Source: Escherichia phage AV125 | Direction: 5' to 3' (one strand) | Sequence record: OR352955.1 | DNA: 64,000 nucleotides | Part shown: positions 1 to 64,000 of the stretch, piece by piece | How the letters are laid out: every line of letters starts with the position of its first letter | How positions within the stretch are numbered: position 1 is the first letter of the stretch | Notes under the pieces: generated by a model | What the model was told of the DNA's origin: nothing | Database searches by the model: none | The model's input: only the letters and a program-made list of their open reading frames with translations | Program-made: the position numbers and the translations under genes

Positions 1-772
1 CTTGTTGCTTAAGGTCATAGTTAGGATCACTAGGTTTCATGTTAACACCTTCTTGTAAAAAGAAAATAACTTTAGGGAATACAGGTGTTACATGATCTTT
101 GCCTAGACCGTTACTATGCACTTTAAGATAGTTAGCTGTGATCATTCTGCCAAAAACAGAGGTATCCAGACCCATACTGATTGTAATAAAAGGAGATTGT
201 CCATTTACACTCATTAAAGTATTAACCTGATACAAGAGAGTTTGCATCGCATCATATACATCTTGTTCGGTCATTTCCAGGGCTTCTTTCCTTGCATAAC
301 AGCCGTAGCGACGTTTGGTTATCTCCATGTTTTTAAGGAAACTAGCTTCAACATAAGGACTAAGACCTTTATCAATGTGCGCACACGTTTGACCTCCATA
401 CTGACTGGAGGCAACAGCTTGAATGATTTGAGTTAGCACTGTAGTAGCTACCCCAATAGATTTTGGTTTTTCTATCTGTGCGGCTCCGATCTTAAAACCA
501 TTCTCTAACATATCTTGATAATTAACAAGACAACAGTTTGTAAGAGGAGAGAGTAGATAATCCAAGTCGTGAATATGTCCAAAACCTTCTGTATGCCATT
601 CTGACAAGTTTTTTGGCAGTATCTGTGTCATTGCCATATGTTTGCTTAAAATCCCCGCCAAGAGATCCCTGTGCGTGTTAACGAGGTGGGAAGGTTTGTT
701 TGCATTCTCTCTAGTGTATGTTTCTGAAGTGCGATCTAAAAAAGAAAAAACATCTTGGTACAAATCTTTCAT
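1..772 (-). CDS. nrdD: anaerobic ribonucleoside-triphosphate reductase (class III RNR) NrdD, N-terminal part; gene continues beyond window start
   Basis: Own translation from ATG 772..770: MKDLYQDVFSFLDRTSETYTRENANKPSHLVNTHRDLLAGILSKH...TNCCLVNYQDMLENGFKIGAAQIEKPKSIGVATT...SQYGGQTCAHIDKGLSPYV; closely resembles NrdD N-terminus as remembered from T4; frame open to position 1. Confidence 0.75.
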   Translation of the reverse strand, partial: MKDLYQDVFSFLDRTSETYTRENANKPSHLVNTHRDLLAGILSKHMAMTQILPKNLSEWHTEGFGHIHDLDYLLSPLTNCCLVNYQDMLENGFKIGAAQIEKPKSIGVATTVLTQIIQAVASSQYGGQTCAHIDKGLSPYVEASFLKNMEITKRRYGCYARKEALEMTEQDVYDAMQTLLYQVNTLMSVNGQSPFITISMGLDTSVFGRMITANYLKVHSNGLGKDHVTPVFPKVIFFLQEGVNMKPSDPNYDLKQQ

Positions 773-843
773 TATTAATCCTTATTTTGTGAGTAGAACT
801 ATTATTCTACCTCTTCCAACCGAAAAAAGCTTTGAGGAAAATC

Positions 844-864
844 AAAAAAGGCGCAAAGTGCGCC
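844..864 (-). terminator. intrinsic terminator (hairpin GGCGCA-aag-TGCGCC plus T-run on minus strand)
   Basis: Perfect 6-bp stem at 850-855/859-864, flanked by A6 on plus strand (T6 on minus); lies between 449-aa gene and nrdD. Confidence 0.6.
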
Positions 865-872
865 TTTAAGTT

Positions 873-2222
873 TTATTGTTTGGAGAGGAATTGTCTTCCC
901 ATGATCTTACCGTTCTTTACAGCGGTCCCATCATGTCCATTATAATCCCAAGTTCCATCGATATTACGCAAGAAGCTATCACGAACAGTGTAGGCTTTAC
1001 CGTTCTCTACTTTACTTTCTTCCACAATGATCGCCATAACAAGCTTATTTTCAATTTCGGTAGTAACCGATTCTTTGATACCCTCTGTAACTTCACGATC
1101 ATATTGGATATAAACTCGCTCCTCAGTCACTTGCACGTCTACCACATTTTTAAATGTGTAGGTCTGTTGTGTAGTGTAGAGGACACGAACGACACTCTTC
1201 TTACCTACTGGCGGCTTCTGACGACGTTTGCGGTAACGTGGAGACGGGTTAAGTTTAATATAGCCTACAATATCTGATCCATCTCCAGAGTGGCTCCAAT
1301 AAAGTGTCTCTGCCAACAAACCTTTTCCTTGGTCCCCATTTCGAAAAAGAACATCAACAGGACCATCACAAGGGCGTTTACCTCCAATGTGGGCTTGGTA
1401 TTTTGCTGTTCTTGGGAGAACAAAATATTCTTCAATCTGCCATTCACTATCGTATTTCTCCCATTCAAAGTGGTTGGCTTTGCATACTTCTAAAACACCA
1501 TTTTTGTAACGGACTTGAACAAAGTCCTCACAAGGTTGAATACCTGTATTAGGAATATAGGTAGGCTCTGTGTCTTCTGGTTCAAAAGTCTCTTTTTGTT
1601 GTTCCACATCTTCCACTTTTCTTACATGTTTAGTATAAAACATATCTTTAAACTCCTGGGCTTCAACCTCAACTGCAAATTCATGTTCTCTGACAGCCGG
1701 AGGCACAAGGCTTCCACACTCAAGATGTAGAGCATCCAGACCTGCCATTTTATCGTAAAAGATAACTTTTCGATACTTCTTACCGTCTTCTGGAATAGCA
1801 GGGTCTACTCGTTTAAGACGGGAAGCATCGCTTTTAGTCCAAAAACTCTTCCCTGTTGTATTATTGAAAGTAGTAATCATTTCTCCAATTTCTTCTTCAG
1901 AAAGGTTACTAGTGTCTGTGTAAACATCTTCAATTTTTAGCATTTTAGTTTTCTTAAAAATTAAATCTAGCATTGCATCTCCTGTAAAACGTAGTTCATT
2001 ATCTCCTACTGTCGGCTCTCCAGTAAATTCATCGGTCCCGACTGTGTGACAGATGTATGGAAAATTTGTGCAACCGTGTAAAAGAGCATATTGTCCTGTA
2101 AGTTTAGGATCTGTCTCTTTAGTCCAACCATATGCAATCTCAATAGCTTTGCAAAGCCTATCGAACAAGCCCCGATTGTTTGCCGCTGTTACCAAATCTT
2201 GCTTATGTGCATATACATTCAT
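873..2222 (-). CDS. hypothetical protein (449 aa)
   Basis: Long ORF, start overlaps upstream stop (ATGA); no motif recognised. Confidence 0.7.
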   Translation of the reverse strand: MNVYAHKQDLVTAANNRGLFDRLCKAIEIAYGWTKETDPKLTGQYALLHGCTNFPYICHTVGTDEFTGEPTVGDNELRFTGDAMLDLIFKKTKMLKIEDVYTDTSNLSEEEIGEMITTFNNTTGKSFWTKSDASRLKRVDPAIPEDGKKYRKVIFYDKMAGLDALHLECGSLVPPAVREHEFAVEVEAQEFKDMFYTKHVRKVEDVEQQKETFEPEDTEPTYIPNTGIQPCEDFVQVRYKNGVLEVCKANHFEWEKYDSEWQIEEYFVLPRTAKYQAHIGGKRPCDGPVDVLFRNGDQGKGLLAETLYWSHSGDGSDIVGYIKLNPSPRYRKRRQKPPVGKKSVVRVLYTTQQTYTFKNVVDVQVTEERVYIQYDREVTEGIKESVTTEIENKLVMAIIVEESKVENGKAYTVRDSFLRNIDGTWDYNGHDGTAVKNGKIMGRQFLSKQ

Positions 2223-2773
2223 AATAACCCTCCTCGTTTTATTGCAATAGATGCCCTAGGCTCTGCGATACCAGTGGCGTATAAATATGGATGACCTTGT
2301 GGAGAAGTTCTCATCCCAAACGAACCTAATTCTAACCCATACATATCTTCCACGTCAAGACCAATATCTGTCTCTATGATTTGAGTTTGAACTTTGTAAT
2401 ACGTCCAAAAGAAATAGCGCATAGTTTCGGCATATTCTTTGACGGACGCTCCTGGATAAAACTCAATAATTTCCAACTTTAAGAAAATGTTAAAATGAGC
2501 ATCATCCAACTCTTCTTCTGTTCGGTAGCAAGGTGTTAGAGCCATATAAGGATGATCTGTTGAAAATTCGAACCCATCTTTCTCCATCTGGAGGAAAGAC
2601 TGCTCTGCACTGGCTACGTAGAACTTACCATTAGGATGCCCCAAGGGGCGATCCTCTTTACCTTCTGGTAATGTATATGCAAGGATATCCGCATCTACAA
2701 GATAAGGGACTTCCAACATCTCCGCAAATCGCCCGTAGTAATCAATAGCTTGAGCAATAACAGCTACGTTCAT
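2219..2773 (-). CDS. hypothetical protein (184 aa)
   Basis: ORF with ATGA overlap to neighbours; function not recognised. Confidence 0.6.
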   Translation of the reverse strand: MNVAVIAQAIDYYGRFAEMLEVPYLVDADILAYTLPEGKEDRPLGHPNGKFYVASAEQSFLQMEKDGFEFSTDHPYMALTPCYRTEEELDDAHFNIFLKLEIIEFYPGASVKEYAETMRYFFWTYYKVQTQIIETDIGLDVEDMYGLELGSFGMRTSPQGHPYLYATGIAEPRASIAIKRGGLL

Positions 2774-3021
2774 GATCTTCCTCCTGTGCGGAAAGCGCGT
2801 TTAGTAATGTTGGACATAATGATTAAATCTTGTAAAGTCATATCTGGGAACTGTTGTTCTAAAACTCCCTCAACAGCCCCTATAATATCTGATAATTCCA
2901 CAAGTTGCATTATTTTGCAATCCTGTTCAACAGCATCAAAAAGTTCTTCTACTTCCTCTTTAATCTTTTCTATGCTGCCATAAGGTTGTTTCTTAATGTC
3001 TGTTATGTGATACCCCGCCAT
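2770..3021 (-). CDS. MazG-like nucleoside triphosphate pyrophosphohydrolase (small)
   Basis: 83 aa; acidic EExxE-type helix IEKIKEEVEELFDAVEQD typical of MazG/dimeric dUTPase-like house-cleaning enzymes. Confidence 0.55.
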   Translation of the reverse strand: MAGYHITDIKKQPYGSIEKIKEEVEELFDAVEQDCKIMQLVELSDIIGAVEGVLEQQFPDMTLQDLIIMSNITKRAFRTGGRS

Positions 3022-4614
3022 TTAACGATCCTCTCTGATTTGATTAATCTTACGAGCAAGGGCAGCTATAAGCTTATCTTCTTCAGATACAGGAGCCGTG
3101 CTCTTACCTAAACGATGCATGTCTAAAATCTCTTGAACAGTCCGGTTCCATTGCAGACATTTAATACAACGTGTATGTGCAACATACAGAAGATTTCGTT
3201 CTGATTCTTCAAGACCTACCCACTCACCCTTCTTATCATAATTAGAAGGGAAGTCATTTGCAACAATAACCTGATCCCATTCCAAACCTTTTGATTTGTG
3301 GGCTGTAGTTAAAGTAACTTTAGCCGTTGGAGAGTTACGGTGCATACGTAAAGTGTATGCAATATTATTAGCTTTACCAGAAACAACAATGTTTAAAAGT
3401 CGTTTTGCATCAGGATCTGATTCTGCACACTCTACAAATTCTTCCCAAGAAGTGTAAGGTAGAACTGTCTCATGCTTAACTTTGTCCAAATCACCTCTAC
3501 GTAAAGCATTAACACTATCAACCATAGAAATGAAATCTTTGGTATCTACGTTAATAATAATCTCTTCTCCGTTAGCGATTCGATCCATAGCTTCGAGCAA
3601 CAGGGTCAAATTCTTACGGAAAATAATGGTGTAAGGTTTACTATAATCTACCACATCAGAATGAAAACTTCCAGTGACAGTATCATAACCTTTGCCTACC
3701 AGCGGATGCTTCAGAGGTGAGCGATCAGAAAGGATCGCATTAGCAATGTCCGCAACTTTAGGACCAAAGCGAAAACAAGCTGTCAGAGGCAACTCAACTC
3801 CATATGTAGCCGTTTGCTTCATCATGTTCTGGCTTCCACGGAACTGATAAATACTCTGAAATTCATCACCCACAACAACAATACGTTTAGCCGATTTAGC
3901 ATTGCGAAGGATAGACAGGAATGCAGGGTTAACATCCTGGAATTCATCTCCAAAAATAATATCGTATCCTAAATCTTCTTTACTCAATTCGAAGAGTTTC
4001 ACATAGGTGTCATGAGTCATAATGGTTTCTGATTTAGGATCAATACGCTCACGCCAAAGTTGCTTCGCATATTTAACAACTTCGTTAATAAGTTTTTGTT
4101 CGTTGATGTTCTTACGTTTAAGATCTGACATATGCACTTTAGGAAAATGTTTATGTCCAATATGTTCATCGTCAGAAAACTCATATTTAGCTAAAGTTTG
4201 TTTTACCATTAACCCGATCATTGCACGAGTCAGTAGCACTTTACCATTCTTATCAATCAAGTTCTGAATCTTGAATTTTTTGGCAATCTCACTACCAGTT
4301 CCAGCTACGTTAACATATTGACCTTCTGGACGAGACAATTTGTGTCGAAGGTTTTGTGGAAGACGCTGGTAACAGATTGAATGTAGCGTTCGGCACATAA
4401 CATTAGGCGGCATTTTACGTCGAGCTTCCTCTGCCATACTTTTGTTAAACGCCAAGTATAGAATACTATCATTTGTGCCATTAGCCAACATATACAGTGT
4501 TGACGTTTTACCTGATCCAGATTTAGCTTGAATTGTAACGAAACGATTTTCTTGATACCCACTTTCAATAGCGTATTGTTCGTCGGTAGGTGTAAAACTC
4601 AATTGTGTAGACAC
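3022..4614 (-). CDS. UvrD-like superfamily 1 DNA helicase
   Basis: 530 aa; Walker A AKSGSGKTS near N-terminus after TDEQ; Walker B DEFQD; C-terminal TAHKSKGLEWDQV motif. Confidence 0.75.
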   Translation of the reverse strand: MSTQLSFTPTDEQYAIESGYQENRFVTIQAKSGSGKTSTLYMLANGTNDSILYLAFNKSMAEEARRKMPPNVMCRTLHSICYQRLPQNLRHKLSRPEGQYVNVAGTGSEIAKKFKIQNLIDKNGKVLLTRAMIGLMVKQTLAKYEFSDDEHIGHKHFPKVHMSDLKRKNINEQKLINEVVKYAKQLWRERIDPKSETIMTHDTYVKLFELSKEDLGYDIIFGDEFQDVNPAFLSILRNAKSAKRIVVVGDEFQSIYQFRGSQNMMKQTATYGVELPLTACFRFGPKVADIANAILSDRSPLKHPLVGKGYDTVTGSFHSDVVDYSKPYTIIFRKNLTLLLEAMDRIANGEEIIINVDTKDFISMVDSVNALRRGDLDKVKHETVLPYTSWEEFVECAESDPDAKRLLNIVVSGKANNIAYTLRMHRNSPTAKVTLTTAHKSKGLEWDQVIVANDFPSNYDKKGEWVGLEESERNLLYVAHTRCIKCLQWNRTVQEILDMHRLGKSTAPVSEEDKLIAALARKINQIREDR

Positions 4615-4628
4615 GTATTTCTCCTCTC

Positions 4629-5144
4629 TTAATAAAAACTCTTGACAATCCTCATCATTTCCTTAGCTCTGCTGGCGTAAGGTTCTTTTAGATTAGGTGG
4701 CAAATGTGCATTAATGTATCCCATTTGTTTTTCCCATGTCCACTTATCTTTAAATCTTGGCATGGTGTCTCCTGCTAAACTGTTTTCTTTTCGTGTTTGA
4801 ATAATCCAATTACATGGAAAATGCACACCACCTTTACGGAAGGGAATATAATGTCCCAATGTGAATGCCTTATTGTTCTTTAAACGTCCAGCTAAATTAA
4901 GATTAACAATAAGACTACGAAACACGTAGTATTGATAAAGATTGTCAACAGTATATACAGAGTAGTATGCTCTAAGTGCATTATCTCGACTAAGATTACC
5001 AACATCCAAACTGCACCAGTTTAAATTACTTGGATCGTAGTTGTGATTATCAATCCATTCTTCTCTTTCCTCAAATTCTGCATTAACAGCAGACTGCCCT
5101 GCTGTAGATACAAAAAGAGAATTTGCATCAAAGAACATACTCAC
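4629..5144 (-). CDS. hypothetical protein (171 aa)
   Basis: ORF track; compact spacing to neighbours. Confidence 0.55.
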   Translation of the reverse strand: MSMFFDANSLFVSTAGQSAVNAEFEEREEWIDNHNYDPSNLNWCSLDVGNLSRDNALRAYYSVYTVDNLYQYYVFRSLIVNLNLAGRLKNNKAFTLGHYIPFRKGGVHFPCNWIIQTRKENSLAGDTMPRFKDKWTWEKQMGYINAHLPPNLKEPYASRAKEMMRIVKSFY

Positions 5145-5151
5145 TCCCCCT

Positions 5152-5505
5152 TTAGTTTACATCGTTTAGAGCATTACCAATCTTTAAGATAATAACGTCG
5201 TTAAGAGCTTCTTCTCCATTAAGGCCAGAGAAAGCAGGAGTAACGAAAGTTACCATATAATAATGGTCTTCTTGTAGGATTGCGATAACGCCGTCTAGTT
5301 TAACATCTCCTGTGAAACGAAAAACTTTCAACTTTTGTTCTAAAGGAAGATCTCCTTCGACATTTAAAACCATATCTCCGACACCAAACTTTTCTGCCCC
5401 GATGTAGATGTAAGTTTGGTCCTCTTTTTTATGGTAATACAATGTTGCTTGTTTGTCTTGTAGTGTTGTGATACCAAACACATCTACATCAATAATATTT
5501 TTCAA
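5152..5505 (-). CDS. hypothetical protein (117 aa, TTG start)
   Basis: Track ORF 5152..5562 shortened to TTG at 5505 preceded by GGAGGAG; start overlaps upstream TGA stop. Confidence 0.45.
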   Translation of the reverse strand: MKNIIDVDVFGITTLQDKQATLYYHKKEDQTYIYIGAEKFGVGDMVLNVEGDLPLEQKLKVFRFTGDVKLDGVIAILQEDHYYMVTFVTPAFSGLNGEEALNDVIILKIGNALNDVN

Positions 5506-5870
5506 AAATTCTCCTCCCAAATCCAATAATTGTCTACATAAGTAGGATGCCTTTTGTCCCACTCTTTTCTAGCCCAGACCACGGCTGCTACCAATACATC
5601 TCCATGACAAGGTTGAGGGGAGCAGAAGCAAACTAAGTCTTTCCCTTCTAACTCTAATAAATCTTCAAGAGTGATCTTACCACAACGAATTTGCTCCCAC
5701 AACCACTCTTTATACCTTTGTATAGTTGATCCTCGTGGTTCATCATCTTTTAACTTAAAAGGGTTTGCAAACTTAGAGGCTTTTAATCCCATGTGTGGCA
5801 TTGCTCTACCAATATAAACAGCACCTTCTGGGATTGTTTTGCCTAAATGGTAAAAGTTTAATACCTTCAT
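5502..5870 (-). CDS. DUF4326-family protein
   Basis: 122 aa; N-terminal PEGAVYIGRA...NPF pattern as remembered for DUF4326. Confidence 0.5.
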   Translation of the reverse strand: MKVLNFYHLGKTIPEGAVYIGRAMPHMGLKASKFANPFKLKDDEPRGSTIQRYKEWLWEQIRCGKITLEDLLELEGKDLVCFCSPQPCHGDVLVAAVVWARKEWDKRHPTYVDNYWIWEENF

Positions 5871-5871
5871 A

Positions 5872-6231
5872 TTAACCTAAACACATACGTGCGATCAGAC
5901 CCTGGATGAGTTTATCTGCTTCTTCCCGATCATAGTCGGTATCTTCTATACCACCATCTTCGTCACGATAAACTTTACCTTCCAGGTACCCAGCATCGAT
6001 CAAACCAATAATCAAATCGAACTGCCAGCAAGAGTTACCGAAAGGGCGTTTTCCACTGAAACTATCTTCTTCCCAAAGTGTAGAGAGCAGTCGTCTGAAA
6101 TATTCACGCACAGTAACAGTGCCAAGATCATCGTCTTCAAAAACAACATCTAAAGCATCTGGTTCAGCTTTCTCTACAACAGGCACATAACGTTGACCAT
6201 TAATAACAACATCTACGATTGTTTCTCTCAT
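5872..6231 (-). CDS. hypothetical protein (119 aa)
   Basis: ORF track. Confidence 0.55.
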   Translation of the reverse strand: MRETIVDVVINGQRYVPVVEKAEPDALDVVFEDDDLGTVTVREYFRRLLSTLWEEDSFSGKRPFGNSCWQFDLIIGLIDAGYLEGKVYRDEDGGIEDTDYDREEADKLIQGLIARMCLG

Positions 6232-6590
6232 TTTTCCTCCTTTTTGTATTCAATGAACATATCTGCATAGTAAGCTTTACGTTCTTCAAATTTAGCAGGG
6301 TTTACCACAATGAACAACACCTTTCTATTGTCTTGTGGTTCTTTGACTGTAATATATAAATCTTTTGTGCAATAGAAACCTGTGGCTTTGTAAGCGTCAC
6401 CCCAATTATCCACTCCACGATCTATACGATCAAACTTGCAGTTATACTTTTTATCATCCACCTGGTAGACAGCTTCACCACCATACCAAGTGAAGAATTG
6501 GCTACCTTCCACCCCAATCTTGAAACCATCACGGGCGGCTGTAGCATTGGTGGCAATCATCAACATCAGGACACAAAGTAGCCTTTTCAT
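6228..6590 (-). CDS. predicted secreted/periplasmic protein (signal peptide)
   Basis: N-terminus MKRLLCVLMLMIATNATAA is signal-peptide-like; ATGA overlap with downstream gene. Confidence 0.55.
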   Translation of the reverse strand: MKRLLCVLMLMIATNATAARDGFKIGVEGSQFFTWYGGEAVYQVDDKKYNCKFDRIDRGVDNWGDAYKATGFYCTKDLYITVKEPQDNRKVLFIVVNPAKFEERKAYYADMFIEYKKEEK

Positions 6591-6896
6591 TTAGAATTCC
6601 TCTTCAGTCTTCTGTCGGTTTTTGAAGAATACTACGTCATATACCTCTCCGTAACCATCATTTACACAGAACATAATAAAACGATCATCTTCTGCTGTTG
6701 GTGCGCGATGTTCAAGTTCAAAACTTTCAATAAAACCTCGTGAATTTACGTAGTAGATTTCATCCTCACCAGAGAACATCCAATCCCTGTCTATCAGATA
6801 GAAAGCTAAACTCACAGGCAACAACTCATCCTTCACAGAATCATTGTACAGCATGTGGGCTGCAACTGCCAAGCTTAAAGTCGGATTATACAACAT
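6591..6896 (-). CDS. hypothetical protein, paralog of 6896..7123
   Basis: 101 aa; shares FIMxFVNxGxGExxxVVFxK motif with adjacent ORF. Confidence 0.5.
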   Translation of the reverse strand: MLYNPTLSLAVAAHMLYNDSVKDELLPVSLAFYLIDRDWMFSGEDEIYYVNSRGFIESFELEHRAPTAEDDRFIMFCVNDGYGEVYDVVFFKNRQKTEEEF

Positions 6897-7123
6897 TACA
6901 CCTCCTCGTCAGACTCATCTGCTTTAGAGAATACAACATTAAACGTTTCACCGCAACCATTATTTACGAAATACATGATAAAGTTTTCATCTTCGTCTAC
7001 AGGGTCACGGTATTCCAGTTCGTAGCTATACAGAGAACTATCGCTTGTGGCTCCCTGCGGATACCAGAAATAGATCTCATCGAAAGATTTAACCCACTTC
7101 AAACCTGTACGATCCTCAAACAC
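6896..7123 (-). CDS. hypothetical protein, paralog of 6591..6896 (GTG start)
   Basis: 75 aa; FIMYFVNNGCGETFNVVFSK motif. Confidence 0.4.
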   Translation of the reverse strand: MFEDRTGLKWVKSFDEIYFWYPQGATSDSSLYSYELEYRDPVDEDENFIMYFVNNGCGETFNVVFSKADESDEEV

Positions 7124-7204
7124 TAATGAGGAAGGATTGTCAGCATCTTTGACAGCTTCTTCATAATCCTAGTGGAACTTGACTGCTGTTGATAATGTGC
7201 TCAT

Positions 7205-7378
7205 TATGCCTCCTCGTAATGTTTGCAAACAACGTGTCTCCACGTCTTCTTATAATGTTCTCGCTTCGTCATAGCTTCTTGATAAGAGGGAATACGCTGT
7301 AACAGAAGTCTCCATTCACAGTCTACGCCCATACGTCCGTACAAAGCATAACGAACATTGTTTTTCTTGTCTTGCATA
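7205..7378 (-). CDS. small hypothetical protein (57 aa)
   Basis: Own translation MQDKKNNVRYALYGRMGVDCEWRLLLQRIPSYQEAMTKREHYKKTWRHVVCKHYEEA; GGAGGGAG precedes ATG. Confidence 0.35.
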
Positions 7379-7396
7379 CTCCCTCCGATCAGTTAA

Positions 7397-7594
7397 TTAA
7401 ACTTTTTCCCAAGTACCAAAAGCACAGGAAGGGTAGATTCCAACTTGAGGGTTTCCGTTATCATCTTTGAAAGTAAAACTGTTGTTGTCTTTATCAAGAA
7501 CTGTAGAATAAATCTTACCAACAGTAACGCAGTTGGAAGCTTGACCCAGTTCAGTGAGAGTAAGACATTTCATTTTCTGTTTCTTTGTAGCCAT
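7397..7594 (-). CDS. hypothetical protein (65 aa)
   Basis: ORF track; preceded by promoter-like element. Confidence 0.45.
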   Translation of the reverse strand: MATKKQKMKCLTLTELGQASNCVTVGKIYSTVLDKDNNSFTFKDDNGNPQVGIYPSCAFGTWEKV

Positions 7595-7624
7595 TTATAA
7601 AATCTCCTTAGTAAGTGAATCTTT

Positions 7625-7654
7625 ATTCTACACAAAGAGCTTTGCACATGTCAA
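7625..7654 (-). promoter_or_regulatory. sigma70-type promoter (minus strand)
   Basis: rc reads TTGACA (7654-7649) - 18 nt - TAGAAT (7630-7625) upstream of 7594 start. Confidence 0.4.
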
Positions 7655-7676
7655 GTAACTCTTTGTCAGATTAGTC

Positions 7677-7946
7677 TTAATGATTGGTGATGTTGATGAC
7701 AATCTTAGTTTCAACCTTAGCCCAACAGGAGTCTGCTTCATTAAAACGACTATTCACAATGTATTCTCCTGCACGAGAACCTGTTAAGCACACTGCACCT
7801 GTATCTGTAGCCAAATAGTATTCCCGTTCTTGTTCATCTACTTCTGCAATGTAATAGTAGAAAACAGACATAGGTTCAATTTCAGATAAACGGTATAACT
7901 TTGGAACAGGGGATTTCTCGATAAACTCAACAGAAGTTTTACTCAT
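7677..7946 (-). CDS. hypothetical protein (89 aa)
   Basis: ORF track. Confidence 0.5.
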   Translation of the reverse strand: MSKTSVEFIEKSPVPKLYRLSEIEPMSVFYYYIAEVDEQEREYYLATDTGAVCLTGSRAGEYIVNSRFNEADSCWAKVETKIVINITNH

Positions 7947-8179
7947 TTGTTTTCTCCTAGATCTAAACTAATTAAGAAGTCACGAAGGATGATCATTTGT
8001 TCTGTAGACAATGATAATACACCTTCTCCATAAATATCACCAGACCATTCAGCAGTTAGATCTAGTGTACCAGTACCAGGAAACCAATCAACAGTGATCT
8101 GATTACCATTAGAGTCAGGTAGTATTTCACTGACTAACATAACACACTCTCCTATTATTGTTCTTGATCTTACGATCAT
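7943..8179 (-). CDS. hypothetical protein (78 aa)
   Basis: ORF track; ATGA overlap. Confidence 0.5.
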   Translation of the reverse strand: MIVRSRTIIGECVMLVSEILPDSNGNQITVDWFPGTGTLDLTAEWSGDIYGEGVLSLSTEQMIILRDFLISLDLGENK

Positions 8180-8255
8180 CTACCGATAAGAACAAGTACT
8201 TAAATCTCTGTTCTTCGAACATCTAACGATAGAGATTAATCTATTACATAATCTA

Positions 8256-8313
8256 TACTCGCTATCGCTCGACCCTTCGGGGTTAGGGTAGCATATTTTT
8301 TGAAAAAAGTCAA
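8256..8313. repeat. copy 1 of ~60-bp repeated intergenic element
   Basis: TACTCGCTATCGCTCG ... TTAGGGTAGCATATTTTTTGAAAAAAGTCAA; second copy at 42547-42607. Confidence 0.7.
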
Positions 8314-8316
8314 CAC

Positions 8317-8634
8317 TTATTTTTTGGTAAGTAGATAAATCAATTGTTCACCTGCTTCTGGTGCATATAGTGCTTTAGTATCGAAGTCAAAGAAGTGAGT
8401 GACTCCTGTTACTTTGGATGCATGAATAGATAATCGTGCAAGCTTAAGCAGATTATCCATTTCCGCAATCTTTGCACGAAATACTGCACGTGTAGCGTCA
8501 AAAGCTGCATGTGGCATGTATTTACGATTTAGACTACTACGTTTAAATTTACGATAATCTGCAATGATCCTGTTACGTTCTTTGTTCAAGTGCTTTACCA
8601 GTGCAGTATATACATGTGGTTCTTTGTTAGCCAT
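8317..8634 (-). CDS. hypothetical protein (105 aa)
   Basis: Track ORF 8317..8667 shortened to ATG 8634 preceded by AGAGGAGA. Confidence 0.5.
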   Translation of the reverse strand: MANKEPHVYTALVKHLNKERNRIIADYRKFKRSSLNRKYMPHAAFDATRAVFRAKIAEMDNLLKLARLSIHASKVTGVTHFFDFDTKALYAPEAGEQLIYLLTKK

Positions 8635-8839
8635 TGTTAATCTCCTCTTCATATGTTGGTAGTGCATGGTATGCGATCACAGGTGCCAAGTCAAAATAAA
8701 AATGACCATTGATAACAGCTATCGTGCCATTGCGTGTTTTGTTAACTTCACAGAATCCCTTCTTGCCGTTTGCCATGATTACAAGCCACTCTCCGATAGG
8801 AACATCCTCGGTACCAGATACTTTAATCCATCCACTCAC
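8627..8839 (-). CDS. hypothetical protein (70 aa)
   Basis: ORF track; ATGA overlap with upstream gene. Confidence 0.45.
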   Translation of the reverse strand: MSGWIKVSGTEDVPIGEWLVIMANGKKGFCEVNKTRNGTIAVINGHFYFDLAPVIAYHALPTYEEEINNG

Positions 8840-9096
8840 TTTACTTCCCCTTTGTAATCGGACACTATACCAGGTCTTACTTTTGCCTTAAGATGTTTCA
8901 ACTCTGCCATAGGAGTTGCCGCTTGTATAAGGTTAATAATTTCAACCTCGTAGATAGTATACTCATAACCCGCATACTTCCCGATGGAATGCAGGTATTT
9001 GATAGCATGTTCAGGTGAATCTGCTTCAACATACCCCAAATCTTTTGTAGTGCGGCCTTCACAGTCGCCTTCTGTAGTTACGTGATAAAGTGTCAT
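8836..9096 (-). CDS. hypothetical protein (86 aa)
   Basis: ORF track. Confidence 0.5.
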   Translation of the reverse strand: MTLYHVTTEGDCEGRTTKDLGYVEADSPEHAIKYLHSIGKYAGYEYTIYEVEIINLIQAATPMAELKHLKAKVRPGIVSDYKGEVK

Positions 9097-9242
9097 AAAA
9101 CCTCCTCATAGTAAGGTAAAGCCTTGATCAGTTGTTCTGAAGTGCCATTTTGCACCCACGTAACACCCTTGTCAAGAGAAACATACCTTTTCTTATTGAT
9201 AAATTTACGGAGACAACCAGTGAACTTGTTTTTGTAGATCAT
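9093..9242 (-). CDS. small hypothetical protein (49 aa)
   Basis: Own translation MIYKNKFTGCLRKFINKKRYVSLDKGVTWVQNGTSEQLIKALPYYEEVL; start and stop both overlap neighbours. Confidence 0.35.
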   Translation of the reverse strand: MIYKNKFTGCLRKFINKKRYVSLDKGVTWVQNGTSEQLIKALPYYEEVL

Positions 9243-9682
9243 TTCTTCTTTCCTTTCTTTAATTTGTTGTGACCTTTACCCTTATAAAGCTTGTGATTAC
9301 GAGCAGACGGGTTATTTTGGTTCTCCAGTCGGCTAACAGGTGTATTCCAAAGGTTTCCTGCTACAAAAGATGCTGCCACAAGTTCTTCCAGGTATACAAA
9401 ATCCAAAACAGGTATCTTTGTTTCCCTCATCTCGCGTTCTACATTAGACAACACGCCTTCTTCCTTACTGTCTTCTTTTTCAATTACAGACCAACCCTCT
9501 TCCTGCCAAGCTTCCCCTCTGAACCAAGTTTCCATGTTATAACCTTGTTCGTCGAGAATAACACCATCTCGCATCTCAAACCATTCGCCACCACAAAAAT
9601 GGCGGTGCTCAACACGTCTACCTTCCTTCATTGCTTCTTTAGCTTCGGGCCAAGTCAGTTTGATGTTTTGGATGTTTTGCAT
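9239..9682 (-). CDS. hypothetical protein (147 aa, lysine-rich C-terminus)
   Basis: ORF track; first gene of minus-strand block. Confidence 0.55.
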   Translation of the reverse strand: MQNIQNIKLTWPEAKEAMKEGRRVEHRHFCGGEWFEMRDGVILDEQGYNMETWFRGEAWQEEGWSVIEKEDSKEEGVLSNVEREMRETKIPVLDFVYLEELVAASFVAGNLWNTPVSRLENQNNPSARNHKLYKGKGHNKLKKGKKK

Positions 9683-9796
9683 TTGTTTTCTCCTTTTGTT
9701 TGGTAGGAGTTGATCTTAACAAGATTAAAAAGTATGTCAATACTTGATCTGAAATTATTTTCAGGTATCATGTATGAACATTAACAAGAGAGGTAG

Positions 9797-10090
9797 ATGA
9801 TGAACATTACTTTAGCAACTAAGAATATTTCTGAAACAATTAACGGTTTTGGTGTGATTGTAGCCTTGCACGGTAACAATGAGAAATGGTTGGCTTCTTT
9901 TGAAGAGGATCGTCAACACAACATTATTTTAGATGCCCCTATAAAAGTTATGCATATCGTTGGTGAAAGCAAAGTGCTCACTTCCTCCCGTTCAAAAGAA
10001 CAAATTACAAATGAATTAGTAAAACTGCTTGACAATGTTCTTAACATGTTTGATAATGCACCCATCGATACAAAACGTGTCTTAATGTGA
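9797..10090 (+). CDS. hypothetical protein (97 aa)
   Basis: GAGGTAGA before ATG; first gene of plus-strand block. Confidence 0.55.
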   Translation: MMNITLATKNISETINGFGVIVALHGNNEKWLASFEEDRQHNIILDAPIKVMHIVGESKVLTSSRSKEQITNELVKLLDNVLNMFDNAPIDTKRVLM

Positions 10091-10102
10091 GAGGAGAACA
10101 AA

Positions 10103-10390
10103 ATGTACTATTCACAAGACGAAGTAGCAAACATTAAACTGGCAGTGGGAGATCTTATTGTGTCACCTAACTACTATTGGGATAACACAGATTTGGTTGA
10201 AGTAGTAACCCATGTTGGAGTTGAAGGTATTGTGCTCTACACACTAGGTGGAGGTGTTGTTGGGGAAATGGAACGTTATACGACAACGAAGAAACTGGTA
10301 AGCTCTTATCACATGTTTTTACACCAAGGTTCGGAAGAGTATACAGCTTTCTTGTTGAAATTAGATGCAGATCGGGAGAAGGCACGATGA
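10103..10390 (+). CDS. hypothetical protein (95 aa)
   Basis: GGAGAACAAA-ATG. Confidence 0.55.
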   Translation: MYYSQDEVANIKLAVGDLIVSPNYYWDNTDLVEVVTHVGVEGIVLYTLGGGVVGEMERYTTTKKLVSSYHMFLHQGSEEYTAFLLKLDADREKAR

Positions 10391-10743
10391 AAATTGTACA
10401 CGATGAAATTCAAATAGAAGAAAGTGACCTGATGGATTTGGATGCAGCTTTGGGGAAGGTAATCTATGCAGGAATTAAAGCCTTCCGTGAGAAGGCAAAC
10501 AATAGCACGTTTGTCATGATCCCCACTAAACTGATGCGTGTTTTGTATCCAAATAGAAGTGCGCCGTATACAGATGAAGAAGAGGAGACAGGTAGAAGAG
10601 AGTGGTTAAATATTTTAGAAAAGATGGAGAATGCTTTTATTGATAGTGGTAATCCAGAAATCGTGTATGCTGAAGATCAAAGGAAGGCACGGTTAGAGGG
10701 CCGTCTTTTATTCGCTAGTTATTTTGATAATCTTTGGAGCTAA
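10387..10743 (+). CDS. hypothetical protein (118 aa)
   Basis: ATGA overlap with upstream gene. Confidence 0.55.
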   Translation: MKIVHDEIQIEESDLMDLDAALGKVIYAGIKAFREKANNSTFVMIPTKLMRVLYPNRSAPYTDEEEETGRREWLNILEKMENAFIDSGNPEIVYAEDQRKARLEGRLLFASYFDNLWS

Positions 10744-10745
10744 AT

Positions 10746-10922
10746 ATGTCTGAATTCTTCACAATGGCTTTCTTAGGGATCTATCTGATTATTAGTGCTG
10801 TTGGCTTAATCATGTCTCTAATAGAGGAAATGGGAATTAAGTGGAATTGTGCATTCGGTATAGCTCTTATGCTCACTCCAGTTTGGATCTACATTTGCAA
10901 ATCGGTTGAACTAATTGGTTAA
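10746..10922 (+). CDS. small membrane protein (58 aa)
   Basis: Hydrophobic segments; start moved to ATG 10746 just after upstream stop. Confidence 0.4.
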   Translation: MSEFFTMAFLGIYLIISAVGLIMSLIEEMGIKWNCAFGIALMLTPVWIYICKSVELIG

Positions 10923-10932
10923 TGGAGGTAAT

Positions 10933-11271
10933 ATGTTTAGTAAAGAAATGAGAGAGGTGATCGCTACTCTGGTAGTTGATCATGGTGTTGAAGTTGAGCG
11001 TCACGTTTGGAAAGACGAGCCTCCTTTCTTTGATTTGGCATCACGGGCTAAAAGTCACATGTATCTCCTTGAAGATGATAAGGATTTTATTCTGCGTATG
11101 CGTTATGATCGAGAGTTTAGAATTCCTCTTGACACAGATCCTGATGATGTAGTATTGTGGTTGGCAGAGCATTTCGCATTTAACGCTCTACATGGAAGAA
11201 GTTTTGGTAATGAACGTTGGGATACCATTTGTCGTAAACATAATATTGAACCAGAATACGGGAGTATGTAA
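10933..11271 (+). CDS. hypothetical protein (112 aa)
   Basis: Track ORF 10915 (TTG) shortened to ATG 10933 after GGAGGT. Confidence 0.5.
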   Translation: MFSKEMREVIATLVVDHGVEVERHVWKDEPPFFDLASRAKSHMYLLEDDKDFILRMRYDREFRIPLDTDPDDVVLWLAEHFAFNALHGRSFGNERWDTICRKHNIEPEYGSM

Positions 11272-11522
11272 TGTTAAGTATCAAACCTAAAATGATTACT
11301 GAAGATCAAAAAGATTACATTTATAAATGTGGTCGGGTGTGGAAAGAATACACTAAAGGTAATGAAGTTATTGTAGTTACGGAACATGCTATTTCTTTAT
11401 CAGATCTTTTTGGTGATTATTTGCAAGTCATTAAAATTGGTATTGACAGAGGTTTGGTGCAGGTGTTAACATTATCCCAAGTTGAAGCAGAACACTTAGA
11501 CAAAATCATTGTCGAGTTCTAA
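11271..11522 (+). CDS. hypothetical protein (83 aa)
   Basis: TAATG overlap with upstream gene. Confidence 0.5.
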   Translation: MLSIKPKMITEDQKDYIYKCGRVWKEYTKGNEVIVVTEHAISLSDLFGDYLQVIKIGIDRGLVQVLTLSQVEAEHLDKIIVEF

Positions 11523-11710
11523 GAGGAGAAAGAATATGATCTCTTTAGAATCAATAGCTTTTAAGAAGGGGGTATACCGCAGGGTTCAAGTTTGGTATGT
11601 TTAATAAAGTAAATCCATATTGTCCAATGACACACAAAAAGGAATTCGAAGAATGGGAAGATGGATTTTCTAAAGGCTATCAGGCAAAAGGTTGGTTGTA
11701 AGGAGAGAAT

Positions 11711-11875
11711 ATGATTTTAAACTTCATCATCAACTTGTGTTTGACATTGGGGTTACTCTGTGCAATAGTATCCCCTTTGGTTGGTGAATATTGTTCTGAA
11801 CTGGCGATGTTTATAGTTCTTGGTGCGGCTATTGCTAATATGTTTGTCGCTGCGATTTGTATGTTGTGGGAATAG
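11711..11875 (+). CDS. small hydrophobic membrane peptide (54 aa)
   Basis: Own translation MILNFIINLCLTLGLLCAIVSPLVGEYCSELAMFIVLGAAIANMFVAAICMLWE after AGGAGAGA. Confidence 0.35.
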   Translation: MILNFIINLCLTLGLLCAIVSPLVGEYCSELAMFIVLGAAIANMFVAAICMLWE

Positions 11876-11886
11876 GAGGGAAGTTT

Positions 11887-12243
11887 ATGAAAAAACTAAT
11901 CTTAGCCACATTGCTGGCTACCGTAAGCTTCACCACTTACGCTCAAAAATTTGTAGCAGTTAAAACAGATATTGGTAAAGATGTTGTGATCACAGGCAAC
12001 AAGTTTTACTATACACCTGGGAATGGTGTTCTAGAAGAGTGTAAAGATGTTGAGGCATATACGGGAAAAGAAGATAACACGGAACGTCCTTTTTATTCGA
12101 TTATAGCTACTTGCAAAAATGAAATAGTAGCTATTAAACAATACAAAGATGCCCCTGGAGGAGAATACTTATTAGTCAAGAATATTAAGAGTGAAAAAAC
12201 TGCAAAGTTTACAGTAATTATTTTAAAAGGAGAAACGTTCTGA
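11887..12243 (+). CDS. predicted secreted protein (118 aa)
   Basis: Start ATG 11887 gives signal-peptide-like MKKLILATLLATVSFTTYAQ. Confidence 0.5.
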   Translation: MKKLILATLLATVSFTTYAQKFVAVKTDIGKDVVITGNKFYYTPGNGVLEECKDVEAYTGKEDNTERPFYSIIATCKNEIVAIKQYKDAPGGEYLLVKNIKSEKTAKFTVIILKGETF

Positions 12244-13382
12244 TGAAATACACTATTTTTGGAGATGTAGCTGTTGTAAATAAGGAATATGGCGTTGAAG
12301 CTAATAAACTTCCTGCTGGAGTTTGGGTTGTCAACTGCGATCCGCACGGTAACTACTCTTTAGTGCGTGGTGAAAGTTTCTCTCTTCCGAACACTCTTTA
12401 TGGGGAAACTAAAGATCGCGCCGCACATGTTATTAAAACATTTGCTCGTCGTAGTAAAGAAGGTAAAAATACTGGGGTGTTACTGACAGGGACAAAAGGC
12501 AGTGGTAAGACGATGTTAGCTAAACTAATTAGCATGTCTCTAATGTCCACAGAAGGTTTAGGTATTCCAACCATTTTGGTTACACAGCCTTACACAGATG
12601 CTGGCTTCTTAGAATTTATGAGTAAAATTACAGATCGTGCTGTTGTTTTATTTGACGAATTTGATAAAGTGTACGCTAAGAAAGAAGATCAGGAAGCACT
12701 GTTGACCTTGTTGGATGGAACAGGAAGTGGGAATAAACTTTACATCCTCACTAAAAATAGTGGTTATATCTCGGAATATTTTGTAAACCGTCCTAGTCGT
12801 ATCTACTACAGTTTCAATTACGATAAACTGTCTAGTGAAACTATGTTAGATTACTTGGATAAGAACTTGGTAAATAAAAAGCACGTAGATAACTTCCAAC
12901 GTTTATGGGATGTTAGCACAGAGTTGTCTTTCGATGTTATTCAAGGCATTGTAGAAGAATTGAATTTCTATCCAAAAATGACTTTTAAAGAATGTCTTGA
13001 AATGATGGGTATTTCTTTAGGGAACGATGCTAAATGGAATGTGGCTTCTATCGTAGCTAATGGCAAAACCTTGAAGGTGAATTGGATCAATAACTGGCAC
13101 GACTTCACCCCTACTAAGTTTTTGTCGGGTGCTTGTTCCCTGAACATCTATCTACAAAGTTTGAAAGATGATGAAGTGGAAGCAATGGAAACCAACAGTT
13201 ATGTTATCCTGGATGAAGATGGTGATCCACATATTGATCTATGTGCAACGGCTGATGGTCTAACTTGTGATCTGATTGAAGGTGGTAAGATTCTGGTTAT
13301 GAGCACTACACCAGGAAACACTTTGCGAGTGGTGCTGGAGCCTGTAACACAACGTTCCACTACACTTGGTAGCGTGTTCTAA
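12243..13382 (+). CDS. AAA-family ATPase
   Basis: 379 aa; Walker A GTKGSGKT, Walker B VVLFDEFD. Confidence 0.7.
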   Translation: MKYTIFGDVAVVNKEYGVEANKLPAGVWVVNCDPHGNYSLVRGESFSLPNTLYGETKDRAAHVIKTFARRSKEGKNTGVLLTGTKGSGKTMLAKLISMSLMSTEGLGIPTILVTQPYTDAGFLEFMSKITDRAVVLFDEFDKVYAKKEDQEALLTLLDGTGSGNKLYILTKNSGYISEYFVNRPSRIYYSFNYDKLSSETMLDYLDKNLVNKKHVDNFQRLWDVSTELSFDVIQGIVEELNFYPKMTFKECLEMMGISLGNDAKWNVASIVANGKTLKVNWINNWHDFTPTKFLSGACSLNIYLQSLKDDEVEAMETNSYVILDEDGDPHIDLCATADGLTCDLIEGGKILVMSTTPGNTLRVVLEPVTQRSTTLGSVF

Positions 13383-13387
13383 TAAAG

Positions 13388-13412
13388 ATGCCCCGCAAGG
13401 GGCATTTGTTAT
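13388..13412 (+). terminator. intrinsic terminator
   Basis: ATGCCCC-gcaa-GGGGCAT hairpin then TTGTT. Confidence 0.55.
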
Positions 13413-13470
13413 GGAGGGATTTTAGTTATTCTTTTGTTGTAGGCTCGCACTAATAGCTAAAGGGGGAGGT

Positions 13471-14931
13471 GTGCCAAAAATAGTCACTTGGGAACAATAT
13501 AAAACAGATATAAAACAAGCTTATCAAGGTAAGTCTTGGACTGTTGTAGATTATATTGAGCCGTGGAACGGCAATAAAACTAAACTTAGATGCATCTGTG
13601 CTCTGCATGGAGAATGGAAAACAACAAGCATAAATACCGCTAAACTAGGGAGGGGTTGTCCAGAATGCGGTAGGGAGATTATAAGTAAAGCAGTATCTAT
13701 AAACAAATCAAAAACCTGGGAGCAATATAAAGAAGAAGTGCAAACCACTTACAATCAGGCAGGTAAGTTTTGGACTGTTACAGGATGGCACGGAGAATGG
13801 AAAGGATGGAATACTAAACTGGTTTGTTGTTGTGCTTTACATGGGGAGTGGAGGTCTACTTCTATATCTTCTGCGAAAAACGGGAGTGGATGCAGGAAGT
13901 GTATGGGAGAAGCAAACAGAGAAAGAACATCGATTGCATGGGAGAAACATAAAGAAGAAGTAGAAGAAGCTTATAAAGAAAAACCCTGGATTGTTAGAGG
14001 CTATGTGGAACCGTGGAACGGTTCCCGCACTAAGTTGATTTGTGAGTGTAAGGTTCATGGTCAATGGTGCACTACCACTGTAAACAGTGCTAAACAAGGG
14101 ACTGGATGCTACAGTTGTCAAAGAGAAATGACGAAACAAAGGAATACAATGGAGGATAAACAACATGTTGAAGATTTTATAAAAGCTTGTCCTGATAATG
14201 TAGAGCGTAAATATTATCGTAGCGATAGAGTAGATAGATTAGGTCGTCAGGTTTACTGGATTGTAGAATGTCCTATATGTGCAGAGGATGATTATTGTAA
14301 AGAAGGCTTATGCGATAATAAATTTGAGATGAAGATGAGTCATTTGAAAAGGGGTGGCCTTCCTTGCCGTTGTTCTAAATATTATCATTACACTCCTGAA
14401 CAATGGGCCTACCGTATGACCAAAGCTTGCCAGGAACGAGGGGATCAATTTATAGGATTCATTGATAAGGTAAGCAATAACAGCAAGTTTAAATATCTAT
14501 GTAGGGAGCATGGAGAGCAAACGATCACACCTACCGATTATCTCAATGGGAAAGGTTGTCCAGGCTGTAAGAACAGAAATATGCAAGAATTTTACATCAA
14601 TATTATTCTTGATGAGTACGGAGAAGACACGGGAGCTTACAAGTTGGGGATTGCAAAGGACAGTGATATCAGGATCAAAGGGCAGAATGCAAACAACAAT
14701 TACTCTATGCGCCGTATAGCATTGTTCGATCTGCCGTCCTACCAAGCTTGCAGGGCGTTAGAGAGTAAGCTAAAGTCTAAGACTGATCAGATTCTACCGT
14801 CTATTGGCTGTGTAGAACGCTTGCACATGAAAGATGGTCATAGTGAAACCTTCCTGCGCGAGGATTTGGCTATCGTCTTAAGTGCTATCAACCAAGCAGG
14901 TGGAATAATGAGAGAGGAGGAAACATGTTAG
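13471..14931 (+). CDS. zinc-ribbon tandem-repeat protein
   Basis: 486 aa; four N-terminal repeats of ~75 aa each with EPWNG..TKL..C.LHGEW..TS....AK.G.GC..C; cysteine-rich C-terminal half. Confidence 0.6.
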   Translation: MPKIVTWEQYKTDIKQAYQGKSWTVVDYIEPWNGNKTKLRCICALHGEWKTTSINTAKLGRGCPECGREIISKAVSINKSKTWEQYKEEVQTTYNQAGKFWTVTGWHGEWKGWNTKLVCCCALHGEWRSTSISSAKNGSGCRKCMGEANRERTSIAWEKHKEEVEEAYKEKPWIVRGYVEPWNGSRTKLICECKVHGQWCTTTVNSAKQGTGCYSCQREMTKQRNTMEDKQHVEDFIKACPDNVERKYYRSDRVDRLGRQVYWIVECPICAEDDYCKEGLCDNKFEMKMSHLKRGGLPCRCSKYYHYTPEQWAYRMTKACQERGDQFIGFIDKVSNNSKFKYLCREHGEQTITPTDYLNGKGCPGCKNRNMQEFYINIILDEYGEDTGAYKLGIAKDSDIRIKGQNANNNYSMRRIALFDLPSYQACRALESKLKSKTDQILPSIGCVERLHMKDGHSETFLREDLAIVLSAINQAGGIMREEETC

Positions 14932-15290
14932 TTGACGTTCAAATTATGCGCAACGAAAGAATGGACTTCTTTGAAGCAGTAGAGAAACATCTGATCAGAT
15001 GGGACTATGAATTTGTTCCTGCTGGATGTGGACCAGTAGAGCATTTAGCGGAAGACGACGATGTATACATGATCATTCGTCAAGTGTACCAGACAGACCA
15101 GTGTGAAGAAACTCCCGAACTGATTTTGTTTGAGTGTAAAGATCTTGCAAAATATTTTGACTATGGCGGAAAAGAGGGTCATAATCTCTCCAGATACAAT
15201 AAACGTCTACTTATCTTAGACTACATGCGGAACAACAAACACAAACTCATCGACGCAGACGCAGTTTATGGCTACTGGTGGATGGACTAA
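14925..15290 (+). CDS. hypothetical protein (121 aa)
   Basis: GGAGGAAAC-ATG; overlaps upstream stop. Confidence 0.55.
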   Translation: MLVDVQIMRNERMDFFEAVEKHLIRWDYEFVPAGCGPVEHLAEDDDVYMIIRQVYQTDQCEETPELILFECKDLAKYFDYGGKEGHNLSRYNKRLLILDYMRNNKHKLIDADAVYGYWWMD

Positions 15291-15303
15291 CAAAGGAGAA
15301 ACT

Positions 15304-15483
15304 ATGGCACGTTTAGCAGATCATGAAATCTTTAAACCTATTCTGAACCACTATGATGAACTTAAAGCAGTGTTGGATTGTTATAGAGAGGATGAAGAAC
15401 GTTTGGAAGTCAATCTTAAGATAGTTCTGATGAAAGCTTTTCAAGACGGGCAAGCTAAAGTTTTAGAAGGCATGAAAAAATGA
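15304..15483 (+). CDS. hypothetical protein (59 aa)
   Basis: Track ORF 15268 shortened to ATG 15304 after AAGGAG. Confidence 0.4.
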   Translation: MARLADHEIFKPILNHYDELKAVLDCYREDEERLEVNLKIVLMKAFQDGQAKVLEGMKK

Positions 15484-16022
15484 GAATAACTGATGAATAT
15501 GTATTCTTCTTTTCACATAAAGATGTGTTTAGTAATTGGTATATTGCACCCTTTACAGAAACTGAACCAGGTTACAATGAGACTTTCTGTTGTGTTGAGC
15601 AATATATGATGTGGCGTAAGGCTTTGCTGTTCAAGGATCATGCGATTGCAGCAGCTATCCTTGATCACTCAACTATACGTGACAACGAGAGGAAACAAGC
15701 ATACTACAAACGTATGGGTCGAGCGGTATCTGGTTTTAATAATGATATGTGGGAAGAGAACCGTGAGCGTATTGTTATGCGAGGCTTATGCTTGAAATAT
15801 GTACAGAATCCAGATTTGTATGCAGACTTACACCTTTACCAATACAAAACGTTTGTTGAAGCAAGTCCTTACGATAAGGTTTACGGTATTGGAATGGGAA
15901 TGTATGAACCAGGGGTGCTAAACCCTGCTACCTGGAAAGGGCAGAATCTTTTAGGCAAATATCATAATAAACTGATCGAAATACTTTTCCCAGACAAAAT
16001 ACCGCAAAGACGATATTTGTGA
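15480..16022 (+). CDS. NADAR-family (YbiA-like) protein, putative ADP-ribose/N-glycoside hydrolase
   Basis: 180 aa; FFFS..SNW...PF...EQYMMWRKALLF.D....VMRGLCLKYVQNP.L...L..T....LVEASPYDKVYGIG pattern matches NADAR/YbiA fold as remembered. Confidence 0.6.
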   Translation: MRITDEYVFFFSHKDVFSNWYIAPFTETEPGYNETFCCVEQYMMWRKALLFKDHAIAAAILDHSTIRDNERKQAYYKRMGRAVSGFNNDMWEENRERIVMRGLCLKYVQNPDLYADLHLYQYKTFVEASPYDKVYGIGMGMYEPGVLNPATWKGQNLLGKYHNKLIEILFPDKIPQRRYL

Positions 16023-16265
16023 TATTTTAACTTTTTTCATTTTTAGAACAAAGGTGTCACTTTGTAGCACAGAAATAAGGCTCCTACAGCACCGTAGAGA
16101 GCCTGTTATTTTGTCCTATACAAACCCTTGTCTTTTTCAGTTTGCATCACTAAGATTCGATCTGAGTGGGTTCCTGAAGGTTTACCAATAAGATTAAAGG
16201 TTATATCAAATTCCCACTATCTTTTATCTCAAAAATCCCTCAAATTATTTAAACTTTTTAAGAAT

Positions 16266-16450
16266 TTACAAAAGTGAAAGTTGAAAACCAAAATTTAAAG
16301 TTTAGGAAAATTATCTTAAAATGTCAGATACAAAACAAAACTCAAAAGTCAAGGAAAATTTTAAAAATTTTGCGCGCCCACAGTATTTAAAGTTTTTTTG
16401 CTTTTACAAAAATGAAAGTACAAAAGCAAAATTTAAAGTTTACAAAAATT
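16266..16450. repeat. AT-rich direct repeats (iteron-like), 2 full copies of ~48 bp plus partial copy
   Basis: TTTACAAAAgTGAAAGT...CAAAATTTAAAGTTTAggAAAATT at 16266-16313 and 16403-16450; partial AAAGTCAAGGAAAATTTT at 16346-16364. Confidence 0.6.
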
Positions 16451-16465
16451 TTTATGCAGGTGAAA

Positions 16466-16580
16466 ATGAGAAGAGTTCTCATATGGAAATGCAAATGATA
16501 ATGATTCGCATTTAAGTTTATAAATGAGATTGATTCTTATTTAATAAGGTAAATGACAATCATTCTCATTTAGAGAATGA
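16466..16580. promoter_or_regulatory. cluster of operator-like inverted repeats built on half-site ATGAGAA/TTCTCAT
   Basis: ATGAGAA-gag-TTCTCAT (16466-16482); 27-bp near-palindrome AAATGCAAATGATAATGATTCGCATTT (16487-16513); CATTCTC-attta-GAGAATG (16561-16579). Confidence 0.5.
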
Positions 16581-16799
16581 CGCGCAGGGGCGGTGTTTGT
16601 CTCGCGCTCCCGTGTCCCCTCGCCATGTAATAAGAATAACAGATCCAGCCAGGAAAGCAAGCGATTATTTTATCTTTACATTTCTTTACAAATATATAGC
16701 ACCCAGCCTACCGGCGATCAACCTTCCAACCAGTGCCCCCTGGTATGTTAGCCCCGCCTTTACGCCGTGGGGTGGCGCTTCCTCTTCTGTATGTAAAAC

Positions 16800-16828
16800 A
16801 GTATAAGCCCGATCCCTGGGCTTGTCAA
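16800..16828 (-). promoter_or_regulatory. sigma70-type promoter on minus strand, no obvious downstream ORF
   Basis: rc reads TTGACA (16828-16823) - 17 nt - TATACT (16805-16800); reads leftward into GC-rich segment. Confidence 0.45.
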
Positions 16829-16830
16829 GA

Positions 16831-17097
16831 TTATTTTTTGTTTTCTTGCCAGGATAGGACACCTAACCAAAAATACATATCGCCCCGCGCCCCTGGTGGT
16901 ATCTTGCTTTCCCCGCCGCCACTGCAAGCCCATAGATAACCATTTGCGAACGTATCAAAATGATCTATCTCTTCCACCTTATGATCGCCCAGGTTGAGAA
17001 CGGTTTCAACCTTTAAGCCCGTTGCGCTTGCTACCTGGTGCACCGTGCCGCCTTGCCAGCCCAATGAGTGCATAAGGTGTAATGTAGTATTTGTCAT
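16831..17097 (-). CDS. small hypothetical protein (88 aa) inside a GC-rich insert, antisense to flanking genes
   Basis: ORF track; GC-rich codons (GGC, GCG, CAG) unlike surrounding AT-rich genes. Confidence 0.4.
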   Translation of the reverse strand: MTNTTLHLMHSLGWQGGTVHQVASATGLKVETVLNLGDHKVEEIDHFDTFANGYLWACSGGGESKIPPGARGDMYFWLGVLSWQENKK

Positions 17098-17205
17098 GAT
17101 ATCGCCCTTTCTTTGTTGTGCGCCCTGGTTGGCGCGGTAGAAAGATAATAGCCCTTTTCTTTATATATAGCAAGCAAAAAGAAAATAAAAAAGATTGAAA
17201 AATGG

Positions 17206-17263
17206 TTGACGTTAACCAGGCGGCGGCGTAGTATTCATCTTGTAGGGCGGCAATGGTGCCGCT
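17206..17263 (+). promoter_or_regulatory. early promoter + leader stem-loop cassette 1
   Basis: TTGACG 17206; -10 TAGTAT 17229; hairpin GCGGCA-atgg-TGCCGC 17246-17263. Confidence 0.55.
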
Positions 17264-17283
17264 CACTATTTGGAGTTAAGATC

Positions 17284-17481
17284 ATGGCAACATTGCACAT
17301 TGTGGCGAAAGCTGGACAAATCAACGTAGTGGTAAACGGTTTTACTGAGTTCAGTCACCCCCAGGATGATCATGAAACGGTTTTATCTTTCATTGATTCC
17401 CTGTTAGAAATGGGAGTCATTACAGAAGACCAGCACGCTACAAAATGCAAGCGCGTTAATCAAATTGCAGGAATAGAATAA
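17284..17481 (+). CDS. small early protein (65 aa)
   Basis: Start moved to ATG 17284 after GGAG; track start 17206 is TTG of -35 box. Confidence 0.5.
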   Translation: MATLHIVAKAGQINVVVNGFTEFSHPQDDHETVLSFIDSLLEMGVITEDQHATKCKRVNQIAGIE

Positions 17482-17487
17482 AAAGTA

Positions 17488-17547
17488 TTGACAACAAACA
17501 ACAACCTGATAAGATGTATCACATAGGGCGGCGGAATGGTCCACCGC
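17488..17547 (+). promoter_or_regulatory. early promoter + leader stem-loop cassette 2
   Basis: TTGACA 17488; TAAGAT 17510; hairpin GGCGGCGGA-atgg-TCCACCGC. Confidence 0.55.
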
Positions 17548-17572
17548 TCACAACAGAAGAGAGATTATCATC

Positions 17573-17845
17573 ATGGCATCATATAGCGCAACAATGATCG
17601 TAGCTGGCACCACTGGTAAACCTATGCGCGGTGGCGGATCTTTCGCTAATATCAATATTGACGGGCGTTTATCCCTGGACGCAGCGATCACCGTGGCGCG
17701 GGAAACATTTAAGAAAGAATGTAAATTCAATAAACAAGATTATCTCGGTTTTGCTATTGAAAAAACCGCGCGCTTTGTTGATTATAAAAGCCCGAAAATG
17801 GTTGACACTACATTAAAAGCGCAAGATGTAGCGTTTTTGTTTTAA
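17573..17845 (+). CDS. small early protein (90 aa)
   Basis: ORF track; AGAGAGA upstream. Confidence 0.5.
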   Translation: MASYSATMIVAGTTGKPMRGGGSFANINIDGRLSLDAAITVARETFKKECKFNKQDYLGFAIEKTARFVDYKSPKMVDTTLKAQDVAFLF

Positions 17846-17848
17846 GGC

Positions 17849-17904
17849 TTGACATTAACGAATAATTTGTTAATATGTTACATAAAGCGGGAATAGTTCC
17901 CGCT
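17849..17904 (+). promoter_or_regulatory. early promoter + leader stem-loop cassette 3
   Basis: TTGACA 17849; TAATAT 17871; hairpin GCGGGAA-tag-TTCCCGC. Confidence 0.55.
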
Positions 17905-17921
17905 ATTTGTAAGGTGGTAGA

Positions 17922-18179
17922 ATGTTTTACATCAAATTAAAAGGTCACGTGATCGCGTTCAAAGATAACGCTTTTTACAGATTAGCAAAATATGCGTTAA
18001 TACATCCCCACTATGTTTATATAAGGGGGCGTGATGAAATAAATATCTTTGATCAAACAACATGCGAGAACATCGAGATCCGCAAGGTTGGCGTACGTGA
18101 TTATCGTACATCTTTCTACCCTTGCAAGGATTCAGCAAGTCTTTTTAAAGTATGCCAATTGTTGAAAAAAGGTGGTTAA
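17922..18179 (+). CDS. small early protein (85 aa)
   Basis: ORF track. Confidence 0.5.
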   Translation: MFYIKLKGHVIAFKDNAFYRLAKYALIHPHYVYIRGRDEINIFDQTTCENIEIRKVGVRDYRTSFYPCKDSASLFKVCQLLKKGG

Positions 18180-18180
18180 T

Positions 18181-18738
18181 ATGGGCCGCGAATATGTGAT
18201 CCAGTCTTGGGTAAAACATGAAGCAGATGATCCGCGCATCATTCCCGATCATCTTATCGATGAATCCACGGGATATAGTGGTGAGCAAATAGGTAACAGA
18301 TTAGCACGTAGTAACGGCAACGTAAAAGCGCGTTATGTGCGCCCTGGCTGGCTGGCAAATGGTAACGCTGATTTATCCAGTGCGGAAGATGCGAGCGACG
18401 GCGCGAAAGATAATCCTTTGTACAAAGTTGATCCAGCTTTTCGTGTCCTGGATGAATACCCCAGCAAGATAGCGGCGCTCGATCAGGCCCTGGAAAGTAA
18501 GCGCATCACCTGGACCGCTTACAACATGGCAAAAAACGTACTTGATAGTAAATTGATTCAAGCTGAAAGAAAATTAGCCAAAATTGCAGCCATAGCCCAG
18601 GAGGAAGACGAGGAGACAACGGAAGAGGAAGAGTACGAAGAGATCCCGCCGTTGTTGTGTGTTGATGCTTTTCCTGATTATCAGCCGACAGAGGAAGAAA
18701 AAAGGATCGCACTAGAAAACTTTGAAAATAGTCTTTGA
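18181..18738 (+). CDS. hypothetical protein (185 aa), acidic C-terminal tail
   Basis: Track ORF 18172 (GTG) shortened to ATG 18181 after AAGGTGG. Confidence 0.5.
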   Translation: MGREYVIQSWVKHEADDPRIIPDHLIDESTGYSGEQIGNRLARSNGNVKARYVRPGWLANGNADLSSAEDASDGAKDNPLYKVDPAFRVLDEYPSKIAALDQALESKRITWTAYNMAKNVLDSKLIQAERKLAKIAAIAQEEDEETTEEEEYEEIPPLLCVDAFPDYQPTEEEKRIALENFENSL

Positions 18739-18791
18739 CATATCGCCGCCACTGGCATAATATTTACCACGTAGGGCGGCAATGGTGCCGC
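18735..18791 (+). promoter_or_regulatory. early promoter + leader stem-loop cassette 4
   Basis: TTGACA 18735; TAATAT 18758; hairpin GGGCGGCAATGGTGCCGC. Confidence 0.55.
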
Positions 18792-18820
18792 TCATAGTGA
18801 AATTATGCAAGAGGCTTACA

Positions 18821-18916
18821 ATGATTAATAAAGAAAATAGCTTGACGGTTGGAACGATTAACGCTATCATTCTAGCCGTTCCATTTTGGGTTGTAGTAGC
18901 GGCTATTATTTTCTAA
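18821..18916 (+). CDS. tiny hydrophobic peptide (31 aa)
   Basis: Own translation MINKENSLTVGTINAIILAVPFWVVVAAIIF after cassette 4. Confidence 0.3.
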   Translation: MINKENSLTVGTINAIILAVPFWVVVAAIIF

Positions 18917-18924
18917 AAATATTC

Positions 18925-18985
18925 TTGACAACGTTTTTTAATCTGATAAGATGTATCACATAGGGCGGCGGAATACTTCCCCGCC
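18925..18985 (+). promoter_or_regulatory. early promoter + leader stem-loop cassette 5
   Basis: TTGACA 18925; TAAGAT 18947; hairpin GGCGGCGGAATACTTCCCCGCC. Confidence 0.55.
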
Positions 18986-19006
18986 AAAACAAAAAAGGGT
19001 AACACA

Positions 19007-19369
19007 ATGAGCAAGCAAATCAATACTATCATGTTTAATCTGGTATCTTTCCGCGATGATATGAAAAATTTACCACGTGAAACGGTTGATATTCATGTTT
19101 CAGCTTATCGCGCCCTTATTGACATGTTACCGCTAAAACGTGATCAACATGCCGCTAATATGATGCTTAATGCTATGCTTAAAAAGATGATTCAAACGGA
19201 TCTTACTCTGGCGTATGAGTATCAAGGGCGCTTATATGCGACTTACAACAAAGCGGTACCTGGTCTGGGAAGTACCGAAGAGTTGCACGGCTTAAACCTG
19301 GATCAAAACACTTGGGATAGTATGCGCCGCGTTATGGTATGGGCCGAAAGCGGTAAAATTTACGAATAA
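19007..19369 (+). CDS. small early protein (120 aa)
   Basis: ORF track. Confidence 0.55.
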   Translation: MSKQINTIMFNLVSFRDDMKNLPRETVDIHVSAYRALIDMLPLKRDQHAANMMLNAMLKKMIQTDLTLAYEYQGRLYATYNKAVPGLGSTEELHGLNLDQNTWDSMRRVMVWAESGKIYE

Positions 19370-19375
19370 AAACGG

Positions 19376-19435
19376 TTGACACTGTTTAAAATGCTGGTAT
19401 AGTTTATCACATAGGGCGGGAAGTGGTTTCCCGCC
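19376..19435 (+). promoter_or_regulatory. early promoter + leader stem-loop cassette 6
   Basis: TTGACA 19376; TATAGT 19398; hairpin GGCGGGAA-gtggt-TTCCCGCC. Confidence 0.55.
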
Positions 19436-19457
19436 AACAATGAAAAAGGTTATCATC

Positions 19458-19823
19458 ATGGCTATTAATATTAATGTTTCCGCTTATGCTACCCTGGCTA
19501 ACACGGCTAAAATTGAATTATCCAGCATTGAGGCGGTGCATATTAGCGCCCGTCGCTGGTTTCAACAGTCCTACGGTAACACGTATTTTTCTTTAATGGT
19601 TGACGTTGAGATCGGCGGTAAACTGATCGAGGTGGTTAACGTTCCGTTTCAATATGGCTATGGTGATCATTTTGATACCGTCGCCCTGGAAGAATTTAGC
19701 AAGGTTATCAACCTTGAGGGCAAGGAATTTTCACGCGGCGCGTATCTTTCCCGTTTTTGCCGTGACAATGGGATCACTGTATACAGTCATGCAAGCGATG
19801 TTAAACGTAAAAAAGATCTATAA
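19458..19823 (+). CDS. small early protein (121 aa)
   Basis: Start moved to ATG 19458, the conserved atcatcATGgc context shared with other cassettes. Confidence 0.5.
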   Translation: MAININVSAYATLANTAKIELSSIEAVHISARRWFQQSYGNTYFSLMVDVEIGGKLIEVVNVPFQYGYGDHFDTVALEEFSKVINLEGKEFSRGAYLSRFCRDNGITVYSHASDVKRKKDL

Positions 19824-19829
19824 AAAGCA

Positions 19830-19888
19830 TTGACAGCACGAATAAAAAGAGTAAACTGTATTACATAGAGAGCGGGAACACTTCCCGC
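19830..19888 (+). promoter_or_regulatory. early promoter + leader stem-loop cassette 7
   Basis: TTGACA 19830; TAAACT 19852; hairpin GCGGGAA-cac-TTCCCGC. Confidence 0.55.
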
Positions 19889-19912
19889 CTCACTGAAAAA
19901 GAGAGAAAAATC

Positions 19913-20152
19913 ATGGCTAAATCTAAAATGTACAACGGTCACAAAAACAAAACTCATTGGAATGTAAGCCTGTGGATTAATAACGATGAGGGATTGTATC
20001 GGTTTGCATTGGGATTGATCAATGAGTGCGGTAATAAAGATCAGGCGGCTGATTTAATGTGCTACCGTTTGAAACAGGATGGAATCACTACAACGCCAGA
20101 CGGCTTTAAGTATAGTAAAACTGCAATCCGCGCCGCTATGGTTGGAATGTAA
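19913..20152 (+). CDS. small early protein (79 aa)
   Basis: ORF track. Confidence 0.5.
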   Translation: MAKSKMYNGHKNKTHWNVSLWINNDEGLYRFALGLINECGNKDQAADLMCYRLKQDGITTTPDGFKYSKTAIRAAMVGM

Positions 20153-20161
20153 TAAAAACAG

Positions 20162-20221
20162 TTGACAACGTTTAAAATTAGTGTAAGATGTATCACATAG
20201 GGCGGGAAGTGGTTTCCCGCC
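20162..20221 (+). promoter_or_regulatory. early promoter + leader stem-loop cassette 8
   Basis: TTGACA 20162; TAAGAT 20184; hairpin GGCGGGAAGTGGTTTCCCGCC. Confidence 0.55.
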
Positions 20222-20243
20222 AACAACAGAGAGATTAAAGATT

Positions 20244-20471
20244 ATGGCTATCAATATTGTTCGTGTATCCGGCACCGTTGGCAGTTCCCAGGTTGTAGCA
20301 GTTGTAACAAACAAAAAGATTAATGATGTATGTGAGATCTTGAATAAGTGGGCTATTGCTAATTTTGGGGAATATGCAAGCGTTGAGTACATCGAATCCT
20401 GCCAGGTGCCGACCATCAGCCTAACCGATCTCAACGTTGATCGCCTGTTATGCCTGGATGAATTAATCTGA
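20244..20471 (+). CDS. small early protein (75 aa)
   Basis: ORF track. Confidence 0.5.
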   Translation: MAINIVRVSGTVGSSQVVAVVTNKKINDVCEILNKWAIANFGEYASVEYIESCQVPTISLTDLNVDRLLCLDELI

Positions 20472-20480
20472 AAAAGATTG

Positions 20481-20536
20481 TTGACACGGGAAAGAAAAAG
20501 AGTAAACTGTATTACGTAGGGCGGCAATAGTGCCGC
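20481..20536 (+). promoter_or_regulatory. early promoter + leader stem-loop cassette 9
   Basis: TTGACA 20481; TAAACT 20503; hairpin GGCGGCA-atag-TGCCGC. Confidence 0.55.
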
Positions 20537-20561
20537 TCACAACAGAAGAGAGATTATCACG

Positions 20562-20777
20562 ATGGCTAATATCCGTACACTGTTAAAAAATGCAAGTCAA
20601 GTTTTATTTTCAGATGACGAGTATTTCAACAAAGACATTACAGGCGTGAAAAATTTAAAAGACGTGAAGGATGTTATCGGTATCCGTGGATCTTTACGTA
20701 AAGGTGATATATACGGTAACAAGGTGCAATATAAACTGTCAAAAGATTATGATTTTACTTTGACAATTATTTCATAA
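20562..20777 (+). CDS. small early protein (71 aa)
   Basis: ORF track. Confidence 0.5.
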   Translation: MANIRTLLKNASQVLFSDDEYFNKDITGVKNLKDVKDVIGIRGSLRKGDIYGNKVQYKLSKDYDFTLTIIS

Positions 20778-20783
20778 AACCGC

Positions 20784-20845
20784 TTGCAATCTTAATAAAA
20801 TAAAGTAAACTGTATTACATCAAGGCGGCGGAATGGTCCACCGCC
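20784..20845 (+). promoter_or_regulatory. early promoter + leader stem-loop cassette 10
   Basis: TTGCAA 20784; TAAACT 20806; hairpin GGCGGCGGAATGGTCCACCGCC. Confidence 0.5.
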
Positions 20846-20869
20846 TAACAAAGAGAAGAGGAAAATATT

Positions 20870-21037
20870 ATGATCACTTTCGCTACCCGTGAAGCCGCTC
20901 GCAACGTTGCCCGTAAAGTTAACGCCGCCAACCTGGGCGCTACACTTAAAGCCCCGGTAAAAGATGCATCAGGCGCGTGGATCTTCCCTGGTCTGCGTCA
21001 CGCTGATAAGCTAGGCACTTTAAGCCTTAAAAAATAA
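20870..21037 (+). CDS. small early protein (55 aa)
   Basis: Own translation MITFATREAARNVARKVNAANLGATLKAPVKDASGAWIFPGLRHADKLGTLSLKK; not in ORF track (below 60 aa). Confidence 0.4.
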   Translation: MITFATREAARNVARKVNAANLGATLKAPVKDASGAWIFPGLRHADKLGTLSLKK

Positions 21038-21040
21038 TCG

Positions 21041-21078
21041 TTGACTTTTCGTTATAGCGCCTTATAATGGGCGCTATA
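21041..21078 (+). promoter_or_regulatory. early promoter cassette 11, variant in which the stem-loop encloses the -10 box
   Basis: TTGACT 21041; TATAAT 21063 lies in loop of TAGCGCC...GGCGCTA hairpin. Confidence 0.45.
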
Positions 21079-21111
21079 GAGAAGAGAAACCACTACTAAC
21101 AAGGAAACATC

Positions 21112-21333
21112 ATGATCACTTTCGCTATTGTCGCCGTTGTCGCTGGTCAGGTTTACGTAAACGAGACATTTACTACAGAAGACAAGGCCGCAGGAGATAT
21201 AACCGCCGTTTACAACGAGTGCAAGGCAGTAGAAAGGATGTTAGCGCCTTGTATGCTAATGAGTGAACGCCAGGACGGGATAACAGTATTTACTAACATT
21301 GAAACAGGGTACCAAATGGTAGTAACAAAATAA
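21112..21333 (+). CDS. small early protein (73 aa)
   Basis: ORF track; N-terminus MITFA shared with 20870 ORF. Confidence 0.5.
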   Translation: MITFAIVAVVAGQVYVNETFTTEDKAAGDITAVYNECKAVERMLAPCMLMSERQDGITVFTNIETGYQMVVTK

Positions 21334-21336
21334 AGC

Positions 21337-21393
21337 TTGACACGGATTTAATTTTCAGTAAACTGTTACACGTAGGGCGGGAATAGTTCCCGC
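21337..21393 (+). promoter_or_regulatory. early promoter + leader stem-loop cassette 12
   Basis: TTGACA 21337; TAAACT 21359; hairpin GCGGGAATAGTTCCCGC. Confidence 0.55.
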
Positions 21394-21412
21394 TCAAAAA
21401 GAGAGAAAGACC

Positions 21413-21766
21413 ATGAAAGCACAAAATGCAATTAAAGAGTACATCCTTGCCGCTATCGATTTTAATGATTACGGTATTACAACCGAAAAAGAGAAGATCG
21501 CGGAATTGATGCGCCGTTTTAATTCCGAGTACTGGTACCCTGATAACCAATCACGTTTTAATTATAGTATTGTTAAAGCACTTGCATCATGGTTACAAGG
21601 TTTGCCATCAGATATCAATATCGCTTTCGAATATTGGGAAATTGATCGCCTGTTAACATCCTGGGGATACATTAAAGAGAATAGCCGCGATGATAAAATC
21701 CAACGAGAAAGGGAAAATTATTGGCTTTATATTGCAGGCGTGATCCTTGCTTGCTCTTATGAATGA
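21413..21766 (+). CDS. small early protein (117 aa)
   Basis: ORF track. Confidence 0.55.
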   Translation: MKAQNAIKEYILAAIDFNDYGITTEKEKIAELMRRFNSEYWYPDNQSRFNYSIVKALASWLQGLPSDINIAFEYWEIDRLLTSWGYIKENSRDDKIQRERENYWLYIAGVILACSYE

Positions 21767-21772
21767 TAAACC

Positions 21773-21826
21773 TTGACAATTTTACAAAACAGTTTAAATT
21801 AACAATATAGCGGCAATGGTGCCGCT
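21773..21826 (+). promoter_or_regulatory. early promoter + leader stem-loop cassette 13
   Basis: TTGACA 21773; TAAATT near 21795; hairpin GCGGCAATGGTGCCGC. Confidence 0.5.
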
Positions 21827-21845
21827 CATATGAAGAGGAAACAAA

Positions 21846-21992
21846 ATGAATACATCTAATCGCGCAGAAAAAATTCAATCTTCCAAGATCCGCAAGGCCT
21901 GGAACGAGGAAGTGATCCGCAAAGGCGACAAGCGTAATAAAACAAAGCGCGGGAAGAGTGACAAATATAATTGGATGGATTTAGAGGATTAA
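21846..21992 (+). CDS. small basic protein (48 aa)
   Basis: Own translation MNTSNRAEKIQSSKIRKAWNEEVIRKGDKRNKTKRGKSDKYNWMDLED. Confidence 0.35.
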   Translation: MNTSNRAEKIQSSKIRKAWNEEVIRKGDKRNKTKRGKSDKYNWMDLED

Positions 21993-22000
21993 CATAACAA

Positions 22001-22026
22001 GGGCGCATCAAGCGCCCTTTCTTTTT
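22001..22026 (+). terminator. intrinsic terminator (copy 1 of a repeated terminator)
   Basis: GGGCGC-atcaa-GCGCCC then TTTCTTTTT; identical hairpin at 26912. Confidence 0.65.
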
Positions 22027-22047
22027 ACATGTAGAGGATAAACAAAA

Positions 22048-22233
22048 ATGACTTTAAACGAGCTTAAAACAGCCTACAACGCAACATTAAAAATAGCTGT
22101 GCGTTACCGTGATGCGTACGGTTTTATCGCGCAGGGCGTGATCCTGGGCTTTTCTGACGATGGTTTGATCTATGTTGATGCACATCACAACAAGGTTAAA
22201 CCGGAAAACGTTATCAATATAAAATATCTTTAA
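22048..22233 (+). CDS. small early protein (61 aa)
   Basis: ORF track. Confidence 0.45.
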   Translation: MTLNELKTAYNATLKIAVRYRDAYGFIAQGVILGFSDDGLIYVDAHHNKVKPENVINIKYL

Positions 22234-22239
22234 AAGTGG

Positions 22240-22298
22240 TTGACACCATAACCGGACCTGTTAAACTGTATTACATCAGGCGGGGAATAGTTCCCCAC
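22240..22298 (+). promoter_or_regulatory. early promoter + leader stem-loop cassette 14
   Basis: TTGACA 22240; TAAACT 22262; hairpin GGGGAA-tag-TTCCCC. Confidence 0.55.
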
Positions 22299-22318
22299 CA
22301 TACAAAAAGGTAAATATT

Positions 22319-22525
22319 ATGATCACCGCAAAACAAGAAAAAATCATTATCGACGTTGCAGCCGTTGCCGCTATTGCTATTATTGGATCTTATTATGATA
22401 CCCGTTTCCCGTCGGCTATGCATGAGATCGCCGCCGTTGCATCAGTTGGCGTGCTGTTTTACGTTGGTAAACGCTATTTATCACCAATGATTAACAAGCT
22501 GACACCGTGGAAAAATAAAGGTTGA
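22319..22525 (+). CDS. small membrane protein (68 aa)
   Basis: ORF track; hydrophobic IIIDVAAVAAIAIIGSYY. Confidence 0.5.
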   Translation: MITAKQEKIIIDVAAVAAIAIIGSYYDTRFPSAMHEIAAVASVGVLFYVGKRYLSPMINKLTPWKNKG

Positions 22526-22576
22526 TCCTGTTTTACATTGTGTTATAGTTATCGTGTAGGGCGGCAATGGTGCCGC
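22522..22576 (+). promoter_or_regulatory. early promoter + leader stem-loop cassette 15
   Basis: TTGATC 22522; TATAGT 22544; hairpin GGCGGCAATGGTGCCGC. Confidence 0.5.
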
Positions 22577-22596
22577 GCCCCTTTGAGGATGCAATC

Positions 22597-22881
22597 ATGA
22601 GTAAAGCTAACACCGTGCTAATGTTTTCCCTGATTAATGATCTCGCTTACTTGTCCAACATGACGCAGGAGGGTAACACATTAACGGCAACATTCACCAA
22701 TAAGCTTGACCGAGTGATCATCATCTCACTGAAAACAGTTAGTAAAGGCTTTTACTCGTTAGCTTATCATTGGATCACCGATACCGATGAGACAAGCCAG
22801 GACTATAGCGCCCCTTTTCCTGAATCAATGGCACGGGAGATCATCGCCGCCGTTGTAAATGATGGTTTGTTTACTGCATAA
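22597..22881 (+). CDS. small early protein (94 aa)
   Basis: Start moved to ATG 22597 after GAGGATG; track start 22567 lies in the hairpin loop. Confidence 0.5.
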   Translation: MSKANTVLMFSLINDLAYLSNMTQEGNTLTATFTNKLDRVIIISLKTVSKGFYSLAYHWITDTDETSQDYSAPFPESMAREIIAAVVNDGLFTA

Positions 22882-22898
22882 ATAATTTAGAAAAAGGC

Positions 22899-22955
22899 TT
22901 GCAATCATTTTGAGATAGTGTATATTTAATTCATAGGGCGGCGGGAATAGTTCCC
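22899..22955 (+). promoter_or_regulatory. early promoter + leader stem-loop cassette 16
   Basis: TTGCAA 22899; TATATT 22921; hairpin GGGAA-tag-TTCCC. Confidence 0.5.
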
Positions 22956-22978
22956 AAAGCAAATGAGAGGATTACACG

Positions 22979-23098
22979 ATGAGCAAGTACACAGTAGAAT
23001 ACACGGTAGAAAATCCGGCAGTATCCGAAGGTAAAAAGATGACATTTGCCATCAGTATAATCGCTTTCGTTGTCACTATCTTATCAATCATCTTATAA
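22979..23098 (+). CDS. tiny membrane peptide (39 aa)
   Basis: Own translation MSKYTVEYTVENPAVSEGKKMTFAISIIAFVVTILSIIL after GAGAGGA. Confidence 0.35.
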   Translation: MSKYTVEYTVENPAVSEGKKMTFAISIIAFVVTILSIIL

Positions 23099-23108
23099 GG
23101 TGCACACC

Positions 23109-23270
23109 ATGAAAATAGCAGACATTATCAAAGAGATCGCCCTTGCCGCTGGCGTTGAGGTCGAGGAAGTGATCGCGCTCAATCTTACAGAAAACGATCT
23201 GCGCAACTATGAAGCGGAAAGCGTGAAAGCAAGCGGCGCGGTCCTGGTATATGATCCGGCTAACAAGTAA
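23109..23270 (+). CDS. small early protein (53 aa)
   Basis: Start at ATG 23109; track start 23070 would lie inside the preceding peptide gene. Confidence 0.4.
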   Translation: MKIADIIKEIALAAGVEVEEVIALNLTENDLRNYEAESVKASGAVLVYDPANK

Positions 23271-23390
23271 GGGGATAACATGAATCCGAAAGATATGCAA
23301 GCATGGAAAGGGTACGACGATCTAAGCGCCTTGCGCAATAAGTCAAGCCGTAACCTTAGACGGTTGGAAGCAAAGAAAAAGAAAAAATAG

Positions 23391-23446
23391 TTTGACAAGT
23401 CCGCGTAGTCTGGTAATATGTATCTTGTAGGGCGGCAATGGTGCCG
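23391..23446 (+). promoter_or_regulatory. early promoter + leader stem-loop cassette 17
   Basis: TTGACA 23391; TAATAT 23413; hairpin GGGCGGCAATGGTGCCGC. Confidence 0.55.
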
Positions 23447-23468
23447 CTCACAAGAAGAGAGAAAAATC

Positions 23469-23753
23469 ATGAAAATCACAAAAAGCCTGACTAATTATGC
23501 AGCACGTCGCGGATTATGTTTAACTGTTGAAAACTTAGGGAAAGAAGACTTTTTGTGTTTTTGGGAGCTTGAAAATGATTGCGAGTGGATGTTTTCTTAT
23601 TCTATCTGCGAAGATCAAAACGGTTGTTTGTTAACTTGGCGCGGTAATATCTATTTACCGGAAGAAATTAAAGAAGAGTTACCAGGTACGATCATGACAG
23701 AGAGACAGCTTAAGGAAGTGATCAATTTTGTAGGGCAAAACATTAAAAAATAA
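23469..23753 (+). CDS. small early protein (94 aa), cysteine/tryptophan-rich
   Basis: Start moved to ATG 23469; track start 23418 lies in the hairpin loop. Confidence 0.5.
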   Translation: MKITKSLTNYAARRGLCLTVENLGKEDFLCFWELENDCEWMFSYSICEDQNGCLLTWRGNIYLPEEIKEELPGTIMTERQLKEVINFVGQNIKK

Positions 23754-23754
23754 T

Positions 23755-23816
23755 TTGACAACAGGCAAACAACGTAGTAAAGTTTATTACATAGAGCGGC
23801 GGAATGGTCCACCGCT
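23755..23816 (+). promoter_or_regulatory. early promoter + leader stem-loop cassette 18
   Basis: TTGACA 23755; TAAAGT 23778; hairpin GCGGCGGAATGGTCCACCGC. Confidence 0.55.
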
Positions 23817-23838
23817 CACAACAGAAGAGAAACAAATC

Positions 23839-24009
23839 ATGATCCCGACTATGTTTTATGTATCGCGCAAAGGTCACAATATTTTTTGGTCTGAAGATTT
23901 AAATGAAGCTATGACGTTTGCCCGTGATCGTGTTGCTATCGGTGGCGTTAACATCACCGTAACCGATGAAAATGGCATTGAATACTATAACGGCAACGAT
24001 GAAGAATAA
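23839..24009 (+). CDS. small early protein (56 aa)
   Basis: Start ATG 23839 (MIPTMFYVSRKGHNIFW...); track start 23755 lies in promoter. Confidence 0.45.
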   Translation: MIPTMFYVSRKGHNIFWSEDLNEAMTFARDRVAIGGVNITVTDENGIEYYNGNDEE

Positions 24010-24015
24010 TTAATG

Positions 24016-24038
24016 AGGCGGGGGAGTATTCCCCGCCG
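24016..24038 (+). promoter_or_regulatory. intercistronic leader stem-loop with no promoter upstream
   Basis: GGCGGGGGA-gtat-TCCCCGCC immediately before RBS of 24057 gene. Confidence 0.5.
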
Positions 24039-24056
24039 TCAATAAAGAGGTAAATC

Positions 24057-24326
24057 ATGAAAATATCATTGGACGTTGCAATCAAGGCCATCGAATCCGG
24101 TTACATCCTGGTAAAAGATGATAAGGCTAAAACCGTGCACCACGTTAACAAAGAAACAGGCGAAAGCATGATCACATATAAAGCCGCCTACTTTCTCCAA
24201 TCAGTAGCAGATCCGCGCGTACAACGCCAGGTTACAGCGGCTATTGCTAAAAAATTATGTGCTTTACAGGGTATAAGTTTTAACGAGATCGCCCCGTGTT
24301 TTGACTGGTCGAGCTTGAAAAAATAG
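24057..24326 (+). CDS. small early protein (89 aa)
   Basis: ORF track. Confidence 0.5.
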   Translation: MKISLDVAIKAIESGYILVKDDKAKTVHHVNKETGESMITYKAAYFLQSVADPRVQRQVTAAIAKKLCALQGISFNEIAPCFDWSSLKK

Positions 24327-24327
24327 T

Positions 24328-24389
24328 TTGACAACAATTATAAATCGGGTAGAATGTATTTCGTAGGGCGGGGCAATAAGGCAACGCCC
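24328..24389 (+). promoter_or_regulatory. early promoter + variant leader stem-loop cassette 19
   Basis: TTGACA 24328; TAGAAT 24350; hairpin GGGCG...CGCCC. Confidence 0.5.
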
Positions 24390-24407
24390 ATTAATGAGGG
24401 TAGAATC

Positions 24408-24512
24408 ATGTTAGAGAAAATTTTCACGGTTGTAATAGTGGGCCTGGCGTTATCGGTTGGAGGGGTTGCAACTATGGCTAACATGATCCTATCTTCCCAC
24501 GGTATCGGCTAA
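24408..24512 (+). CDS. tiny membrane peptide (34 aa)
   Basis: Own translation MLEKIFTVVIVGLALSVGGVATMANMILSSHGIG. Confidence 0.3.
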   Translation: MLEKIFTVVIVGLALSVGGVATMANMILSSHGIG

Positions 24513-24522
24513 GGTGAAACAA

Positions 24523-24738
24523 ATGATCACGAATAAGACAGGTAAAACGGAATTTTTACGCGGCTTGCAAGTTGGTAAACCTGAGATCTGGCATTGTACT
24601 AAATCCGCGCATAATGAAATGAAAGATTTTACCGCTACTTTACAACGTGTTAAAATATCTATCACACAGAAAAAAGCCTTGTTAGTAGTAGAAAACGAGA
24701 TCCCGCAAACTATTATTATTGTCGAGCGTACAGCATGA
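24523..24738 (+). CDS. small early protein (71 aa)
   Basis: Track ORF 24514 (GTG) shortened to ATG 24523 after AAGGTG. Confidence 0.45.
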   Translation: MITNKTGKTEFLRGLQVGKPEIWHCTKSAHNEMKDFTATLQRVKISITQKKALLVVENEIPQTIIIVERTA

Positions 24739-25121
24739 AAACAGAAATCATTATTGAAATCATCAACGGTTATAAAGAAGCCTTTATTTTTGCTGAATCA
24801 GCAAGGGATCATGAAGGTAATTTTATTGAAAACTTAGACGATTATGATTTTTCTCCTAGCGCGGACGAACGGATCGCCCAGGATGTAACAGCCTTTATTA
24901 ATGCTAATCTTGCCGCTATCTCTGAGGCAATGAGCGACGGCGCAACAGCCAACCAGATCGGGAATGATTTACATTTTACCCGTAACGGTCACGGCGTAGG
25001 CTTTTGGGATCGCCCTGAAATATACACCACTAACACGGCGAACCGCCTAACCAATGCAGCTAAGTTTATGCCGAACGTGTCGGCTTACATTGGTGAAGAT
25101 AATTTGATTTATATTGAATAA
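24735..25121 (+). CDS. small early protein (128 aa)
   Basis: ATGA overlap with upstream gene. Confidence 0.55.
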   Translation: MKTEIIIEIINGYKEAFIFAESARDHEGNFIENLDDYDFSPSADERIAQDVTAFINANLAAISEAMSDGATANQIGNDLHFTRNGHGVGFWDRPEIYTTNTANRLTNAAKFMPNVSAYIGEDNLIYIE

Positions 25122-25127
25122 AAAGTA

Positions 25128-25183
25128 TTGACACAGATCGCCAGTGTGCTAATATTTACCACGTAGGGCGGCAATGGTGCCGC
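25128..25183 (+). promoter_or_regulatory. early promoter + leader stem-loop cassette 20
   Basis: TTGACA 25128; TAATAT 25150; hairpin GGGCGGCAATGGTGCCGCC. Confidence 0.55.
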
Positions 25184-25202
25184 CGATAATGAGGAAAGTA
25201 AA

Positions 25203-25502
25203 ATGGAAACTATCGCTATTGTTACCGTAGAAAAACTGGTTGTTGGTGATGTATTCGCGTTAATGGTGCCTAACAGCAGCAAGCTGGGCGCTTATGAAGT
25301 AATGGATCATAAAAATGAATCATTTGGCGACGGTTGCACAATGGCGGTAAAATCTTTAAAGGATGGAATCATCCGCCAGGCTAACTGGCACAAAGGGAAT
25401 CAAGTCGGTTTAATATCAGCTAATTTCTTGCCAGAAGAGCAAACGTTAGACCAACTATCAGGCGGTAAGACGTTAGCCGAACTACTGGAAACAGCGATCT
25501 AA
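25203..25502 (+). CDS. small early protein (99 aa)
   Basis: ORF track. Confidence 0.55.
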   Translation: METIAIVTVEKLVVGDVFALMVPNSSKLGAYEVMDHKNESFGDGCTMAVKSLKDGIIRQANWHKGNQVGLISANFLPEEQTLDQLSGGKTLAELLETAI

Positions 25503-25510
25503 TCAACAAA

Positions 25511-25526
25511 GGGGCGGCAACGCCCC
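25511..25526 (+). promoter_or_regulatory. intercistronic GNRA-type stem-loop
   Basis: GGGGCG-gcaa-CGCCCC, no T-run; precedes RBS of 25547 gene. Confidence 0.45.
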
Positions 25527-25546
25527 ACATCAGAAAGGAAAAGATT

Positions 25547-25783
25547 ATGAGTATTGCAACAGTATTAAACGCCGTTAAAACCGCTGAATCATCCGGCTTG
25601 CATGTTGAGCTTATAGATCAACCAGGTGGCGATCTCCTTGTCCAGGTTTACCCGCCGAAAGTAGGGGATGATTATTATTGGGCTTATTCTGATACGTTCG
25701 AACAAGTAGACACGAAAGCGATCACGGCTTTTATTTTAAAAGCTATTGAAGAAAATAACTTTCATCATAACATCAATCAATAA
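25547..25783 (+). CDS. small early protein (78 aa)
   Basis: ORF track. Confidence 0.5.
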   Translation: MSIATVLNAVKTAESSGLHVELIDQPGGDLLVQVYPPKVGDDYYWAYSDTFEQVDTKAITAFILKAIEENNFHHNINQ

Positions 25784-25792
25784 ACCATAAGC

Positions 25793-25808
25793 GGGGCGGT
25801 AACGCCCC
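25793..25808 (+). promoter_or_regulatory. intercistronic GNRA-type stem-loop
   Basis: GGGGCG-gtaa-CGCCCC, no T-run; precedes 25838 gene. Confidence 0.45.
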
Positions 25809-25837
25809 ATTAAACGCAATAGGAAGAGGATAGACGC

Positions 25838-26128
25838 ATGAAAAAGATGATCGCAGTAGTTGCCCTGGTTGTTGGTATTAACGCGCCTGTACTGGCTAAT
25901 GAGTTGCCAGAATCCATCACGCTAACCGATATCAACGCAATAAACCGGATCGGCGTTAATTATCGCCTATGCCTTGCCGCTAAAACTTTCCAGGACGGCA
26001 CGACAGAATACCACGGATTCGAGGGTATCCGCTGCGGTGAGCTTGCACGCGACCTTAAGGAAGATCCAGACCTTGAGGCCATACCGATGACCGTAAACGG
26101 TAAAGCTTACGTAAACCGCCAACAATGA
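25838..26128 (+). CDS. predicted secreted protein (96 aa)
   Basis: Signal-peptide-like MKKMIAVVALVVGINAPVLA. Confidence 0.55.
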   Translation: MKKMIAVVALVVGINAPVLANELPESITLTDINAINRIGVNYRLCLAAKTFQDGTTEYHGFEGIRCGELARDLKEDPDLEAIPMTVNGKAYVNRQQ

Positions 26129-26259
26129 GAAAGGTAATCATCACAATGGGGATCATAGTAGCGACACTGGCGCTTATCCCCTTCATGGTTGAATATGTGC
26201 TGATCAGTGTTGTCCTGGTAGTCAGTGACCTATTGGAAACGGTTGGCAACTGGTTTTAA
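26125..26259 (+). CDS. tiny membrane peptide (44 aa)
   Basis: Own translation MRKVIITMGIIVATLALIPFMVEYVLISVVLVVSDLLETVGNWF; ATGA overlap. Confidence 0.35.
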   Translation: MRKVIITMGIIVATLALIPFMVEYVLISVVLVVSDLLETVGNWF

Positions 26260-26436
26260 AAATAAGAAAAACAGGACTTGTTTTTGTTCTGTTTTTTGTT
26301 ATACTTATTGAACGGGCGGCACCTGGAAGCAGGGGAAGATAATCACCGGAAGACCCCGCTATATATTGATAACTAACGCCTATCAAACAACAAAACATCA
26401 AAGGAATAAACTATCAAATCTTTACAATTCTACCTA

Positions 26437-26480
26437 TTGACACCGGATCACGCTTACACTATTATTTATCACGTAGGGCA
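26437..26480 (+). promoter_or_regulatory. early promoter with conserved leader start but no stem-loop (cassette 21)
   Basis: TTGACA 26437; TATTAT 26460; TATCACGTAGGGC leader. Confidence 0.5.
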
Positions 26481-26511
26481 AACAATTTTAAACGGTAAAC
26501 GAGGAATCACC

Positions 26512-26895
26512 ATGAGCAATATCATCAACCTGGCAGCGACTGTAAACGGTAAAGACTTTAACGGCGCTGTAGACCGTGATCCTATGTGGTGCTTGTCAGT
26601 GTTTAAAGGCGATCTGGTTGAAGTTAGAACAACCGAAGGTTATAGCGATGATTATAAATGCGAGATTCATTTACATAATTGGTACACGGGTAAAACTTAT
26701 GCGCTGAATCACGCGTTTATCGGGAAAATTGAATATCGCGAGATGATCGACGATGAAACGGGGCAAGATTTTAGCGAAAACGTTTATATTCGTTCCGAGA
26801 CATTAGCCGAACGTTTGATCGAGAAAATGAAAGCAAAAAATAAAATTAATTTATCTCATTGGATTGATATAACAAATGATCCGGCTTATCAGTAA
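26512..26895 (+). CDS. hypothetical protein (127 aa)
   Basis: Start moved to ATG 26512 after GAGGAA; track start 26437 is the TTG of the -35 box. Confidence 0.55.
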   Translation: MSNIINLAATVNGKDFNGAVDRDPMWCLSVFKGDLVEVRTTEGYSDDYKCEIHLHNWYTGKTYALNHAFIGKIEYREMIDDETGQDFSENVYIRSETLAERLIEKMKAKNKINLSHWIDITNDPAYQ

Positions 26896-26911
26896 ATAAC
26901 ATTTCATACCA

Positions 26912-26937
26912 GGGCGCATCAAGCGCCCTTTCTTTTT
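26912..26937 (+). terminator. intrinsic terminator (copy 2 of repeated terminator)
   Basis: GGGCGC-atcaa-GCGCCC then TTTCTTTTT, identical to 22001-22026. Confidence 0.65.
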
Positions 26938-26999
26938 GCCCGAATAATGTTGATAGCTTTCGCCTATGAAAAACCGACACAGAACAAAACTGAATAAAT

Positions 27000-27420
27000 C
27001 ACGGTATCGAGCTAATCGACCATTAAACGAATAACCATACATCCCAGGGCAACAGGCTGTTAGAGAGCTATTTAGAGCGGTTAAAATCGATCAACAACCA
27101 ACAACAAACCATCAAAAACACCCTTTTACCTCTTTTCTAGTGCAATGATAACCATTATCATCTATCATTGATTATCTATTCAATATAAGTGCATAACTAT
27201 AATGTTGATAATAGTTCGCAACAACTAACCAACAAACAACATAAAACAATAAGCAAACTAATCATAATCAAAGGAATAATAGCAAGATGACTGATAACGA
27301 CAAACAATCAAACCATGATGAATATTAAACAAGATAACGATAACACGACAAAACAACCAACTAACGAACAATAACAAACGAAACCATTAAAAGATCAACT
27401 ATTAGCAAAATAGTGTATAT
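27000..27420. other. noncoding A/C-rich tract, strongly G- and T-depleted on plus strand
   Basis: Long runs such as aaccaacaaacaacataaaacaataagcaaactaatcataatc; no ORF on either strand. Confidence 0.6.
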
Positions 27421-27505
27421 TGCCATAATAGTGACTGAATGAAATCATTACAAAACGAATCATTCCAAGGATCATCATTAGCACGCTACGCCGGACACGT
27501 AGCGA

Positions 27506-27633
27506 GCTAATAATAAGCCAACTACACCCCAACAATCATAACCATCGGTGATGGTTATTTCTTGTTACTGCGTAGCTTGCAATAATTGCAAGCGTAATGA
27601 CGCTTACACTTATTGCGCTGGCTTATTATTAGC
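27506..27633. repeat. 128-bp element bounded by perfect 15-bp inverted repeats, with nested palindromes
   Basis: GCTAATAATAAGCCA (27506-27520) vs TGGCTTATTATTAGC (27619-27633); inside: ATAACCATC-ggt-GATGGTTAT (27538-27558), TTGCAAT-a-ATTGCAA (27577-27591), AAGCGT-aatg-ACGCTT. Confidence 0.6.
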
Positions 27634-28091
27634 ATTATATGTAATTACTAAGATCATAACATTAGCGCAATAACAATAATCATTGTAATAGTTACAAGAT
27701 GAGATCATTAGCAAGATGAATAATTGCACGTAGCAACATGAGCGAATAGCGACAGGTTGCATAGTGTGCACATAGTGTATAAACATACAAGAAAATAAAG
27801 GCTAATCTTTTGGGGGCGAATACTATCGCTACGCGATATGTTGAGCACCTTCTCTTAAACGTAAATAAAATCAGAATAATCTTGATTTATTTTAGTTTTT
27901 ATGTTAATAAACGTTTAAATAATAATCATTCTCATATAAATAATAGTCTGCTTGTCATGAGCGGGATCAGTTGACAATGTTCCGTCATATGATGAAGTTG
28001 CCAAACCATTGATAAATAAGTGTTTGTGTGATTTATAATCAAGTGGCCCACCTTGTCGCTACGTTGGTATGAGCCTTGCATAAGTCATTGA

Positions 28092-28120
28092 ATACGAATG
28101 ATAATTATTCTCATTCGTAT
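28092..28120. promoter_or_regulatory. operator-like inverted repeat sharing the ATGAGAA/TTCTCAT half-site
   Basis: ATACGAATGA-taattattc-TCATTCGTAT; related AATCATTCTCAT at 27924-27935. Confidence 0.45.
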
Positions 28121-28456
28121 GATATTTGGGAATTGTCGCTGCGTGGACCTGACGGCCCGAAAATTCGCGTTAAGCACTTCTTACGTATGCGCCATGATTT
28201 TTGCCATATGATATTGATTCTATTAGATATTCTTGCCATGATTGCCATGAAACAGGGTGTCCCGAAATAATCTCTCCCCGTAGATATTTTGGGTTACTTT
28301 TTATACAAGAGTGGGGTGTCAAAAATAATCGGTATATATAGGATAATTGATAGGAATCCCCTATGATAATTCGATTGTAATTCCCTAAGATTGATCGTAT
28401 GATGTTGGTGATTGATGATTGCCATGAAAGATGGCTAACGATGAGAGGAGATTGTC

Positions 28457-28801
28457 ATGCAAGAGAGTAAAAATGTTCCGTTGAGTAGTTTACGTCTAAT
28501 GAAGTTTTACAAAGCTTGGCTTGCTGGTGAGGTAGAAGGTCACACAACGAGTGGTTTGTGCATATGTTTGATTAAGTATGTAGAGGGAACATACCCTGAT
28601 GAACTGTTACCTCGTCTACAACAAGAGATGAAATCACAGTTTATTGGTGCAGGATTGGATTACAATTTCCCGTTTAATGAAGGTGGTTATGAGGAATACA
28701 CCTTTGAACATAAAAAACATATTTGCCATAAAAACAAACATCGTATACAATGGGTGCTAGATAGAATTCAAGATTATGAAGGAGAGAAAGATGACAAATA
28801 G
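28457..28801 (+). CDS. paralog family A member 1 (114 aa)
   Basis: FYKAWL..GLC..L....EM..QF..AGLDYNFPFN...RIQWV.DRI family signature. Confidence 0.6.
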   Translation: MQESKNVPLSSLRLMKFYKAWLAGEVEGHTTSGLCICLIKYVEGTYPDELLPRLQQEMKSQFIGAGLDYNFPFNEGGYEEYTFEHKKHICHKNKHRIQWVLDRIQDYEGEKDDK

Positions 28802-29159
28802 TATTCCGTTGAGCAGTGCAACATTGCTTCGCTTCTATAAAGCATGGATTGCCAACTATCCTGCAATGAATCGCACAACGAGTGGCTTATGTGGTTGTCT
28901 GGTAGACTATGTAGATGATTTTGTTGGTGATACACCTAGAGAAGAAGATAGAAAATGGCGTGATCATTTGTTGGACCGTTTGAAATATGAAATGAGGAAA
29001 CAATTTACATGTGCAGGACTGGACTACAATCTTCCGTTCAATGCAGATTGCATGGATTACCTTTCAGAGTGTATAAACTTGGCGTGTCATACCAACACGT
29101 TACGTCTTCAGTGGGTGAAAGATCGGATTGAAGATGCAAATAATGCTTGCATTGAATAA
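28791..29159 (+). CDS. paralog family A member 2 (122 aa)
   Basis: Start ATG 28791 after AAGGAGAG; FYKAWI..GLCGCL..EMRKQF..AGLDYNLPFN..RLQWVKDRI. Confidence 0.6.
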   Translation: MTNSIPLSSATLLRFYKAWIANYPAMNRTTSGLCGCLVDYVDDFVGDTPREEDRKWRDHLLDRLKYEMRKQFTCAGLDYNLPFNADCMDYLSECINLACHTNTLRLQWVKDRIEDANNACIE

Positions 29160-29208
29160 AGATGTTTGTATAATGGATGACATAACAGATAGCCAATGAG
29201 GAGATGAA

Positions 29209-29418
29209 ATGAAGAATTTGAAAACTGTCACAATGTTCTTGACTGATCCTACACGTGTGCAAGCACTGGCTAAAGCCAGCCGTGTAGCTGTAGAATTCCA
29301 AAACTTTAAGCCGTCCGTTGTGACAGGCAGTGAAACGTGTGTTATCGATTTCATTAACGAATACTTCCGAGGGAATCCGGTTGGTCGTTACTTTATTAAG
29401 GGTCTGAAGGATGCATAA
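29209..29418 (+). CDS. hypothetical protein (69 aa)
   Basis: ORF track; GAGGAG upstream. Confidence 0.5.
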   Translation: MKNLKTVTMFLTDPTRVQALAKASRVAVEFQNFKPSVVTGSETCVIDFINEYFRGNPVGRYFIKGLKDA

Positions 29419-29641
29419 CATGAAACGCATGAAAATTCGTATTGAGAATGATGGTGGTTATAAAGGATTGGCACATGCAAAATTTCCACTTGTGTTGGAA
29501 GCTACTGTGGAATACAGTGGGCTTGCTCATGTGCGATTCTCGAAGATGATGGAAGTGCAGGAATGGTTTTGGGACGAGATAGATGCACGAGAAGGGGAAG
29601 ATTATGTTTTCTTTCCTCACGAATATGAAATTGTCTATTAA
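29411..29641 (+). CDS. hypothetical protein (76 aa)
   Basis: ORF track. Confidence 0.5.
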   Translation: MHNMKRMKIRIENDGGYKGLAHAKFPLVLEATVEYSGLAHVRFSKMMEVQEWFWDEIDAREGEDYVFFPHEYEIVY

Positions 29642-29653
29642 GGGTTGTGTGCA

Positions 29654-29893
29654 ATGATCACACCACAACAGAATGAAGCAGCAATGGATCTTCTCGATAG
29701 TTTGTATTTCGATAACTGGTACTCTGAATGTGAATGGATGAATATGCAAACTCTGAAAGAGAAGACAGAAGCGTTGATTACAGTAGATCAATTTCTTGCA
29801 GAGACGGAAAGAATGAATTATGATATGGCATCTCGCGCACGACGCGTTTCCATTTTCAATAAAATGTTAGCATTATGGGGAGGTAGAAAATGA
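29654..29893 (+). CDS. hypothetical protein (79 aa)
   Basis: Track ORF 29645 (TTG) shortened to ATG 29654. Confidence 0.45.
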   Translation: MITPQQNEAAMDLLDSLYFDNWYSECEWMNMQTLKEKTEALITVDQFLAETERMNYDMASRARRVSIFNKMLALWGGRK

Positions 29894-30351
29894 GACAACC
29901 ATCTATACTGGAAGCGCATGTGCAATGTGTTGTAGATTATGTCAAAGAACACTCAAGTTTATTAAATGTAACCTGTGCAGTGCAAAATGATGTAGGCATT
30001 GTCTGTGTGCAACATATCTTATCTGAAACTCGTTATGAAGTATTTCGTGCCACGTTGTTTGGATGTGATCGAGTGCATGTAAACTTCCTGGACTCCAATT
30101 ATCGTTATGCTTTAGAAAATATTGATGATTATCTTCCTTGCTCTCCGACAGGATATGTAATGGTAACAGCAAACGAAGTAACACCAAGCAACAGTGAACG
30201 GGAAGCTTTGTTACGGAAGAAAATACGCCAACTGAAAATGCTGATGGAAATGCAAGAAGAGATTGAAAAAGAACTGAAAGAAGATTTTGGTATGCTTCCA
30301 AAAGACGCTTTGAAATGGTATGATGAACTAGGAGGAGAGAGCAATGTTTAA
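29890..30351 (+). CDS. hypothetical protein (153 aa)
   Basis: ATGA overlap; GGAGGTAG upstream. Confidence 0.55.
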   Translation: MRQPSILEAHVQCVVDYVKEHSSLLNVTCAVQNDVGIVCVQHILSETRYEVFRATLFGCDRVHVNFLDSNYRYALENIDDYLPCSPTGYVMVTANEVTPSNSEREALLRKKIRQLKMLMEMQEEIEKELKEDFGMLPKDALKWYDELGGESNV

Positions 30352-30802
30352 AGAAGGTCATGTCTACCGTTTCCAGGATGAGGATTATATGCGACTATAT
30401 TCTACCTTTGATAACAGTATTGCGGCTATCATTGGAGAGAATTTTTTCGAGGTGTTGAGCACTGATGCAAATGGTAATATCTTGTCAATGGTTGTAATAG
30501 GTATGAGAGATGGTATTATCACTGCTGGTGATGGGGATCGTTACATAATCAATTCTGCTCATATAGATTATTTTGTTGACGGTGGTGTTCGTGGTGGTCG
30601 TGGAAAACCCCAAGAAGAACCTGTTGATACAACAAAAGAAGAGTGGTATGTTGTAATGACTGATGACACCTGTATTTCTGGATTTGAAAGTTATGAAGAA
30701 GCTTTGAAAGAAGCAGCAGAGCATAAAATGGCTAATCCTACAGAAGAGGTTGAAGTTTATAAACGTATGGTTGTTGCTACCATCGGTGTATCTTTTGTTT
30801 AA
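30344..30802 (+). CDS. paralog family B member 1 (152 aa)
   Basis: N-terminus MFKEGHVYRF; family MFK.G.VY.F...E...F; C-terminal EVYKRMVVATIGVSF. Confidence 0.55.
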   Translation: MFKEGHVYRFQDEDYMRLYSTFDNSIAAIIGENFFEVLSTDANGNILSMVVIGMRDGIITAGDGDRYIINSAHIDYFVDGGVRGGRGKPQEEPVDTTKEEWYVVMTDDTCISGFESYEEALKEAAEHKMANPTEEVEVYKRMVVATIGVSFV

Positions 30803-30814
30803 AAGGGGAATGTT

Positions 30815-31600
30815 ATGTTTAAAGTAGGTTTTGTTTATAATTTCAAATCGGAAGATACCAAAAAGAATTTTGGTAAAGCTAGTATTGGTAACGCTTTCTT
30901 TGTAGGTTGCATTCAAGATAGCAAGTTTAAAGTTTTGGATGTTGATTTTCTTGGTTCTGTATCTAAGGTGAAGGTATTAGACACAAATAAAATCATCGAA
31001 GCTGGTTCTGGGCTTTTCCCTGAAGGTTATAAGCTTGTAAGTTGTATGGATTATACTCGTTTTGAAGAACATACTCCTGAAGATTATGAAGATTCTCCTA
31101 CAGGAGGCTGTGTCTTTGTAGAAGGTGGTGTCTATAAGTTTGCAAGTGAACAAGATCGTAAGCTTTTCGCCAATTATATTGACGGCGGACAAACGACAAA
31201 CAATGTAAACCGAAAAATTTCCGATCTTATTGGCGATGATCCTTTCGTGATCACAAAGATGGTTGGACAAGATGTAACAGCAATCCGTAGGCTTGTATGT
31301 AATACAAATCATGTAGCAGGTGAAGGCTGGTTCAAGGAAGCTTGTGCGCTGCTAATCAAAAGCGATAACCCTTATTTTAAAAATATTAAAGATGTTGTTG
31401 AGCCTAAACAAGAGGAATCCGCAGCGAATTTTAAACACTATGCTATTGTTAAAGGTATGAATGTCCAACTGGTGTCACATTCTTACGAAGAGATCGCCAC
31501 AGAAGCAAAAAAGATGAAAGAAGAATACCCAATTTCTACTGTTGAGATCTATGAGCGTATTGGTGTTGTTAGTATTGAGCCTACTGCGGTAATAAAATAA
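30815..31600 (+). CDS. paralog family B member 2 (261 aa)
   Basis: MFKVGFVYNFKSED; C-terminal EIYERIGVVSIEPT resembles member 1. Confidence 0.6.
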   Translation: MFKVGFVYNFKSEDTKKNFGKASIGNAFFVGCIQDSKFKVLDVDFLGSVSKVKVLDTNKIIEAGSGLFPEGYKLVSCMDYTRFEEHTPEDYEDSPTGGCVFVEGGVYKFASEQDRKLFANYIDGGQTTNNVNRKISDLIGDDPFVITKMVGQDVTAIRRLVCNTNHVAGEGWFKEACALLIKSDNPYFKNIKDVVEPKQEESAANFKHYAIVKGMNVQLVSHSYEEIATEAKKMKEEYPISTVEIYERIGVVSIEPTAVIK

Positions 31601-31609
31601 GGAGCTATT

Positions 31610-32047
31610 ATGTTCAAAGCTAATGCTGTTTACTGTTTCAAAAGCAAAGCTGCATGTGAAGCTTTCTCTACAATCTCTGATGAAAATTTCAAAATGGCAG
31701 CTTTGATTGAAGGGTCTTGTTTCCGCGTCGAAGATGTTAGTGAATCAGGATCTGTTTGCTCGTTGACTTTATTGGACAGCGGAGATATTATTGAAGCTGG
31801 ACAGTATCCGTTCAGAAGTTGGGAGATATTGTTAGCTCGTGGAGAGCGTAACTTTTTTATGTGCGTGTCTGCGGGGGAAGTTGTGAAAGAAACTAAGGAT
31901 GTTTCTGTTTACAATTCTGAATTTATAAGTTATAGTGAGTATCAACATCTGGAAGGCATTGTTGGTCACTTGTTATCTCTGATTGACATTGAATGTGACT
32001 TGCCTGAATCATTGAAAGAAGAGTTGAAAGCATTAGATCTGCTGTAA
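31610..32047 (+). CDS. paralog family B member 3 (145 aa)
   Basis: MFKANAVYCFKSKA. Confidence 0.55.
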   Translation: MFKANAVYCFKSKAACEAFSTISDENFKMAALIEGSCFRVEDVSESGSVCSLTLLDSGDIIEAGQYPFRSWEILLARGERNFFMCVSAGEVVKETKDVSVYNSEFISYSEYQHLEGIVGHLLSLIDIECDLPESLKEELKALDLL

Positions 32048-32074
32048 TGTTCCGCACAACGAAAGGAGAATAAA

Positions 32075-32374
32075 ATGAATCTGACCGAACAGTTACGCCG
32101 TATTGCAAAAGAAGCTTCCTTCAACTTCCCTGTTGAAGAAGTGATCGAGACATGTTTTGCTGAAGCACGAGCGGGAAACTCTTCAAGAAATTTCACGCCA
32201 TCTGATTTTGGTCTGGATAATTCCCCTACCCACCCAGGGGAGATCTACAATCAGGTGAAGTGGATGGATGAAGCAGTAGCAATTCTTCGTGAGCGTGGGC
32301 TTATTGTTTATAAAGAAATGGATCTGAACGGGGCATACGAGTGGATCACTATTGATTGGTCGGAGGTGAAATAA
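32075..32374 (+). CDS. hypothetical protein (99 aa)
   Basis: AAAGGAGAA upstream. Confidence 0.55.
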   Translation: MNLTEQLRRIAKEASFNFPVEEVIETCFAEARAGNSSRNFTPSDFGLDNSPTHPGEIYNQVKWMDEAVAILRERGLIVYKEMDLNGAYEWITIDWSEVK

Positions 32375-32583
32375 TGGTTACTATCACATTGACAGTTACA
32401 CAAGAGCAAGCAGAAGAATTACGTGATGCAGTGGCATACATGGGACGCTCTTATTATATGCCTTATAAATCACAAGATGTTTTTGCTACAGCCATTGAGA
32501 AAGCTTTAAACAAATATCGAGAAACTCATGCCGTTCCTAAAGTATCGGCGGAAGAGTTTGGCACTTGGCACGAAGTTCACTGA
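32374..32583 (+). CDS. hypothetical protein (69 aa)
   Basis: Start ATG 32374 after GGAGGTG; TAATG overlap. Confidence 0.45.
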   Translation: MVTITLTVTQEQAEELRDAVAYMGRSYYMPYKSQDVFATAIEKALNKYRETHAVPKVSAEEFGTWHEVH

Positions 32584-32593
32584 GGAGGTTTCG

Positions 32594-32827
32594 ATGAAAG
32601 GTAACAAGATGAAAGTTAATCAAGTGCCGAGCGCATACACTTTGTGGCTTGCGCGAGCGTTACACCAGACGATCAAAAACCCTAAGAAGCCAATGAAGAG
32701 CGGGAAGAAGTTTATGTCTAAGGGCAAAACAACCTTTGGCTTCACTCGTATGTCTGTTAAGATGAAAAGACTGGGGTACAAGCCAAACTACGCTCGTTAC
32801 CCTTCTGAATACAACTGGTTTGACTAA
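32594..32827 (+). CDS. small basic protein (77 aa)
   Basis: Start ATG 32594 after GAGGAGG; lysine/arginine-rich. Confidence 0.45.
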   Translation: MKGNKMKVNQVPSAYTLWLARALHQTIKNPKKPMKSGKKFMSKGKTTFGFTRMSVKMKRLGYKPNYARYPSEYNWFD

Positions 32828-32840
32828 AAGGAGGAAGATT

Positions 32841-33017
32841 ATGGCTACTTTTCAACAATTGAAAGATGTTTCACGTTTAGTAAGAAAAATCCGAGAAGCA
32901 GACGCTGCTGTGCGGAATGCATTAACGCCAGCAGAGCGTGAAGATCTTGAAGAGGAGGTTAAAACAGCCGAGAATGCTTTTGCTGTGTATCTTTCAACAC
33001 TGTACACAGGGGGTTAA
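32841..33017 (+). CDS. hypothetical protein (58 aa)
   Basis: Start ATG 32841 after AAAGGAGGAAG. Confidence 0.4.
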   Translation: MATFQQLKDVSRLVRKIREADAAVRNALTPAEREDLEEEVKTAENAFAVYLSTLYTGG

Positions 33018-33332
33018 ATGTCAGAAGAACTTAAAGAATTTTATCAAGCCTATCATAATTGGCTGTTAGCTGGTGCTCCAGATAATAATCCTTTCTGGCA
33101 CGATAAAGGTTTGTGCAGTTGCCTCTATCTTTGGTCTGGTGGTTATGATGACCTAAATTATGAAATGCAAATGCAATTTCGAGAAGCAGGATTGTCTGAA
33201 GAATACCCGTTTGATGACGGAGACTGGTTTAAATATGATTTTGCACAAAGAAACGGGCTATTGCATTTGAATGCTGCCCGTATAAGATGGGTAAAAGATC
33301 ATGCTACACAGGAGGATGTGCAATGCCAATAG
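33018..33332 (+). CDS. paralog family A member 3 (104 aa)
   Basis: FYQAYHNWLLAGAPDNNPF..GLCSCL..EMQMQF..AGL..PF....RIRWVKDH. Confidence 0.6.
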   Translation: MSEELKEFYQAYHNWLLAGAPDNNPFWHDKGLCSCLYLWSGGYDDLNYEMQMQFREAGLSEEYPFDDGDWFKYDFAQRNGLLHLNAARIRWVKDHATQEDVQCQ

Positions 33333-33523
33333 TGTTTAGTTTCTTGGTAATTGTTATGGTTGTTCTTTTCGCGGCATGGCTTTGGGATTTTGACCCAGGA
33401 GCAGCGCAGCAAAGAGCTACAGACTGGAAAGAACAATGTATTGTGCTCAAACATGAACGAAATGCAGAGAAATTTCTTGACCTGGAGTGTGATCGCCTTG
33501 TAAGATACAAGCAAGACAAATAA
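33323..33523 (+). CDS. small membrane-anchored protein (66 aa)
   Basis: Start ATG 33323; MPIVFSFLVIVMVVLFAAWLW transmembrane helix. Confidence 0.45.
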   Translation: MPIVFSFLVIVMVVLFAAWLWDFDPGAAQQRATDWKEQCIVLKHERNAEKFLDLECDRLVRYKQDK

Positions 33524-33537
33524 CCTTGAGGTGCAAA

Positions 33538-33726
33538 ATGGTAATTGAGATTAAACTTGAGTATGCTGGCGCTGTTGCTCTGATCGCACAAATGCTTGGA
33601 GCAAAGATTGAAGAAGTGTATATCAACGCTTGGAGCGTAGAGATTGATGTTCCTATGGACAACATTGCTAATCGCTTGCTGGTGGCAGAGTGTGAACGCA
33701 CCAACATAATCTACAAAGGAGCATAA
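33538..33726 (+). CDS. hypothetical protein (62 aa)
   Basis: Start ATG 33538 after GAGGTG. Confidence 0.4.
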   Translation: MVIEIKLEYAGAVALIAQMLGAKIEEVYINAWSVEIDVPMDNIANRLLVAECERTNIIYKGA

Positions 33727-33727
33727 T

Positions 33728-33949
33728 ATGAAAATTAGAGTTTGTGATGTATTGGGTTATGTTGGTTTTGAGAATGTTCAGATTCCTTTTGTTGTTGAAG
33801 CACATCTTGTTAGTGAGGATATGACAACATTCTTTGTTACGATAGAAGAAATGTCCAAAGTTGAGGGATGGGAGTGGTTTGAAGAAGATGTTTGGGAAGG
33901 TTGTGATTACGTATTCTTCTCTGATGAAGTGAATGTTCTTTCGGAGTAG
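33728..33949 (+). CDS. hypothetical protein (73 aa)
   Basis: ORF track; AAGGAG upstream. Confidence 0.5.
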   Translation: MKIRVCDVLGYVGFENVQIPFVVEAHLVSEDMTTFFVTIEEMSKVEGWEWFEEDVWEGCDYVFFSDEVNVLSE

Positions 33950-33951
33950 GT

Positions 33952-34158
33952 ATGTCTTGTTTTACAAAAGCAGTATCCATATGTAAGAAACAGTATGAAA
34001 GTGATTACGGAATATTTAATATTCCAGCGGATCATACAGAGTATTGTTCATGTGGTGGCAGAATGAAGAAAACAGTGATTTATGCGGATAATGGAGATGA
34101 ACTTGTTCCGGTTATTGTTTGCAAAGCTTGTCATTCTGTTAAAACATTAAAAGCGTAA
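33952..34158 (+). CDS. zinc-ribbon protein (68 aa)
   Basis: CSCGG...CKAC cysteine pairs. Confidence 0.45.
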   Translation: MSCFTKAVSICKKQYESDYGIFNIPADHTEYCSCGGRMKKTVIYADNGDELVPVIVCKACHSVKTLKA

Positions 34159-34253
34159 GGAGTCGGGACACCCGACGATTGGAGCTAAAAATTTTGCGTA
34201 CAACCCTTTTCGCCCAACAGGGGCGCGTCGGGTAAATAAAGAGGAGAGTTTAT

Positions 34254-34652
34254 ATGAAAAAGATCATCGTAGGTTTCTTGTTACTCATTGCATCACTTGG
34301 AACAGCAAATGCGTCTCAAGTTTATGAGTGTGTGTCAGATGTGGTTGTTAAAAATCTGAAAGGTGAAGTGATTTCTGGTCCTAAGAAAATGGCTTCTGTT
34401 GTCATTAATAAAGATAACTCCTTTATCCTTAAAAATTCAGGCGGTGCTTTGATGAGTGGCATTCTGCAATACACAGGAGAAAAAAGTAAAGATGGTAGTG
34501 CTATGTACGGTTCACAACAATTTATTGGCACTACTGAAGTTGTGATGATGCGCACAGAGTATCGAGACACTTTGGCTTGGTTTGCATTTCTAAAAAATGA
34601 TAAAACAATAACGAATGTTCTTACTCTAGAAGCTGATTGTACGCAACGATAA
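34254..34652 (+). CDS. predicted secreted protein (132 aa)
   Basis: Signal-peptide-like MKKIIVGFLLLIASLGTANA. Confidence 0.55.
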   Translation: MKKIIVGFLLLIASLGTANASQVYECVSDVVVKNLKGEVISGPKKMASVVINKDNSFILKNSGGALMSGILQYTGEKSKDGSAMYGSQQFIGTTEVVMMRTEYRDTLAWFAFLKNDKTITNVLTLEADCTQR

Positions 34653-34662
34653 GGGAGTATTT

Positions 34663-35109
34663 ATGACTAAAGTGCGACATTATGCTGTAAACTGCAATGA
34701 TGTTTGGCGTTTGTGTCCTGATGATCCGACAGAAGGCACATTTGTAAGATATGAGGATTATAAAGAGTTATCGGATGCTGTGATCGCATTGTTAACTGAT
34801 ATCCGTTCACGTTATCCAGGACAAGATTTCACTTGCCCTCACATCAAACTTCTTGCTTGTCTGGTAGAAGGTGAGAAAGAAGTGGAAGATGGCTTCAAGC
34901 GTGTAGAGTATCAAGGTGAAACTTTAGAGGTTCCTGAATTTGTTAATTATATTGCAACAGATTCGAGTGGCGAGCGTTATGGCTACAGCCATAAGCCAGA
35001 GATTCCTGATTGGATTCCCGCTTGGAGATATTCCGTTAGTACCGGAGACTATATCTTCCTTGGTGTAGGTAGTAGTAAGGATTGGCGTTTCTCTTTGACA
35101 GAGGTTTAA
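34663..35109 (+). CDS. hypothetical protein (148 aa)
   Basis: ORF track; AAGGGAG upstream. Confidence 0.55.
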   Translation: MTKVRHYAVNCNDVWRLCPDDPTEGTFVRYEDYKELSDAVIALLTDIRSRYPGQDFTCPHIKLLACLVEGEKEVEDGFKRVEYQGETLEVPEFVNYIATDSSGERYGYSHKPEIPDWIPAWRYSVSTGDYIFLGVGSSKDWRFSLTEV

Positions 35110-35113
35110 TAAT

Positions 35114-35377
35114 ATGGAAGAAACATTGCCAGCAGCATATCGTTTGAATGATGAGCGTATTTGGGAGTGGACCGACGTTTCTTGTTTTTACCCTGAAATA
35201 GTTCAATATTGGCGAGCGAAAGGGTGTGTTGTAGTTATCAACCCTTGTGGACCAGTAGATGAAGATTGCTTGTATCTCGATGGGAAGTGGCACAGTTATT
35301 GTCGCTGGGCTTTTGAGTGGATGTGTAAAGAAGATCTCCCAGAGGGTTGGGAGTATCCAAAAGCAAATAGGAGATAA
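35114..35377 (+). CDS. hypothetical protein (87 aa)
   Basis: ORF track. Confidence 0.5.
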   Translation: MEETLPAAYRLNDERIWEWTDVSCFYPEIVQYWRAKGCVVVINPCGPVDEDCLYLDGKWHSYCRWAFEWMCKEDLPEGWEYPKANRR

Positions 35378-35378
35378 T

Positions 35379-35741
35379 ATGTCTAAAGATTTTGTTGAAG
35401 TATTTGTCAAAGATGAAGAAACTGGTTTAGGCACGGGTTTCATTTGTGAAGAAACTTTTAAGCGTGAACAAGAAAAAGCTATTCTTATGCACCGCTATGA
35501 TCATGCATTAGAACAATGGAAAAATGCAGAACAAAAATGCAAAAACCTTTATGCAGAAAATAGAAAACTACAAGATCAAATGGAGTTGTTAGCTATCAGT
35601 TTACGATCTCTCATTTTGGCTGTAGAAGACGGTTTTAAAAATCCAGATGGTTTTCCTGTGAGCGATATTGAACATGATTTGTATCTTGCTCGTGGTGCTT
35701 ACTTTTATGTTAAACAGAAGTCTGTAGAAGGAGAGAAGTGA
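35379..35741 (+). CDS. hypothetical protein (120 aa), predicted coiled coil
   Basis: Track ORF 35259 shortened to ATG 35379 after TAGGAGA, removing overlap with 35114 gene. Confidence 0.5.
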   Translation: MSKDFVEVFVKDEETGLGTGFICEETFKREQEKAILMHRYDHALEQWKNAEQKCKNLYAENRKLQDQMELLAISLRSLILAVEDGFKNPDGFPVSDIEHDLYLARGAYFYVKQKSVEGEK

Positions 35742-35938
35742 TGGAAGAAAAACTGGAACGTATTATCGAGTTAGCCATGTCTATTGGCTACGACGATTGT
35801 TTTCTCCAAACTATTGGAGAAACACAGAACGATTACGACTCTTGGGTGAAAGAGTTGGAAGAACTCAAAACTTCCTTGATTGCTGACTTTGCTGAAGCAG
35901 AGGATAAAGCGGATCGTTACAACTATCTGTGTCGATAA
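35738..35938 (+). CDS. hypothetical protein (66 aa)
   Basis: ATGA overlap. Confidence 0.45.
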   Translation: MMEEKLERIIELAMSIGYDDCFLQTIGETQNDYDSWVKELEELKTSLIADFAEAEDKADRYNYLCR

Positions 35939-35941
35939 ACC

Positions 35942-35969
35942 TTGACATTTCTTTTATGTATGGTATACA
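35942..35969 (+). promoter_or_regulatory. sigma70-type promoter
   Basis: TTGACA 35942 - 16 nt - TATACA 35964. Confidence 0.4.
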
Positions 35970-36000
35970 TACATTATCAACGTGAGCAAGGTGGTGTAAT

Positions 36001-36273
36001 ATGAATAAAGATCGGTTTCTTTCTTTAGTCGCGGAAGCGCCTTTTGATGTTCTTGGGGTGAGATTATGGAAAGACAGAAACTATGGGTTAGATGTTCAAA
36101 CATATTCTCTTTGGTTGGTTGGGGAGCACAGCTTAGATGAAAGCTTGTGCATGGGTAGGGATTCTCGTTCCCTTTGTTTAAAGTTTAGAAGCTTAGAACG
36201 CGCAAACAAAGAGCAAGAAAAACTAACGAGGTGGCTAAATGAAAACAAGCGCAGGGTTGATGGAGTTTTATAA
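36001..36273 (+). CDS. hypothetical protein (90 aa)
   Basis: ORF track; AAGGTGG upstream. Confidence 0.5.
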   Translation: MNKDRFLSLVAEAPFDVLGVRLWKDRNYGLDVQTYSLWLVGEHSLDESLCMGRDSRSLCLKFRSLERANKEQEKLTRWLNENKRRVDGVL

Positions 36274-36565
36274 AATTTATCTAGCATGGATTGATGTTGG
36301 TGCTCCTGATGGTAAACCTTTTCGGCGGGATTGTGGTTTGTGTGCCAACTTGTTCGATTATGTGCACAGAGGTAATTACAATCCCCTTATAACAACCTTG
36401 TCAGATGAAATGCACGCACAGTTTTACCACAAAGGGTTGAGTCAAGAATTACCCTTCAATGAGAACTACGATGCATATGTCTTAGAATCAGATGCAGGGG
36501 TATGTCACCTGAACGTGGACAGGATTAATTGGGTAAGAGATCGTATTGCAGAGGAGGATGAATAA
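36239..36565 (+). CDS. paralog family A member 4 (108 aa)
   Basis: FYKIYLAWIDVGAPDGKPF..GLCANL..EMHAQF..GL..PFN...CHLNVDRINWVRDRI. Confidence 0.55.
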   Translation: MKTSAGLMEFYKIYLAWIDVGAPDGKPFRRDCGLCANLFDYVHRGNYNPLITTLSDEMHAQFYHKGLSQELPFNENYDAYVLESDAGVCHLNVDRINWVRDRIAEEDE

Positions 36566-36792
36566 TGTCGGATTATAACTGGTATGAACTTGAAGCTGTT
36601 TGTCAGTTTTATGATTCAATAGTTCTGCGTGATCCAATCTGTCAAGAATTAAGTCGCCGTGCAAGTGCATTGGCAATCCGTGTTAAAATAAACGGTTGGA
36701 ACGCAGATTTGGAAAAAGAGTTGGCATTTCTCTTAGAAAACACGCGGGTCTTCCGCAAAGTGTTCCCTGAATGGTTTGAGATGGAGGAATAA
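36565..36792 (+). CDS. hypothetical protein (75 aa)
   Basis: ORF track. Confidence 0.5.
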   Translation: MSDYNWYELEAVCQFYDSIVLRDPICQELSRRASALAIRVKINGWNADLEKELAFLLENTRVFRKVFPEWFEMEE

Positions 36793-36794
36793 CC

Positions 36795-37010
36795 ATGTGG
36801 ATTGTCCGTCTTAAATATGATGGTCCAGGTTCTTGGGTGCATAATGTTTGTGGTTGCGATTCCGAAGAAGCAGCACACAAAGCAGGAAGAGCAGTAAGTG
36901 CCTTCTATAATGACAAACCTCTTTGTTTAGAGATGGCAGGTGTGGTGAGCATGAGTATGTTTGAATACTACTCCTATGATATTAAAAAACATGAAGGAGA
37001 GTGGAAATGA
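36795..37010 (+). CDS. hypothetical protein (71 aa)
   Basis: ORF track; GGAGGAATAACC upstream. Confidence 0.5.
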   Translation: MWIVRLKYDGPGSWVHNVCGCDSEEAAHKAGRAVSAFYNDKPLCLEMAGVVSMSMFEYYSYDIKKHEGEWK

Positions 37011-37327
37011 GCGAAGAACTATTAACATTTTACCGCACGTATTTGGCATGGTTGGAAGCTGGTGCTCCTGAAGGTGAACCGTTCACCCGTTGCACAGGTT
37101 TGTGCTCTAACCTCTATGATTTTTACGATATGGGGGAAAGCGAACGATACGAACCTGTACTGGATGAAATGCATGAGCAGTTCTACCGCAAAGATTTGGT
37201 TATGGTATTGCCTTTCAACAGTAATTTTGGAAAGTACACCTTAGAAGCGGAAAAAAGCCGCTGTCATTTGAATGTGGATCGTGTGAACTGGGTAAAAGAA
37301 CGTGTAGCAGAAGAAATAATTGGTTGA
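37007..37327 (+). CDS. paralog family A member 5 (106 aa)
   Basis: Start ATG 37007 (ATGA overlap); FYRTYLAWLEAGAPEGEPF..GLCSNL..EMHEQF..PFN..CHLNVDRVNWVKERV. Confidence 0.6.
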   Translation: MSEELLTFYRTYLAWLEAGAPEGEPFTRCTGLCSNLYDFYDMGESERYEPVLDEMHEQFYRKDLVMVLPFNSNFGKYTLEAEKSRCHLNVDRVNWVKERVAEEIIG

Positions 37328-37381
37328 CAGAAGGATCTGTCTTTGTCATAATCATCTCATCGAAACAGAGAGGAGAAAATC

Positions 37382-37795
37382 ATGAAAAAATTTATTTGCA
37401 CCCGTTCCACTAACAGTGATATCCTTGTAGGTAAGGTTATCAAAGGAGAACTCTTCCATGCAAATGGTAAGAAATATATCCTGCTGAAAGATTCTTTCAA
37501 CGGGGAATATCCGCGCTGCACTTTCTTTAATTACAACACTCCATTTGCTTTAGAAGGAGATGCTTGGGAATGGGCTGAACTCAATCCTTGTTGTGAAGAA
37601 GAAGAATCTATGTTCTTAGGTTTAAACGTTTACCGTGTAGATTACACCATGTGCGGAGCGGAACATTCTGTTCGCGTAGAAGCCGAATCCAAACTACAAG
37701 CACCTTTCAAGGCAGGATTGACTTTGGGTCATTGTTTGGCAAACATTGAAGATGTTGTGATCCAAAGAGTTGTTTTAGAGAAAGAGGCTATTTGA
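37382..37795 (+). CDS. hypothetical protein (137 aa)
   Basis: ORF track; GAGAGGAG upstream. Confidence 0.55.
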   Translation: MKKFICTRSTNSDILVGKVIKGELFHANGKKYILLKDSFNGEYPRCTFFNYNTPFALEGDAWEWAELNPCCEEEESMFLGLNVYRVDYTMCGAEHSVRVEAESKLQAPFKAGLTLGHCLANIEDVVIQRVVLEKEAI

Positions 37796-37849
37796 CAGAA
37801 GACGGTACAATATTTAAAATATAAAGATTAACCACAAAAGGAGAGAAAC

Positions 37850-38149
37850 ATGCAAGTTGAAGACCTGATCAAGATTCTGAATAAAGCCAAAGAGAAGGGT
37901 GCTATCAAAGACTGGAAACGTGAAACAAGTGAAGACCTATCTCACTGTTGCCGAGAATTTTACATCGAAGGTATTGCTGACGATCATTATATTATCGAAT
38001 GGTATATCAACTTAATGACTCTTAAGCACGGTTCGTTTGAGGTTTGGTTTGATGATATTGATGTAAATGGTTTTCATCCTGGCTATAAAATCGCTATGCA
38101 GTTATCTTATCGTAGAGAAGTTGTAGCACATTTGGGTTTACATAACTAA
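37850..38149 (+). CDS. hypothetical protein (99 aa)
   Basis: ORF track. Confidence 0.55.
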   Translation: MQVEDLIKILNKAKEKGAIKDWKRETSEDLSHCCREFYIEGIADDHYIIEWYINLMTLKHGSFEVWFDDIDVNGFHPGYKIAMQLSYRREVVAHLGLHN

Positions 38150-38159
38150 GGAGAAAAGA

Positions 38160-38483
38160 ATGCAAGCAGTTGTTAACGAAGCTATTATGAACTTATCCTT
38201 TTTGTTAGCTGGTTTAGGAGGTGTTCTCATAGGTTTGGCTCTTATCTGGTGTATTCGTCGATTAATCGGGTACCGACAAAAAGGTGTTTCATGTTTTGTA
38301 TCTTACAATTTTACAACTGCTTACAGCAATGAGGTTGGATCTGGCAATGCTCAAGCATTTTTACCAACATATCCTCCTACGGTGGAAGATATTCGAAACT
38401 TGGAAGTAGAACTTATGGGACTAAGTGATAACTATACATCTCTAGTTATTCAAAATATTTTTCGACTAAAACAGGAGGCGTGA
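38160..38483 (+). CDS. membrane protein (107 aa)
   Basis: Hydrophobic LSFLLAGLGGVLIGLALIWCI. Confidence 0.5.
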   Translation: MQAVVNEAIMNLSFLLAGLGGVLIGLALIWCIRRLIGYRQKGVSCFVSYNFTTAYSNEVGSGNAQAFLPTYPPTVEDIRNLEVELMGLSDNYTSLVIQNIFRLKQEA

Positions 38484-38696
38484 ATGAAGGTACATTACCC
38501 TCATCCCTTTGATCCTAAAAACAAAGCCGTAATTCTTCGTCAGTGGCAACGGGTTTGTCGTACTAAATGTCCAATCAATAGCCCACACAATGTAGACAAG
38601 GACTATCTTGGGACATTTGTTGAATACACTTACATAGACAAAAACAAGCGTAAACAACATGTCGAGGAATACTGCTTAAGAGTAGAATGGCTGTAA
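38484..38696 (+). CDS. hypothetical protein (70 aa)
   Basis: ORF track. Confidence 0.5.
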   Translation: MKVHYPHPFDPKNKAVILRQWQRVCRTKCPINSPHNVDKDYLGTFVEYTYIDKNKRKQHVEEYCLRVEWL

Positions 38697-38708
38697 ATAA
38701 TAAATACC

Positions 38709-38737
38709 TTGACAAGTGTTTATTCGTTTTGTAAAGT
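38709..38737 (+). promoter_or_regulatory. sigma70-type promoter
   Basis: TTGACA 38709 - 17 nt - TAAAGT 38732. Confidence 0.4.
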
Positions 38738-38766
38738 GAGGATACAGCAATGGTTTAGGAGTGGTT

Positions 38767-39438
38767 ATGAAAAAGTTTGTTGTTTACAGTCGTCTTTCTA
38801 AACAGAAAAAAGGTGAGGCACAATATGGTATGGAGAGCCAAGAGAACGATATCCGTTACTTCTTAGACTCTGTGCCTGATGCGGAAGTTATTGGTCAATT
38901 TTCTGAATACTATTCGGGTAAGGGCGATTGGAAGCAACGTAAGGAACTGGTTAAAGCGGTTGAAATGTGTAAAGCTACCGGAGCAACTTTATTGGTAGCT
39001 AAAGTTGACCGCTTGGGTCGTAACAACGCCTCCGTAGCAACTCTTCTAGAAATGATCGATGTTAAGATAGCCATCATGCCAGACGCAGATAAAATGGTTA
39101 TACAGCTTCTGTCTGTTCTGGCTGAACAAGAAGTTAGAGGTATTGCTGATCGTATTAAAAAGGGTCTTGCTGTAGCAAAAAGCAAAGGTGTTTTATTAGG
39201 CAGTGCTAATCCTAAAACTGCCGCTGCACGTAGAAAAGGAAAAATGGAATACAACTCTGTTAAAGCAGACGCTTTTGCAGAGACATTCCGTGAACGTTTG
39301 GAGATCCTTAGAGATTTAAATACACCTTACAAAACTATTGCTGAAAAATTCAATAGTAAGAAAATAGCAACAGCACGTGGTGGTAAATGGGATGCTAAAA
39401 CTGTTTCTCGTTTGTGTGCCAGACTGAACATTAAATAG
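38767..39438 (+). CDS. serine recombinase (resolvase/invertase family)
   Basis: 223 aa; N-terminal VVYSRLSKQKK (catalytic Ser context), LLVAKVDRLGRN and QLLSVLAEQEVRGIADRIKKGLAVAKSKGVLLG match resolvase catalytic-domain motifs as remembered. Confidence 0.7.
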   Translation: MKKFVVYSRLSKQKKGEAQYGMESQENDIRYFLDSVPDAEVIGQFSEYYSGKGDWKQRKELVKAVEMCKATGATLLVAKVDRLGRNNASVATLLEMIDVKIAIMPDADKMVIQLLSVLAEQEVRGIADRIKKGLAVAKSKGVLLGSANPKTAAARRKGKMEYNSVKADAFAETFRERLEILRDLNTPYKTIAEKFNSKKIATARGGKWDAKTVSRLCARLNIK

Positions 39439-39446
39439 GAGAGGAT

Positions 39447-39869
39447 ATGAAACAAGAAAATGAATCTGTAGATCACTTAATCATGCTGTCAGCCCTTTTT
39501 GCCGGATGGGACGTATTTTTTGAAAATTTGTTCAATTCTGCTACAGATGGTTCCGATTTTATGCGCCAGTTTAAACGACGAACTGTTGAGGACTATGCTT
39601 TCTATTCAGGTCGGATTGAAAAAGGTTACGAAGATACAAATACAACACTCACCATTAAAGTTTTAGATGTGATGTTTAGTGTTATAGATGCTATCGACGA
39701 AAGTCTTCCGATCCTAGACAATTGTAATACGAAAGCCTATGTTTACAAAATAGCTCGTGCTTATGTGTCTGCAAACAGTTGTCTTCTTTCCACCCAGATT
39801 GCCGTGAACAATCTTGCCAACTTGTTTGACGAAGGAGAAACTTTTTATGACAATCGATTTGAAGTGTAA
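39447..39869 (+). CDS. hypothetical protein (140 aa)
   Basis: ORF track. Confidence 0.5.
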   Translation: MKQENESVDHLIMLSALFAGWDVFFENLFNSATDGSDFMRQFKRRTVEDYAFYSGRIEKGYEDTNTTLTIKVLDVMFSVIDAIDESLPILDNCNTKAYVYKIARAYVSANSCLLSTQIAVNNLANLFDEGETFYDNRFEV

Positions 39870-40212
39870 GAGGATTCTTTTAGATTTCTATAATAATTGG
39901 TTAGAACACCTCCGTCTCTTTCCAAGAGAAAGTGGTTACGCTGATGTTGGCTTATGCCGAGGTCTGCGTATGTATATAAGTGATGAATTTCGGTCCGAGC
40001 ATTCTTTAGCATATTCTGTTTATGGTATGCAATTAGCCAGTTTTGAAAACGCTGGCTTAGATACAACTTTCCCATTTAACACAGCAAAATCTTTTGAGCA
40101 AGAGTGTAAGGAAAAACGTTGCATGTTTAATGAAAAACGTGTACAGTGGGTTAAGGATCGAGTTAAACAATTGGAACAAGAGTTGGATTTCTTTTATGAC
40201 GAGGCAGAATAA
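39847..40212 (+). CDS. paralog family A member 6 (121 aa)
   Basis: Start ATG 39847; FYNNWLEH..GLCRGL....AGLDTTFPFN..RVQWVKDRV. Confidence 0.55.
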   Translation: MTIDLKCKRILLDFYNNWLEHLRLFPRESGYADVGLCRGLRMYISDEFRSEHSLAYSVYGMQLASFENAGLDTTFPFNTAKSFEQECKEKRCMFNEKRVQWVKDRVKQLEQELDFFYDEAE

Positions 40213-40484
40213 TGGATAGACAAACCTTAAAAACAATGGCAGATGCTACTAATTCCCCGTACTTTGAAAAAGTAAGTAAATTGGTAGTTCAAGCCGCAGA
40301 GGAAGGATATTATAACATAAACATCCACAACCCAAATCTTATACTAGAAATGCCAAGCGATAAGAAGATACAAGAGAGTATCTGTGAAGGTATTGTTAGT
40401 TACTGGCGCGAGCGTGGGTGTGGTGCAAACATGGCTTTAGACAGTGCAAACATTGTAAGATATATAAATATTTCTTGGGGGTGA
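40212..40484 (+). CDS. hypothetical protein (90 aa)
   Basis: Overlapping start with upstream stop. Confidence 0.5.
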   Translation: MDRQTLKTMADATNSPYFEKVSKLVVQAAEEGYYNINIHNPNLILEMPSDKKIQESICEGIVSYWRERGCGANMALDSANIVRYINISWG

Positions 40485-40488
40485 TTTT

Positions 40489-41100
40489 ATGATTCAATGC
40501 ACTCATATCCAAATTACTTGGAGAGATGAACTTTACCATTTGGGACAATTTACTGTAGGGGAAACATACCCTGTCATTAAACATAATCCTAACATCGCAA
40601 ACTTTGACAGGATGGTTCTTGTTGAGGACGATCTAGGTCAAACTTATTCTTTAGATCTAAAATATCCGTTTTCTTACGGCTACGATTGGATCGTTACTTT
40701 TGAAGACGTGGAGGAAAATAAAGCAATGAACGAAAAAAATTCTTGGTATTATCGTTGTGAACTGCCGCCAGTAGGTGAAAAGGTTATCTTTGTTCCTGAT
40801 TTGGAAAGATATTCTTGGGACAGTTCTTATTCTGTTCCTAAAGAAGGCACCGAAGTTGAAGTTATTGCACATCGCACAACTTCACATGGTAACGATGTAG
40901 CAGTTGTTTTCTGGGATGATGAAGGCGCTGCTTGTGCAGGTGGCTTTGTTGCAGGTAATTTTGAACCCCTGCCAGATCCTTTGAAGGAGGCAATTTTAGG
41001 CGTAGCTTCTTTTGGACTCTCTTACACATCTGCACAAGAGATCGTAGAAGGTATTTTAAACGGTACCGTTCCAAACGAAATTTTTAAACAGATTAAATAG
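40489..41100 (+). CDS. hypothetical protein (203 aa)
   Basis: ORF track. Confidence 0.6.
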   Translation: MIQCTHIQITWRDELYHLGQFTVGETYPVIKHNPNIANFDRMVLVEDDLGQTYSLDLKYPFSYGYDWIVTFEDVEENKAMNEKNSWYYRCELPPVGEKVIFVPDLERYSWDSSYSVPKEGTEVEVIAHRTTSHGNDVAVVFWDDEGAACAGGFVAGNFEPLPDPLKEAILGVASFGLSYTSAQEIVEGILNGTVPNEIFKQIK

Positions 41101-41106
41101 TAGTTG

Positions 41107-41130
41107 CACCCCGTTCTGCGGGGTGTTATT
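41107..41130 (+). terminator. intrinsic terminator or attenuator
   Basis: CACCCCG-ttctg-CGGGGTG then TTATTGTAT. Confidence 0.45.
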
Positions 41131-41151
41131 GTATACGTAAAGGAGGCGCTA

Positions 41152-41511
41152 ATGTATTACACTGAAGACTACATATTGTATAACTTTTTTAAAGGCTGGT
41201 TGGAATGGGCGGAAAAAGCTCCTGTTGGAGATTGTGTTTTTCCTTGGGACTCTCGTCAAGGTTTGTGTCGTTGTTTGGAAGACTGGCTTATAACCACAAG
41301 CTACAATTCAGAGACTAAGAAATCTACATCAAAGAGACTAAAAATGTTATTTGAAGAAGATGGTTTAGATCCGATTTATCCTTTCGGTGCTGAAAGCTTC
41401 CACAATGGTCTTTTTCTTGGCACTCAACATTATGACAAAGATCGCGTAGATTGGGTAAAAGAAAAGGTAGCACAGTATGAATGGGGGCTAAGACTTATCA
41501 TCGTTGGTTAG
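41152..41511 (+). CDS. paralog family A member 7 (119 aa)
   Basis: Start ATG 41152 after AAGGAGG; FFKGWLEWAEKAPVGD..GLCRCL...DGLDPIYPFG..RVDWVKEKV. Confidence 0.55.
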   Translation: MYYTEDYILYNFFKGWLEWAEKAPVGDCVFPWDSRQGLCRCLEDWLITTSYNSETKKSTSKRLKMLFEEDGLDPIYPFGAESFHNGLFLGTQHYDKDRVDWVKEKVAQYEWGLRLIIVG

Positions 41512-41681
41512 AAAGTTATATTAAGAAATGTGAACTTGGTGTTCCAGGCTATACTTACGACACGGACGAGATCCTTGATGAAATGGAAGTTTGGTTTAAA
41601 GATCCTCGTGAACTATTGGAAAACATTCTAATGGCTTGGGATGGTACGGCACAAAGCATTGAAGGAGGTAGAAATGAGTAA
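41481..41681 (+). CDS. hypothetical protein (66 aa)
   Basis: ORF track; overlaps end of upstream gene in another frame. Confidence 0.4.
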   Translation: MGAKTYHRWLESYIKKCELGVPGYTYDTDEILDEMEVWFKDPRELLENILMAWDGTAQSIEGGRNE

Positions 41682-41808
41682 GAAATTGTTTAATATTCGT
41701 GAGAACCGTGATGGATCGTTCTCTGTAGTCAATGAGTTTAACGTTTCGGTTGGGACTTTTATTACTAAACGTCAAGCAGAACAAGTAAGAGATACTTTAA
41801 ACAAGTAA
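41674..41808 (+). CDS. small hypothetical protein (44 aa)
   Basis: Own translation MSKKLFNIRENRDGSFSVVNEFNVSVGTFITKRQAEQVRDTLNK after GGAGGTAG. Confidence 0.35.
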   Translation: MSKKLFNIRENRDGSFSVVNEFNVSVGTFITKRQAEQVRDTLNK

Positions 41809-41825
41809 ATTTTTAAGGGGGACTT

Positions 41826-42245
41826 ATGTTAGGTAAGATCAAAGCCTTTTTCAAACGTATTATCGAAGGAAGTCCAACAGAAGGTGCATTAGGAAGATCT
41901 CTAACAGGAGAACCGCTTGCCATAATTTCTATCAGTCGGTATGGTGGATATTCAATTAAACAAACACCTTTAGGTATAGAAGGTAGTATGCTTTCTTGGA
42001 CAATATCTCAAGTTGGTGATAATAGGCTTGCAGCTATAGCATTGCTTCGTGGGGAGTATGACTATTGTTTATCAGCACCTTGTAAAAAGCACCTCATAGA
42101 GCACATTAGAGACAGAGTAGAAAGAGAAGGCGGATACTTCTTCGAAACTAAGAGAAACAAACAAGGAACTCTTGACTTCACTAAGGTTTACTGGGACAAT
42201 CATACTCGTCAAACTGTTGAACAACTTCTGGAGGAAAGATGTTAA
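41826..42245 (+). CDS. hypothetical protein (139 aa)
   Basis: ORF track. Confidence 0.55.
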   Translation: MLGKIKAFFKRIIEGSPTEGALGRSLTGEPLAIISISRYGGYSIKQTPLGIEGSMLSWTISQVGDNRLAAIALLRGEYDYCLSAPCKKHLIEHIRDRVEREGGYFFETKRNKQGTLDFTKVYWDNHTRQTVEQLLEERC

Positions 42246-42448
42246 AAGCTTTTGCTATATACTCTACTGTAGGATTCTTTTATTGGATTATAGTTATTGT
42301 TGGATGTTGGTTAGGTTCTTGTGTTGTGATGGGAGAATGGTTAACATACAATGTATTTGAATGGGATGTAGTTTGTAGATCATTACTTGTTATATGGACT
42401 GTTATTGTTTGTTGGATAACTGTTAGTCTAACATTGGATCTATACTGA
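42239..42448 (+). CDS. membrane protein (69 aa)
   Basis: Two hydrophobic segments. Confidence 0.5.
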   Translation: MLKAFAIYSTVGFFYWIIVIVGCWLGSCVVMGEWLTYNVFEWDVVCRSLLVIWTVIVCWITVSLTLDLY

Positions 42449-42546
42449 TTAATAGATGGTAGATAGATGATCATAGTTTATCTACCTTCACTTACGTTTC
42501 ATACCTCACTATCGTGAGTAACATGAAACATTATTATATAGAAATC

Positions 42547-42607
42547 TACTACTCGCTATCGCTCGTAAACATATGTTTAGGGTACCATATTTTTTTGAAA
42601 AAGTCAA
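42547..42607. repeat. copy 2 of ~60-bp repeated intergenic element
   Basis: TACTCGCTATCGCTCG...TTAGGGTACCATATTTTTTTGAAAAAGTCAA; copy 1 at 8256-8313. Confidence 0.7.
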
Positions 42608-42741
42608 TGCTGATTCACCTATCAATTATCTGTTTAAGATAAGTCTTACCTATCAATCTAACTCTTAACTAGTATTGCACCTATAGTAAGACTATTCCTA
42701 TAGTTATTAACCCTCTTCTTCTGTAGAATGTAATTAGATCC

Positions 42742-42770
42742 TTGACAAACTCACAAAGCTTATGTTACAT
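42742..42770 (+). promoter_or_regulatory. sigma70-type promoter
   Basis: TTGACA 42742 - 17 nt - TTACAT 42765. Confidence 0.4.
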
Positions 42771-42808
42771 TGTGTCTCACAAGTGAATAATACCAAACAG
42801 GAGGAAGA

Positions 42809-43024
42809 ATGAGTTCCAATTTTCTATACAAAGCAAAAGATTCACGAGATGGAGAGAACCATTGGTGGTTGATCACAGCAGATGGTGTTATCATCCTACC
42901 GTGGGACGGAGAGACGAAAGTTCAAATACTAGAGAAAGTAAAAGGTGTTAGTTTTAATGTTAGTCATGATATAACAACTTTCAAAGCTTTTGCTATGAAT
43001 CCTAGTCTTGTTGCTGAATGGTAA
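42809..43024 (+). CDS. hypothetical protein (71 aa)
   Basis: ORF track; AGGAGGAAG upstream. Confidence 0.5.
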   Translation: MSSNFLYKAKDSRDGENHWWLITADGVIILPWDGETKVQILEKVKGVSFNVSHDITTFKAFAMNPSLVAEW

Positions 43025-43037
43025 TCCAGGAGAAGAT

Positions 43038-43256
43038 ATGACTAAAATGTATGCAGCCGTTGATAAGCTGGATGGGTCTGATTCTGTTTTTATTTTGAAT
43101 AAAATGGGTGTCTTAGTTTATGCCCGAACTTCTCAAAACATAGAGCACCAAGTGGAAGCAGCACAAATTTTAGAGCAAATAACCCCTCCATACCTATACT
43201 CAAATGTTGAGCGTTTTAACGATGCACTTGGTTTGACGTTAATAGCGGAATGGTAA
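43038..43256 (+). CDS. hypothetical protein (72 aa)
   Basis: Start ATG 43038 after CAGGAGAAG. Confidence 0.45.
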   Translation: MTKMYAAVDKLDGSDSVFILNKMGVLVYARTSQNIEHQVEAAQILEQITPPYLYSNVERFNDALGLTLIAEW

Positions 43257-43456
43257 TAATGGCGAAAATGTTGAAAATTGATAATGTCGTAACAATCACT
43301 ACGTCCATACCTTGTCCTCCTATGCCTTGCCCCTATTGTGGTGGTGCAGGATATGTTATGGCGGATGTAGGTCAAATTTACGAGTGTAACCCGTGCAAAA
43401 CCACAGGTTATATCCAAATAGAATCAGAGGAGAAACACTATGAGCCAAAACGCTAA
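43250..43456 (+). CDS. zinc-ribbon protein (68 aa)
   Basis: CPPMPCPYCGG....CNPCKTTG cysteine pairs; start uncertain. Confidence 0.4.
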   Translation: MVIMAKMLKIDNVVTITTSIPCPPMPCPYCGGAGYVMADVGQIYECNPCKTTGYIQIESEEKHYEPKR

Positions 43457-43889
43457 AGAAAAAGAAGTAATCACAGTAATCCGTCAGATGGAAGGTGCCG
43501 AAAACAATGCTTTTGTTACTAAGATTCTTCTTAATATCTTTGAAGATGTTATTTTAAACAATCCTGGTCATAAAGATTATCAGTATGATGTTATGATGGG
43601 TGCTTTGCTTGAGATTAACAAAAACACTTTTGCTGAATATGAGCAACACATGCTTTTACCAGAGGAAGATCAGGATTATTTGTTATCTGGTGCTTTAAGT
43701 GCACAAGAAAATTTCTACCACGTTCTTAATATGGCTTATGCAGATGAACTTGCTGTTTCCCTTGAAGAGCGTATTCAAATGGTTCGTGATGTGATGAATG
43801 AACAAATCCAAGAAGTTGAAGACTTGGTAGCAGAACCTTTAGCAGAAATTCGTGCAGCTATTGAAAAACAAAAAGGAACTCAATCATGA
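43440..43889 (+). CDS. hypothetical protein (149 aa)
   Basis: ORF track; GAGGAGAAAC upstream. Confidence 0.55.
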   Translation: MSQNAKEKEVITVIRQMEGAENNAFVTKILLNIFEDVILNNPGHKDYQYDVMMGALLEINKNTFAEYEQHMLLPEEDQDYLLSGALSAQENFYHVLNMAYADELAVSLEERIQMVRDVMNEQIQEVEDLVAEPLAEIRAAIEKQKGTQS

Positions 43890-44053
43890 TGCAAGTAGGT
43901 GATGTGGTTTGCCTTAAAGGTGCAAACAAACAAATGACAGTAATAGAAAGTTATGGTGAATCTTGTAAAGTAACTTGGTTCGATGAAAACGGGGAATTGC
44001 AACACGCCATATTCGATCAAAAAGCTTTGAGGAAGGTTGAAGAAAAAGAATGA
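43886..44053 (+). CDS. small hypothetical protein (55 aa)
   Basis: Own translation MMQVGDVVCLKGANKQMTVIESYGESCKVTWFDENGELQHAIFDQKALRKVEEKE; ATGA overlaps at both ends. Confidence 0.35.
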   Translation: MMQVGDVVCLKGANKQMTVIESYGESCKVTWFDENGELQHAIFDQKALRKVEEKE

Positions 44054-44313
44054 GCCATCCGTCAATATTTTTCTGTTTTGTAGATCTTGAAAACGAGTCT
44101 TTAATCGTTGATAGTGAGGGTTACTTCACTTATTGGGAATCCGAGCACGAAACTATAAGTGTAGTGAAAGAAATTATGCAAACCAATCCAAGCCTACCAG
44201 CGCATAAGTACGGTATTGCAAAAGTGTTTGTTACTAAAACAGAGTACACAAAAGAGCGAAGCACTTTGTACCATAATATTGAAGTGATTCACTATTTCAA
44301 AGATGTTATTTAG
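44050..44313 (+). CDS. hypothetical protein (87 aa)
   Basis: ORF track. Confidence 0.5.
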   Translation: MSHPSIFFCFVDLENESLIVDSEGYFTYWESEHETISVVKEIMQTNPSLPAHKYGIAKVFVTKTEYTKERSTLYHNIEVIHYFKDVI

Positions 44314-44321
44314 GAGGTTAT

Positions 44322-44930
44322 ATGGAAGAGAAGATTTGGGATGGTAAAGATCCTTTAGAAGTTGGACACGTAGCGCGTGTCAAAAAATCTACTACAGGTC
44401 CTGGTTTTTCTGGTTTGTATCATATACCAGAAGAAGGTCAGCACGTTACAATTTTGGCTCGTGACAAACAAAACGGAGCAACGCCTGTGTGGATTGTTCG
44501 TTGGTATGACAAAGATCTTAACATTTGCTTGTCACCTATTATGGCTCATTTGCTGGAAGCCCCTTGCTCTGAAGAAGCTCTAATTTTTGTTTCGGCTTTT
44601 CAGAAAGCCACAGGTTTAACATTAGATGCAAAAGATGTGCAAAAAGCATTTGACATTATTCAGGAAGACAACGATACTACATCTAACGACGAACTGGTTG
44701 AAGTTACAATCTTATCTTCAGCAGATATCCGAGAGATTGATAATTGTGATTTTCCAATCACATTTAAAATGTCGCAGAAAGACATGCAGTCATCTGGAAG
44801 TTGTTTTGGTATACCTCGTTGGTTTTTTGATTCTATCAAAAATTCTACTACAGAGGGATCAGACTATGATCAAGATGACGTGCTTTGGTTCTTAAAAAAC
44901 CGAGAGATTGTTCTCTCACCACTTAAATAA
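44322..44930 (+). CDS. hypothetical protein (202 aa)
   Basis: ORF track; TAGGAGG upstream. Confidence 0.6.
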   Translation: MEEKIWDGKDPLEVGHVARVKKSTTGPGFSGLYHIPEEGQHVTILARDKQNGATPVWIVRWYDKDLNICLSPIMAHLLEAPCSEEALIFVSAFQKATGLTLDAKDVQKAFDIIQEDNDTTSNDELVEVTILSSADIREIDNCDFPITFKMSQKDMQSSGSCFGIPRWFFDSIKNSTTEGSDYDQDDVLWFLKNREIVLSPLK

Positions 44931-44939
44931 GGAGAAATA

Positions 44940-45041
44940 ATGGTTTCATTTATCGTAGGTGTAGTTGTAGGCTATCTTATTAACAAATATCAAGACGTTA
45001 TCACGGCAAAAGTAAAAGACATTTTAGACTCATCTAAATAA
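44940..45041 (+). CDS. tiny membrane peptide (33 aa)
   Basis: Own translation MVSFIVGVVVGYLINKYQDVITAKVKDILDSSK after AAGGAGAAATA. Confidence 0.3.
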   Translation: MVSFIVGVVVGYLINKYQDVITAKVKDILDSSK

Positions 45042-45093
45042 TCTATCAAAGCTGCATCTTCAATAGGTGCAGCCTTTTAAAAGGAGATATGGC

Positions 45094-45267
45094 ATGACTA
45101 AACGCACTGATTTTAAATGTATGCATTGTGGGAAATCTTTTGGGGATCATCAAGCTCGCACATTCAACTGTCCACGTAAAGGTCGCGGAAATTTTAAAGG
45201 TTTTAATCCCGCACATGTTTATTCTCCAGATTACGATAAGCCAGAAGAAGAAAAATTTGTTATTTAA
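45094..45267 (+). CDS. small zinc-ribbon protein (57 aa)
   Basis: Start ATG 45094 after AAAGGAGAT; CMHCG...CPRKG. Confidence 0.4.
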   Translation: MTKRTDFKCMHCGKSFGDHQARTFNCPRKGRGNFKGFNPAHVYSPDYDKPEEEKFVI

Positions 45268-45279
45268 TAAGGAGGTCAT

Positions 45280-45561
45280 ATGGAACTCGTTCAAGAATTG
45301 TATAATGCTTTAGGAGCAAAAGGAAAAGATTGGCCCGAACATGCGCTTATTGCTATAAGAGACTCCGATGGTGAGATTAAGTTTTCAAGCGTAAGTAAAG
45401 AGCACATCGTAGAAACAAAACTGGGTATTTACATGCGTGGAACTTATTGCTTATTCAACACCAGAATGGTAGAAGCCCCTGTTATCGAGGATGGAACAAA
45501 AGATTGCCCCACAATCGTAACAAAATCTGAATATGAGAAGTTTTTCTACGCTAAGGCTTGA
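45280..45561 (+). CDS. hypothetical protein (93 aa)
   Basis: ORF track; TAAGGAGGT upstream. Confidence 0.55.
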   Translation: MELVQELYNALGAKGKDWPEHALIAIRDSDGEIKFSSVSKEHIVETKLGIYMRGTYCLFNTRMVEAPVIEDGTKDCPTIVTKSEYEKFFYAKA

Positions 45562-45605
45562 CACAGAAACAATACTATAGGATAGTGATCCTATCGTAGC
45601 AATAG

Positions 45606-45627
45606 AACCCGCTTCGGCGGGTTTTTT
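45606..45627 (+). terminator. intrinsic terminator
   Basis: AACCCGC-ttcg-GCGGGTT then TTTTTT. Confidence 0.7.
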
Positions 45628-45652
45628 CATATCTGTAGCAATAGGAGGTCGT

Positions 45653-45883
45653 GTGTTAAATAAAATCGAAGAAGGTTGTATGGCATTTTTGGTAGATAAC
45701 CCGTTTCCCTTTATGGTTAAGGTCCATGTAGGAGAGTATTTAGGTTATGACGAATGGGATTGTAGTATCAATAGTGAAATGCACCACTACCAACCAACAA
45801 TACTTAAGACGGATCAAATGGCGCGTATTACAGTAGAGGATGAATTGATCATTGAGTTATACGAGAGAGCACTACCCAAGTAA
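45653..45883 (+). CDS. hypothetical protein (76 aa, GTG start)
   Basis: ORF track; TAGGAGGT upstream; last plus-strand gene. Confidence 0.45.
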   Translation: MLNKIEEGCMAFLVDNPFPFMVKVHVGEYLGYDEWDCSINSEMHHYQPTILKTDQMARITVEDELIIELYERALPK

Positions 45884-45924
45884 GCTAGAACCCACCTAAA
45901 TCGAACAGAGACGCTCTAAAATAG

Positions 45925-45957
45925 AAAAGGCACCCACTTGGGTGCCTTTGTTTTATT
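45925..45957. terminator. bidirectional intrinsic terminator at convergence of plus and minus blocks
   Basis: GGCACCC-actt-GGGTGCC flanked by AAAA upstream and TTTGTTTTATT downstream. Confidence 0.65.
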
Positions 45958-46225
45958 CTTCGTTAGATTGCGTCTCAGACGCGTTAAATTCGGTTTCAGT
46001 ACAACTTGCTAGGTAACTTATATTTTGCATCACTACAACTACAGGTGTTTGAAGTTTATCTTCTAGCCCCGCAGCCACTTGAGCCAAGGCATTATCAATA
46101 TTTGATTTCCTAACGCCTGTTCCATGTCCTGTTGCCAAGTAAAGATTACCTTCCCCTTTTTGTGTAGCATTGGCAAAGTAGTAAACGTAATGTGCAAGGT
46201 AGTAATCACGGATTTCTTCAGTCAT
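45953..46225 (-). CDS. hypothetical protein (90 aa)
   Basis: ORF track; AGGAGA upstream on minus strand. Confidence 0.5.
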   Translation of the reverse strand: MTEEIRDYYLAHYVYYFANATQKGEGNLYLATGHGTGVRKSNIDNALAQVAAGLEDKLQTPVVVVMQNISYLASCTETEFNASETQSNEE

Positions 46226-46243
46226 TTTATTCTCCTAATAAGA

Positions 46244-46261
46244 AAGGGGCCGAAGCCCCTT
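46244..46261 (-). terminator. stem-loop (terminator/attenuator), copy 1 of repeated hairpin
   Basis: AAGGGGC-cgaa-GCCCCTT; identical at 58337-58354. Confidence 0.45.
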
Positions 46262-46268
46262 GAGTGGT

Positions 46269-47084
46269 TTATTTGTTTAAGTGGTCTTCGACCATTTTAA
46301 TGAAACCTTCATTGCTGAAGGCTGTTGCAGCTTTTTCTCGGTAAACAAAAACTCCACGATCTTCATAGAGAAGTGTTTCTTCGTAATTAACTCCAGGGTT
46401 AACTACAACCATTTTTGTACCCATACTAAGTGCAGGAAATAATTCCCAATTAAAATTGATAACTTGGTTTGAACATCCTACTACTACAACCAAATCTTGC
46501 ATGGTCAAAGTATCGAACAAGTGAGCCATATCTGCATACAAAGGTGCAGCCTCACCAAAAAATACAACATTAGGCTTCACCCAGTTATAATCATCTATGT
46601 TTATACTATTGTAACCAATATCTACCAGTGTTTTGTAATCTCCAGGATGCATACGGTAAACTACTTCAGGAAGATATCCGTGTACGTGAATAACAGAATC
46701 TCTGTCTACACCTGCTCGCTCTAGCAGATCATCAACGTTTGTTGTCAAGTTTACTATTTGGTTAGGATATTCCTTAAACCACTTTGCTATTTGAATATGT
46801 GCAGCATTAGGTTGTACATCTTTAAGCTCAACACGTCTTTTGTTATAAAATTCGTGTGTTTTGGCATACAAATCCATACCGTTCTCGTCTACACCACCGA
46901 CCACTGGAAGATCTGGAGATGTTCTAACACGATAACCTGCTTGGAAAGCTCCAATATCGCAGACCTCTTCTAAATCATATTCTTCCCATAAAGCACGACC
47001 ACTATCTGTGTCTGTTCTAAATGTTCGAATCCCACTGTCTGCACTTAAACCTGCACCGCTTACAAAAATCACTCGTCTTGGCAT
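46269..47084 (-). CDS. Sir2-like (sirtuin family) NAD-dependent protein
   Basis: 271 aa; N-terminal FVSGAGLSADSGIRTFR, central HG, FFGE match the sirtuin NAD-binding signature as remembered. Confidence 0.7.
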   Translation of the reverse strand: MPRRVIFVSGAGLSADSGIRTFRTDTDSGRALWEEYDLEEVCDIGAFQAGYRVRTSPDLPVVGGVDENGMDLYAKTHEFYNKRRVELKDVQPNAAHIQIAKWFKEYPNQIVNLTTNVDDLLERAGVDRDSVIHVHGYLPEVVYRMHPGDYKTLVDIGYNSINIDDYNWVKPNVVFFGEAAPLYADMAHLFDTLTMQDLVVVVGCSNQVINFNWELFPALSMGTKMVVVNPGVNYEETLLYEDRGVFVYREKAATAFSNEGFIKMVEDHLNK

Positions 47085-47554
47085 TCTTCCTCCTCAAATG
47101 GATCATAAGAATTGTACTCGTAAGTATCATCTTCTGAAAATTCTACTTCGAAATAAATATCAAACTCTGCAAACAGACGTAGGATGTTAGACATGCTGTA
47201 ATAATTATCGTAGGCAGATTCAGCTTCATAGTAAACATAAAGCCAATGGTTAGCCTTATCATCTTCCAAATATTTCCCGTCTGCATACGCATAGTCTGCA
47301 TATGCTTTACCTGCATCTTCCACAAGAGAACGATCAAGCAGAGTAGGAAATGGTTTCTCTTTTTCTTTTAGTTTGCTCACTAACCAATGTGCAATATCAT
47401 TCCATTCTGCATCCATACCACTAAAGCAACTTGCTTCTTCTCCAAAAGAAGCTTCTCCTAAATCGCCACTAATACGAATAACATTAGATGAATTATAGCC
47501 ACACGTTTCACAATCAGAGTAACTATTATGCACATTGACATTTACTTGAAACAT
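47069..47554 (-). CDS. highly acidic, aromatic-rich protein (161 aa)
   Basis: ORF track; C-terminus rich in D/E/Y/F. Confidence 0.5.
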   Translation of the reverse strand: MFQVNVNVHNSYSDCETCGYNSSNVIRISGDLGEASFGEEASCFSGMDAEWNDIAHWLVSKLKEKEKPFPTLLDRSLVEDAGKAYADYAYADGKYLEDDKANHWLYVYYEAESAYDNYYSMSNILRLFAEFDIYFEVEFSEDDTYEYNSYDPFEEEECQDE

Positions 47555-47574
47555 ATTCCCTCCTATAAAAGAAA

Positions 47575-47595
47575 AGCCCCCTGAAACAGGAGGCT
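47575..47595 (-). terminator. intrinsic terminator
   Basis: rc: AGCCTCCTG-ttt-CAGGGGGCT then TTTCTTTT. Confidence 0.5.
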
Positions 47596-47612
47596 TTGTT
47601 CAGATGTTGGCA

Positions 47613-48266
47613 CTATACCAGACTTTGTAGGTATTTGTCAAGGGCTTCTTGATCGCCTTGACAAACATAGCAACGGAAGTCTTGAGCCGAAGGTTGTTTA
47701 TTTTCATCCCAGTCCCAATAAACATTACCCTTATAACGTGAACCAGGAAACTCAAAAGAGGCTGTATGTGTAATGTATCCTGGGCCACCAGTGAAATCAC
47801 AGAATGAGAATTGGGGGTATGCCGCCTTTACTGCCTCAATAAACCAAGCTTTACGATCTAAAGCTTCATTGATGCTATACGCATGTCTCTCCATTTCTTC
47901 CCACGTTTTCCAGACACTTCTCTCATCAGGAGAAAAGACAAGCCATTCTGGAAGGTATAGAGTGTCATAGTAATCATCATATTCGATCTCGGAGGCGCAC
48001 GAAGCTGACTCCTCCAGTTTTGAGTAATCAAAAGCAGAATATACCCACCAACCATCTTCCAGTAACGCTTTGATAGGGACGAAGCCTTTATCAGCATATT
48101 GATCGAATTGTTTGACACGGTGGCTTGTGCAGTCTTCAAACTCACATTCTAAACGATATGCACCTTTTCGACGAGCCTCAAGACCGTGTGTACTGAAAAT
48201 AACAACACTTCCTTCACCATCATTACGATCTACTTGATAAGCAACCACTGGTTTTGAATTTGACAT
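47613..48266 (-). CDS. hypothetical protein (217 aa)
   Basis: ORF track; no motif recognised. Confidence 0.6.
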   Translation of the reverse strand: MSNSKPVVAYQVDRNDGEGSVVIFSTHGLEARRKGAYRLECEFEDCTSHRVKQFDQYADKGFVPIKALLEDGWWVYSAFDYSKLEESASCASEIEYDDYYDTLYLPEWLVFSPDERSVWKTWEEMERHAYSINEALDRKAWFIEAVKAAYPQFSFCDFTGGPGYITHTASFEFPGSRYKGNVYWDWDENKQPSAQDFRCYVCQGDQEALDKYLQSLV

Positions 48267-48949
48267 TATTTCTCCTTATCTAGAAGATTGTTAGACAAAA
48301 ACACTGCACGAGCAAAACCACGTGCGGTTAGTGATCTAAGTTGTTTTGTTTTTGCACTAGCTCCACCTAAGCTTTTCCAACCCCAGAAGCAGCCTATATG
48401 ATCTACTGGTTTCTTCACTGGTTGAACAAAACCATTGCCGTGCCAAATACAAGTTTTCTTTGTATACCCATCACGGGTAGGCATTTTAGGATGAAAGCTT
48501 CCTTCCTCTTCAAACAAATACCCACCATACTCATAAGGATCAAAGTAAAAATCGGGTTTACGCCATAAGGTTGAAAGTTTACCTACTGGGTTCTCAATCA
48601 TCCAAGGAACATTATATTTGTTACCCAAAGCTTCCACTACACGAATATTAGCTAAAGCTTCATCCAATTCCTCTGTGCTGCGTTCGTGTTTGCTACCACT
48701 ACCTGCTAACATAGTGCAAGGTGGAAATCCAAAAATAATATCGGGTTTAGGTATCCCATGATCTTCAGGGTTGAATGTAGAATCTATCCAGGTATTCACA
48801 TAGGTTATGTTTGGGTGCTCCATCCTAACCTCGTATTTACCGTGATCCCCTTCATCAGCGTTTACACAAAAACACTTGTGACCTGCTTCGGCATAACGTA
48901 ACACCATGATCCCAGATCCGTCAAACATAGACAAAACTGTTTTACTCAT
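48266..48949 (-). CDS. small DNA (cytosine-5)-methyltransferase-like protein
   Basis: Start ATG 48949; motif I SMFDGSG, motif IV FGFPPC, motif VI MIENPVG; short (227 aa), target-recognition region not evident. Confidence 0.55.
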   Translation of the reverse strand: MSKTVLSMFDGSGIMVLRYAEAGHKCFCVNADEGDHGKYEVRMEHPNITYVNTWIDSTFNPEDHGIPKPDIIFGFPPCTMLAGSGSKHERSTEELDEALANIRVVEALGNKYNVPWMIENPVGKLSTLWRKPDFYFDPYEYGGYLFEEEGSFHPKMPTRDGYTKKTCIWHGNGFVQPVKKPVDHIGCFWGWKSLGGASAKTKQLRSLTARGFARAVFLSNNLLDKEK

Positions 48950-49337
48950 TACCCCTCCATTCAAGACAAGCCATAACTTTACGCCAATCACTTTCTGTAA
49001 GAAAAATCTCGTTTGCTTTCTTCCACAAATCTAAATCGTGAAGGGTTGGAATACGATATGTTAGTTCACAGAATCTATGCTCTTCTTCTGTAATATAACC
49101 AAAATGCAGAGCCACATCGTGAAACCAACACCAACCATGCATCTCTCGAACAACATGGTCATGCTGAGACATTGTTTTATGCCGTAAACCTAACCAACAA
49201 GGAACAGATATTTTAGTAGTCTTTAATCTGTGATCAACAGTATTAGAGTATTCAATAATAGCTGTCAGTTTCAATCGTGCTTTTTCTAAATCCTCATGGG
49301 TCACTTTGAAATAACTTTCTGAAAGATATCCACACAT
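48942..49337 (-). CDS. hypothetical protein (131 aa), Cys/His/Trp-rich
   Basis: Start ATG 49337 after AAGGAGG; track start 49355 would overlap upstream gene. Confidence 0.5.
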   Translation of the reverse strand: MCGYLSESYFKVTHEDLEKARLKLTAIIEYSNTVDHRLKTTKISVPCWLGLRHKTMSQHDHVVREMHGWCWFHDVALHFGYITEEEHRFCELTYRIPTLHDLDLWKKANEIFLTESDWRKVMACLEWRGNE

Positions 49338-49338
49338 A

Positions 49339-50280
49339 TTAATAACCTCCTTCAAAAGGCTTAACTACATGTTGATTAGCTTTAAAACGTTCAACATAGT
49401 CATTTTCGCCCATGTTTTCATATAGCTTAGTAACAACATAAAAGTTTTCCCAAGCATATTCCCTAAACCAACCACTAGTGATGGATGTGCAGACTTTAGA
49501 TAAAGCCATTATAAAACTTTGCTTAGGGGTTGGACCTCCAATCTCTTCACCGAAAGGAATTTGTGAACGTTCCAAAGCCAAAACACACGCTTCTTCATAA
49601 ACACCTAACAGGCGCACATGTTTTGGTTGAGCAAAAAACTTTTCTTTGCTGGTCATAACTTCACTTCCATCTTTCATATAAGATTTATATGCTGGAGCAT
49701 CCATTAACGCGATTGCTTCATGGATAGAATCATGATCATAAACATACGGAACCTCGTCACCTTTAAAGAAGTCTTTACTTTTTACGTTTAAGTTCGGATG
49801 AGAGTAAGTGTATGTTTCTTTCTCACGCAACTCATAAATACTCTTAAGATTTTCTGGGATCTTTGCGCCCAGTGACCGCATGAAATGAATATCTTTCATA
49901 GTTTTAAAGAAATGAGGACTATCCTTTTTAAAACGATGACTCATTTTAAGAAGGTAGAGCACATCTAAAGGAGCAACAACATGTCCAGCGTAAGTTCGAC
50001 GAACATCATCAGAATCTTCACAATAACTAATCAAAGCTTCTGTGCTATCTCCTTGAGAAGCAATATCGTATTCCAAATGTGCACCAGTTATCATTTTGAC
50101 ATGGCCTTTGTTTCCTTTACGTTCTACAAGTTCAACAAACTCCTCTTGAGAGAACATTTTTGATAATTCTTCCCACTCTTGTTCTGTACACAGGTAATCT
50201 AAATCTACACAAGGGCGATACAAGTCTTTTCCCATGTCCATAGCATGAATTTGCAATGCACGGCTACCAATTAACACCAT
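49339..50280 (-). CDS. Pol-beta-superfamily nucleotidyltransferase-like protein
   Basis: 313 aa; N-terminal IGSRALQIHAMDMGKDLYRPCVDLDY fits hG[GS]x9-13DhD with downstream HLEYD acidic residue. Confidence 0.5.
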   Translation of the reverse strand: MVLIGSRALQIHAMDMGKDLYRPCVDLDYLCTEQEWEELSKMFSQEEFVELVERKGNKGHVKMITGAHLEYDIASQGDSTEALISYCEDSDDVRRTYAGHVVAPLDVLYLLKMSHRFKKDSPHFFKTMKDIHFMRSLGAKIPENLKSIYELREKETYTYSHPNLNVKSKDFFKGDEVPYVYDHDSIHEAIALMDAPAYKSYMKDGSEVMTSKEKFFAQPKHVRLLGVYEEACVLALERSQIPFGEEIGGPTPKQSFIMALSKVCTSITSGWFREYAWENFYVVTKLYENMGENDYVERFKANQHVVKPFEGGY

Positions 50281-50310
50281 AATATTTCTCCTCTATTGGT
50301 TGATAGGTTA

Positions 50311-50339
50311 AGTTTATCAAGCTTCCAGATTCCTGTCAA
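50311..50339 (-). promoter_or_regulatory. sigma70-type promoter (minus strand)
   Basis: rc reads TTGACA (50339-50334) - 17 nt - TAAACT (50316-50311). Confidence 0.45.
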
Positions 50340-50340
50340 T

Positions 50341-50362
50341 AAAAAACCCGCCGAAGCGGGTT
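50341..50362 (-). terminator. intrinsic terminator
   Basis: AACCCGC-cgaa-GCGGGTT with T-run on minus strand. Confidence 0.6.
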
Positions 50363-50370
50363 ATTATTTA

Positions 50371-50643
50371 CTAACACATTGAGGAAGAAGAGATCCAAAC
50401 ACCTCTTGTGGTTAAACCATTTTCATCCAACTCTACACCATAATCTTCACAAATGAAATCAATATAGTGATCTGCGGCTGGCGTTCCTGTAGGGTAATAA
50501 GTTTCTCCGTTACCGTAGTCACCTATCCAAGCTTGTTCCTGAAACTGTTCACAAAGTTCTTCAATTTCCTTACGAAACTTTCTTTGTGCTTGTTCCATCT
50601 CTTTAACTTTCTTTTTTATCAGCAGTTCGCCTTCAGACTCCAC
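50371..50643 (-). CDS. paralog family C member 1 (90 aa)
   Basis: C-terminus GVWISSSSMC. Confidence 0.5.
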   Translation of the reverse strand: MESEGELLIKKKVKEMEQAQRKFRKEIEELCEQFQEQAWIGDYGNGETYYPTGTPAADHYIDFICEDYGVELDENGLTTRGVWISSSSMC

Positions 50644-50652
50644 AATCTCTCC

Positions 50653-50871
50653 TTAACAGCTACTACTGTGCCAAACGCCTTGAGAATTAACGACGAAACC
50701 ATCATCACCTTCACCATAACAAGAAGAGGATTGCCAATCTTCAAAACAGATTGCGTCATCTTCTAAACTAAGACCAAAACCAGCATCTTCAGCTTCTTTT
50801 GTAAGTTCGTCCACTAAAGCCATAATAGCTTGGGCTTTTTCAGTTAATTCTTCAACATTACGATAACTCAT
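50653..50871 (-). CDS. paralog family C member 2 (72 aa)
   Basis: Start ATG 50871 (TAATG overlap); C-terminus GVWHSSSC. Confidence 0.45.
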   Translation of the reverse strand: MSYRNVEELTEKAQAIMALVDELTKEAEDAGFGLSLEDDAICFEDWQSSSCYGEGDDGFVVNSQGVWHSSSC

Positions 50872-51179
50872 TAGTATTTCTCCTCTGGTTGGAAAACGGA
50901 ACGACAGGCCCACATAGAAGCTTCTTTCAACTTAGTCTTTGCTATTGAAATTTGGTCAAGGCGGGTGGATATATTGGTAGACTCTTCCAAATCTTCACAA
51001 TCGTCCAGTTCAGCCCACAATTCAGACATTAGAGCATCAAAGATTAATCCTAATCGAACTTCAGCATCTTTAATAGCATTCACTTTACCAATTTTGTCAT
51101 CGGTATGCGGTTTATAACCTTTGATATCTTCGATTCCCACTTTACCTCCTATTAACAACTTAAAGAAGATGGATGCCAA
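50871..51179 (-). CDS. hypothetical protein (102 aa)
   Basis: ORF track. Confidence 0.5.
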   Translation of the reverse strand: MASIFFKLLIGGKVGIEDIKGYKPHTDDKIGKVNAIKDAEVRLGLIFDALMSELWAELDDCEDLEESTNISTRLDQISIAKTKLKEASMWACRSVFQPEEKY

Positions 51180-51349
51180 TTTGTTCCAGTGTTCTCATTT
51201 TCGTCTTCTGGATCATAATAACCACCCATCCCATATTCAGGGGAGAAACGGAAACCTTTACCAGTCTCATCTGCTAACTGCTCTGCTTCCGCTAAAGCCT
51301 CATAAGCTGCTTTTACGGCTTCTTCTACTGTTTTAAACTTGGTCGTCAT
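51152..51349 (-). CDS. paralog family C member 3 (65 aa)
   Basis: C-terminus NWHPSSLSC. Confidence 0.45.
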   Translation of the reverse strand: MTTKFKTVEEAVKAAYEALAEAEQLADETGKGFRFSPEYGMGGYYDPEDENENTGTNWHPSSLSC

Positions 51350-51623
51350 AAAATTTCTCCTCTCCTAAAGACATGTTGACATGAAATGCGCGGTATGTAA
51401 ATTCGTTGTCCGTTGTGTTAGAATAAAACTCAAATTGAACAACACCGTCTTGAGAAGACAAATACATGCCAATTTGAACTGTTCCTTCTGGTACCAGGTA
51501 AGCATACTCTGGACGTAGTGTTACATTGTAAAAATAAAGTTCCCCAACACCCATTTCATCCCAAGCTTCCCAAGCGGTAACGAAGTTACTTTCAAAACTT
51601 GTTACTGATCCGAACTCTGCCAT
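51333..51623 (-). CDS. hypothetical protein (96 aa)
   Basis: ORF track. Confidence 0.45.
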   Translation of the reverse strand: MAEFGSVTSFESNFVTAWEAWDEMGVGELYFYNVTLRPEYAYLVPEGTVQIGMYLSSQDGVVQFEFYSNTTDNEFTYRAFHVNMSLGEEKFYDDQV

Positions 51624-52114
51624 AAAACCTCCTCAATCTTGTAGTTTGACTCCATCTCCAACACATTTCCACGAACGTCTCTCCGAAGAAAGGCATAAGC
51701 TTTATTAGGTATTGTAGACTCATATTTAACCATATCTGGCACAGCAAAAGATACTACTACTCCTGCTGGGCTTCTGTCAAGAGCCTTATTAATATTTCTA
51801 AGGATATCGTTAGCCAAGATTTCTGCCAATTCTCCAAGAACAGTTTCTGTTATATCTTTATATCCCATTAAGTATTTGTTGATATCTTTCATCTCCGTAT
51901 TGTTCAGAGTATAGTCCAAAGGATAGAAATTCAAAGCGGAGTCACTTTTATGTGTCCACATGAAATGCACCCGATCCGAGCAGAATCGTAACCCTCTTTG
52001 AAGAATATCTTCTACAACAGGCAGAATTTCTTTTGTCACATCATTAACCATGTTGTAATCTAAGATTTCTGCCAAGTTTGTTCTTTGTTCACCACGTTTA
52101 CGTTTAGGAATCAC
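51602..52114 (-). CDS. hypothetical protein (170 aa)
   Basis: ORF track. Confidence 0.55.
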   Translation of the reverse strand: MIPKRKRGEQRTNLAEILDYNMVNDVTKEILPVVEDILQRGLRFCSDRVHFMWTHKSDSALNFYPLDYTLNNTEMKDINKYLMGYKDITETVLGELAEILANDILRNINKALDRSPAGVVVSFAVPDMVKYESTIPNKAYAFLRRDVRGNVLEMESNYKIEEVLWQSSDQ

Positions 52115-52685
52115 TTGTTATTGCCCTCATTACCAAAGGTCGTAGAAAATCGTAAATCTCTTGTTTTGTTTTCCCACGAATGTTTAAACAAGGAACATTA
52201 TTGGCTTTAGCTATCTTCCAAGCCGTAGCTGTTCCACCTTTTGCATCTCCATGTTTATCAGTATTAGCACAAGCCAACAAGAAACATGATGGAGCAGGAT
52301 TCTCCAAATCTCTACCTAACACTTGATGCACATTACGTTGGTGCAATTTTCTAGCACCCTGCTTAAGCTTTTCATAGGCTGGGTGAACATCTTTGATCCA
52401 TTGCACAGAGATAGCATAGTTCATTGTATCTGGTTTTGCAAGAACAATAACATCCCCTGGAATCTGATTACCTTTGAAATTTTCCCAAGGAACATAAATC
52501 TCCTTGTTAGTAGGATTTTCAGACTCTTGGACACCTGTTTCAAAAGCAGAATCACTACCCTCTGCCTTCCCAGACCTTAATTTAAACCCAAGGTTTGAAA
52601 GCCATTTCCCTATGCCTACCATCAAAGCCCACTCTTCTTCGGATATGTCTCTACTTCCAACTCCCGTATAGAACAGTTCTGCCAT
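52104..52685 (-). CDS. DprA/Smf-like Rossmann-fold protein
   Basis: Start ATG 52685; GVGSRDIS...LSNLGFKLRSGKAEGSDSAFETG resembles DprA GSR...SG.A.GiD core as remembered. Confidence 0.45.
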   Translation of the reverse strand: MAELFYTGVGSRDISEEEWALMVGIGKWLSNLGFKLRSGKAEGSDSAFETGVQESENPTNKEIYVPWENFKGNQIPGDVIVLAKPDTMNYAISVQWIKDVHPAYEKLKQGARKLHQRNVHQVLGRDLENPAPSCFLLACANTDKHGDAKGGTATAWKIAKANNVPCLNIRGKTKQEIYDFLRPLVMRAITSDS

Positions 52686-52692
52686 AATCACC

Positions 52693-53001
52693 TCAACAAG
52701 TAATTTCAAAAGGTGTATAGGGTTCCGTATTTCTCATGATCCAAGGACTGCTAGGATTGCTCGGATCATAAGGGCCAAAAGGTTTTATGGTAGGTTGTGT
52801 TTCTTTCTTCTGAATCTCTTCAAAAATACGACGAAGTTCAGAATATTCTTGATCCACCATAAGATTCGGTGCATCTGATTCTACAGCTTGCAGGTTATCT
52901 TCCTTAAGAACAATCTCACGAACAAGATTAACATCTTCTGTTTCTAAGATAACTTCTTTACGGATATTACCTACACTTTGAATAATTGTAATCTTATACA
53001 T
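52693..53001 (-). CDS. hypothetical protein (102 aa)
   Basis: ORF track. Confidence 0.5.
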   Translation of the reverse strand: MYKITIIQSVGNIRKEVILETEDVNLVREIVLKEDNLQAVESDAPNLMVDQEYSELRRIFEEIQKKETQPTIKPFGPYDPSNPSSPWIMRNTEPYTPFEITC

Positions 53002-53744
53002 TAATCCTCCTCAAGAGTTGAATAAAATTGAAGACCACCGTCCATATCGAAATAAGCAAATGTTAAGTTATTATTGAACACAGATCCAGTATCCATATAA
53101 ACACGATTCGCATTGATAATAGGTGTTTTTACATAAGAGTGTCCATGAAACACATAATCCACACCCATCACAACAGGAAGTTTCATTCCCTCTTTAGCAC
53201 AGTCTACCATATCTCTGTCCCACATAAGTGCTTCAGCAAAACGGTTTTCCTGTGTTTTTGTCATCTTCGAAATGTATTCTGGAATATCTGTTACAGGGAG
53301 ATATTCCAAAGAAGATGGATACCCACCATGAATAAACGCAAGTTTCATGCCTCTGTAGTTAACAATGAGAACAACAGGTAAATCTTCTGTCATCATTGCT
53401 AAGGCTGTAGCTCCTTCTTCACCACATTCTTCAAAGACCGTATATCCTCCATTTTGATACCAACACTCATAGTAGCTACGATCTCCTTCCAGCATACCTT
53501 TAATCATCATGTCTTCATGATTGCCACGAATAGCGTAGCGATTGTGTTTACGAGTAAATTCTAAAACACAACGAAAGTTTTGCTTTCCACGGTCAGTAAG
53601 ATCTCCTAGAGATACAACCACATCTGTATCTCGGATACCTAACTTTGCCTTTCCTTTTTCATACAAATTATAACAACCGTGTAGATCTCCAATTATAAAA
53701 AGATCTTGATCGCTTTTAACAGTAATTTCTCTGTGTATGATCAC
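53001..53744 (-). CDS. Ser/Thr protein phosphatase (calcineurin-like metallophosphoesterase)
   Basis: 247 aa; GDLHG, GDLTDRG, GNHE metallophosphatase motifs. Confidence 0.8.
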   Translation of the reverse strand: MIIHREITVKSDQDLFIIGDLHGCYNLYEKGKAKLGIRDTDVVVSLGDLTDRGKQNFRCVLEFTRKHNRYAIRGNHEDMMIKGMLEGDRSYYECWYQNGGYTVFEECGEEGATALAMMTEDLPVVLIVNYRGMKLAFIHGGYPSSLEYLPVTDIPEYISKMTKTQENRFAEALMWDRDMVDCAKEGMKLPVVMGVDYVFHGHSYVKTPIINANRVYMDTGSVFNNNLTFAYFDMDGGLQFYSTLEED

Positions 53745-54070
53745 TTATCCTCCTCAAAATCTAAGAAAATAAAAATATTCACCTTTCCTTCAATCTCTTG
53801 TTCTAAAACAAGATCGGCAAATTCTGCATAAGCTTTCTCTTCAACTTTTTCAATATGTTCTGCGGCATCTTTAAAAGGCGTATCCCCATCCACCTTTACT
53901 AATAAGAAAAGAGATCGCATTTCGACGTTTTTACTGTTACGAGGAAGGAAATCTACAGCTTCAACAATTCTCCAACCCAAATAGCCAGGGGTTTTATGAA
54001 TCTCCCCTAAATACTTTTCTAAGATTTTACGACCCTCGTCGATAAGGGCTTGTTCTGTAGTAATTTCCAT
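53741..54070 (-). CDS. hypothetical protein (109 aa)
   Basis: ATGA overlap. Confidence 0.5.
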   Translation of the reverse strand: MEITTEQALIDEGRKILEKYLGEIHKTPGYLGWRIVEAVDFLPRNSKNVEMRSLFLLVKVDGDTPFKDAAEHIEKVEEKAYAEFADLVLEQEIEGKVNIFIFLDFEEDK

Positions 54071-54080
54071 TCCTTCCTCC

Positions 54081-54653
54081 TCAAATTATTAACGAAACCG
54101 CATGACTAAATCTTGGTTCAGATATAACCTCTGCTACAGTCACATATGTATCGTGCAGCCAAAAAGATTCTACTCTACAAACACAAATACCGTTGATAAT
54201 GAAATCTACACAGGCTTTATTATTTTCGCACACTTGTTGACTATAAACAACCCCTAAAGAGTCATAAAGTGATCTCACTGTTGCTACCATTTCATCTGTT
54301 TCGTCTTCCTGTGAAACAAAGAAAACGAATACAGACAAGTTATTAGCGAAAGTATTGCTATTCTCTACTTCAACCGACTTACAAGGTAAAAAGGAGTAAT
54401 ATTTACCGTTAGGTATCAATTTCGCCTCAACCTGGTTAAGTATGCTTTGAGATGGTTTTGTTACATAAAAAAGATTTTCTGTTGGGTTTTCAACATTACT
54501 CCTTACTATGCAACGAGTGGGGTTCGAAGGATCAAAAACATGATCGAAATCGACACACACAGGTAAGTTAACAACTTTAAACTTTTTGCTAAGAATGCTT
54601 ACTGCTGTAAAAATCAAACCAGCATTTATTTTGCCAGTGAAAGTTGAACGCAT
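54081..54653 (-). CDS. hypothetical protein (190 aa)
   Basis: Start ATG 54653 after GAGGAG. Confidence 0.5.
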   Translation of the reverse strand: MRSTFTGKINAGLIFTAVSILSKKFKVVNLPVCVDFDHVFDPSNPTRCIVRSNVENPTENLFYVTKPSQSILNQVEAKLIPNGKYYSFLPCKSVEVENSNTFANNLSVFVFFVSQEDETDEMVATVRSLYDSLGVVYSQQVCENNKACVDFIINGICVCRVESFWLHDTYVTVAEVISEPRFSHAVSLII

Positions 54654-54667
54654 AACTACTCCTCGGA

Positions 54668-54862
54668 TCATTCTACCAAAGAGAATTCCGCCTCTTCCAG
54701 GTAGATTACAGACCTTGTTGCATGATATTTAACGCTCCAGAAATTACCTTCGCGCCGTAAAAGTATCTCATTCACATCAAGATTGCTTAGAAAAACCATA
54801 TAACTTAAAGCTTGTTGACGCGTTGAGAATTGTTTCTCTAAAAGTTCTTCTCCGCTCTGCAT
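54668..54862 (-). CDS. hypothetical protein (64 aa)
   Basis: ORF track; AAGGAGGG upstream. Confidence 0.45.
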   Translation of the reverse strand: MQSGEELLEKQFSTRQQALSYMVFLSNLDVNEILLRREGNFWSVKYHATRSVIYLEEAEFSLVE

Positions 54863-54907
54863 AATCCCTCCTTAAAATACTCCCTCCGAAAAGGGAGTAT
54901 AAGTATA

Positions 54908-55111
54908 TCACGTAGTTGTTATGTTGTCTTCTTGGATACTAGAATCCACTTCTGCAAACATATCTTCTGCACTGTAATTATTTCCAGTCCAGCGTGATAA
55001 AAGGATAGCACCAATCTCTTTTGCATGAGATTCGGACTCCGCATAAACGTTAGTCCCAGTGTCACCTTTTTTCTTTTCATGTGCATAAATGCAGTAATAA
55101 TTGTAAGCCAT
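54908..55111 (-). CDS. hypothetical protein (67 aa)
   Basis: ORF track. Confidence 0.45.
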   Translation of the reverse strand: MAYNYYCIYAHEKKKGDTGTNVYAESESHAKEIGAILLSRWTGNNYSAEDMFAEVDSSIQEDNITTT

Positions 55112-55347
55112 TAATCTTCCCAGTCATTGCCCTCGGTAGAGTGAACTAAAGCTCGCACGATACCACCGTAATCTACTGCCTGATTTGCAGCATGTTCGGC
55201 ATAAACTTCAATGGCTTTTTTGAAGAAAAGAGCAGTAGCTGCTTCAATATTATCCATTTCGCCATCTACGTCAGTAGAAAGTGAAAGGTTGAGGCTTTCA
55301 TCTACTTCATCAAAATCAATAGCCACTGTCATAATTAGTTTACCCAT
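55111..55347 (-). CDS. hypothetical acidic protein (78 aa)
   Basis: ORF track. Confidence 0.5.
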   Translation of the reverse strand: MGKLIMTVAIDFDEVDESLNLSLSTDVDGEMDNIEAATALFFKKAIEVYAEHAANQAVDYGGIVRALVHSTEGNDWED

Positions 55348-55359
55348 AGTTCACACTCC

Positions 55360-55869
55360 TTAAACAAAATAAAATGGTTGAGAGAGGCCCAAACGATTCT
55401 TTGGGTCGTATACATACCAAGCGTATGCTGTCTTATCTGTTCCACCTGCAACAAACGAAGGCCGTTCTGAAAGGACTATAAGGTTTGTTGGTGGATTCTT
55501 TTGATGGAACTCTCGTCGTTTCTTTGACTCCAAGAAGCCCAACCGAAGAAGATAAATACAAACATCTGCCTCTTTTAAGCTCTTTTCCAAGAACTCCATT
55601 GCTAACTTAAATGGAGGATTTGTGATTATAATGTCGGGACGATTTTCCCATTCATGACTAAAATAATCTTTACCTTCTTCAAGTTCGCAATATTCTGAAC
55701 CTTCAGGAAAATGGCGATAAATCGCTTCAGCTTCACCTCTGCAAGGTTCTGCAAAAACCCAACCTTCTTCCTTTAGATTTTTGAAATCTATAACACTAAA
55801 CAAACTATTGATTGCTTTTTGCGGTGTCGGATAATAATCGCTCGTTGGGCGATCATAATCTAATGCCAT
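55360..55869 (-). CDS. small DNA N6-adenine methyltransferase-like protein
   Basis: 169 aa; NPPF catalytic motif (IIITNPPFKLA); size fits short phage Dam-type proteins. Confidence 0.5.
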   Translation of the reverse strand: MALDYDRPTSDYYPTPQKAINSLFSVIDFKNLKEEGWVFAEPCRGEAEAIYRHFPEGSEYCELEEGKDYFSHEWENRPDIIITNPPFKLAMEFLEKSLKEADVCIYLLRLGFLESKKRREFHQKNPPTNLIVLSERPSFVAGGTDKTAYAWYVYDPKNRLGLSQPFYFV

Positions 55870-56287
55870 CTAAAATCTCCTCTTTTGTAATATTATCCAA
55901 CTCTTTAAAGGATGAAATCTCGTTTAATAATCCTATTTGATCAGCTTCTAGCGGATAAGTGTTTTTATCTGTTTTTCTAGACAGAATATCTTCAACAAAC
56001 TTATCAATAGCCAAAGAAGAATCATAAAATTTTAAAAGTTGGTAATCCATAGGAGATATTTTGTCATCTCTTAGAAATATTTCTAACATGTTTTCAGGAG
56101 TATCGTGGTTTAGTTTATGTTCACCAAAAATATTAACTTCGTAAACATCTTTGCCAAACCAACGTTTCTTCTTTTCAACAGTATAGGTTTTTGCCACCAG
56201 ACCATCTAAACAGTTTCTTGCCCTCTTACATGTTTGACGGTAAGAGTGGATAGCGCCTTCAACAAACTTAGCAGGAACTTGTAACAT
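55853..56287 (-). CDS. hypothetical protein (144 aa)
   Basis: ORF track. Confidence 0.5.
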   Translation of the reverse strand: MLQVPAKFVEGAIHSYRQTCKRARNCLDGLVAKTYTVEKKKRWFGKDVYEVNIFGEHKLNHDTPENMLEIFLRDDKISPMDYQLLKFYDSSLAIDKFVEDILSRKTDKNTYPLEADQIGLLNEISSFKELDNITKEEILDGIRL

Positions 56288-56311
56288 TATTAATCTCCTA
56301 TGTTTAAGAAA

Positions 56312-56327
56312 TGCCCCCGAAGGGGCA
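56312..56327 (-). terminator. intrinsic terminator
   Basis: TGCCCC-cgaa-GGGGCA downstream of 56333 stop. Confidence 0.5.
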
Positions 56328-56332
56328 GTTTG

Positions 56333-57025
56333 TTAAATAGCGGTTCCTTCGAAATCCGCCACATTTACGAGATTAATATTTTCAGATTTAGAAGTCAAGT
56401 TGTTTTCTGCAACAGATTTTTCTTCAGTATCCGCCTCGTTACCTGCCACGTTACGAGGTTCTTCTTCACCGTAGGGATTACCGAATTTCAAAAGATTGAT
56501 CAATTCTTCTTTGGAGAAGTTTTCTAAATCATCGTCTGTTAATTCAATAATCTCGTCTTGTTCTTCAATAAATGTTTCACCACCAGAAAAAGCATCTCGC
56601 TTTTTAGCTACTTCCATAGCTTGTTCTGGTGTTGCCCCTGCGTCAAGAGCAGCTAAAGCAAAGTCTGACCCACTTCCTACTGCATAATATTCTTCATCAA
56701 TCGGATATGCACGTGTTGGGTTGTTACCTTCGTGCAAGAAAATACGTCCGTCTGGATGAACAACAAGTGCAATAAACTCTTCATCTTCTTTATCTGGATC
56801 AGAGTGAATCATCAAACCAGGGACAGCATCACGTGCTGCTTCGCACTGTAGATTTTGTTCAAACCATTGAAAGAAAGAAAGCACGGAGGTCAGACGACCA
56901 GCACCACCTACAAGGTAATCTCCAATTTTTCGGACCTTTTTGAAATTAATAGAATCTACACGTCCACCAAAAGTTACCTTACCATCACTCAAAATCTTAT
57001 TTTTGGTTGCAATAATTGTCGTCAC
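56333..57025 (-). CDS. HslV-like Ntn-hydrolase peptidase with acidic C-terminal extension
   Basis: 230 aa, GTG start; N-terminal TTIIATKNK...GRVDSINFKKVRKIG..GGAGR and AVGSGSDFALAA parallel HslV as remembered. Confidence 0.65.
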   Translation of the reverse strand: MTTIIATKNKILSDGKVTFGGRVDSINFKKVRKIGDYLVGGAGRLTSVLSFFQWFEQNLQCEAARDAVPGLMIHSDPDKEDEEFIALVVHPDGRIFLHEGNNPTRAYPIDEEYYAVGSGSDFALAALDAGATPEQAMEVAKKRDAFSGGETFIEEQDEIIELTDDDLENFSKEELINLLKFGNPYGEEEPRNVAGNEADTEEKSVAENNLTSKSENINLVNVADFEGTAI

Positions 57026-57528
57026 TATTCTTCCTCCTCTGTTAATGTTTTAAGAACCGCTTTCCCGCCATTCACATATTTGCAGATGTATTCTATCGCA
57101 CGTAGTGTCTCTTTGTCAACAAAAATTTGATCAGACGTTGCGAGCGGGTTATTAAGAAGATCACTACAATCACGAACAAGCAGTGCTTTCTTATTAAACA
57201 AATTACTTAAGAACAGTAACTTCGCCTCTTCTTCTGTTATGTGCAGAAGACTGGGATCGGAGCCAGCTATTCCTATTATACAATCAAACAAGCTTTCTTT
57301 ACTATCAGAAAGTTCTTGAAAATGGTTTAAAAGCCAATCTTCTCCTAGACACCAACATTTAAACATTTCCAGTTTATCTCGGAGGGTCATATTCTCTAAA
57401 GTAAGAGCAATCTCTTTTTCAATATGGTTTACACAAATTTGACGAAATTCGTTAGGTTTTACGAGTCCCGTTTGATAGCACTCATCTATACCGCTTCTTC
57501 CGATAGCTATTGTTGCTACACCCATCAA
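57025..57528 (-). CDS. hypothetical protein (167 aa)
   Basis: ORF track. Confidence 0.55.
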   Translation of the reverse strand: MMGVATIAIGRSGIDECYQTGLVKPNEFRQICVNHIEKEIALTLENMTLRDKLEMFKCWCLGEDWLLNHFQELSDSKESLFDCIIGIAGSDPSLLHITEEEAKLLFLSNLFNKKALLVRDCSDLLNNPLATSDQIFVDKETLRAIEYICKYVNGGKAVLKTLTEEEE

Positions 57529-57560
57529 TCCTCCTTATAAATGGCTTCCCTGCCACATTA

Positions 57561-58319
57561 TTAAATAAACACTTCAGTAATCAGTTTAGACAAACGTCCA
57601 CGTTTATTATCGTCCGTTGTCAGTTCAACGTATCCAATAAAATCTACAATTGGTTCACGAACACCTTCTTCATTTTCTGGATATAAAAGTTCCAAAATTT
57701 GATGCAGACCATTGCTACGTTTTTTAATTGCATATGTCTGGCGAACATCGCCTAATACAATAACATGCGTATTAATACCTGCACGTTCAATAAGAAGTTT
57801 AAGTGTTTCTGTTGACATAAGTTGTGCTTCGTCAATAATGACGATTGTATTATCCAGGGTAGCCCCCAACAAATAGTTAGGAATATTCAATTCGATCTTA
57901 CCTGATCCAATATCGTTTTCCAATTTGTTGGCTGTCATGAATTGCTGGAAAATACGTTTTGTAGATTCATAGTGTGCTGCTAGTTTATCTGTTTTATCCC
58001 CAGACAAGAAACCAATCTGGTCATCTCCGACTTCAGTAGGGTTCTTGATAAAAAGTAGTTTACGGAAGTCTCCTGAACGAAGCATCTGCAAAGCTTTCCA
58101 TAAAGCAACAGAGGTTTTACCAGTCCCTGCCGGAGCATTTACAACAGTCAGATCATTCCAGATCATGCTTTGAACAATCTTATTTTGGTCCCCTTCAGGC
58201 ATAAATTCATCTAAACGGTAATCGTCATTACCTACCGCTTTTGCTGCATAACGGCTTTCAATCTTTGCTGAATTAGCCAGTTTCTGCCGTTGTGTTTTAG
58301 CTGCGGTTTTATTTCCCAT
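57561..58319 (-). CDS. phoH: PhoH-like ATPase
   Basis: Start ATG 58319 after AAGGAG (track start 58370 overlaps lysozyme gene); Walker A NAPAGTGKTS, Walker B IIDEAQ. Confidence 0.8.
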   Translation of the reverse strand: MGNKTAAKTQRQKLANSAKIESRYAAKAVGNDDYRLDEFMPEGDQNKIVQSMIWNDLTVVNAPAGTGKTSVALWKALQMLRSGDFRKLLFIKNPTEVGDDQIGFLSGDKTDKLAAHYESTKRIFQQFMTANKLENDIGSGKIELNIPNYLLGATLDNTIVIIDEAQLMSTETLKLLIERAGINTHVIVLGDVRQTYAIKKRSNGLHQILELLYPENEEGVREPIVDFIGYVELTTDDNKRGRLSKLITEVFI

Positions 58320-58336
58320 AGTAGCACTCCTTTTAG

Positions 58337-58354
58337 AAGGGGCCGAAGCCCCTT
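58337..58354 (-). terminator. stem-loop between lysozyme and phoH (copy 2 of repeated hairpin)
   Basis: AAGGGGC-cgaa-GCCCCTT identical to 46244-46261. Confidence 0.45.
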
Positions 58355-58356
58355 TA

Positions 58357-58857
58357 TTAGTTGTAAGCATCTAAAGTTCCAGAAGTCAGAACTTTAATTA
58401 CTCGTTCAGCACGGTTTGGCGTCTGGCTATACCATCGGCTTTTACGCATGTTTTTACCTGCTTGAGTATAATATGCATTGCTGATTAAAGTCAAGCTATT
58501 TTGAAACCCTTCAGCACCTTTTAACCCCAACTGGAAAACCATGTTGATTATTCCCAATTTACGAGTATCACTCACCTTATCATAGATTGGTGATAAGATA
58601 GCACTGTTTTTTATGTCTCTCTTCACTTTTGCAACATCGTCAGCAAAGATTTGACGGGCTTCTTTTTCTGTGATAACTCCATTAGTCTTACGACCAAGAA
58701 GATTATCTAAGATTTGAATAGCCTTTGCTTTATCTTTTATTTTAGTCAGAAGGTGTCCTATGCCGACTGTCCAATAACCAAGATGGTCTTGATAAACAGT
58801 AAGCTTCAGTCCTTCATCGACTCGTAGCATATCAAACTCATCTACTACTTTAGCCAT
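58357..58857 (-). CDS. T4-type lysozyme (endolysin, glycoside hydrolase family 24)
   Basis: 166 aa; MLRVDEGLKLTVYQDHLGYWTVGIGHLL...NGVITEKEA...SRWYSQTPNRAERVIKVLTSGTLDAYN aligns along its length with T4 lysozyme as remembered. Confidence 0.9.
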   Translation of the reverse strand: MAKVVDEFDMLRVDEGLKLTVYQDHLGYWTVGIGHLLTKIKDKAKAIQILDNLLGRKTNGVITEKEARQIFADDVAKVKRDIKNSAILSPIYDKVSDTRKLGIINMVFQLGLKGAEGFQNSLTLISNAYYTQAGKNMRKSRWYSQTPNRAERVIKVLTSGTLDAYN

Positions 58858-58864
58858 TTACTTC

Positions 58865-59014
58865 CTATTCGTCGTCTCCTACTCCGTGATCCAACTCGTT
58901 AAACAACAGATGTTCTGGAGAAGTTTCACGTTTTGGTTTCGTTTTCTTTATGTTGGACTTCAGCTCATTTGCCAAAGCACGAGAAAAGATCTTACGTTTC
59001 TGTTTACTTTTCAT
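58865..59014 (-). CDS. small hypothetical protein (49 aa)
   Basis: Own translation MKSKQKRKIFSRALANELKSNIKKTKPKRETSPEHLLFNELDHGVGDDE. Confidence 0.3.
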   Translation of the reverse strand: MKSKQKRKIFSRALANELKSNIKKTKPKRETSPEHLLFNELDHGVGDDE

Positions 59015-59019
59015 AATTG

Positions 59020-59280
59020 TTACTCCGCAATTTGAGCCATGAGATCACGCAGTTCGGTAAAACCGCCTACGTATGTTACCTCCCCGTTCACTTCAGACAA
59101 AATTTGTGGAAATGTGCGTGGAGGAACTCCGGTAAGATCAACAACTGTTTTAGTCATTGATTCTAAATCGTAGTCTTGGTCAAGACTTAAATATTCAAAC
59201 TGTTTATTGCGCATGGTTAATAGTTGTTTTGACATTTCGCAAAATTGACAGTTAGGTTTACCAAAAATTACAAATTCCAT
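59020..59280 (-). CDS. glutaredoxin-like protein
   Basis: 86 aa; CQFC active site near N-terminus, PQI..G...GGF motif. Confidence 0.7.
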   Translation of the reverse strand: MEFVIFGKPNCQFCEMSKQLLTMRNKQFEYLSLDQDYDLESMTKTVVDLTGVPPRTFPQILSEVNGEVTYVGGFTELRDLMAQIAE

Positions 59281-60122
59281 TACCTCTCCTTATTAAGTAA
59301 TACTGCTAAAGACCGTTCAATACCTTTATTTAAATCTGATTTTGTAAGATAGTGACTGGTTACTAGTTGTGACTTCACCGGACGTGCTGCTGGAGCATTA
59401 TAGGTTGAAGCTGATACCGCCGATATCTTAACAGGTTCTGGCATCTGTGTCAAGATCTTTTCCGCAAACTCCGCCCAAGAAATAAGATGGCTTCCTGCAA
59501 AATGGTAAGTCTTTACAGATCTTGACCAACCTGTTTTTAATACTTCAAAAATAGCTTCTGCTAAATCTGGGGCATATGTTGGACAAGAGAACTGATCTGC
59601 AACGATAGTAAAATCACGTTGTCCATCATTATAGCGAGACAACATAGTTTTTAGAAAGTTATTTCCAAATTCACTATATACAGACGCTGTTCGAATAATA
59701 TATGCGTTCGGGTTAACTCCTCGCACCATTTTTTCACCGAGTTCTTTCGTATACCCATAATTGTTTATCGGGTTAGGTGTAGTATCTTCAAAAATAGGAT
59801 GAGAATAATTAAAAATATAGTCTGTAGAAATATGCACAAAATCAATTTTAAGTTTGCTGCACACTGCCGCAATATTTGCAGGGCCATAGGCATTAACAGC
59901 CAAAGCAGTAGCAAAATCATGTTCTGCTTTATCTACAGCCGTATAAGCAGCGCAATTAATAACACCATCTACATAATCTTCAATAATAGCGTTTCGCACA
60001 GCTTCAAAATTTGTAATATCTACACGTTCTTTAGGATAAATTAAAGACACATTTGAAGGAGCCACTTTACGTAAAGCTTGTCCCAGTTGTCCATTACCAC
60101 CCAATACCAGATATGTTAGCAT
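59280..60122 (-). CDS. rmlD: dTDP-4-dehydrorhamnose reductase
   Basis: 280 aa; N-terminal LVLGGNGQLGQAL, Rossmann GxxGxxG; fourth gene of rml cluster. Confidence 0.75.
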   Translation of the reverse strand: MLTYLVLGGNGQLGQALRKVAPSNVSLIYPKERVDITNFEAVRNAIIEDYVDGVINCAAYTAVDKAEHDFATALAVNAYGPANIAAVCSKLKIDFVHISTDYIFNYSHPIFEDTTPNPINNYGYTKELGEKMVRGVNPNAYIIRTASVYSEFGNNFLKTMLSRYNDGQRDFTIVADQFSCPTYAPDLAEAIFEVLKTGWSRSVKTYHFAGSHLISWAEFAEKILTQMPEPVKISAVSASTYNAPAARPVKSQLVTSHYLTKSDLNKGIERSLAVLLNKER

Positions 60123-60682
60123 ACACCCTCGCTACGTAACTGTTGAAAAGACTTAGCCATTGCATCTTTTGTTGATAAGATAGGTTTAAAATCTTCGTCA
60201 AAAATCATATCGAAGCCCCAATCAATCCCTATATCAGGATCATCCCAACGTAAACTTTGTTCGCTGGAAGGGTCGTATGGAGTTGTGCATTTGTATTCGA
60301 AGATAGCATCCATACTCAACACTATAAAACCATGTGCCAAACCAGGTGGAAGCCAGAACTGTGTATGGTGTCGTGCACGAAGAACAACACCGTCCCAAGC
60401 ACCGTAAGTAGGACTATCTTTACGTAGGTCTACAGCGAAATCCAATACTTCCCCACTTACACAACGAACAAGCTTACCTTGCGGATTATTTGTTTGAAAG
60501 TGCATTCCTCGCAAAACACCGAAGTTTGATTTAGACATGTTATCTTGAACGAAAGTTTGTCTACCAATGATATCTTCATATTTTTGTTCATTATATGTTT
60601 CTAAAAAGAAACCACGGTCATCTTTATAAACGTCTGGTTTGATAATTACCGCACCTTCAATTTTTGTTTTTTCTACTTTCAT
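60116..60682 (-). CDS. rmlC: dTDP-4-dehydrorhamnose 3,5-epimerase
   Basis: Start ATG 60682 after GGAGGGAAA (MKVEKTKIEGAVIIKPDVYKDDRGFFLETYN); FVQDNMSKSNFGVLRGMHFQ motif. Confidence 0.8.
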   Translation of the reverse strand: MKVEKTKIEGAVIIKPDVYKDDRGFFLETYNEQKYEDIIGRQTFVQDNMSKSNFGVLRGMHFQTNNPQGKLVRCVSGEVLDFAVDLRKDSPTYGAWDGVVLRARHHTQFWLPPGLAHGFIVLSMDAIFEYKCTTPYDPSSEQSLRWDDPDIGIDWGFDMIFDEDFKPILSTKDAMAKSFQQLRSEGVC

Positions 60683-60758
60683 TTTCCCTCCGCTAATTTG
60701 AGTAGGTATTGCCCGTACTCTGTTTTCTTCAGTGAGTTTCCATGGTAGACCAAAGTCT

Positions 60759-61556
60759 CTAAAGAAATCCACCCTTTTTGAAAGCAATTTCTTCCAGGCA
60801 CGCAATCTTCAATCCTTGACAGTTCTCAATAGTCTGCACGAATTGACCAGCTTCCATCAGACTGGCGTGTGTTCCTGTGTCAAGCCAAGTAAATCCTCGT
60901 CCGAGAACTTCTACTTGTAACTTCCTGTCTTCGAGGTAGCTGCGATTGATATCGGTGATCTCCAGTTCTCCACGCGCGGAAGGGGTTACTTCTAATGCAC
61001 GTTGAATAACAGAGTTATCATAGAAATATAAACCTGTGACAGCATAATCTGATTTAGGATTTTCAGGTTTCTCTTCAATAGAAATAACTTGACGATTACT
61101 CCCAAATTCAACCACACCGAATCGTTCAGGATCTTTCACCAAACACCCGAAGATACAAGCTCCGCCCCAAACATCTACCATCTCACTAGCGTTAATCAGT
61201 AGTTTACCAAAGCTTTGTCCGAAGAATAGGTTGTCACCTAAAATAAGAGCAACAGAGTCTTCTCCGATAAAATCTTTACCGATGATGAAAGCGTCCGCAA
61301 GACCTCGTGGCTCGGATTGGATTGCGTAAGTGAGTTTTATCCCAAACATAGACCCATCTCCAAGAAGATGCTCAAAGTCTTCCTGATCGCCTGGTGTGGT
61401 GATGATTAAGATATCCTTAATGTCAGCCAACATCAATACCGATAAGGGGTAGTAGATCATGGGTTTGTCATACACAGGGAGCAATTGCTTGCTCACACTG
61501 CGTGTTACCGGATGAAGGCGGGTTCCACTTCCTCCCGCCAAAATAATACCTTTCAT
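60759..61556 (-). CDS. rmlA: glucose-1-phosphate thymidylyltransferase
   Basis: 265 aa; [36 protein letters not shown]...GELEITD nearly collinear with E. coli RmlA as remembered. Confidence 0.9.
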
Positions 61557-61564
61557 AACCCTCC

Positions 61565-62557
61565 TTAAATCTTCTTACTCCACCATTGAGGGTTGTTTAA
61601 GTACCATTCAATCGTTGAGTAGAGATCTTGTTCAAATGTAGAGTTTGCACTCCAACCCAGTTCAGACTCTATTTTAGAAGGATTGATTTCATAACGCAAG
61701 TCATGTCCTTTACGATCTTCAACAAAAGTTATCAAGTTGGAAGAAGGGTAGGTTCCTGCTTCTGGATGTACAGCATCCATGTAGTCACAAACCATATAGA
61801 TGATCTCCATATTGGTTTTGGGATTACGTGTTCCAACATTATACGTTTGACCTGGTTCTCCACCTGTTGCCACTTGAAGAATAGCTCGCGCATGATCCTC
61901 AACAAAAAGCCAGTCTCGCACCTGATCGCCTTTACCATACACCGGAATCTCTTTATTCGTCAAGATACTTGTGATGATTTTTGGGATCAGCTTTTCTGGA
62001 TGTTGATAAGGTCCAAAGTTATTGGAGCAGTTGGTTATCACAACAGGTAAACCGTAGGTACGGTACCAAGCTTTCACAAGATGGTCAGATGCTGCCTTAG
62101 ACGCACTGTACGGGCTTGAAGGGGCATAAGCTGTCTCTTCGGTAAAGGGAACGCCAGAGTCTGCCATATCGCCGTACACTTCGTCTGTGGAGACATGTAC
62201 GAACATCTTAAGTTTATTTTTTGGGAGGAGCCTTGCAGCTTCCAATAAATTGTATGTACCAATAATATTGGAGTCGATGAAAACTCGTGGATTCTTGATA
62301 GAATTATCCACATGACTCTCTGCCGCTAAGTGAATGATGAAATCGGGATTGCACTCTACTACTAAACTTTTGACCTGGGTTTCGTTTGCCAAATCTGTTA
62401 TGCTTAGTTTAACGTGAGTGATATCGCCTACATTCTCAATATCTGCTGCATAGCCCATCTTATCAACGACAAAAACTTCGTTATTGGGATCTTGACAAAG
62501 AGAGCGCACCACGGCACTCCCAATAAAACCAAGACCACCTGTTACCAGATAGCGCAT
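61565..62557 (-). CDS. rmlB: dTDP-glucose 4,6-dehydratase
   Basis: 330 aa; [33 protein letters not shown] (YxxxK). Confidence 0.85.
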
Positions 62558-62566
62558 CAGTTCTCC

Positions 62567-62893
62567 TTACCAGACATGTTGAGAAATAATAGTTTCCGTT
62601 TTAATGTTATATTTTTCAAGTAGCTTTGCATAGGCTTCTTTTGCATTCTCATTCAATTGCTCAAGATCTACAGCTATGCTTCCTTCTCCGCCTTCTAAAT
62701 CAAGGCCATATATGCAATAAGACTCATCCGCATCGTAGAAAGGAGAGATGCGGCTTAAGTCAAGACCTTCTTGTAAGAACCAGTTAAAATCTCCGTCAAA
62801 TTCTTCTTCAATTCTAGGATCTTCTCCTACAGCCTCTTCCCACTTATTTAAAGGTGCACCCTGTAACATACGCCATTCGATATCAATACCCAT
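62567..62893 (-). CDS. hypothetical acidic protein (108 aa)
   Basis: ORF track. Confidence 0.5.
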   Translation of the reverse strand: MGIDIEWRMLQGAPLNKWEEAVGEDPRIEEEFDGDFNWFLQEGLDLSRISPFYDADESYCIYGLDLEGGEGSIAVDLEQLNENAKEAYAKLLEKYNIKTETIISQHVW

Positions 62894-63047
62894 TTTTCAT
62901 CTCCTCCTCTTCTTGAGCAGCTTTAATAATTGCTTCATAAATATCGTAAGCAATGCCTCCACAACATCTAGCTTCGAAAGCTATTGCTTCTGCAATGTGA
63001 TCTGTTAATTCTCGTGGAATGCGAACATACTCTTTTTCACTCTCCAT
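62883..63047 (-). CDS. small hypothetical protein (54 aa)
   Basis: Own translation MESEKEYVRIPRELTDHIAEAIAFEARCCGGIAYDIYEAIIKAAQEEEEMKNGY after GGAGG. Confidence 0.35.
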   Translation of the reverse strand: MESEKEYVRIPRELTDHIAEAIAFEARCCGGIAYDIYEAIIKAAQEEEEMKNGY

Positions 63048-63189
63048 CTTCTACCTCCAACCCTTCTTTTTCAAAGACTACTACTCGTCCCTCACCATGA
63101 CAATTCAGGCAAGGAAATGTTACCATAATTTCCACTTCCATCTGTCCCGTCCCACCGCACACAGGACAAAAAATAAGTTTTTCAGCCAC
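63037..63189 (-). CDS. small zinc-ribbon protein (50 aa, GTG start)
   Basis: Own translation (V)AEKLIFCPVCGGTGQMEVEIMVTFPCLNCHGEGRVVVFEKEGLEVEDGE after GGAGGAATA; CxxC...CxxC. Confidence 0.35.
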   Translation of the reverse strand: MAEKLIFCPVCGGTGQMEVEIMVTFPCLNCHGEGRVVVFEKEGLEVEDGE

Positions 63190-63398
63190 TATTCCTCCTT
63201 AATTATTTCAAATTTGGCAACACCATTTACAATAATATGACCACAAGACATAACTCCTAGCCAAGGATCGCCGTTTTTCTTCAGGCGTTTACCGAATACA
63301 TCACAAAAACCATTCTTCATTTCAGAGGCTTCATAAGAAACCCCTTTATCAAAAACGTCTTTGAATGTGTCGATTATACCAACACATTTCAAAATCAT
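63189..63398 (-). CDS. hypothetical protein (69 aa)
   Basis: ORF track; stop overlaps downstream start. Confidence 0.45.
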   Translation of the reverse strand: MILKCVGIIDTFKDVFDKGVSYEASEMKNGFCDVFGKRLKKNGDPWLGVMSCGHIIVNGVAKFEIIKEE

Positions 63399-64000
63399 TC
63401 GAAGTCAAGCTCCTCATCATCAGAGAGATCTTTGTTAGCTGAATTCAATTTGTAGTTAGTTAACTGAATCTCTTGGGCTGCTGACTGAATCAAATCAGGA
63501 TTCAACCATTTTTCCATCCAAGCTAAAGGGCTATGTTTAGGTGCTTTAAACTTGGCTTTCATTTTCAATCGACGATAAATAGGAGCAGCATTGAAATAAA
63601 CCCACTGTTTAGACAATTCGGCGTTAAGACCTACAATAAAACGACCTTCACTAAACAGGTAGTCACACCACTGTTCCTCTTGTTCAACAACAGTGTCAAG
63701 AATCAAAGTCAACTCTTCAATGTTGTCTTCGTAAATTTTACGCCAAATTGGGTCATGCATCAATGCATCAATTACAGCATAATCCATCTTAACATGCAAG
63801 ATTTCATCTAGCATAATTTTCTGGATCAGTTTACAAGCTCCAACAAACAGTTGTTGTTCTGCCATAGCAAAAGTAGCAGAGAAGGAGGATATAAACTGAA
63901 TACCTTCTAACCCAATCAGGGCTACCATCCCTTTAAGAATCAGCAGTCGAAGTTCATCGTTAGCTTCAATCAATCCTAGAGCATACTTATGACCAGCTTC
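63395..64000 (-). CDS. nrdB: ribonucleotide reductase small subunit (class I RNR beta), C-terminal part; gene continues beyond window end
   Basis: Frame open to 64000 (track start 63973 is an internal TTG); LEGIQFISSFSATFAMAE...DYLFSEGRFIVGLN...NYKLNS...DDEELDFE parallels NrdB C-terminal half as remembered. Confidence 0.75.
   Translation of the reverse strand, partial: EAGHKYALGLIEANDELRLLILKGMVALIGLEGIQFISSFSATFAMAEQQLFVGACKLIQKIMLDEILHVKMDYAVIDALMHDPIWRKIYEDNIEELTLILDTVVEQEEQWCDYLFSEGRFIVGLNAELSKQWVYFNAAPIYRRLKMKAKFKAPKHSPLAWMEKWLNPDLIQSAAQEIQLTNYKLNSANKDLSDDEELDFE

Follow-up and report, generated by a model that had tools for sequence, protein, structure and literature searches.

A conserved non-coding region with Fur-box-like palindromes and a leftward promoter at the inner edge of the early genes in a phAPEC8-like phage

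The DNA analysed here, a 64-kb window (64,000 nucleotides) from Escherichia phage AV125 (record OR352955.1), is 99.9% identical to the phAPEC8-like phage vB_EcoM-Ro121lw, and its sequence places the source phage in Phapecoctavirus as a phAPEC8-like myophage. The block of early genes at the right genome end has its inner border at positions 16023-17283. A sequence-only reading had proposed a composite non-coding control region at this locus, and all of the features that it described are present, at or near where it placed them and above chance. Comparison with related phages reveals a deeply conserved control region that is non-coding except for one small minus-strand gene. Its features are listed in Table 1. 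The terminator hairpin at the left edge corresponds to a terminator annotated in the phAPEC8 record and, as read from the sequence, gives way to T-rich stretches on both strands.

Table 1. Features of the control region, in window coordinates
Feature	Position	Strand	Basis or remark
Intrinsic terminator hairpin AGGCTCCTACAGCACCGTAGAGAGCCT, then GTTATTTTG	16078-16104	+	Closes upstream operon, including the NADAR gene
AT-rich direct-repeat block, 22.7% G+C	16241-16452	none	Two 72-nt copies and a 34-nt partial copy
Four 21-bp palindromes AAATGAGAAT-N-ATTCTCATTT	16464-84, 16493-513, 16522-42, 16551-71	none	One family, 29-bp spacing
Invariant GAAT motif, then imperfect GC-rich hairpin around conserved GGTGTTTGTCTC	16574-16631	none	Sequence alignment
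Direct repeat TCTTTAC-N3-TCTTTACAAA	16673-16692	none	Kept in most lineages; first copy degenerate in three
5' part of putative RNA	16711-16793	-	ACAGAAGAGGAAG, CGCC/GGCG hairpin, ACCAG/CTGGT hairpin, purine-rich UGGAAGGUUGAUCGCCGG
Sigma-70 early-class promoter: TTGACA (16828-16823), 17-bp spacer, TATACT (16805-16800)	16800-16845	-	11/12 match
Conserved gene for an 88-aa all-helical protein, PHROG 19316	16831-17097	-	Translation, homologues, structure prediction
Candidate promoter of the 88-aa gene, TTGCTA-17-TATTAT	17145-17173	-	Consensus match only
First rightward early promoter TTGACG-17-TAGTAT and 5'-UTR hairpin GGGCGGCAATGGTGCCGCTC	17206-17283	+	Promoter annotated here in phAPEC8

The AT-rich direct repeats and partial copy noted by that reading were confirmed, and their units could be measured: the 72-nt copies (16241-16312 and 16379-16450) are 82% identical, and a 34-nt sub-unit occurs three times, at 16281, 16329, and 16419. 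With 2.5 repeat copies at 74-82% identity, the block has the make-up of an unwinding region with direct repeats in an iteron-type origin. It also contains several weak plus-strand promoter-like sites, such as TTTACA-18-CAAAAT. The block is restricted to Phapecoctavirus and is not conserved outside the genus; in other lineages, different iterons occupy the equivalent place, with GGTCTCGATC present ~7 times in phiTE and CTCGATC-type repeats in magaca and, likewise, in Ro1.

The inverted repeats of the next segment had been counted as three, but four are present, all of one family on a single period and packed within 108 bp, clustered as Fur operators are. Their resemblance to Fur boxes is far stronger than could be seen from the letters alone. 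First, boxes 2-4 share 16-17 of 19 bases with the E. coli ryhB Fur operator, a 25.2-bit site with gel-shift support (Chen et al., 2007; PMC2189734). Second, the 7-1-7 cores match TGATAATNATTATCA at 12 of 14 positions and the classical 19-bp Fur box at 13-15 of 19, and box 2 contains overlapping Fur-consensus matches 6 bp apart (16491 and 16497). Third, TGAGAATNATTCTCA with no more than two mismatches occurs at 6 sites in the 64-kb window compared to 0.53 expected, a number reached in 0 of 100 shuffles. Finally, such sites recur elsewhere: three more lie in a second non-coding region of the window; arrays in Certrevirus and Seunavirus have the same 29-bp phasing; phage 4MG carries a perfect Fur site (TGATAATCATTATCA, 14/14 against the 7-1-7 consensus); and rV5-like phages, T5-like phages (in their injection-stop region), and the mapped 329-bp terminal repeat discussed below also contain Fur-like arrays. 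Strains differ in the orientation of the 50-bp unit at 16522-16571. When the box array was compared with E. coli by BLAST, all matches were insignificant, because sites this short are below the reach of the method.

Promoter candidates at the boxes are all weak, namely TTTACA-17-GAAAAT (ending at 16467) and GTAAAT-18-GAGAAT (16549-16578), the second of which is TTGAAT-18-CAGAAT in other genera, and no promoter clearly overlapped by the boxes is conserved. In place of a T of the Fur consensus, the boxes carry G (TGAGAAT), and another protein with a similar site may bind them instead of Fur. In full-text searches of open-access papers and preprints, we found no paper linking Fur with phAPEC8-like, rV5-like, or T5-like phages.

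To the right of the boxes, the segment from 16574 to 17140 contains 50.3% G+C compared to 39.2% for the window, and its G-C skew of -0.13 on the plus strand is negative, like that of the minus-strand gene blocks of the window. The earlier view of a GC-rich segment unlike its surroundings thus stands as to composition, where the difference is moderate, and falls as to foreign origin, as we discuss below. The spacing between the last Fur box and the GAAT/GGTGTTTGTCTC hairpin is constant, with no indels between box 4 and GGTG, and the stem sequences of the hairpin are lineage-specific. Vequintavirus magaca has two box-plus-hairpin modules, and the 3' core is wholly absent from Vequintavirus. Indels in the core alignment are 1, 4, and 6 nt long, a non-coding pattern. 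We rejected the plus-strand ORF phAPEC8_00257 as a gene, as its translation is of low complexity with a Leu start, the ORF is frameshifted in Schickermooser, and the core has indels of lengths not divisible by three. A looser pattern scan for diverged cores returned mostly chance matches in GC-rich contigs. The annotation under the match in OY757067 (tRNAs, HNH) was disregarded; we judged these features to be offset because ARAGORN finds no tRNA at that place.

The 88-aa minus-strand ORF, previously a doubtful antisense frame, does exist and is a genuine conserved gene, found in 151 phage records with homologues down to about 45%. The protein matches PHROG 19316 (E 2e-59) and is 100% identical where the DNA is ~85% identical. 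Searches with a structural model (pLDDT 94) gave no fold match, including no DNA-binding match; the N-terminal 36 residues are almost invariant and show a weak helix-turn-helix-like sequence match. The gene stands back-to-back with the first rightward early promoter, and the conserved hairpin GGGCGGCAATGGTGCCGCTC directly precedes the first early gene (ATG at 17284), which matches PHROG 23268.

The minus-strand TTGACA-17-TATACT promoter is present at 16828, with no downstream ORF, just as originally described. Among the sigma-70 matches of the region it ranks first (11/12), and it has an A-rich upstream element and a GC-rich hairpin in its 17-bp spacer. In 30 of 30 comparison rows, a 9-12/12 match occupies the same position with at least 7 different spacers, the behaviour of a sigma-70 promoter, and the alignment indicates that this promoter is under selection. 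For Certrevirus, the early-promoter consensus is AAAA-N-TGTTGAC-N-TATAAT. The spacer hairpin with its T-run may have a second role as terminator of the mRNA of the 88-aa gene. In phage Ro1, the promoter and 5' core are directly followed on the minus strand by an inserted HNH homing-endonuclease gene, which has its own ribosome-binding site. Because the promoter is kept in place with a varying spacer and the Ro1 endonuclease gene has this orientation, a leftward early transcript from the conserved promoter is likely. A search of the transcriptome literature on these phages found no paper.

This putative transcript may extend to about 16575. Near its 5' end, loop CCCC of the CGCC/GGCG hairpin can pair with a downstream GGGG as an H-type pseudoknot candidate. 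Support for an RNA structure is modest. In the minus-strand alignment, 95% of cells are paired, 2 of 13 pairs carry changes in both partners, and two sequence variants are compatible with pairing only if the minus strand is the RNA; the two covarying pairs may nevertheless reflect few recombination events rather than independent changes, as the sequences are related and possibly recombinant. RNAalifold found no compensatory pairs on the plus strand. Folding energies relative to shuffled sequence gave mean z values of -0.8 to +0.1 for both strands of three segments (-0.2 to +0.1 for the core) and thus no stability signal. In the window, Rfam gave no match at gathering score and chance-level matches only at E up to 10, and tRNA and tmRNA scans found nothing. 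Phages Ro1 and P8734 carry a diverged allele of the RNA core. Near-invariance over ~100 bp is unusual and argues against a simple regulatory RNA.

Several more specific identities for the RNA were rejected. A pseudo-ToxI mimic was discarded as no ToxI-like sequence appeared on reading the phiTE stretch, although phiTE carries the core, and the AT-rich repeats of the window are neither tandem nor near-identical. Minus-strand GCCGGTAG resembles the RfaH ops element GGCGGTAG, but phiTE-type sequences have G in place of the key T. A Shine-Dalgarno-like GGAAGGUG with a small ORF has a start codon that is not conserved, and the segment is absent from the variant allele. For a RyhB mimic or sponge, there is no extended complementarity, and the similarities found are short: GCGATCA, and ATTGTCTCGCGAT, which the hairpin of the PVP-SE1 type shares with the -10/+1 region of ryhB.

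As the best explanation of these sequence features, we tentatively favour a boundary and control region operated by host Fur, with an early non-coding RNA, serving the right-terminal early-gene block. In the mechanism that we infer, there would be three working parts: the four-operator array for host Fur, a leftward non-coding RNA gene, driven by a strong early promoter of host type and read toward the boxes, and the small protein gene on the same strand. On phage entry, host RNA polymerase would start transcription at the leftward promoter and at the early promoters that point rightward. Bound to the box array, iron-loaded Fur would set whether transcription passes the boundary, affecting both the leftward RNA heading into the AT-rich repeats and upstream operon and the rightward starts inside and upstream of the boxes. 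Early phage expression would thereby be tied to host iron status, and, with rising phage DNA copy number, the boxes would also titrate Fur.

We consider it unlikely that the region is instead a transcription-activated replication origin, in which the leftward G-rich transcript would form an R-loop or primer, the AT-rich repeats would unwind, the lineage-specific repeats would bind a phage initiator, and Fur would be an accessory or architectural factor. The layout would suit this purpose, with the promoter at 16828 followed by a G-rich RNA strand (skew -0.13) and then 220 bp of direct-repeat sequence at 22.7% G+C, but GC skew here tracks transcription only and is uninformative about an origin. 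The iterons at this place differ from lineage to lineage, as they typically do at initiator sites, yet no recognizable initiator gene is adjacent, the 88-aa protein lacks a fold match, and 16023-17283 contains no DnaA box with one mismatch or fewer, the window-wide count being that expected by chance. Strong primary-sequence conservation unaccompanied by a folding-energy signal would fit the conserved sequence blocks of an origin, and the replication origin of rV5-like phages is unknown according to PMC3606486; Vequintavirus phages, however, have no 3' core. Moreover, Fur-like boxes occur without the core in the terminal repeat and in the second non-coding region, and a general regulatory motif therefore fits better than part of an origin.

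Another alternative concerns DNA entry. The exact 329-bp terminal repeat of Schickermooser, reported in PMC6563267, corresponds to window positions 27844-28172, which places the Fur-like array ~11.6 kb (~7.7%) from the right end with the early-gene array alone in between. As in the T5 injection stop, the right-terminal ~11.6 kb of early genes might enter first, with transfer pausing at palindromes bound by a pre-existing host protein such as Fur; we regard this as very unlikely. Window positions 16487-16541 are 84-87% identical over 55 nt to T5-like phages, inside their left terminal repeat, but this sharing is limited to the Fur-like palindromes and could be convergence on the same host-factor site, and the paired DnaA boxes and DRD repeats of T5 are absent here. 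Fur-like sites of phage chee24 lie at 9154-9656 of 120,622 bp, and the T5 first-step-transfer shear point is at 9618, or 7.9% of the genome (Davison, 10.1101/866236). Our array, as mapped from Schickermooser, lies ~7.7% from the right end; in both phage groups, the segment between end and array consists of small early genes with strong host-type promoters. Against this reading, these myoviruses are not known to inject their DNA in two steps, and circular permutation has been described for phiTE and PVP-SE1, both of which have the same array (PMC3475682). We would give equally little chance to the broader proposal that Fur-like arrays are a DNA-entry boundary common to T5-like and phAPEC8-like phages, that the terminal ~8% of early genes is delivered or expressed first, and that Fur rather than DnaA is the missing host factor of the T5 injection stop.

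We also find it highly doubtful that the boxes are Fur-like in appearance only and serve as operators of a phage regulator, such as the 88-aa protein, in a self-contained repressor switch. The preference for TGAGAAT over TGATAAT and the extra conserved flanks AAATG...CATTT point toward a dedicated protein, as do the near-invariant N-terminus of the 88-aa protein and its helix-turn-helix-like match, but fold searches found no DNA-binding match for this protein. These boxes also turn up in T5-like phages and in Seunavirus and Mydovirus with an unrelated gene at the equivalent position, which in Ro1 encodes a DUF7170 protein. Because the boxes recur beside unrelated genes, a shared host factor is more economical.

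A recently acquired foreign GC-rich module, or a set of chance features, has a negligible probability and is refuted by comparison with relatives: a G+C content of 50% against 39% for the window speaks for it, but horizontal acquisition, which the sequence-only reading had itself staked on this point, fails because the segment holds the same position in relatives. All Phapecoctavirus records have it at that position, in a search with query coverage of 80% or more for 66 records; Justusliebigvirus-like phages carry it too (~85% identity), and its core extends to Seunavirus, Certrevirus, and Mydovirus of another subfamily. A genomic island would combine atypical composition with absence from close relatives, whereas this segment is in all of them. 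Host origin of the core was likewise rejected, as it has no match in E. coli genomes and appears on a single stray 4-kb MAG contig among 100,044 species represented by one genome each.

Near-consensus Fur-operator arrays are thus found in the largest non-coding regions of three groups of large virulent enterobacterial phages, the phAPEC8-like, rV5-like, and T5-like phages. If Fur binds, these lytic phages would sense or manipulate the iron status of the host as infection begins, which would matter in the iron-limited gut and for phage therapy, and the coincidence with the T5 injection stop bears on a 50-year-old question. We consider the conserved core a candidate for a new element, RNA or DNA, of these phages, and one of enough importance for a homing endonuclease to have come to target it. 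Our analysis also corrects annotation, as the plus-strand ORF is spurious and the 88-aa gene was missed in several records. In Vequintavirus magaca, the homologous stretch is flanked on both sides by same-strand genes. Separately, the relative Bas54 has no transposon insertions in a ~2-kb intergenic region whose homology to the region studied here is not established.

Parts of the region resemble known systems and depart from them. Like phage non-coding RNAs with pseudoknots, such as phiTE pseudo-ToxI and the T4 gene 32 leader, the putative RNA has a short H-type candidate near its 5' end; it differs in that most lineages have no gene downstream of it and no Rfam family matches it, and it lacks the ToxI similarity and tandem repeats of pseudo-ToxI, while phiTE itself has the core. 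As in T4 oriF and oriG, the T7 primary origin, and ColE1 RNA II, a promoter sends a G-rich transcript toward an AT-rich repeat block, but here the distance is ~330 nt, Fur-like boxes lie between, and there is no known initiator. The boxes share clustered, palindromic 7-1-7 cores with Enterobacteriaceae Fur operators (19-bp GATAATGATAATCATTATC; 7-1-7 TGATAATNATTATCA; for example, the ryhB promoter), but occur in virulent genomes with 29-bp phasing, whereas host clusters typically overlap by 3 or 6 bp, and arm position 4 is usually G instead of T. Finally, T5 Repeat Region 3 (iss) has AAATGAGAAT-N-ATTATCATT-type palindromes followed by a GC-rich hairpin in a large non-coding region that bounds early genes ~8% from an end. 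T5 differs in its paired DnaA boxes, its nine DRD repeats, and its terminal repeat of 10 kb, all of them absent from the region studied here, which in their place has the leftward promoter and the conserved core.

The gene-free stretch at 16023-17283 carries four palindromes of one family, AAATGAGAAT-N-ATTCTCATTT; the sequence-only reading had rightly seen inverted repeats here but had counted three, and had likened one of them to a box for Fur, the host iron repressor. In its 7-1-7 reading, the Fur box is tGATAATnATTATCa. The inner 15 bp of the palindromes, TGAgAAT-N-ATTcTCA, differed from it once in each arm, and the sites matched this reading at 12 of 14 positions and GATAATGATAATCATTATC at 13-15 of 19. 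The resemblance was also borne out by the E. coli ryhB operator, AATGAGAATGATTATTATT, which was identical to boxes 2, 3, and 4 at 16, 17, and 17 of 19 positions, respectively; this operator is rated at 25.2 bits, and its gel shift has been reported (Chen et al., 2007; PMC2189734). Matches to TGAGAATNATTCTCA with two or fewer mismatches numbered six in the window versus 0.53 expected, and all six were confined to its two large non-coding regions. Certrevirus has four boxes, with 29-bp spacing among the last three, phage 4MG has a perfect TGATAATCATTATCA, and Justusliebigvirus-like contigs have four sites matching at 12-13 of 14 positions. As judged from sequence, the palindromes match host Fur operators, and conservation of the array goes far beyond what sequence drift would leave. 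A hairpin of the PVP-SE1 type beside Fur boxes (records L009 and L036) shares a 12-13-nt identity, (A)TTGTCTCGCGAT, with the discriminator/+1 region of ryhB (L041).

Overlapping the last boxes is a conserved core (~16522-16797). In every lineage, an invariant GAAT stood 3' of the last box and GGTG(A/T)TTGTCTC was kept within a GC-rich imperfect hairpin, both without indels, and the stem sequences of this hairpin were lineage-dependent; TCTTTAC-N3-TCTTTACAAA and an almost invariant 80-nt block followed. The core is non-coding, because it contains indels of 1, 4, and 6 nt. The minus-strand TTGACA-17-TATACT promoter noticed earlier is present, and a sigma-70 promoter preceded the 80-nt block on that strand in 30 of 30 rows, matching at 9-12 of 12 positions, with -35 elements TTGACA, TTGCAA, or TTGACG, -10 elements TATACT, TATATT, TATAAT, CATAAT, TATAGT, AATAAT, or CATACT, and spacers of 17-18 bp in at least seven different GC-rich sequences. 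Early promoters of this class have been described for Certrevirus (PMC7344957), and most lineages have an A/T-rich element upstream. In Raoultella phage Ro1 (MG250486; L021 6300-7045), an HNH homing-endonuclease gene (PHROG 953, E 8e-79) with its own ribosome-binding site is inserted in the core at CCGGCGAT, in minus orientation. It directly follows the promoter and 5' core, both of which recur as a diverged second copy that restores the junction; in Klebsiella phage P8734, this diverged allele is the sole copy (L093 1215-1330). On the plus strand, C exceeds G at 16574-17140. Promoter conservation, endonuclease orientation, and this negative skew together point to a leftward transcript starting near 16792. 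Vequintavirus magaca (L039 3030-3300) has two tandem modules of Fur box and GC hairpin with CCGGTG(A/G)TTGTCTC, directly adjoining the leftward promoter, and Vequintavirus lacks the 80-nt 3' core.

Read as minus-strand RNA, the 5' part of the core can form a CGCC/GGCG hairpin whose CCCC loop can pair with a downstream GGGG, with loops of 1, 2, and 7 A-rich nt; this H-type pseudoknot fits the minus-strand orientation only, and a second hairpin is possible in the same part. Across 32 sequences, 95% of cells were paired, two pairs had both partners replaced (AU for CG within the pseudoknot stem, and GC for AU beside the second hairpin), and 0 of 500 shuffles reached the observed score. The diverged allele rebuilds the second hairpin with a different sequence, ATAGC/GCTAT, and the variants CUCC/GGGG (4MG) and a G-U pair (P8734) pair solely as minus-strand RNA. 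Folding energies were no better than those of shuffles on either strand, RNAalifold found no compensatory changes on the plus strand, and Rfam gave no family. The pairing suggests that the 5' part forms an RNA structure; the covarying changes may come from very few recombination events, and the near-invariance of the core could equally reflect a DNA site.

The segment at 16574-17140 is GC-rich, as noted before (50% G+C versus 39% overall), but horizontal acquisition, proposed for it, is refuted by its retention in place in the genus, in Justusliebigvirus-like phages, and, as to the core, in Vequintavirinae, an outcome that the sequence-only reading had itself named as refuting it. Identity was at least 93% for the whole region throughout the genus, ~85% for 16359-17260 in Justusliebigvirus-like phages, and 70-75% for the core in Seunavirus (4MG, PVP-SE1), Certrevirus (phiTE, CR3), and Mydovirus-like Klebsiella phages, all Vequintavirinae. 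The core occupies a 0.8-1-kb stretch without an annotated gene just ahead of early genes in four of four records (4MG, phiTE, CR3, P8734), and scans of IMG/VR and metagenomes added 25 contigs with this architecture and one match attributable to chance. A foreign insert or chance features are excluded. The 88-aa minus-strand ORF, present as described, loses its doubtful status: conservation makes it a real gene, found in 151 phage records (tblastn) and matching PHROG 19316 (E 2e-59). Its product is 100% identical in phages with DNA only ~85% identical and has homologues at 35-48% identity in Shigella, Klebsiella, and Vibrio phages (tblastn). Its first 36 residues hardly vary and look helix-turn-helix-like by sequence only, so we give the protein no function. 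The plus-strand ORF annotated over the core in phAPEC8 (phAPEC8_00257) is spurious; Public annotations questioned along with it are Schickermooser_00256/257, phiTE_079, and OY757067. The phiTE_079 N-terminus seems over-extended by ~50 residues, and OY757067 features seem offset from the sequence, with tRNAs annotated where ARAGORN found none.

The source, an E. coli myophage of the phAPEC8-like type with a genome of ~150 kb, belongs to Phapecoctavirus (subfamily Stephanstirmvirinae); vB_EcoM-Ro121lw is 99.9% identical to 15400-17900, which 66 phage records cover to at least 80%. The Schickermooser terminal repeat was given as 328 bp (Korf et al.; PMC6563267), and an exact 329-bp repeat common to both ends of that record maps to 27844-28172. 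The physical right end is thus window position 28172, the Fur array lies ~11.6 kb from it (~7.7% of 151 kb), and the window is circularly rearranged relative to virion DNA. As only the early-gene array and a second large ORF-free region (26896-28456) intervene, the stretch at 16023-17283 bounds the terminal early block on its inner side. At 34% G+C and with A/C-rich runs (aacaacaaac), the second ORF-free region separates the early-gene array from the next gene block. Three further strong Fur-like sites occur in it (27146, 27920, and 28099), and two of them fall within the 329-bp repeat. A conserved hairpin after early promoters probably overlaps the 'phage promoter' motif found by PHIRE in phAPEC8.

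Features of the boundary region and its surroundings (L005, L021, and L039 are the phiTE, Ro1, and magaca records; other positions are in the window)
Feature	Position	Strand	Remarks
NADAR gene	15480-16022		Pfam PF08719; left flank of region
Operon terminator	16078-16104		after NADAR gene
Four palindromes (boxes 1-4)	starts 16464, 16493, 16522, 16551		exactly 29 bp apart
5'-UTR hairpin	17235-17266, 17516-17548		TAGGGCGGC..AATGGT..CCGCTCAC
Early-gene array	17284-26895	+	small genes, each with TTGACA-type promoter upstream
Vequintavirinae GATC iterons	L005 1640-1900; L021 5930-6030; L039 2750-2900		GGTCTCGATC, TTCTCGATCG, TACTCGATCT

What we say about function is inferred from sequence, conservation, and position. 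The best reading, tentative and somewhat short of an even chance, is a boundary and control region operated by host Fur, together with an early non-coding RNA that runs leftward. Whether transcription passes this boundary, rightward or leftward, would be set by Fur occupancy, and Fur would be titrated as phage copies multiply; titration by multicopy Fur boxes is the basis of a published assay (cited in PMC2189734). The AT-rich direct repeats reported earlier do exist, as two 72-nt copies (82% identical) with a 34-nt unit present three times, in a block of 22.7% G+C; upstream of the Fur boxes, where the window has these repeats, Vequintavirinae have GATC-containing iterons. A transcription-activated replication origin is unlikely: it is favoured by the iterons specific to each lineage and by the arrangement of a promoter, a G-rich transcript, and AT-rich repeats, but weakened by the lack of DnaA boxes in 16023-17283 and of a recognisable initiator. 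The 50-bp unit of boxes 3 and 4 (16522-16571) occurs in either orientation among Phapecoctavirus strains, forward in the window and phAPEC8 and inverted in Schickermooser, nieznany, and tuntematon. This inversion polymorphism between palindromic arms is the pattern that would be expected if symmetric sites for a protein lie between inverted repeats. The literature searched (full-text, open-access papers and preprints) held no paper tying Fur to these phages. That the palindromes are operators of a phage-encoded regulator is quite improbable.

We give a similarly small chance to a DNA-entry boundary like that of T5. Positions 16487-16541 are 84-87% identical over 55 nt to T5-like phages, within their left terminal repeat, and T5-like phage chee24 has five Fur-like sites at 9154-9656, with a GC hairpin and a T-run after them. 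The chee24 cluster of Fur-like sites is what Davison termed Repeat Region 3, the candidate for the injection-stop signal of T5. Davison placed the first-step-transfer shear point of T5 at 9618 and invoked DnaA, not Fur (10.1101/866236).

Follow-up and report, generated by a model that had tools for sequence, protein, structure and literature searches.

Reiterated promoter and leader-hairpin cassettes in a small-gene array of a Phapecoctavirus

The array and its cassettes

Positions 17206-26937 (+ strand) of the window, the 64,000-nucleotide stretch considered here, are a ~10-kb stretch of a phAPEC8-type E. coli phage of the genus Phapecoctavirus, occupied by small genes all reading in one direction. 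A purine-rich ribosome-binding region lies upstream of each of the 31 ORFs (31/31).

17284..26895, +, small-ORF array (31 ORFs, 31-185 aa)
18821, 22979, 24408 and 26125, +, four predicted membrane peptides (31-44 aa)
19913-20152, +, DUF7249 ORF
21846-21992, +, T7 gp1.1-like ORF
26512-26895, +, T4 gp30.8-like ORF

No Pfam family was found for 28 of the 31 products, and none of the PHROG families listed for them has a function attached; a role in host takeover or anti-defence would be a guess. For this phage group the searchable literature offers neither mapped 5' ends of transcripts nor their timing or half-lives, and what suggests early expression is the type of promoter together with the relatives of the cargo (T7 gp1.1-like and T4 gp30.8-like).

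Twenty-one sigma-70-type promoters lie within 17206-26937. Their -35 box is exactly TTGACA in 16 cases, the spacer is 16-17 bp, and the -10 box has the form TAnnnT, with an upstream TG in 8/21. All but two (21041 and 26437) are followed by a GC-rich hairpin. A preliminary description of this DNA had reported at least 20 repeated cassettes of promoter plus hairpin across the array. The repetition is real, but the promoters that bear a hairpin number 19, not at least 20.

The cassette is a regulatory unit of ~80 bp, reiterated 19 times ahead of single genes or short groups of genes. Its first part is an A-rich UP-like tract in which the upstream gene has its stop codon. The promoter follows: a sigma-70 -35 box close to consensus, 16-17 bp of spacer and a -10 box of the form (TG)TAnnnT. 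Next come an AT-rich discriminator (GTATYAC), a purine at the predicted start, UAG, and the hairpin, which is GC-rich, has 7-10 bp and spans about +4 to +25. The last part is an unstructured A/purine-rich linker that carries the ribosome-binding site.

17206..17264, +, cassette 1: TTGACG-N17-TAGTAT; hairpin GGGCGGCA/TGCCGCTC
17488..17549, +, cassette 2: TTGACA-N16-TAAGAT; hairpin GGGCGGCGGA/TCCACCGCTC, one C.A mismatch
17849..17905, +, cassette 3: TTGACA-N16-TAATAT; hairpin AGCGGGAA/TTCCCGCT
18735..18793, +, cassette 4: TTGACA-N17-TAATAT; hairpin GGGCGGCA/TGCCGCTC
18925..18985, +, cassette 5: TTGACA-N16-TAAGAT; hairpin GGCGG(C)GGAA/TTCCCCGCC
19376..19435, +, cassette 6: TTGACA-N16-TATAGT; hairpin GGCGGGAA/TTCCCGCC
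19830..19891, +, cassette 7: TTGACA-N16-TAAACT; hairpin GAG(A)GCGGGAA/TTCCCGCCTC
20162..20221, +, cassette 8: TTGACA-N16-TAAGAT; hairpin GGCGGGAA/TTCCCGCC
20481..20538, +, cassette 9: TTGACA-N16-TAAACT; hairpin GGGCGGCA/TGCCGCTC
20784..20846, +, cassette 10: TTGCAA-N16-TAAACT; hairpin AGGCGGCGGA/TCCACCGCCT
21041..21080, +, promoter without leader hairpin: TTGACT-N16-TATAAT; inverted repeat ATAGCGCC/GGCGCTAT across the -10 box
21337..21395, +, cassette 11: TTGACA-N16-TAAACT; hairpin GGGCGGGAA/TTCCCGCTC
21773..21827, +, cassette 12: TTGACA-N16-TAAATT; hairpin AGCGGCA/TGCCGCT
22240..22299, +, cassette 13: TTGACA-N16-TAAACT; hairpin GGCGGGGAA/TTCCCCACC, C.A mismatch
22522..22578, +, cassette 14: weak -35 box TTGATC, -10 box TATAGT; hairpin GGCGGCA/TGCCGC; z-score -0.23
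22899..22960, +, cassette 15: TTGCAA-N16-TATATT; degenerate hairpin, outer 3' arm lost; -7.8 kcal/mol, z-score -0.68
23392..23449, +, cassette 16: TTGACA-N16-TAATAT; hairpin GGGCGGCA/TGCCGCTC
23755..23817, +, cassette 17: TTGACA-N17-TAAAGT; hairpin GAGCGGCGGA/TCCACCGCTC
24328..24389, +, cassette 18: TTGACA-N16-TAGAAT; hairpin GGGCG(14-nt loop)CGCCC
25128..25184, +, cassette 19: TTGACA-N16-TAATAT; hairpin GGCGGCA/TGCCGCC
26437..26482, +, promoter without hairpin, driving the gp30.8-like gene: TTGACA-N17-TATTAT; CACGTAGGGC present, 3' arm absent

The gap between -10 box and hairpin is 9-12 nt in the 19 cassettes, which in the predicted transcript puts the hairpin at about +4, and in five lineages the 5' base of the hairpin lies 9-12 nt (mostly 10-11) past the -10 box. 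From the 3' end of the hairpin to the ATG the distance is variable, about 17-35 nt. Placement that is fixed relative to the promoter and variable relative to the start codon counts for a leader hairpin. The earlier view of the cassette as a promoter plus a transcribed hairpin is supported.

Localisation and pairing of the hairpin

The hairpin belongs to the array. Exact TAGGGCGG occurs 13 times, always on the + strand and between 17243 and 25171, and nowhere else in the 64 kb. Covariance model R1, run with filters off, gave 17 matches at E<0.3, which lie on the + strand without exception, from 17241 to 25189, and nothing better than E=0.88 in the window outside the array. (The one exception for this model is a reverse-strand reading of the palindromic cassette 20819.) At promoter-like sites outside the array such a hairpin is rare: of 40 sites on the + strand 16 carry it, essentially all within the array, and of 25 on the - strand one does. 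A relative whose 150-kb genome is complete has 20 covariance-model matches within 9.3 kb and one marginal match elsewhere.

With the start assumed at the purine 8 nt past the -10 box, the hairpin begins 0-5 nt from the 5' end in 19/19 predicted leaders, most of which have 3-4 unpaired nucleotides, and the folded leader is otherwise essentially open, start codon included. Minimum free energies range from -7.8 to -16.8 kcal/mol (n=19). The folding z-score is -2.2 or lower in 16/19 leaders, the weak ones being 18771 (-1.46), 22933 (-0.68) and 22556 (-0.23).

The covariance-model alignment, which the preliminary description had proposed, bears out the pairing: 91.5% of cells are paired, compared with 37-63% once the partner is slid. 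Two-sided changes affect 5 of 11 pairs when the window is taken with its relatives and 7 of 11 in the relatives only, and 0 of 500 shuffles reach the score. Within the window GCGG/CCGC never varies and two-sided changes occur at two pairs only, so that compensatory variation there is real but limited. Of 27 distinct variant hairpins, taken as extracted, 23 reach a folding energy of -9.6 kcal/mol or better (an extraction artefact accounts for one of the four others).

Over 82 orthologous cassette pairs, differences amount to 0% in the -35 box, 3.5% in the -10 box and 9.5% in the spacer, and to 2.8% in the stem and 8.9% in the loop of the hairpin; codon positions 1, 2 and 3 differ by 3.4, 2.6 and 8.5%. 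Stems, that is, diverge about as much as codon positions 1-2, and loops about as much as third positions. What is conserved is the pairing and not the sequence of the loop.

Relatives, exchange and the likeness to PeSLs

The hairpin is present in related phages. Justusliebigvirus, a Klebsiella Stephanstirmvirinae phage, an rV5-like phage and the jumbo phage 121Q share the layout but have different stem sequences, and the position and pairing of the hairpin persist across three myovirus lineages (Stephanstirmvirinae, Vequintavirus and Asteriusvirus). That persistence with different stems bears on the notion that the hairpin has no function and is a passenger hitch-hiking on a recently amplified promoter cassette. 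There are many near-identical paralogous copies, and evidence of concerted evolution, as that notion would have it, but among paralogues the stems are kept and the promoter spacers are all but randomised, and orthologous stems diverge to the same degree as codon positions 1-2. We disfavour it as most improbable.

Selection on structure and not on sequence, as first claimed, holds for pairing over loop. It does not hold for the outer stem GCGG/CCGC or the TAG that precedes it, which are nearly invariant within the genus; sequence as well as structure is conserved, and the sequence is not free to vary throughout. Among paralogues the outer stem and TAG are far more conserved than the promoter spacer, and the near-invariance of TAG-GGCGG exceeds what pairing alone requires. 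Perhaps the hairpin and UAG-GGCGG are bound by a trans-acting protein of phage or host that co-ordinates all early transcripts, through timed shut-off, selective protection, antitermination or translational control. Such a protein would also fit the restriction of the element to one gene class in one genome block and the retention of the layout in three lineages. It is nonetheless unlikely: orthologous loops differ like third codon positions; stem length, stem sequence and loop size (3-14 nt) all vary (e.g., GGGGCAA/TTGCCCC and GGGGAGAA/TTCTCCCC); 121Q does not retain the TAG; no Rfam family matches the hairpin even at E up to 1; and no candidate binding protein was identified.

Comparison of cassette junctions across relatives shows exchange within the cassettes. 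SKA64 has an extra gene between two cassettes, with a crossover within TAGGGCGGCAATGGTGCCGC, and PD06 has an extra gene with a crossover at CGTAGGGCGG; both gene indels have their crossover inside conserved TAGGGCGG/hairpin sequence. Whole-hairpin types have been swapped at orthologous sites in eight cases. Cassettes, 18% of the region, contain 22 of 40 unique synteny breakpoints, and 22 of the 25 non-coding ones vs 76% expected, a figure not separable from simple enrichment in intergenic DNA.

The best reading would make the cassette a variant of the PeSLs, the promoter-stem-loop cassettes of T4-type phages. The likeness is close: both have an A-rich upstream tract, a near-consensus sigma-70 promoter, a stem of G-run and C-run, a plastic region rich in ORFans and crossovers within the cassette itself, and the 21041 promoter, with its inverted repeat over the -10 box, has the usual T4-type PeSL geometry. 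The preliminary description, which drew the same parallel, is supported in part: architecture, pairing and likeness stand, but the number and uniformity that it found striking are less unprecedented than implied, since PeSL arrays have already been described.

Might the inverted repeat act as DNA only, as a hotspot of recombination, a cruciform or the target of a recombinase, or else as a repressor operator over +1, with no function in RNA? The crossovers and the exchange of hairpin types would fit, as would the speculation of the PeSL authors that a protein targets a GGGG...CCCC motif in recombination, and +1 to +25 would be a good position for an operator that shuts off early promoters. This seems distinctly improbable. 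The sense strand, as transcribed, has 15 G.U pairs to 6 A.C pairs, which favours + strand RNA; the conserved half-sites are spaced 8 to 12 bp apart, which argues against a dimeric operator; homologous recombination does not need a palindrome, and homology alone would not hold stems at 2.8% with loops at 8.9%.

Terminators, promoterless hairpins and a proposed mechanism

Five further structures lie between genes of the array or at its end.

21999..22026, +, canonical intrinsic terminator within the array: GGGCGC..GCGCCC, then T-tract
24017..24037, +, promoterless intergenic hairpin: GGCGGGGGA-gta-TTCCCCGCC; no T-tract; R1 11.1 bits, E 1.4
25511..25526, +, promoterless intergenic hairpin: GGGGCG-GCAA-CGCCCC; T-rich tail on the minus strand only
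25792..25809, +, promoterless intergenic hairpin: CGGGGCG-GTAA-CGCCCCA; T-rich tail on the minus strand only
26911..26937, +, canonical intrinsic terminator ending the array, identical in sequence to that at 21999

The promoterless hairpins, noted earlier at 24016, 25511 and 25793 as the same element, exist and are of the same general type, but the model does not make them the same hairpin: R1 fails to detect those at 25511-25526 and 25792-25809 (GGGGCG-GNRA-CGCCCC), which resemble a leader variant, GGGGCGACAAGCGCCCC, found after promoters in relatives. Genes 24057, 25547 and 25838 have such a hairpin upstream and no promoter, and would be left silent by an efficient terminator in that position.

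In GenBank MZ726793 (phage ASO2A) the hairpins, right after 'promoter' features, are labelled 'rho-independent terminator predicted by WebGeSTer'. The labels are unlikely to be right, because the hairpins have no U-tract: no cassette hairpin passes a T-tract scan that both canonical terminators pass. A PeSL-type attenuator or terminator would stop or damp upstream transcription, leaving each gene driven mainly by its own promoter. The automatic annotation agrees with this, a PeSL stem-loop of the T4-type phage phi1 acted as a strong terminator in a reporter assay, cutting lacZ expression as strongly as rrnB T1 (PMC2839356), and with 19 same-direction promoters and two canonical terminators transcription would otherwise be steeply cumulative. 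Yet the hairpin lies downstream of its own start, where an efficient terminator would abort its own transcripts, and it keeps a fixed distance from the -10 box but not from the stop codon upstream. With three genes behind promoterless hairpins as well, we consider this quite unlikely.

The cassette is probably, though by no means surely, an early promoter with a 5'-terminal protective or insulating hairpin that doubles as portable homology for gene shuffling. On phage entry, host RNA polymerase would fire every cassette promoter, and each primary transcript would open with a stable hairpin, with only 0-4 unpaired 5' nucleotides and a pyrimidine at +2. RppH and RNase E need a 5' end with no fewer than 2 unpaired nucleotides, and 3 or more suit them better; RppH disfavours a pyrimidine at +2 and is blocked by a 5'-terminal stem-loop (PMC8833179; PMC3997798). 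Such a 5' end would be a poor substrate for RppH and 5'-end-dependent RNase E and would hinder RNase E scanning, and the hairpin would thereby lengthen mRNA life. Protection could be partial, as the 3-4 unpaired nucleotides of most leaders are still usable by both enzymes. The hairpin may also keep the ribosome-binding site open regardless of the gene plugged in behind it. Hairpins within read-through transcripts, and the promoterless ones, would be decay barriers between cistrons, not terminators; the latter could act as 5'-terminal structures only if the RNA were processed. Counted against the protective or insulating hairpin are the near-invariance of TAG-GGCGG, the phi1 PeSL terminator assay (PMC2839356) and the confounding of breakpoints with intergenic DNA.

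The region is best explained as the hyperplastic early-gene region of a Phapecoctavirus. Its conserved cassettes, as DNA, would offer portable homology by which recombination may insert, delete or replace single genes and, as described for PeSLs, swap hairpin types.

Promoter-hairpin cassettes and their setting

The plus strand of the array carries 21 sigma-70-type promoters, and a GC-rich hairpin follows 19 of them. Aligned on the -10 box, a cassette consists of an A-rich tract (usually with the stop codon of the upstream gene), the -35 box (exactly TTGACA in 16 of the 21 promoters), a spacer of 16-17 bp that is essentially random in sequence, a -10 box TAnnnT (preceded by TG at 8 promoters), the discriminator GTATYAC, a purine, TAG and finally the hairpin, whose stem of 7-10 bp has the form GGGCGG.../...CCGCYC. 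The hairpin is missing from two promoters:

21041-21080, plus strand: promoter without leader hairpin, the sole array promoter with a perfect TATAAT; inverted repeat ATAGCGCC/GGCGCTAT across the -10 box
26437, plus strand: promoter without hairpin; CACGTAGGGC kept, 3' arm absent

Exact TAGGGCGG occurs in 13 copies, all on the plus strand within 17243-25171, and nowhere else in the 64 kb. Since MAFFT alignment of the raw hairpins left the 3' arms out of register, 17 copies were aligned by hand on their structure (N as gap) to give a covariance model of the leader hairpin (R1), which was run over the whole window with filters off. It gave 17 matches at E<0.3, all on the plus strand (17241-25189), and nothing comparable elsewhere in the window save one reverse-strand reading of a palindromic copy. 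The complete genome of the related phage B15 (150 kb) has 20 R1 copies on one strand within 9.3 kb and 1 marginal match elsewhere. Rfam 15 gave no match at the gathering score in the 64-kb window and none at E up to 1 in 15900-28600.

Hairpins also occur between genes with no promoter:

24017-24037, plus strand: promoterless hairpin, scored by R1 at 11.1 bits
25511-25526, plus strand: promoterless GNRA-loop hairpin, undetected by R1
25792-25809, plus strand: promoterless GNRA-loop hairpin, undetected by R1

A preliminary description had spoken of at least 20 cassettes and of the same hairpin without promoter. It describes the cassettes and the three promoterless sites correctly, with small adjustments, because the full cassettes number 19 and the promoterless hairpins are, by R1, of a related kind and not the same.

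The array region matches Phapecoctavirus, phAPEC8-like E. coli myophages of about 150 kb (Stephanstirmvirinae), and best of all KKP 3954, with 95.8% identity across the full 9.7 kb. Matches were found in 236 phage records, with nearly all the genes beneath them annotated 'hypothetical protein'. Small plus-strand genes form the same run in the tuntematon record, where a short divergent gene and AT-rich non-coding DNA come before them. The array itself reads as 31 ORFs, 31-185 aa long, each preceded by a purine-rich ribosome-binding region. Pfam families were found for only three products, T7 gp1.1-like (21846), DUF7249 (19913) and T4 gp30.8-like (26512), and none of the PHROG families listed for array products carries a functional label. 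Four peptides of 31-44 aa have a hydrophobic segment. A search for related loci with a 117-aa cargo protein found a single IMG/VR locus. Host-takeover or anti-defence roles would be plausible for this cargo.

The last larger gene ahead of the array (15480-16022, plus strand) codes for a protein with a NADAR domain (Pfam PF08719, E 3.4e-35). The family reverses ADP-ribosylation, so that this is a possible counter-defence gene. About 800 bp of AT-rich non-coding DNA follow upstream of the array (16023-16830). A direct repeat of 72 nt is present there twice (16241-16312 and 16379-16450; 82% identical), a 29-nt unit three times, and an inverted repeat has arms of 23 nt (16521-16543/16550-16572). 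The stretch may serve as an origin or in regulation; its counterpart in the tuntematon record is annotated repeat_region. Downstream of the array, the roughly 1.5 kb of 26937-28457 have no ORF longer than 65 aa, several copies of AACAACAAAMCATCAAA, and large indels among relatives (gaps of 400-1300 bp); neither tRNA genes nor an Rfam match were found there. Non-coding 26300-26436 does not fold unusually (z +0.33). Another conserved module occurs on the minus strand in two copies (8200-8340 and 42495-42635): TTGACTTTTTTCAAAAAATATGSTACCCT, a promoter with extended -10, then a short hairpin that differs in sequence, then an identical box CGAGCGATAGCGAGTA.

Position, folding and conservation of the hairpin

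The hairpin begins 9-12 nt after the -10 box and is therefore inside the predicted transcript. General start-site rules for E. coli would put the start at the purine 7-8 nt downstream of the -10 box. If so, each of the 19 leaders folds in such a way that 0-5 nt separate the hairpin from this predicted 5' end, while linker, Shine-Dalgarno sequence and AUG stay essentially unpaired. Minimum free energies run from -7.8 to -16.8 kcal/mol, with z <= -2.2 in 16 of the 19 leaders (the weak ones are 18771, 22556 and 22933).

A GC-rich intergenic hairpin of 7-10 bp resembles an intrinsic terminator, and a terminator or attenuator is what the promoter-early stem-loops (PeSLs) of T4-type phages would lead one to suppose. 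In the record of phage ASO2A (MZ726793.1), 'rho-independent terminator' is indeed annotated 10-12 nt downstream of 'promoter' features and ahead of further genes. Against such a role, the U-tract of intrinsic terminators is lacking: a terminator scan found a T-tract on the plus strand after none of the 19 cassette hairpins and none of the 3 promoterless ones, while it picked out two canonical terminators at 21999 and 26911. The array hairpins, moreover, lie 10 nt downstream of a -10 box, beyond the predicted start of their own transcript, and genes follow the promoterless hairpins. The WebGeSTer labels in MZ726793 are thus probably a systematic mis-annotation of leader hairpins.

The two array terminators (21997-22026 and 26908-26937, plus strand) are 97% identical over 30 nt (ACMAGGGCGCATCAAGCGCCCTTTCTTTTT) and separate the array into two blocks rich in promoters. 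The SKA64 annotation quotes locus_tag numbers which suggest that the phAPEC8 record begins close to the first of these terminators. The hairpins at 25511-25526 and 25792-25809 have T-rich tails on the minus strand only, and may terminate antisense transcripts that would otherwise run into the early region.

Pairing was judged first among the copies of the window, where 91.5% of cells are paired, as against 37-54% with the partner slid. Here GCGG/CCGC is invariant and two-sided changes occur in two pairs only. They occur in 5 of 11 pairs once tuntematon, a Klebsiella Stephanstirmvirinae phage and the rV5-like PDX are added, and in 7 of 11 pairs (48 cells) in an independent set of relatives, where 0 of 500 shuffles reached the score, though the relatives' alignments were fitted to the model and so lean towards it. 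G.U cells outnumber A.C cells by 15 to 6, which mildly supports plus-strand RNA. Of 27 distinct variant hairpins, 23 lie at or below -9.6 kcal/mol as extracted; among the other four, the extract of cassette 20162 was too short (its real fold has -11.3 kcal/mol), and the last three fold more weakly.

Evidence is clearest in a set of 82 orthologous cassette pairs.

Divergence between the window and seven relatives (cassette parts: 82 orthologous cassette pairs)
-35 box: 0% of positions differing
-10 box: 3.5%
Hairpin stem: 2.8%
Hairpin loop: 8.9%
Promoter spacer: 9.5%
Codon positions 1, 2 and 3: 3.4%, 2.6% and 8.5%

Stems are therefore constrained like replacement codon positions and loops are not, which, together with the two-sided changes, supports the earlier claim that pairing is under selection. 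Other readings of the hairpin can be weighed too. Were it only a recombination signal in DNA, the difference between stem and loop would be left unexplained. A dimeric palindrome serving as DNA operator should have fixed spacing, but the half-sites GGGCGG/CCGCYC stand 8, 9, 11 or 12 bp apart among cassettes. A tag bound by a protein would account for the strong conservation of TAG-GGCGG, but not so readily for loops that change at the neutral rate or for the variable stem geometry.

Distribution among phages and exchange between cassettes

The hairpin is present in related phages, as the preliminary description would have it, with the same layout and other stems in several lineages:

Promoters with leader hairpins in other phages
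Justusliebigvirus PD06: promoter and hairpin 9-12 nt after the -10 box
Klebsiella phage phi1_175008: promoter and hairpin 9-12 nt after the -10 box
An IMG/VR contig: promoter and hairpin 9-12 nt after the -10 box
Vequintavirus PDX: promoter and hairpin 9-12 nt after the -10 box; stems e.g. GGGGCAA/TTGCCCC, GGCGGGAAAACTTCCCGCC
Jumbo phage 121Q (Asteriusvirus): promoter TTGCAA-N17/18-TATAAT-GTTTTACATC with hairpins e.g. GGTGGGGAA/TTCCCCACT, GGGGAGAA/TTCTCCCC

R1 is fitted to the genus of AV125 and barely detects the variants of 121Q. That phage (NC_025447.1, 137-144 kb) has its own array of promoters and leader hairpins ahead of small genes, and several of its intergenic regions carry AGTACT-rich inverted repeats, e.g., CAGTACTATTGA...TGATAGTACTG over a -10 box.

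Cassette-like sequence was found in 147 phage records, almost all relatives of phAPEC8, phi92 or rV5, and in none of 5,426 complete E. coli genomes. An IMG/VR scan with TTGACA-N16/17-TANNNT-N7/9-TAGGGCGG returned 63 stretches, with clusters of matches on phAPEC8/phi92/rV5-like contigs only; most of the 63 were set aside as an unrelated promoter of ~40-kb phages that lacks the hairpin and has TAGGGCGG by chance. Other hosts are named for some Phapecoctavirus genomes that share about 96% identity with coliphages: MG065650, MG065639 and others ('Campylobacter phage B15', 'A150' and so on), OP562383 ('Acinetobacter phage') and OR584014 ('Pseudomonas phage'). These host labels look doubtful, and the B15 record is marked UNVERIFIED.

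The cassettes are also places of exchange. Synteny chains against six relatives gave 40 unique breakpoints, 22 of them in cassettes, which make up 18% of the region (binomial p ~2e-7); among non-coding breakpoints, 22 of 25 fall in cassettes where 76% are expected, so that this part is not separable from chance or from intergenic enrichment. Comparison of cassette junctions, proposed at the outset, located crossovers inside cassettes in two relatives. SKA64 carries one more gene, flanked by two cassettes, and the sequence of the window changes partner within TAGGGCGGCAATGGTGCCGC. PD06 likewise carries one more gene; here the promoter on the left and the hairpin on the right are joined in the window, the crossover lying at CGTAGGGCGG. 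Whole hairpin types are swapped at eight orthologous sites. Crossovers in cassettes and exchange of hairpin types are the behavior described for PeSLs, whose crossovers map in or beside the stem-loop (PMC2839356, PMC4122927).

Relation to known elements and possible function

The nearest known system is that of the PeSLs of RB49/phi1, T4/PST and KVP40/nt-1 (Arbiol et al. 2010, PMC2839356; Comeau et al. 2014, PMC4122927). Like the cassette, a PeSL has an AT-rich tract with an upstream stop codon, a near-consensus sigma-70 early promoter and a G-run, loop and C-run, followed by a Shine-Dalgarno sequence and start codon. PeSLs too are concentrated in a plastic region rich in small ORFans (all copies here stand in one 9-kb block), and indels between close relatives cross over inside the cassette, even in the stem-loop. 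The PeSL stem-loop, however, takes five different places, mostly between -35 and -10 or over -10, and is regarded as a terminator or attenuator of upstream transcription; encapsidated mini-circles from recombination between cassettes are a further PeSL trait (PMC2839356, PMC4122927). The array hairpin has one fixed place downstream of the predicted start (+4 to +25), at 19 of 21 promoters, without U-tract and in its own mRNA, and its carriers are an unrelated myovirus group. Array hairpins lie neither within or upstream of the promoter nor just before the start, where a PeSL stem-loop is looked for; classical PeSL geometry is seen only at promoter 21041 and at the minus-strand promoter 16800-16828. 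The resemblance first proposed thus extends to promoter, stem type, plastic setting and junctions, but not to the place of the stem-loop, nor probably to a role as terminator.

The minus-strand promoter is near consensus (TTGACA-N17-TATACT), and its spacer holds the GC inverted repeat AAGCCC..GGGCTT. This repeat also scores as a terminator for the 88-aa minus-strand gene 16831-17097, combining promoter and terminator in one element.

The 5'-terminal stabilizer stem-loops of the E. coli mRNAs ompA and papA (cited in PMC3997798) share with the array leaders, as these are predicted, a hairpin a few nt from the 5' end and an open ribosome-binding region. Those are single leaders of tested function, whereas the array has 19 near-identical copies of a putative stabilizer in one phage region. 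The T7 gene 10 leader hairpin is a further stabilizer of this sort. Lambda nut/boxB and HK022 put also place structured RNA just downstream of early phage promoters, but at one or two sites per operon and not as a single short hairpin ahead of every gene; the array hairpin has no boxA-like partner, two-stem put architecture, Rfam match or conserved loop sequence.

The reading we favor is a 5'-terminal protective and insulating hairpin, because its distance to the promoter is fixed and its distance to the start codon variable. A hairpin near the 5' end hinders RppH and 5'-end-dependent RNase E (PMC3997798, PMC8833179; the former reviews this 5' dependence and the classical stabilizers). Both enzymes require at least 2 unpaired 5' nucleotides and prefer at least 3; RppH disfavors a pyrimidine at position 2 and is blocked by a 5'-terminal stem-loop (PMC8833179). 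A leader that begins R-U-A and continues with a hairpin and an open ribosome-binding site would fit a design poor for RppH and RNase E, although protection would be borderline, with 3-4 unpaired nucleotides predicted in most copies. In read-through RNA, the same hairpins might serve as decay barriers, and the DNA of the cassette would provide homology for recombination.

Since T4 Srd stimulates RNase E, 5' protection would be logical in a phage with such a protein. The rV5 paper calls gp11 Srd-like. A tblastn search with rV5 gp011 gave no homologue at E up to 0.01, either in the window or in B15 (complete genome), and this lead was dropped. Three further candidates were rejected: an RNase III site, because the stems have only 7-10 bp; a sigma-70-dependent pause element, because a -10-like hexamer would have a T at -7, which TAGGGC at +2 does not; and the likeness of CAC-A-TAGGG to the T7 promoter start CACTATAGGG, judged coincidental because the -35 and -10 boxes are canonical.

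It seems to us rather unlikely that the hairpin labels all early transcripts as a class for some trans-acting factor or pathway common to Stephanstirmvirinae, Vequintavirinae and Asteriusvirus. Early phage mRNAs would then, for example, be immune to phage-triggered decay of host mRNA, or tagged messages would be silenced jointly by a timed switch. If so, 5' structure would define a post-transcriptional regulon, beyond a generic stabilizer.

We rate the cassette, on its sequence, as a variant of the PeSL theme that shares the parts but places the stem-loop in the transcript. The searchable literature yielded no description of a leader hairpin in phAPEC8-, rV5- or 121Q-type phages (absence there is not proof) and no transcriptome study of Phapecoctavirus, Vequintavirus or Asteriusvirus; the rV5 paper lists no more than sigma-70 promoters, and two genome papers only count promoters and terminators. 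In practical terms, 'terminator' annotations in deposited genomes could be corrected, and the cassette offers a sharp marker of the accessory early-gene region, a likely seat of host-takeover and counter-defence genes, as well as ready-made building blocks for synthetic biology and the engineering of phages. Should the 5' hairpin act as proposed, these phages would possess a natural standardized expression cassette, with strong promoter, protective and insulating 5' structure and open ribosome-binding site, behind which any small gene fits and which also gives the homology to move genes in and out. Modular shuffling by PeSL-type cassettes would then reach past T4-type phages into three other groups of large coliphages and would be linked to a function at the level of RNA.
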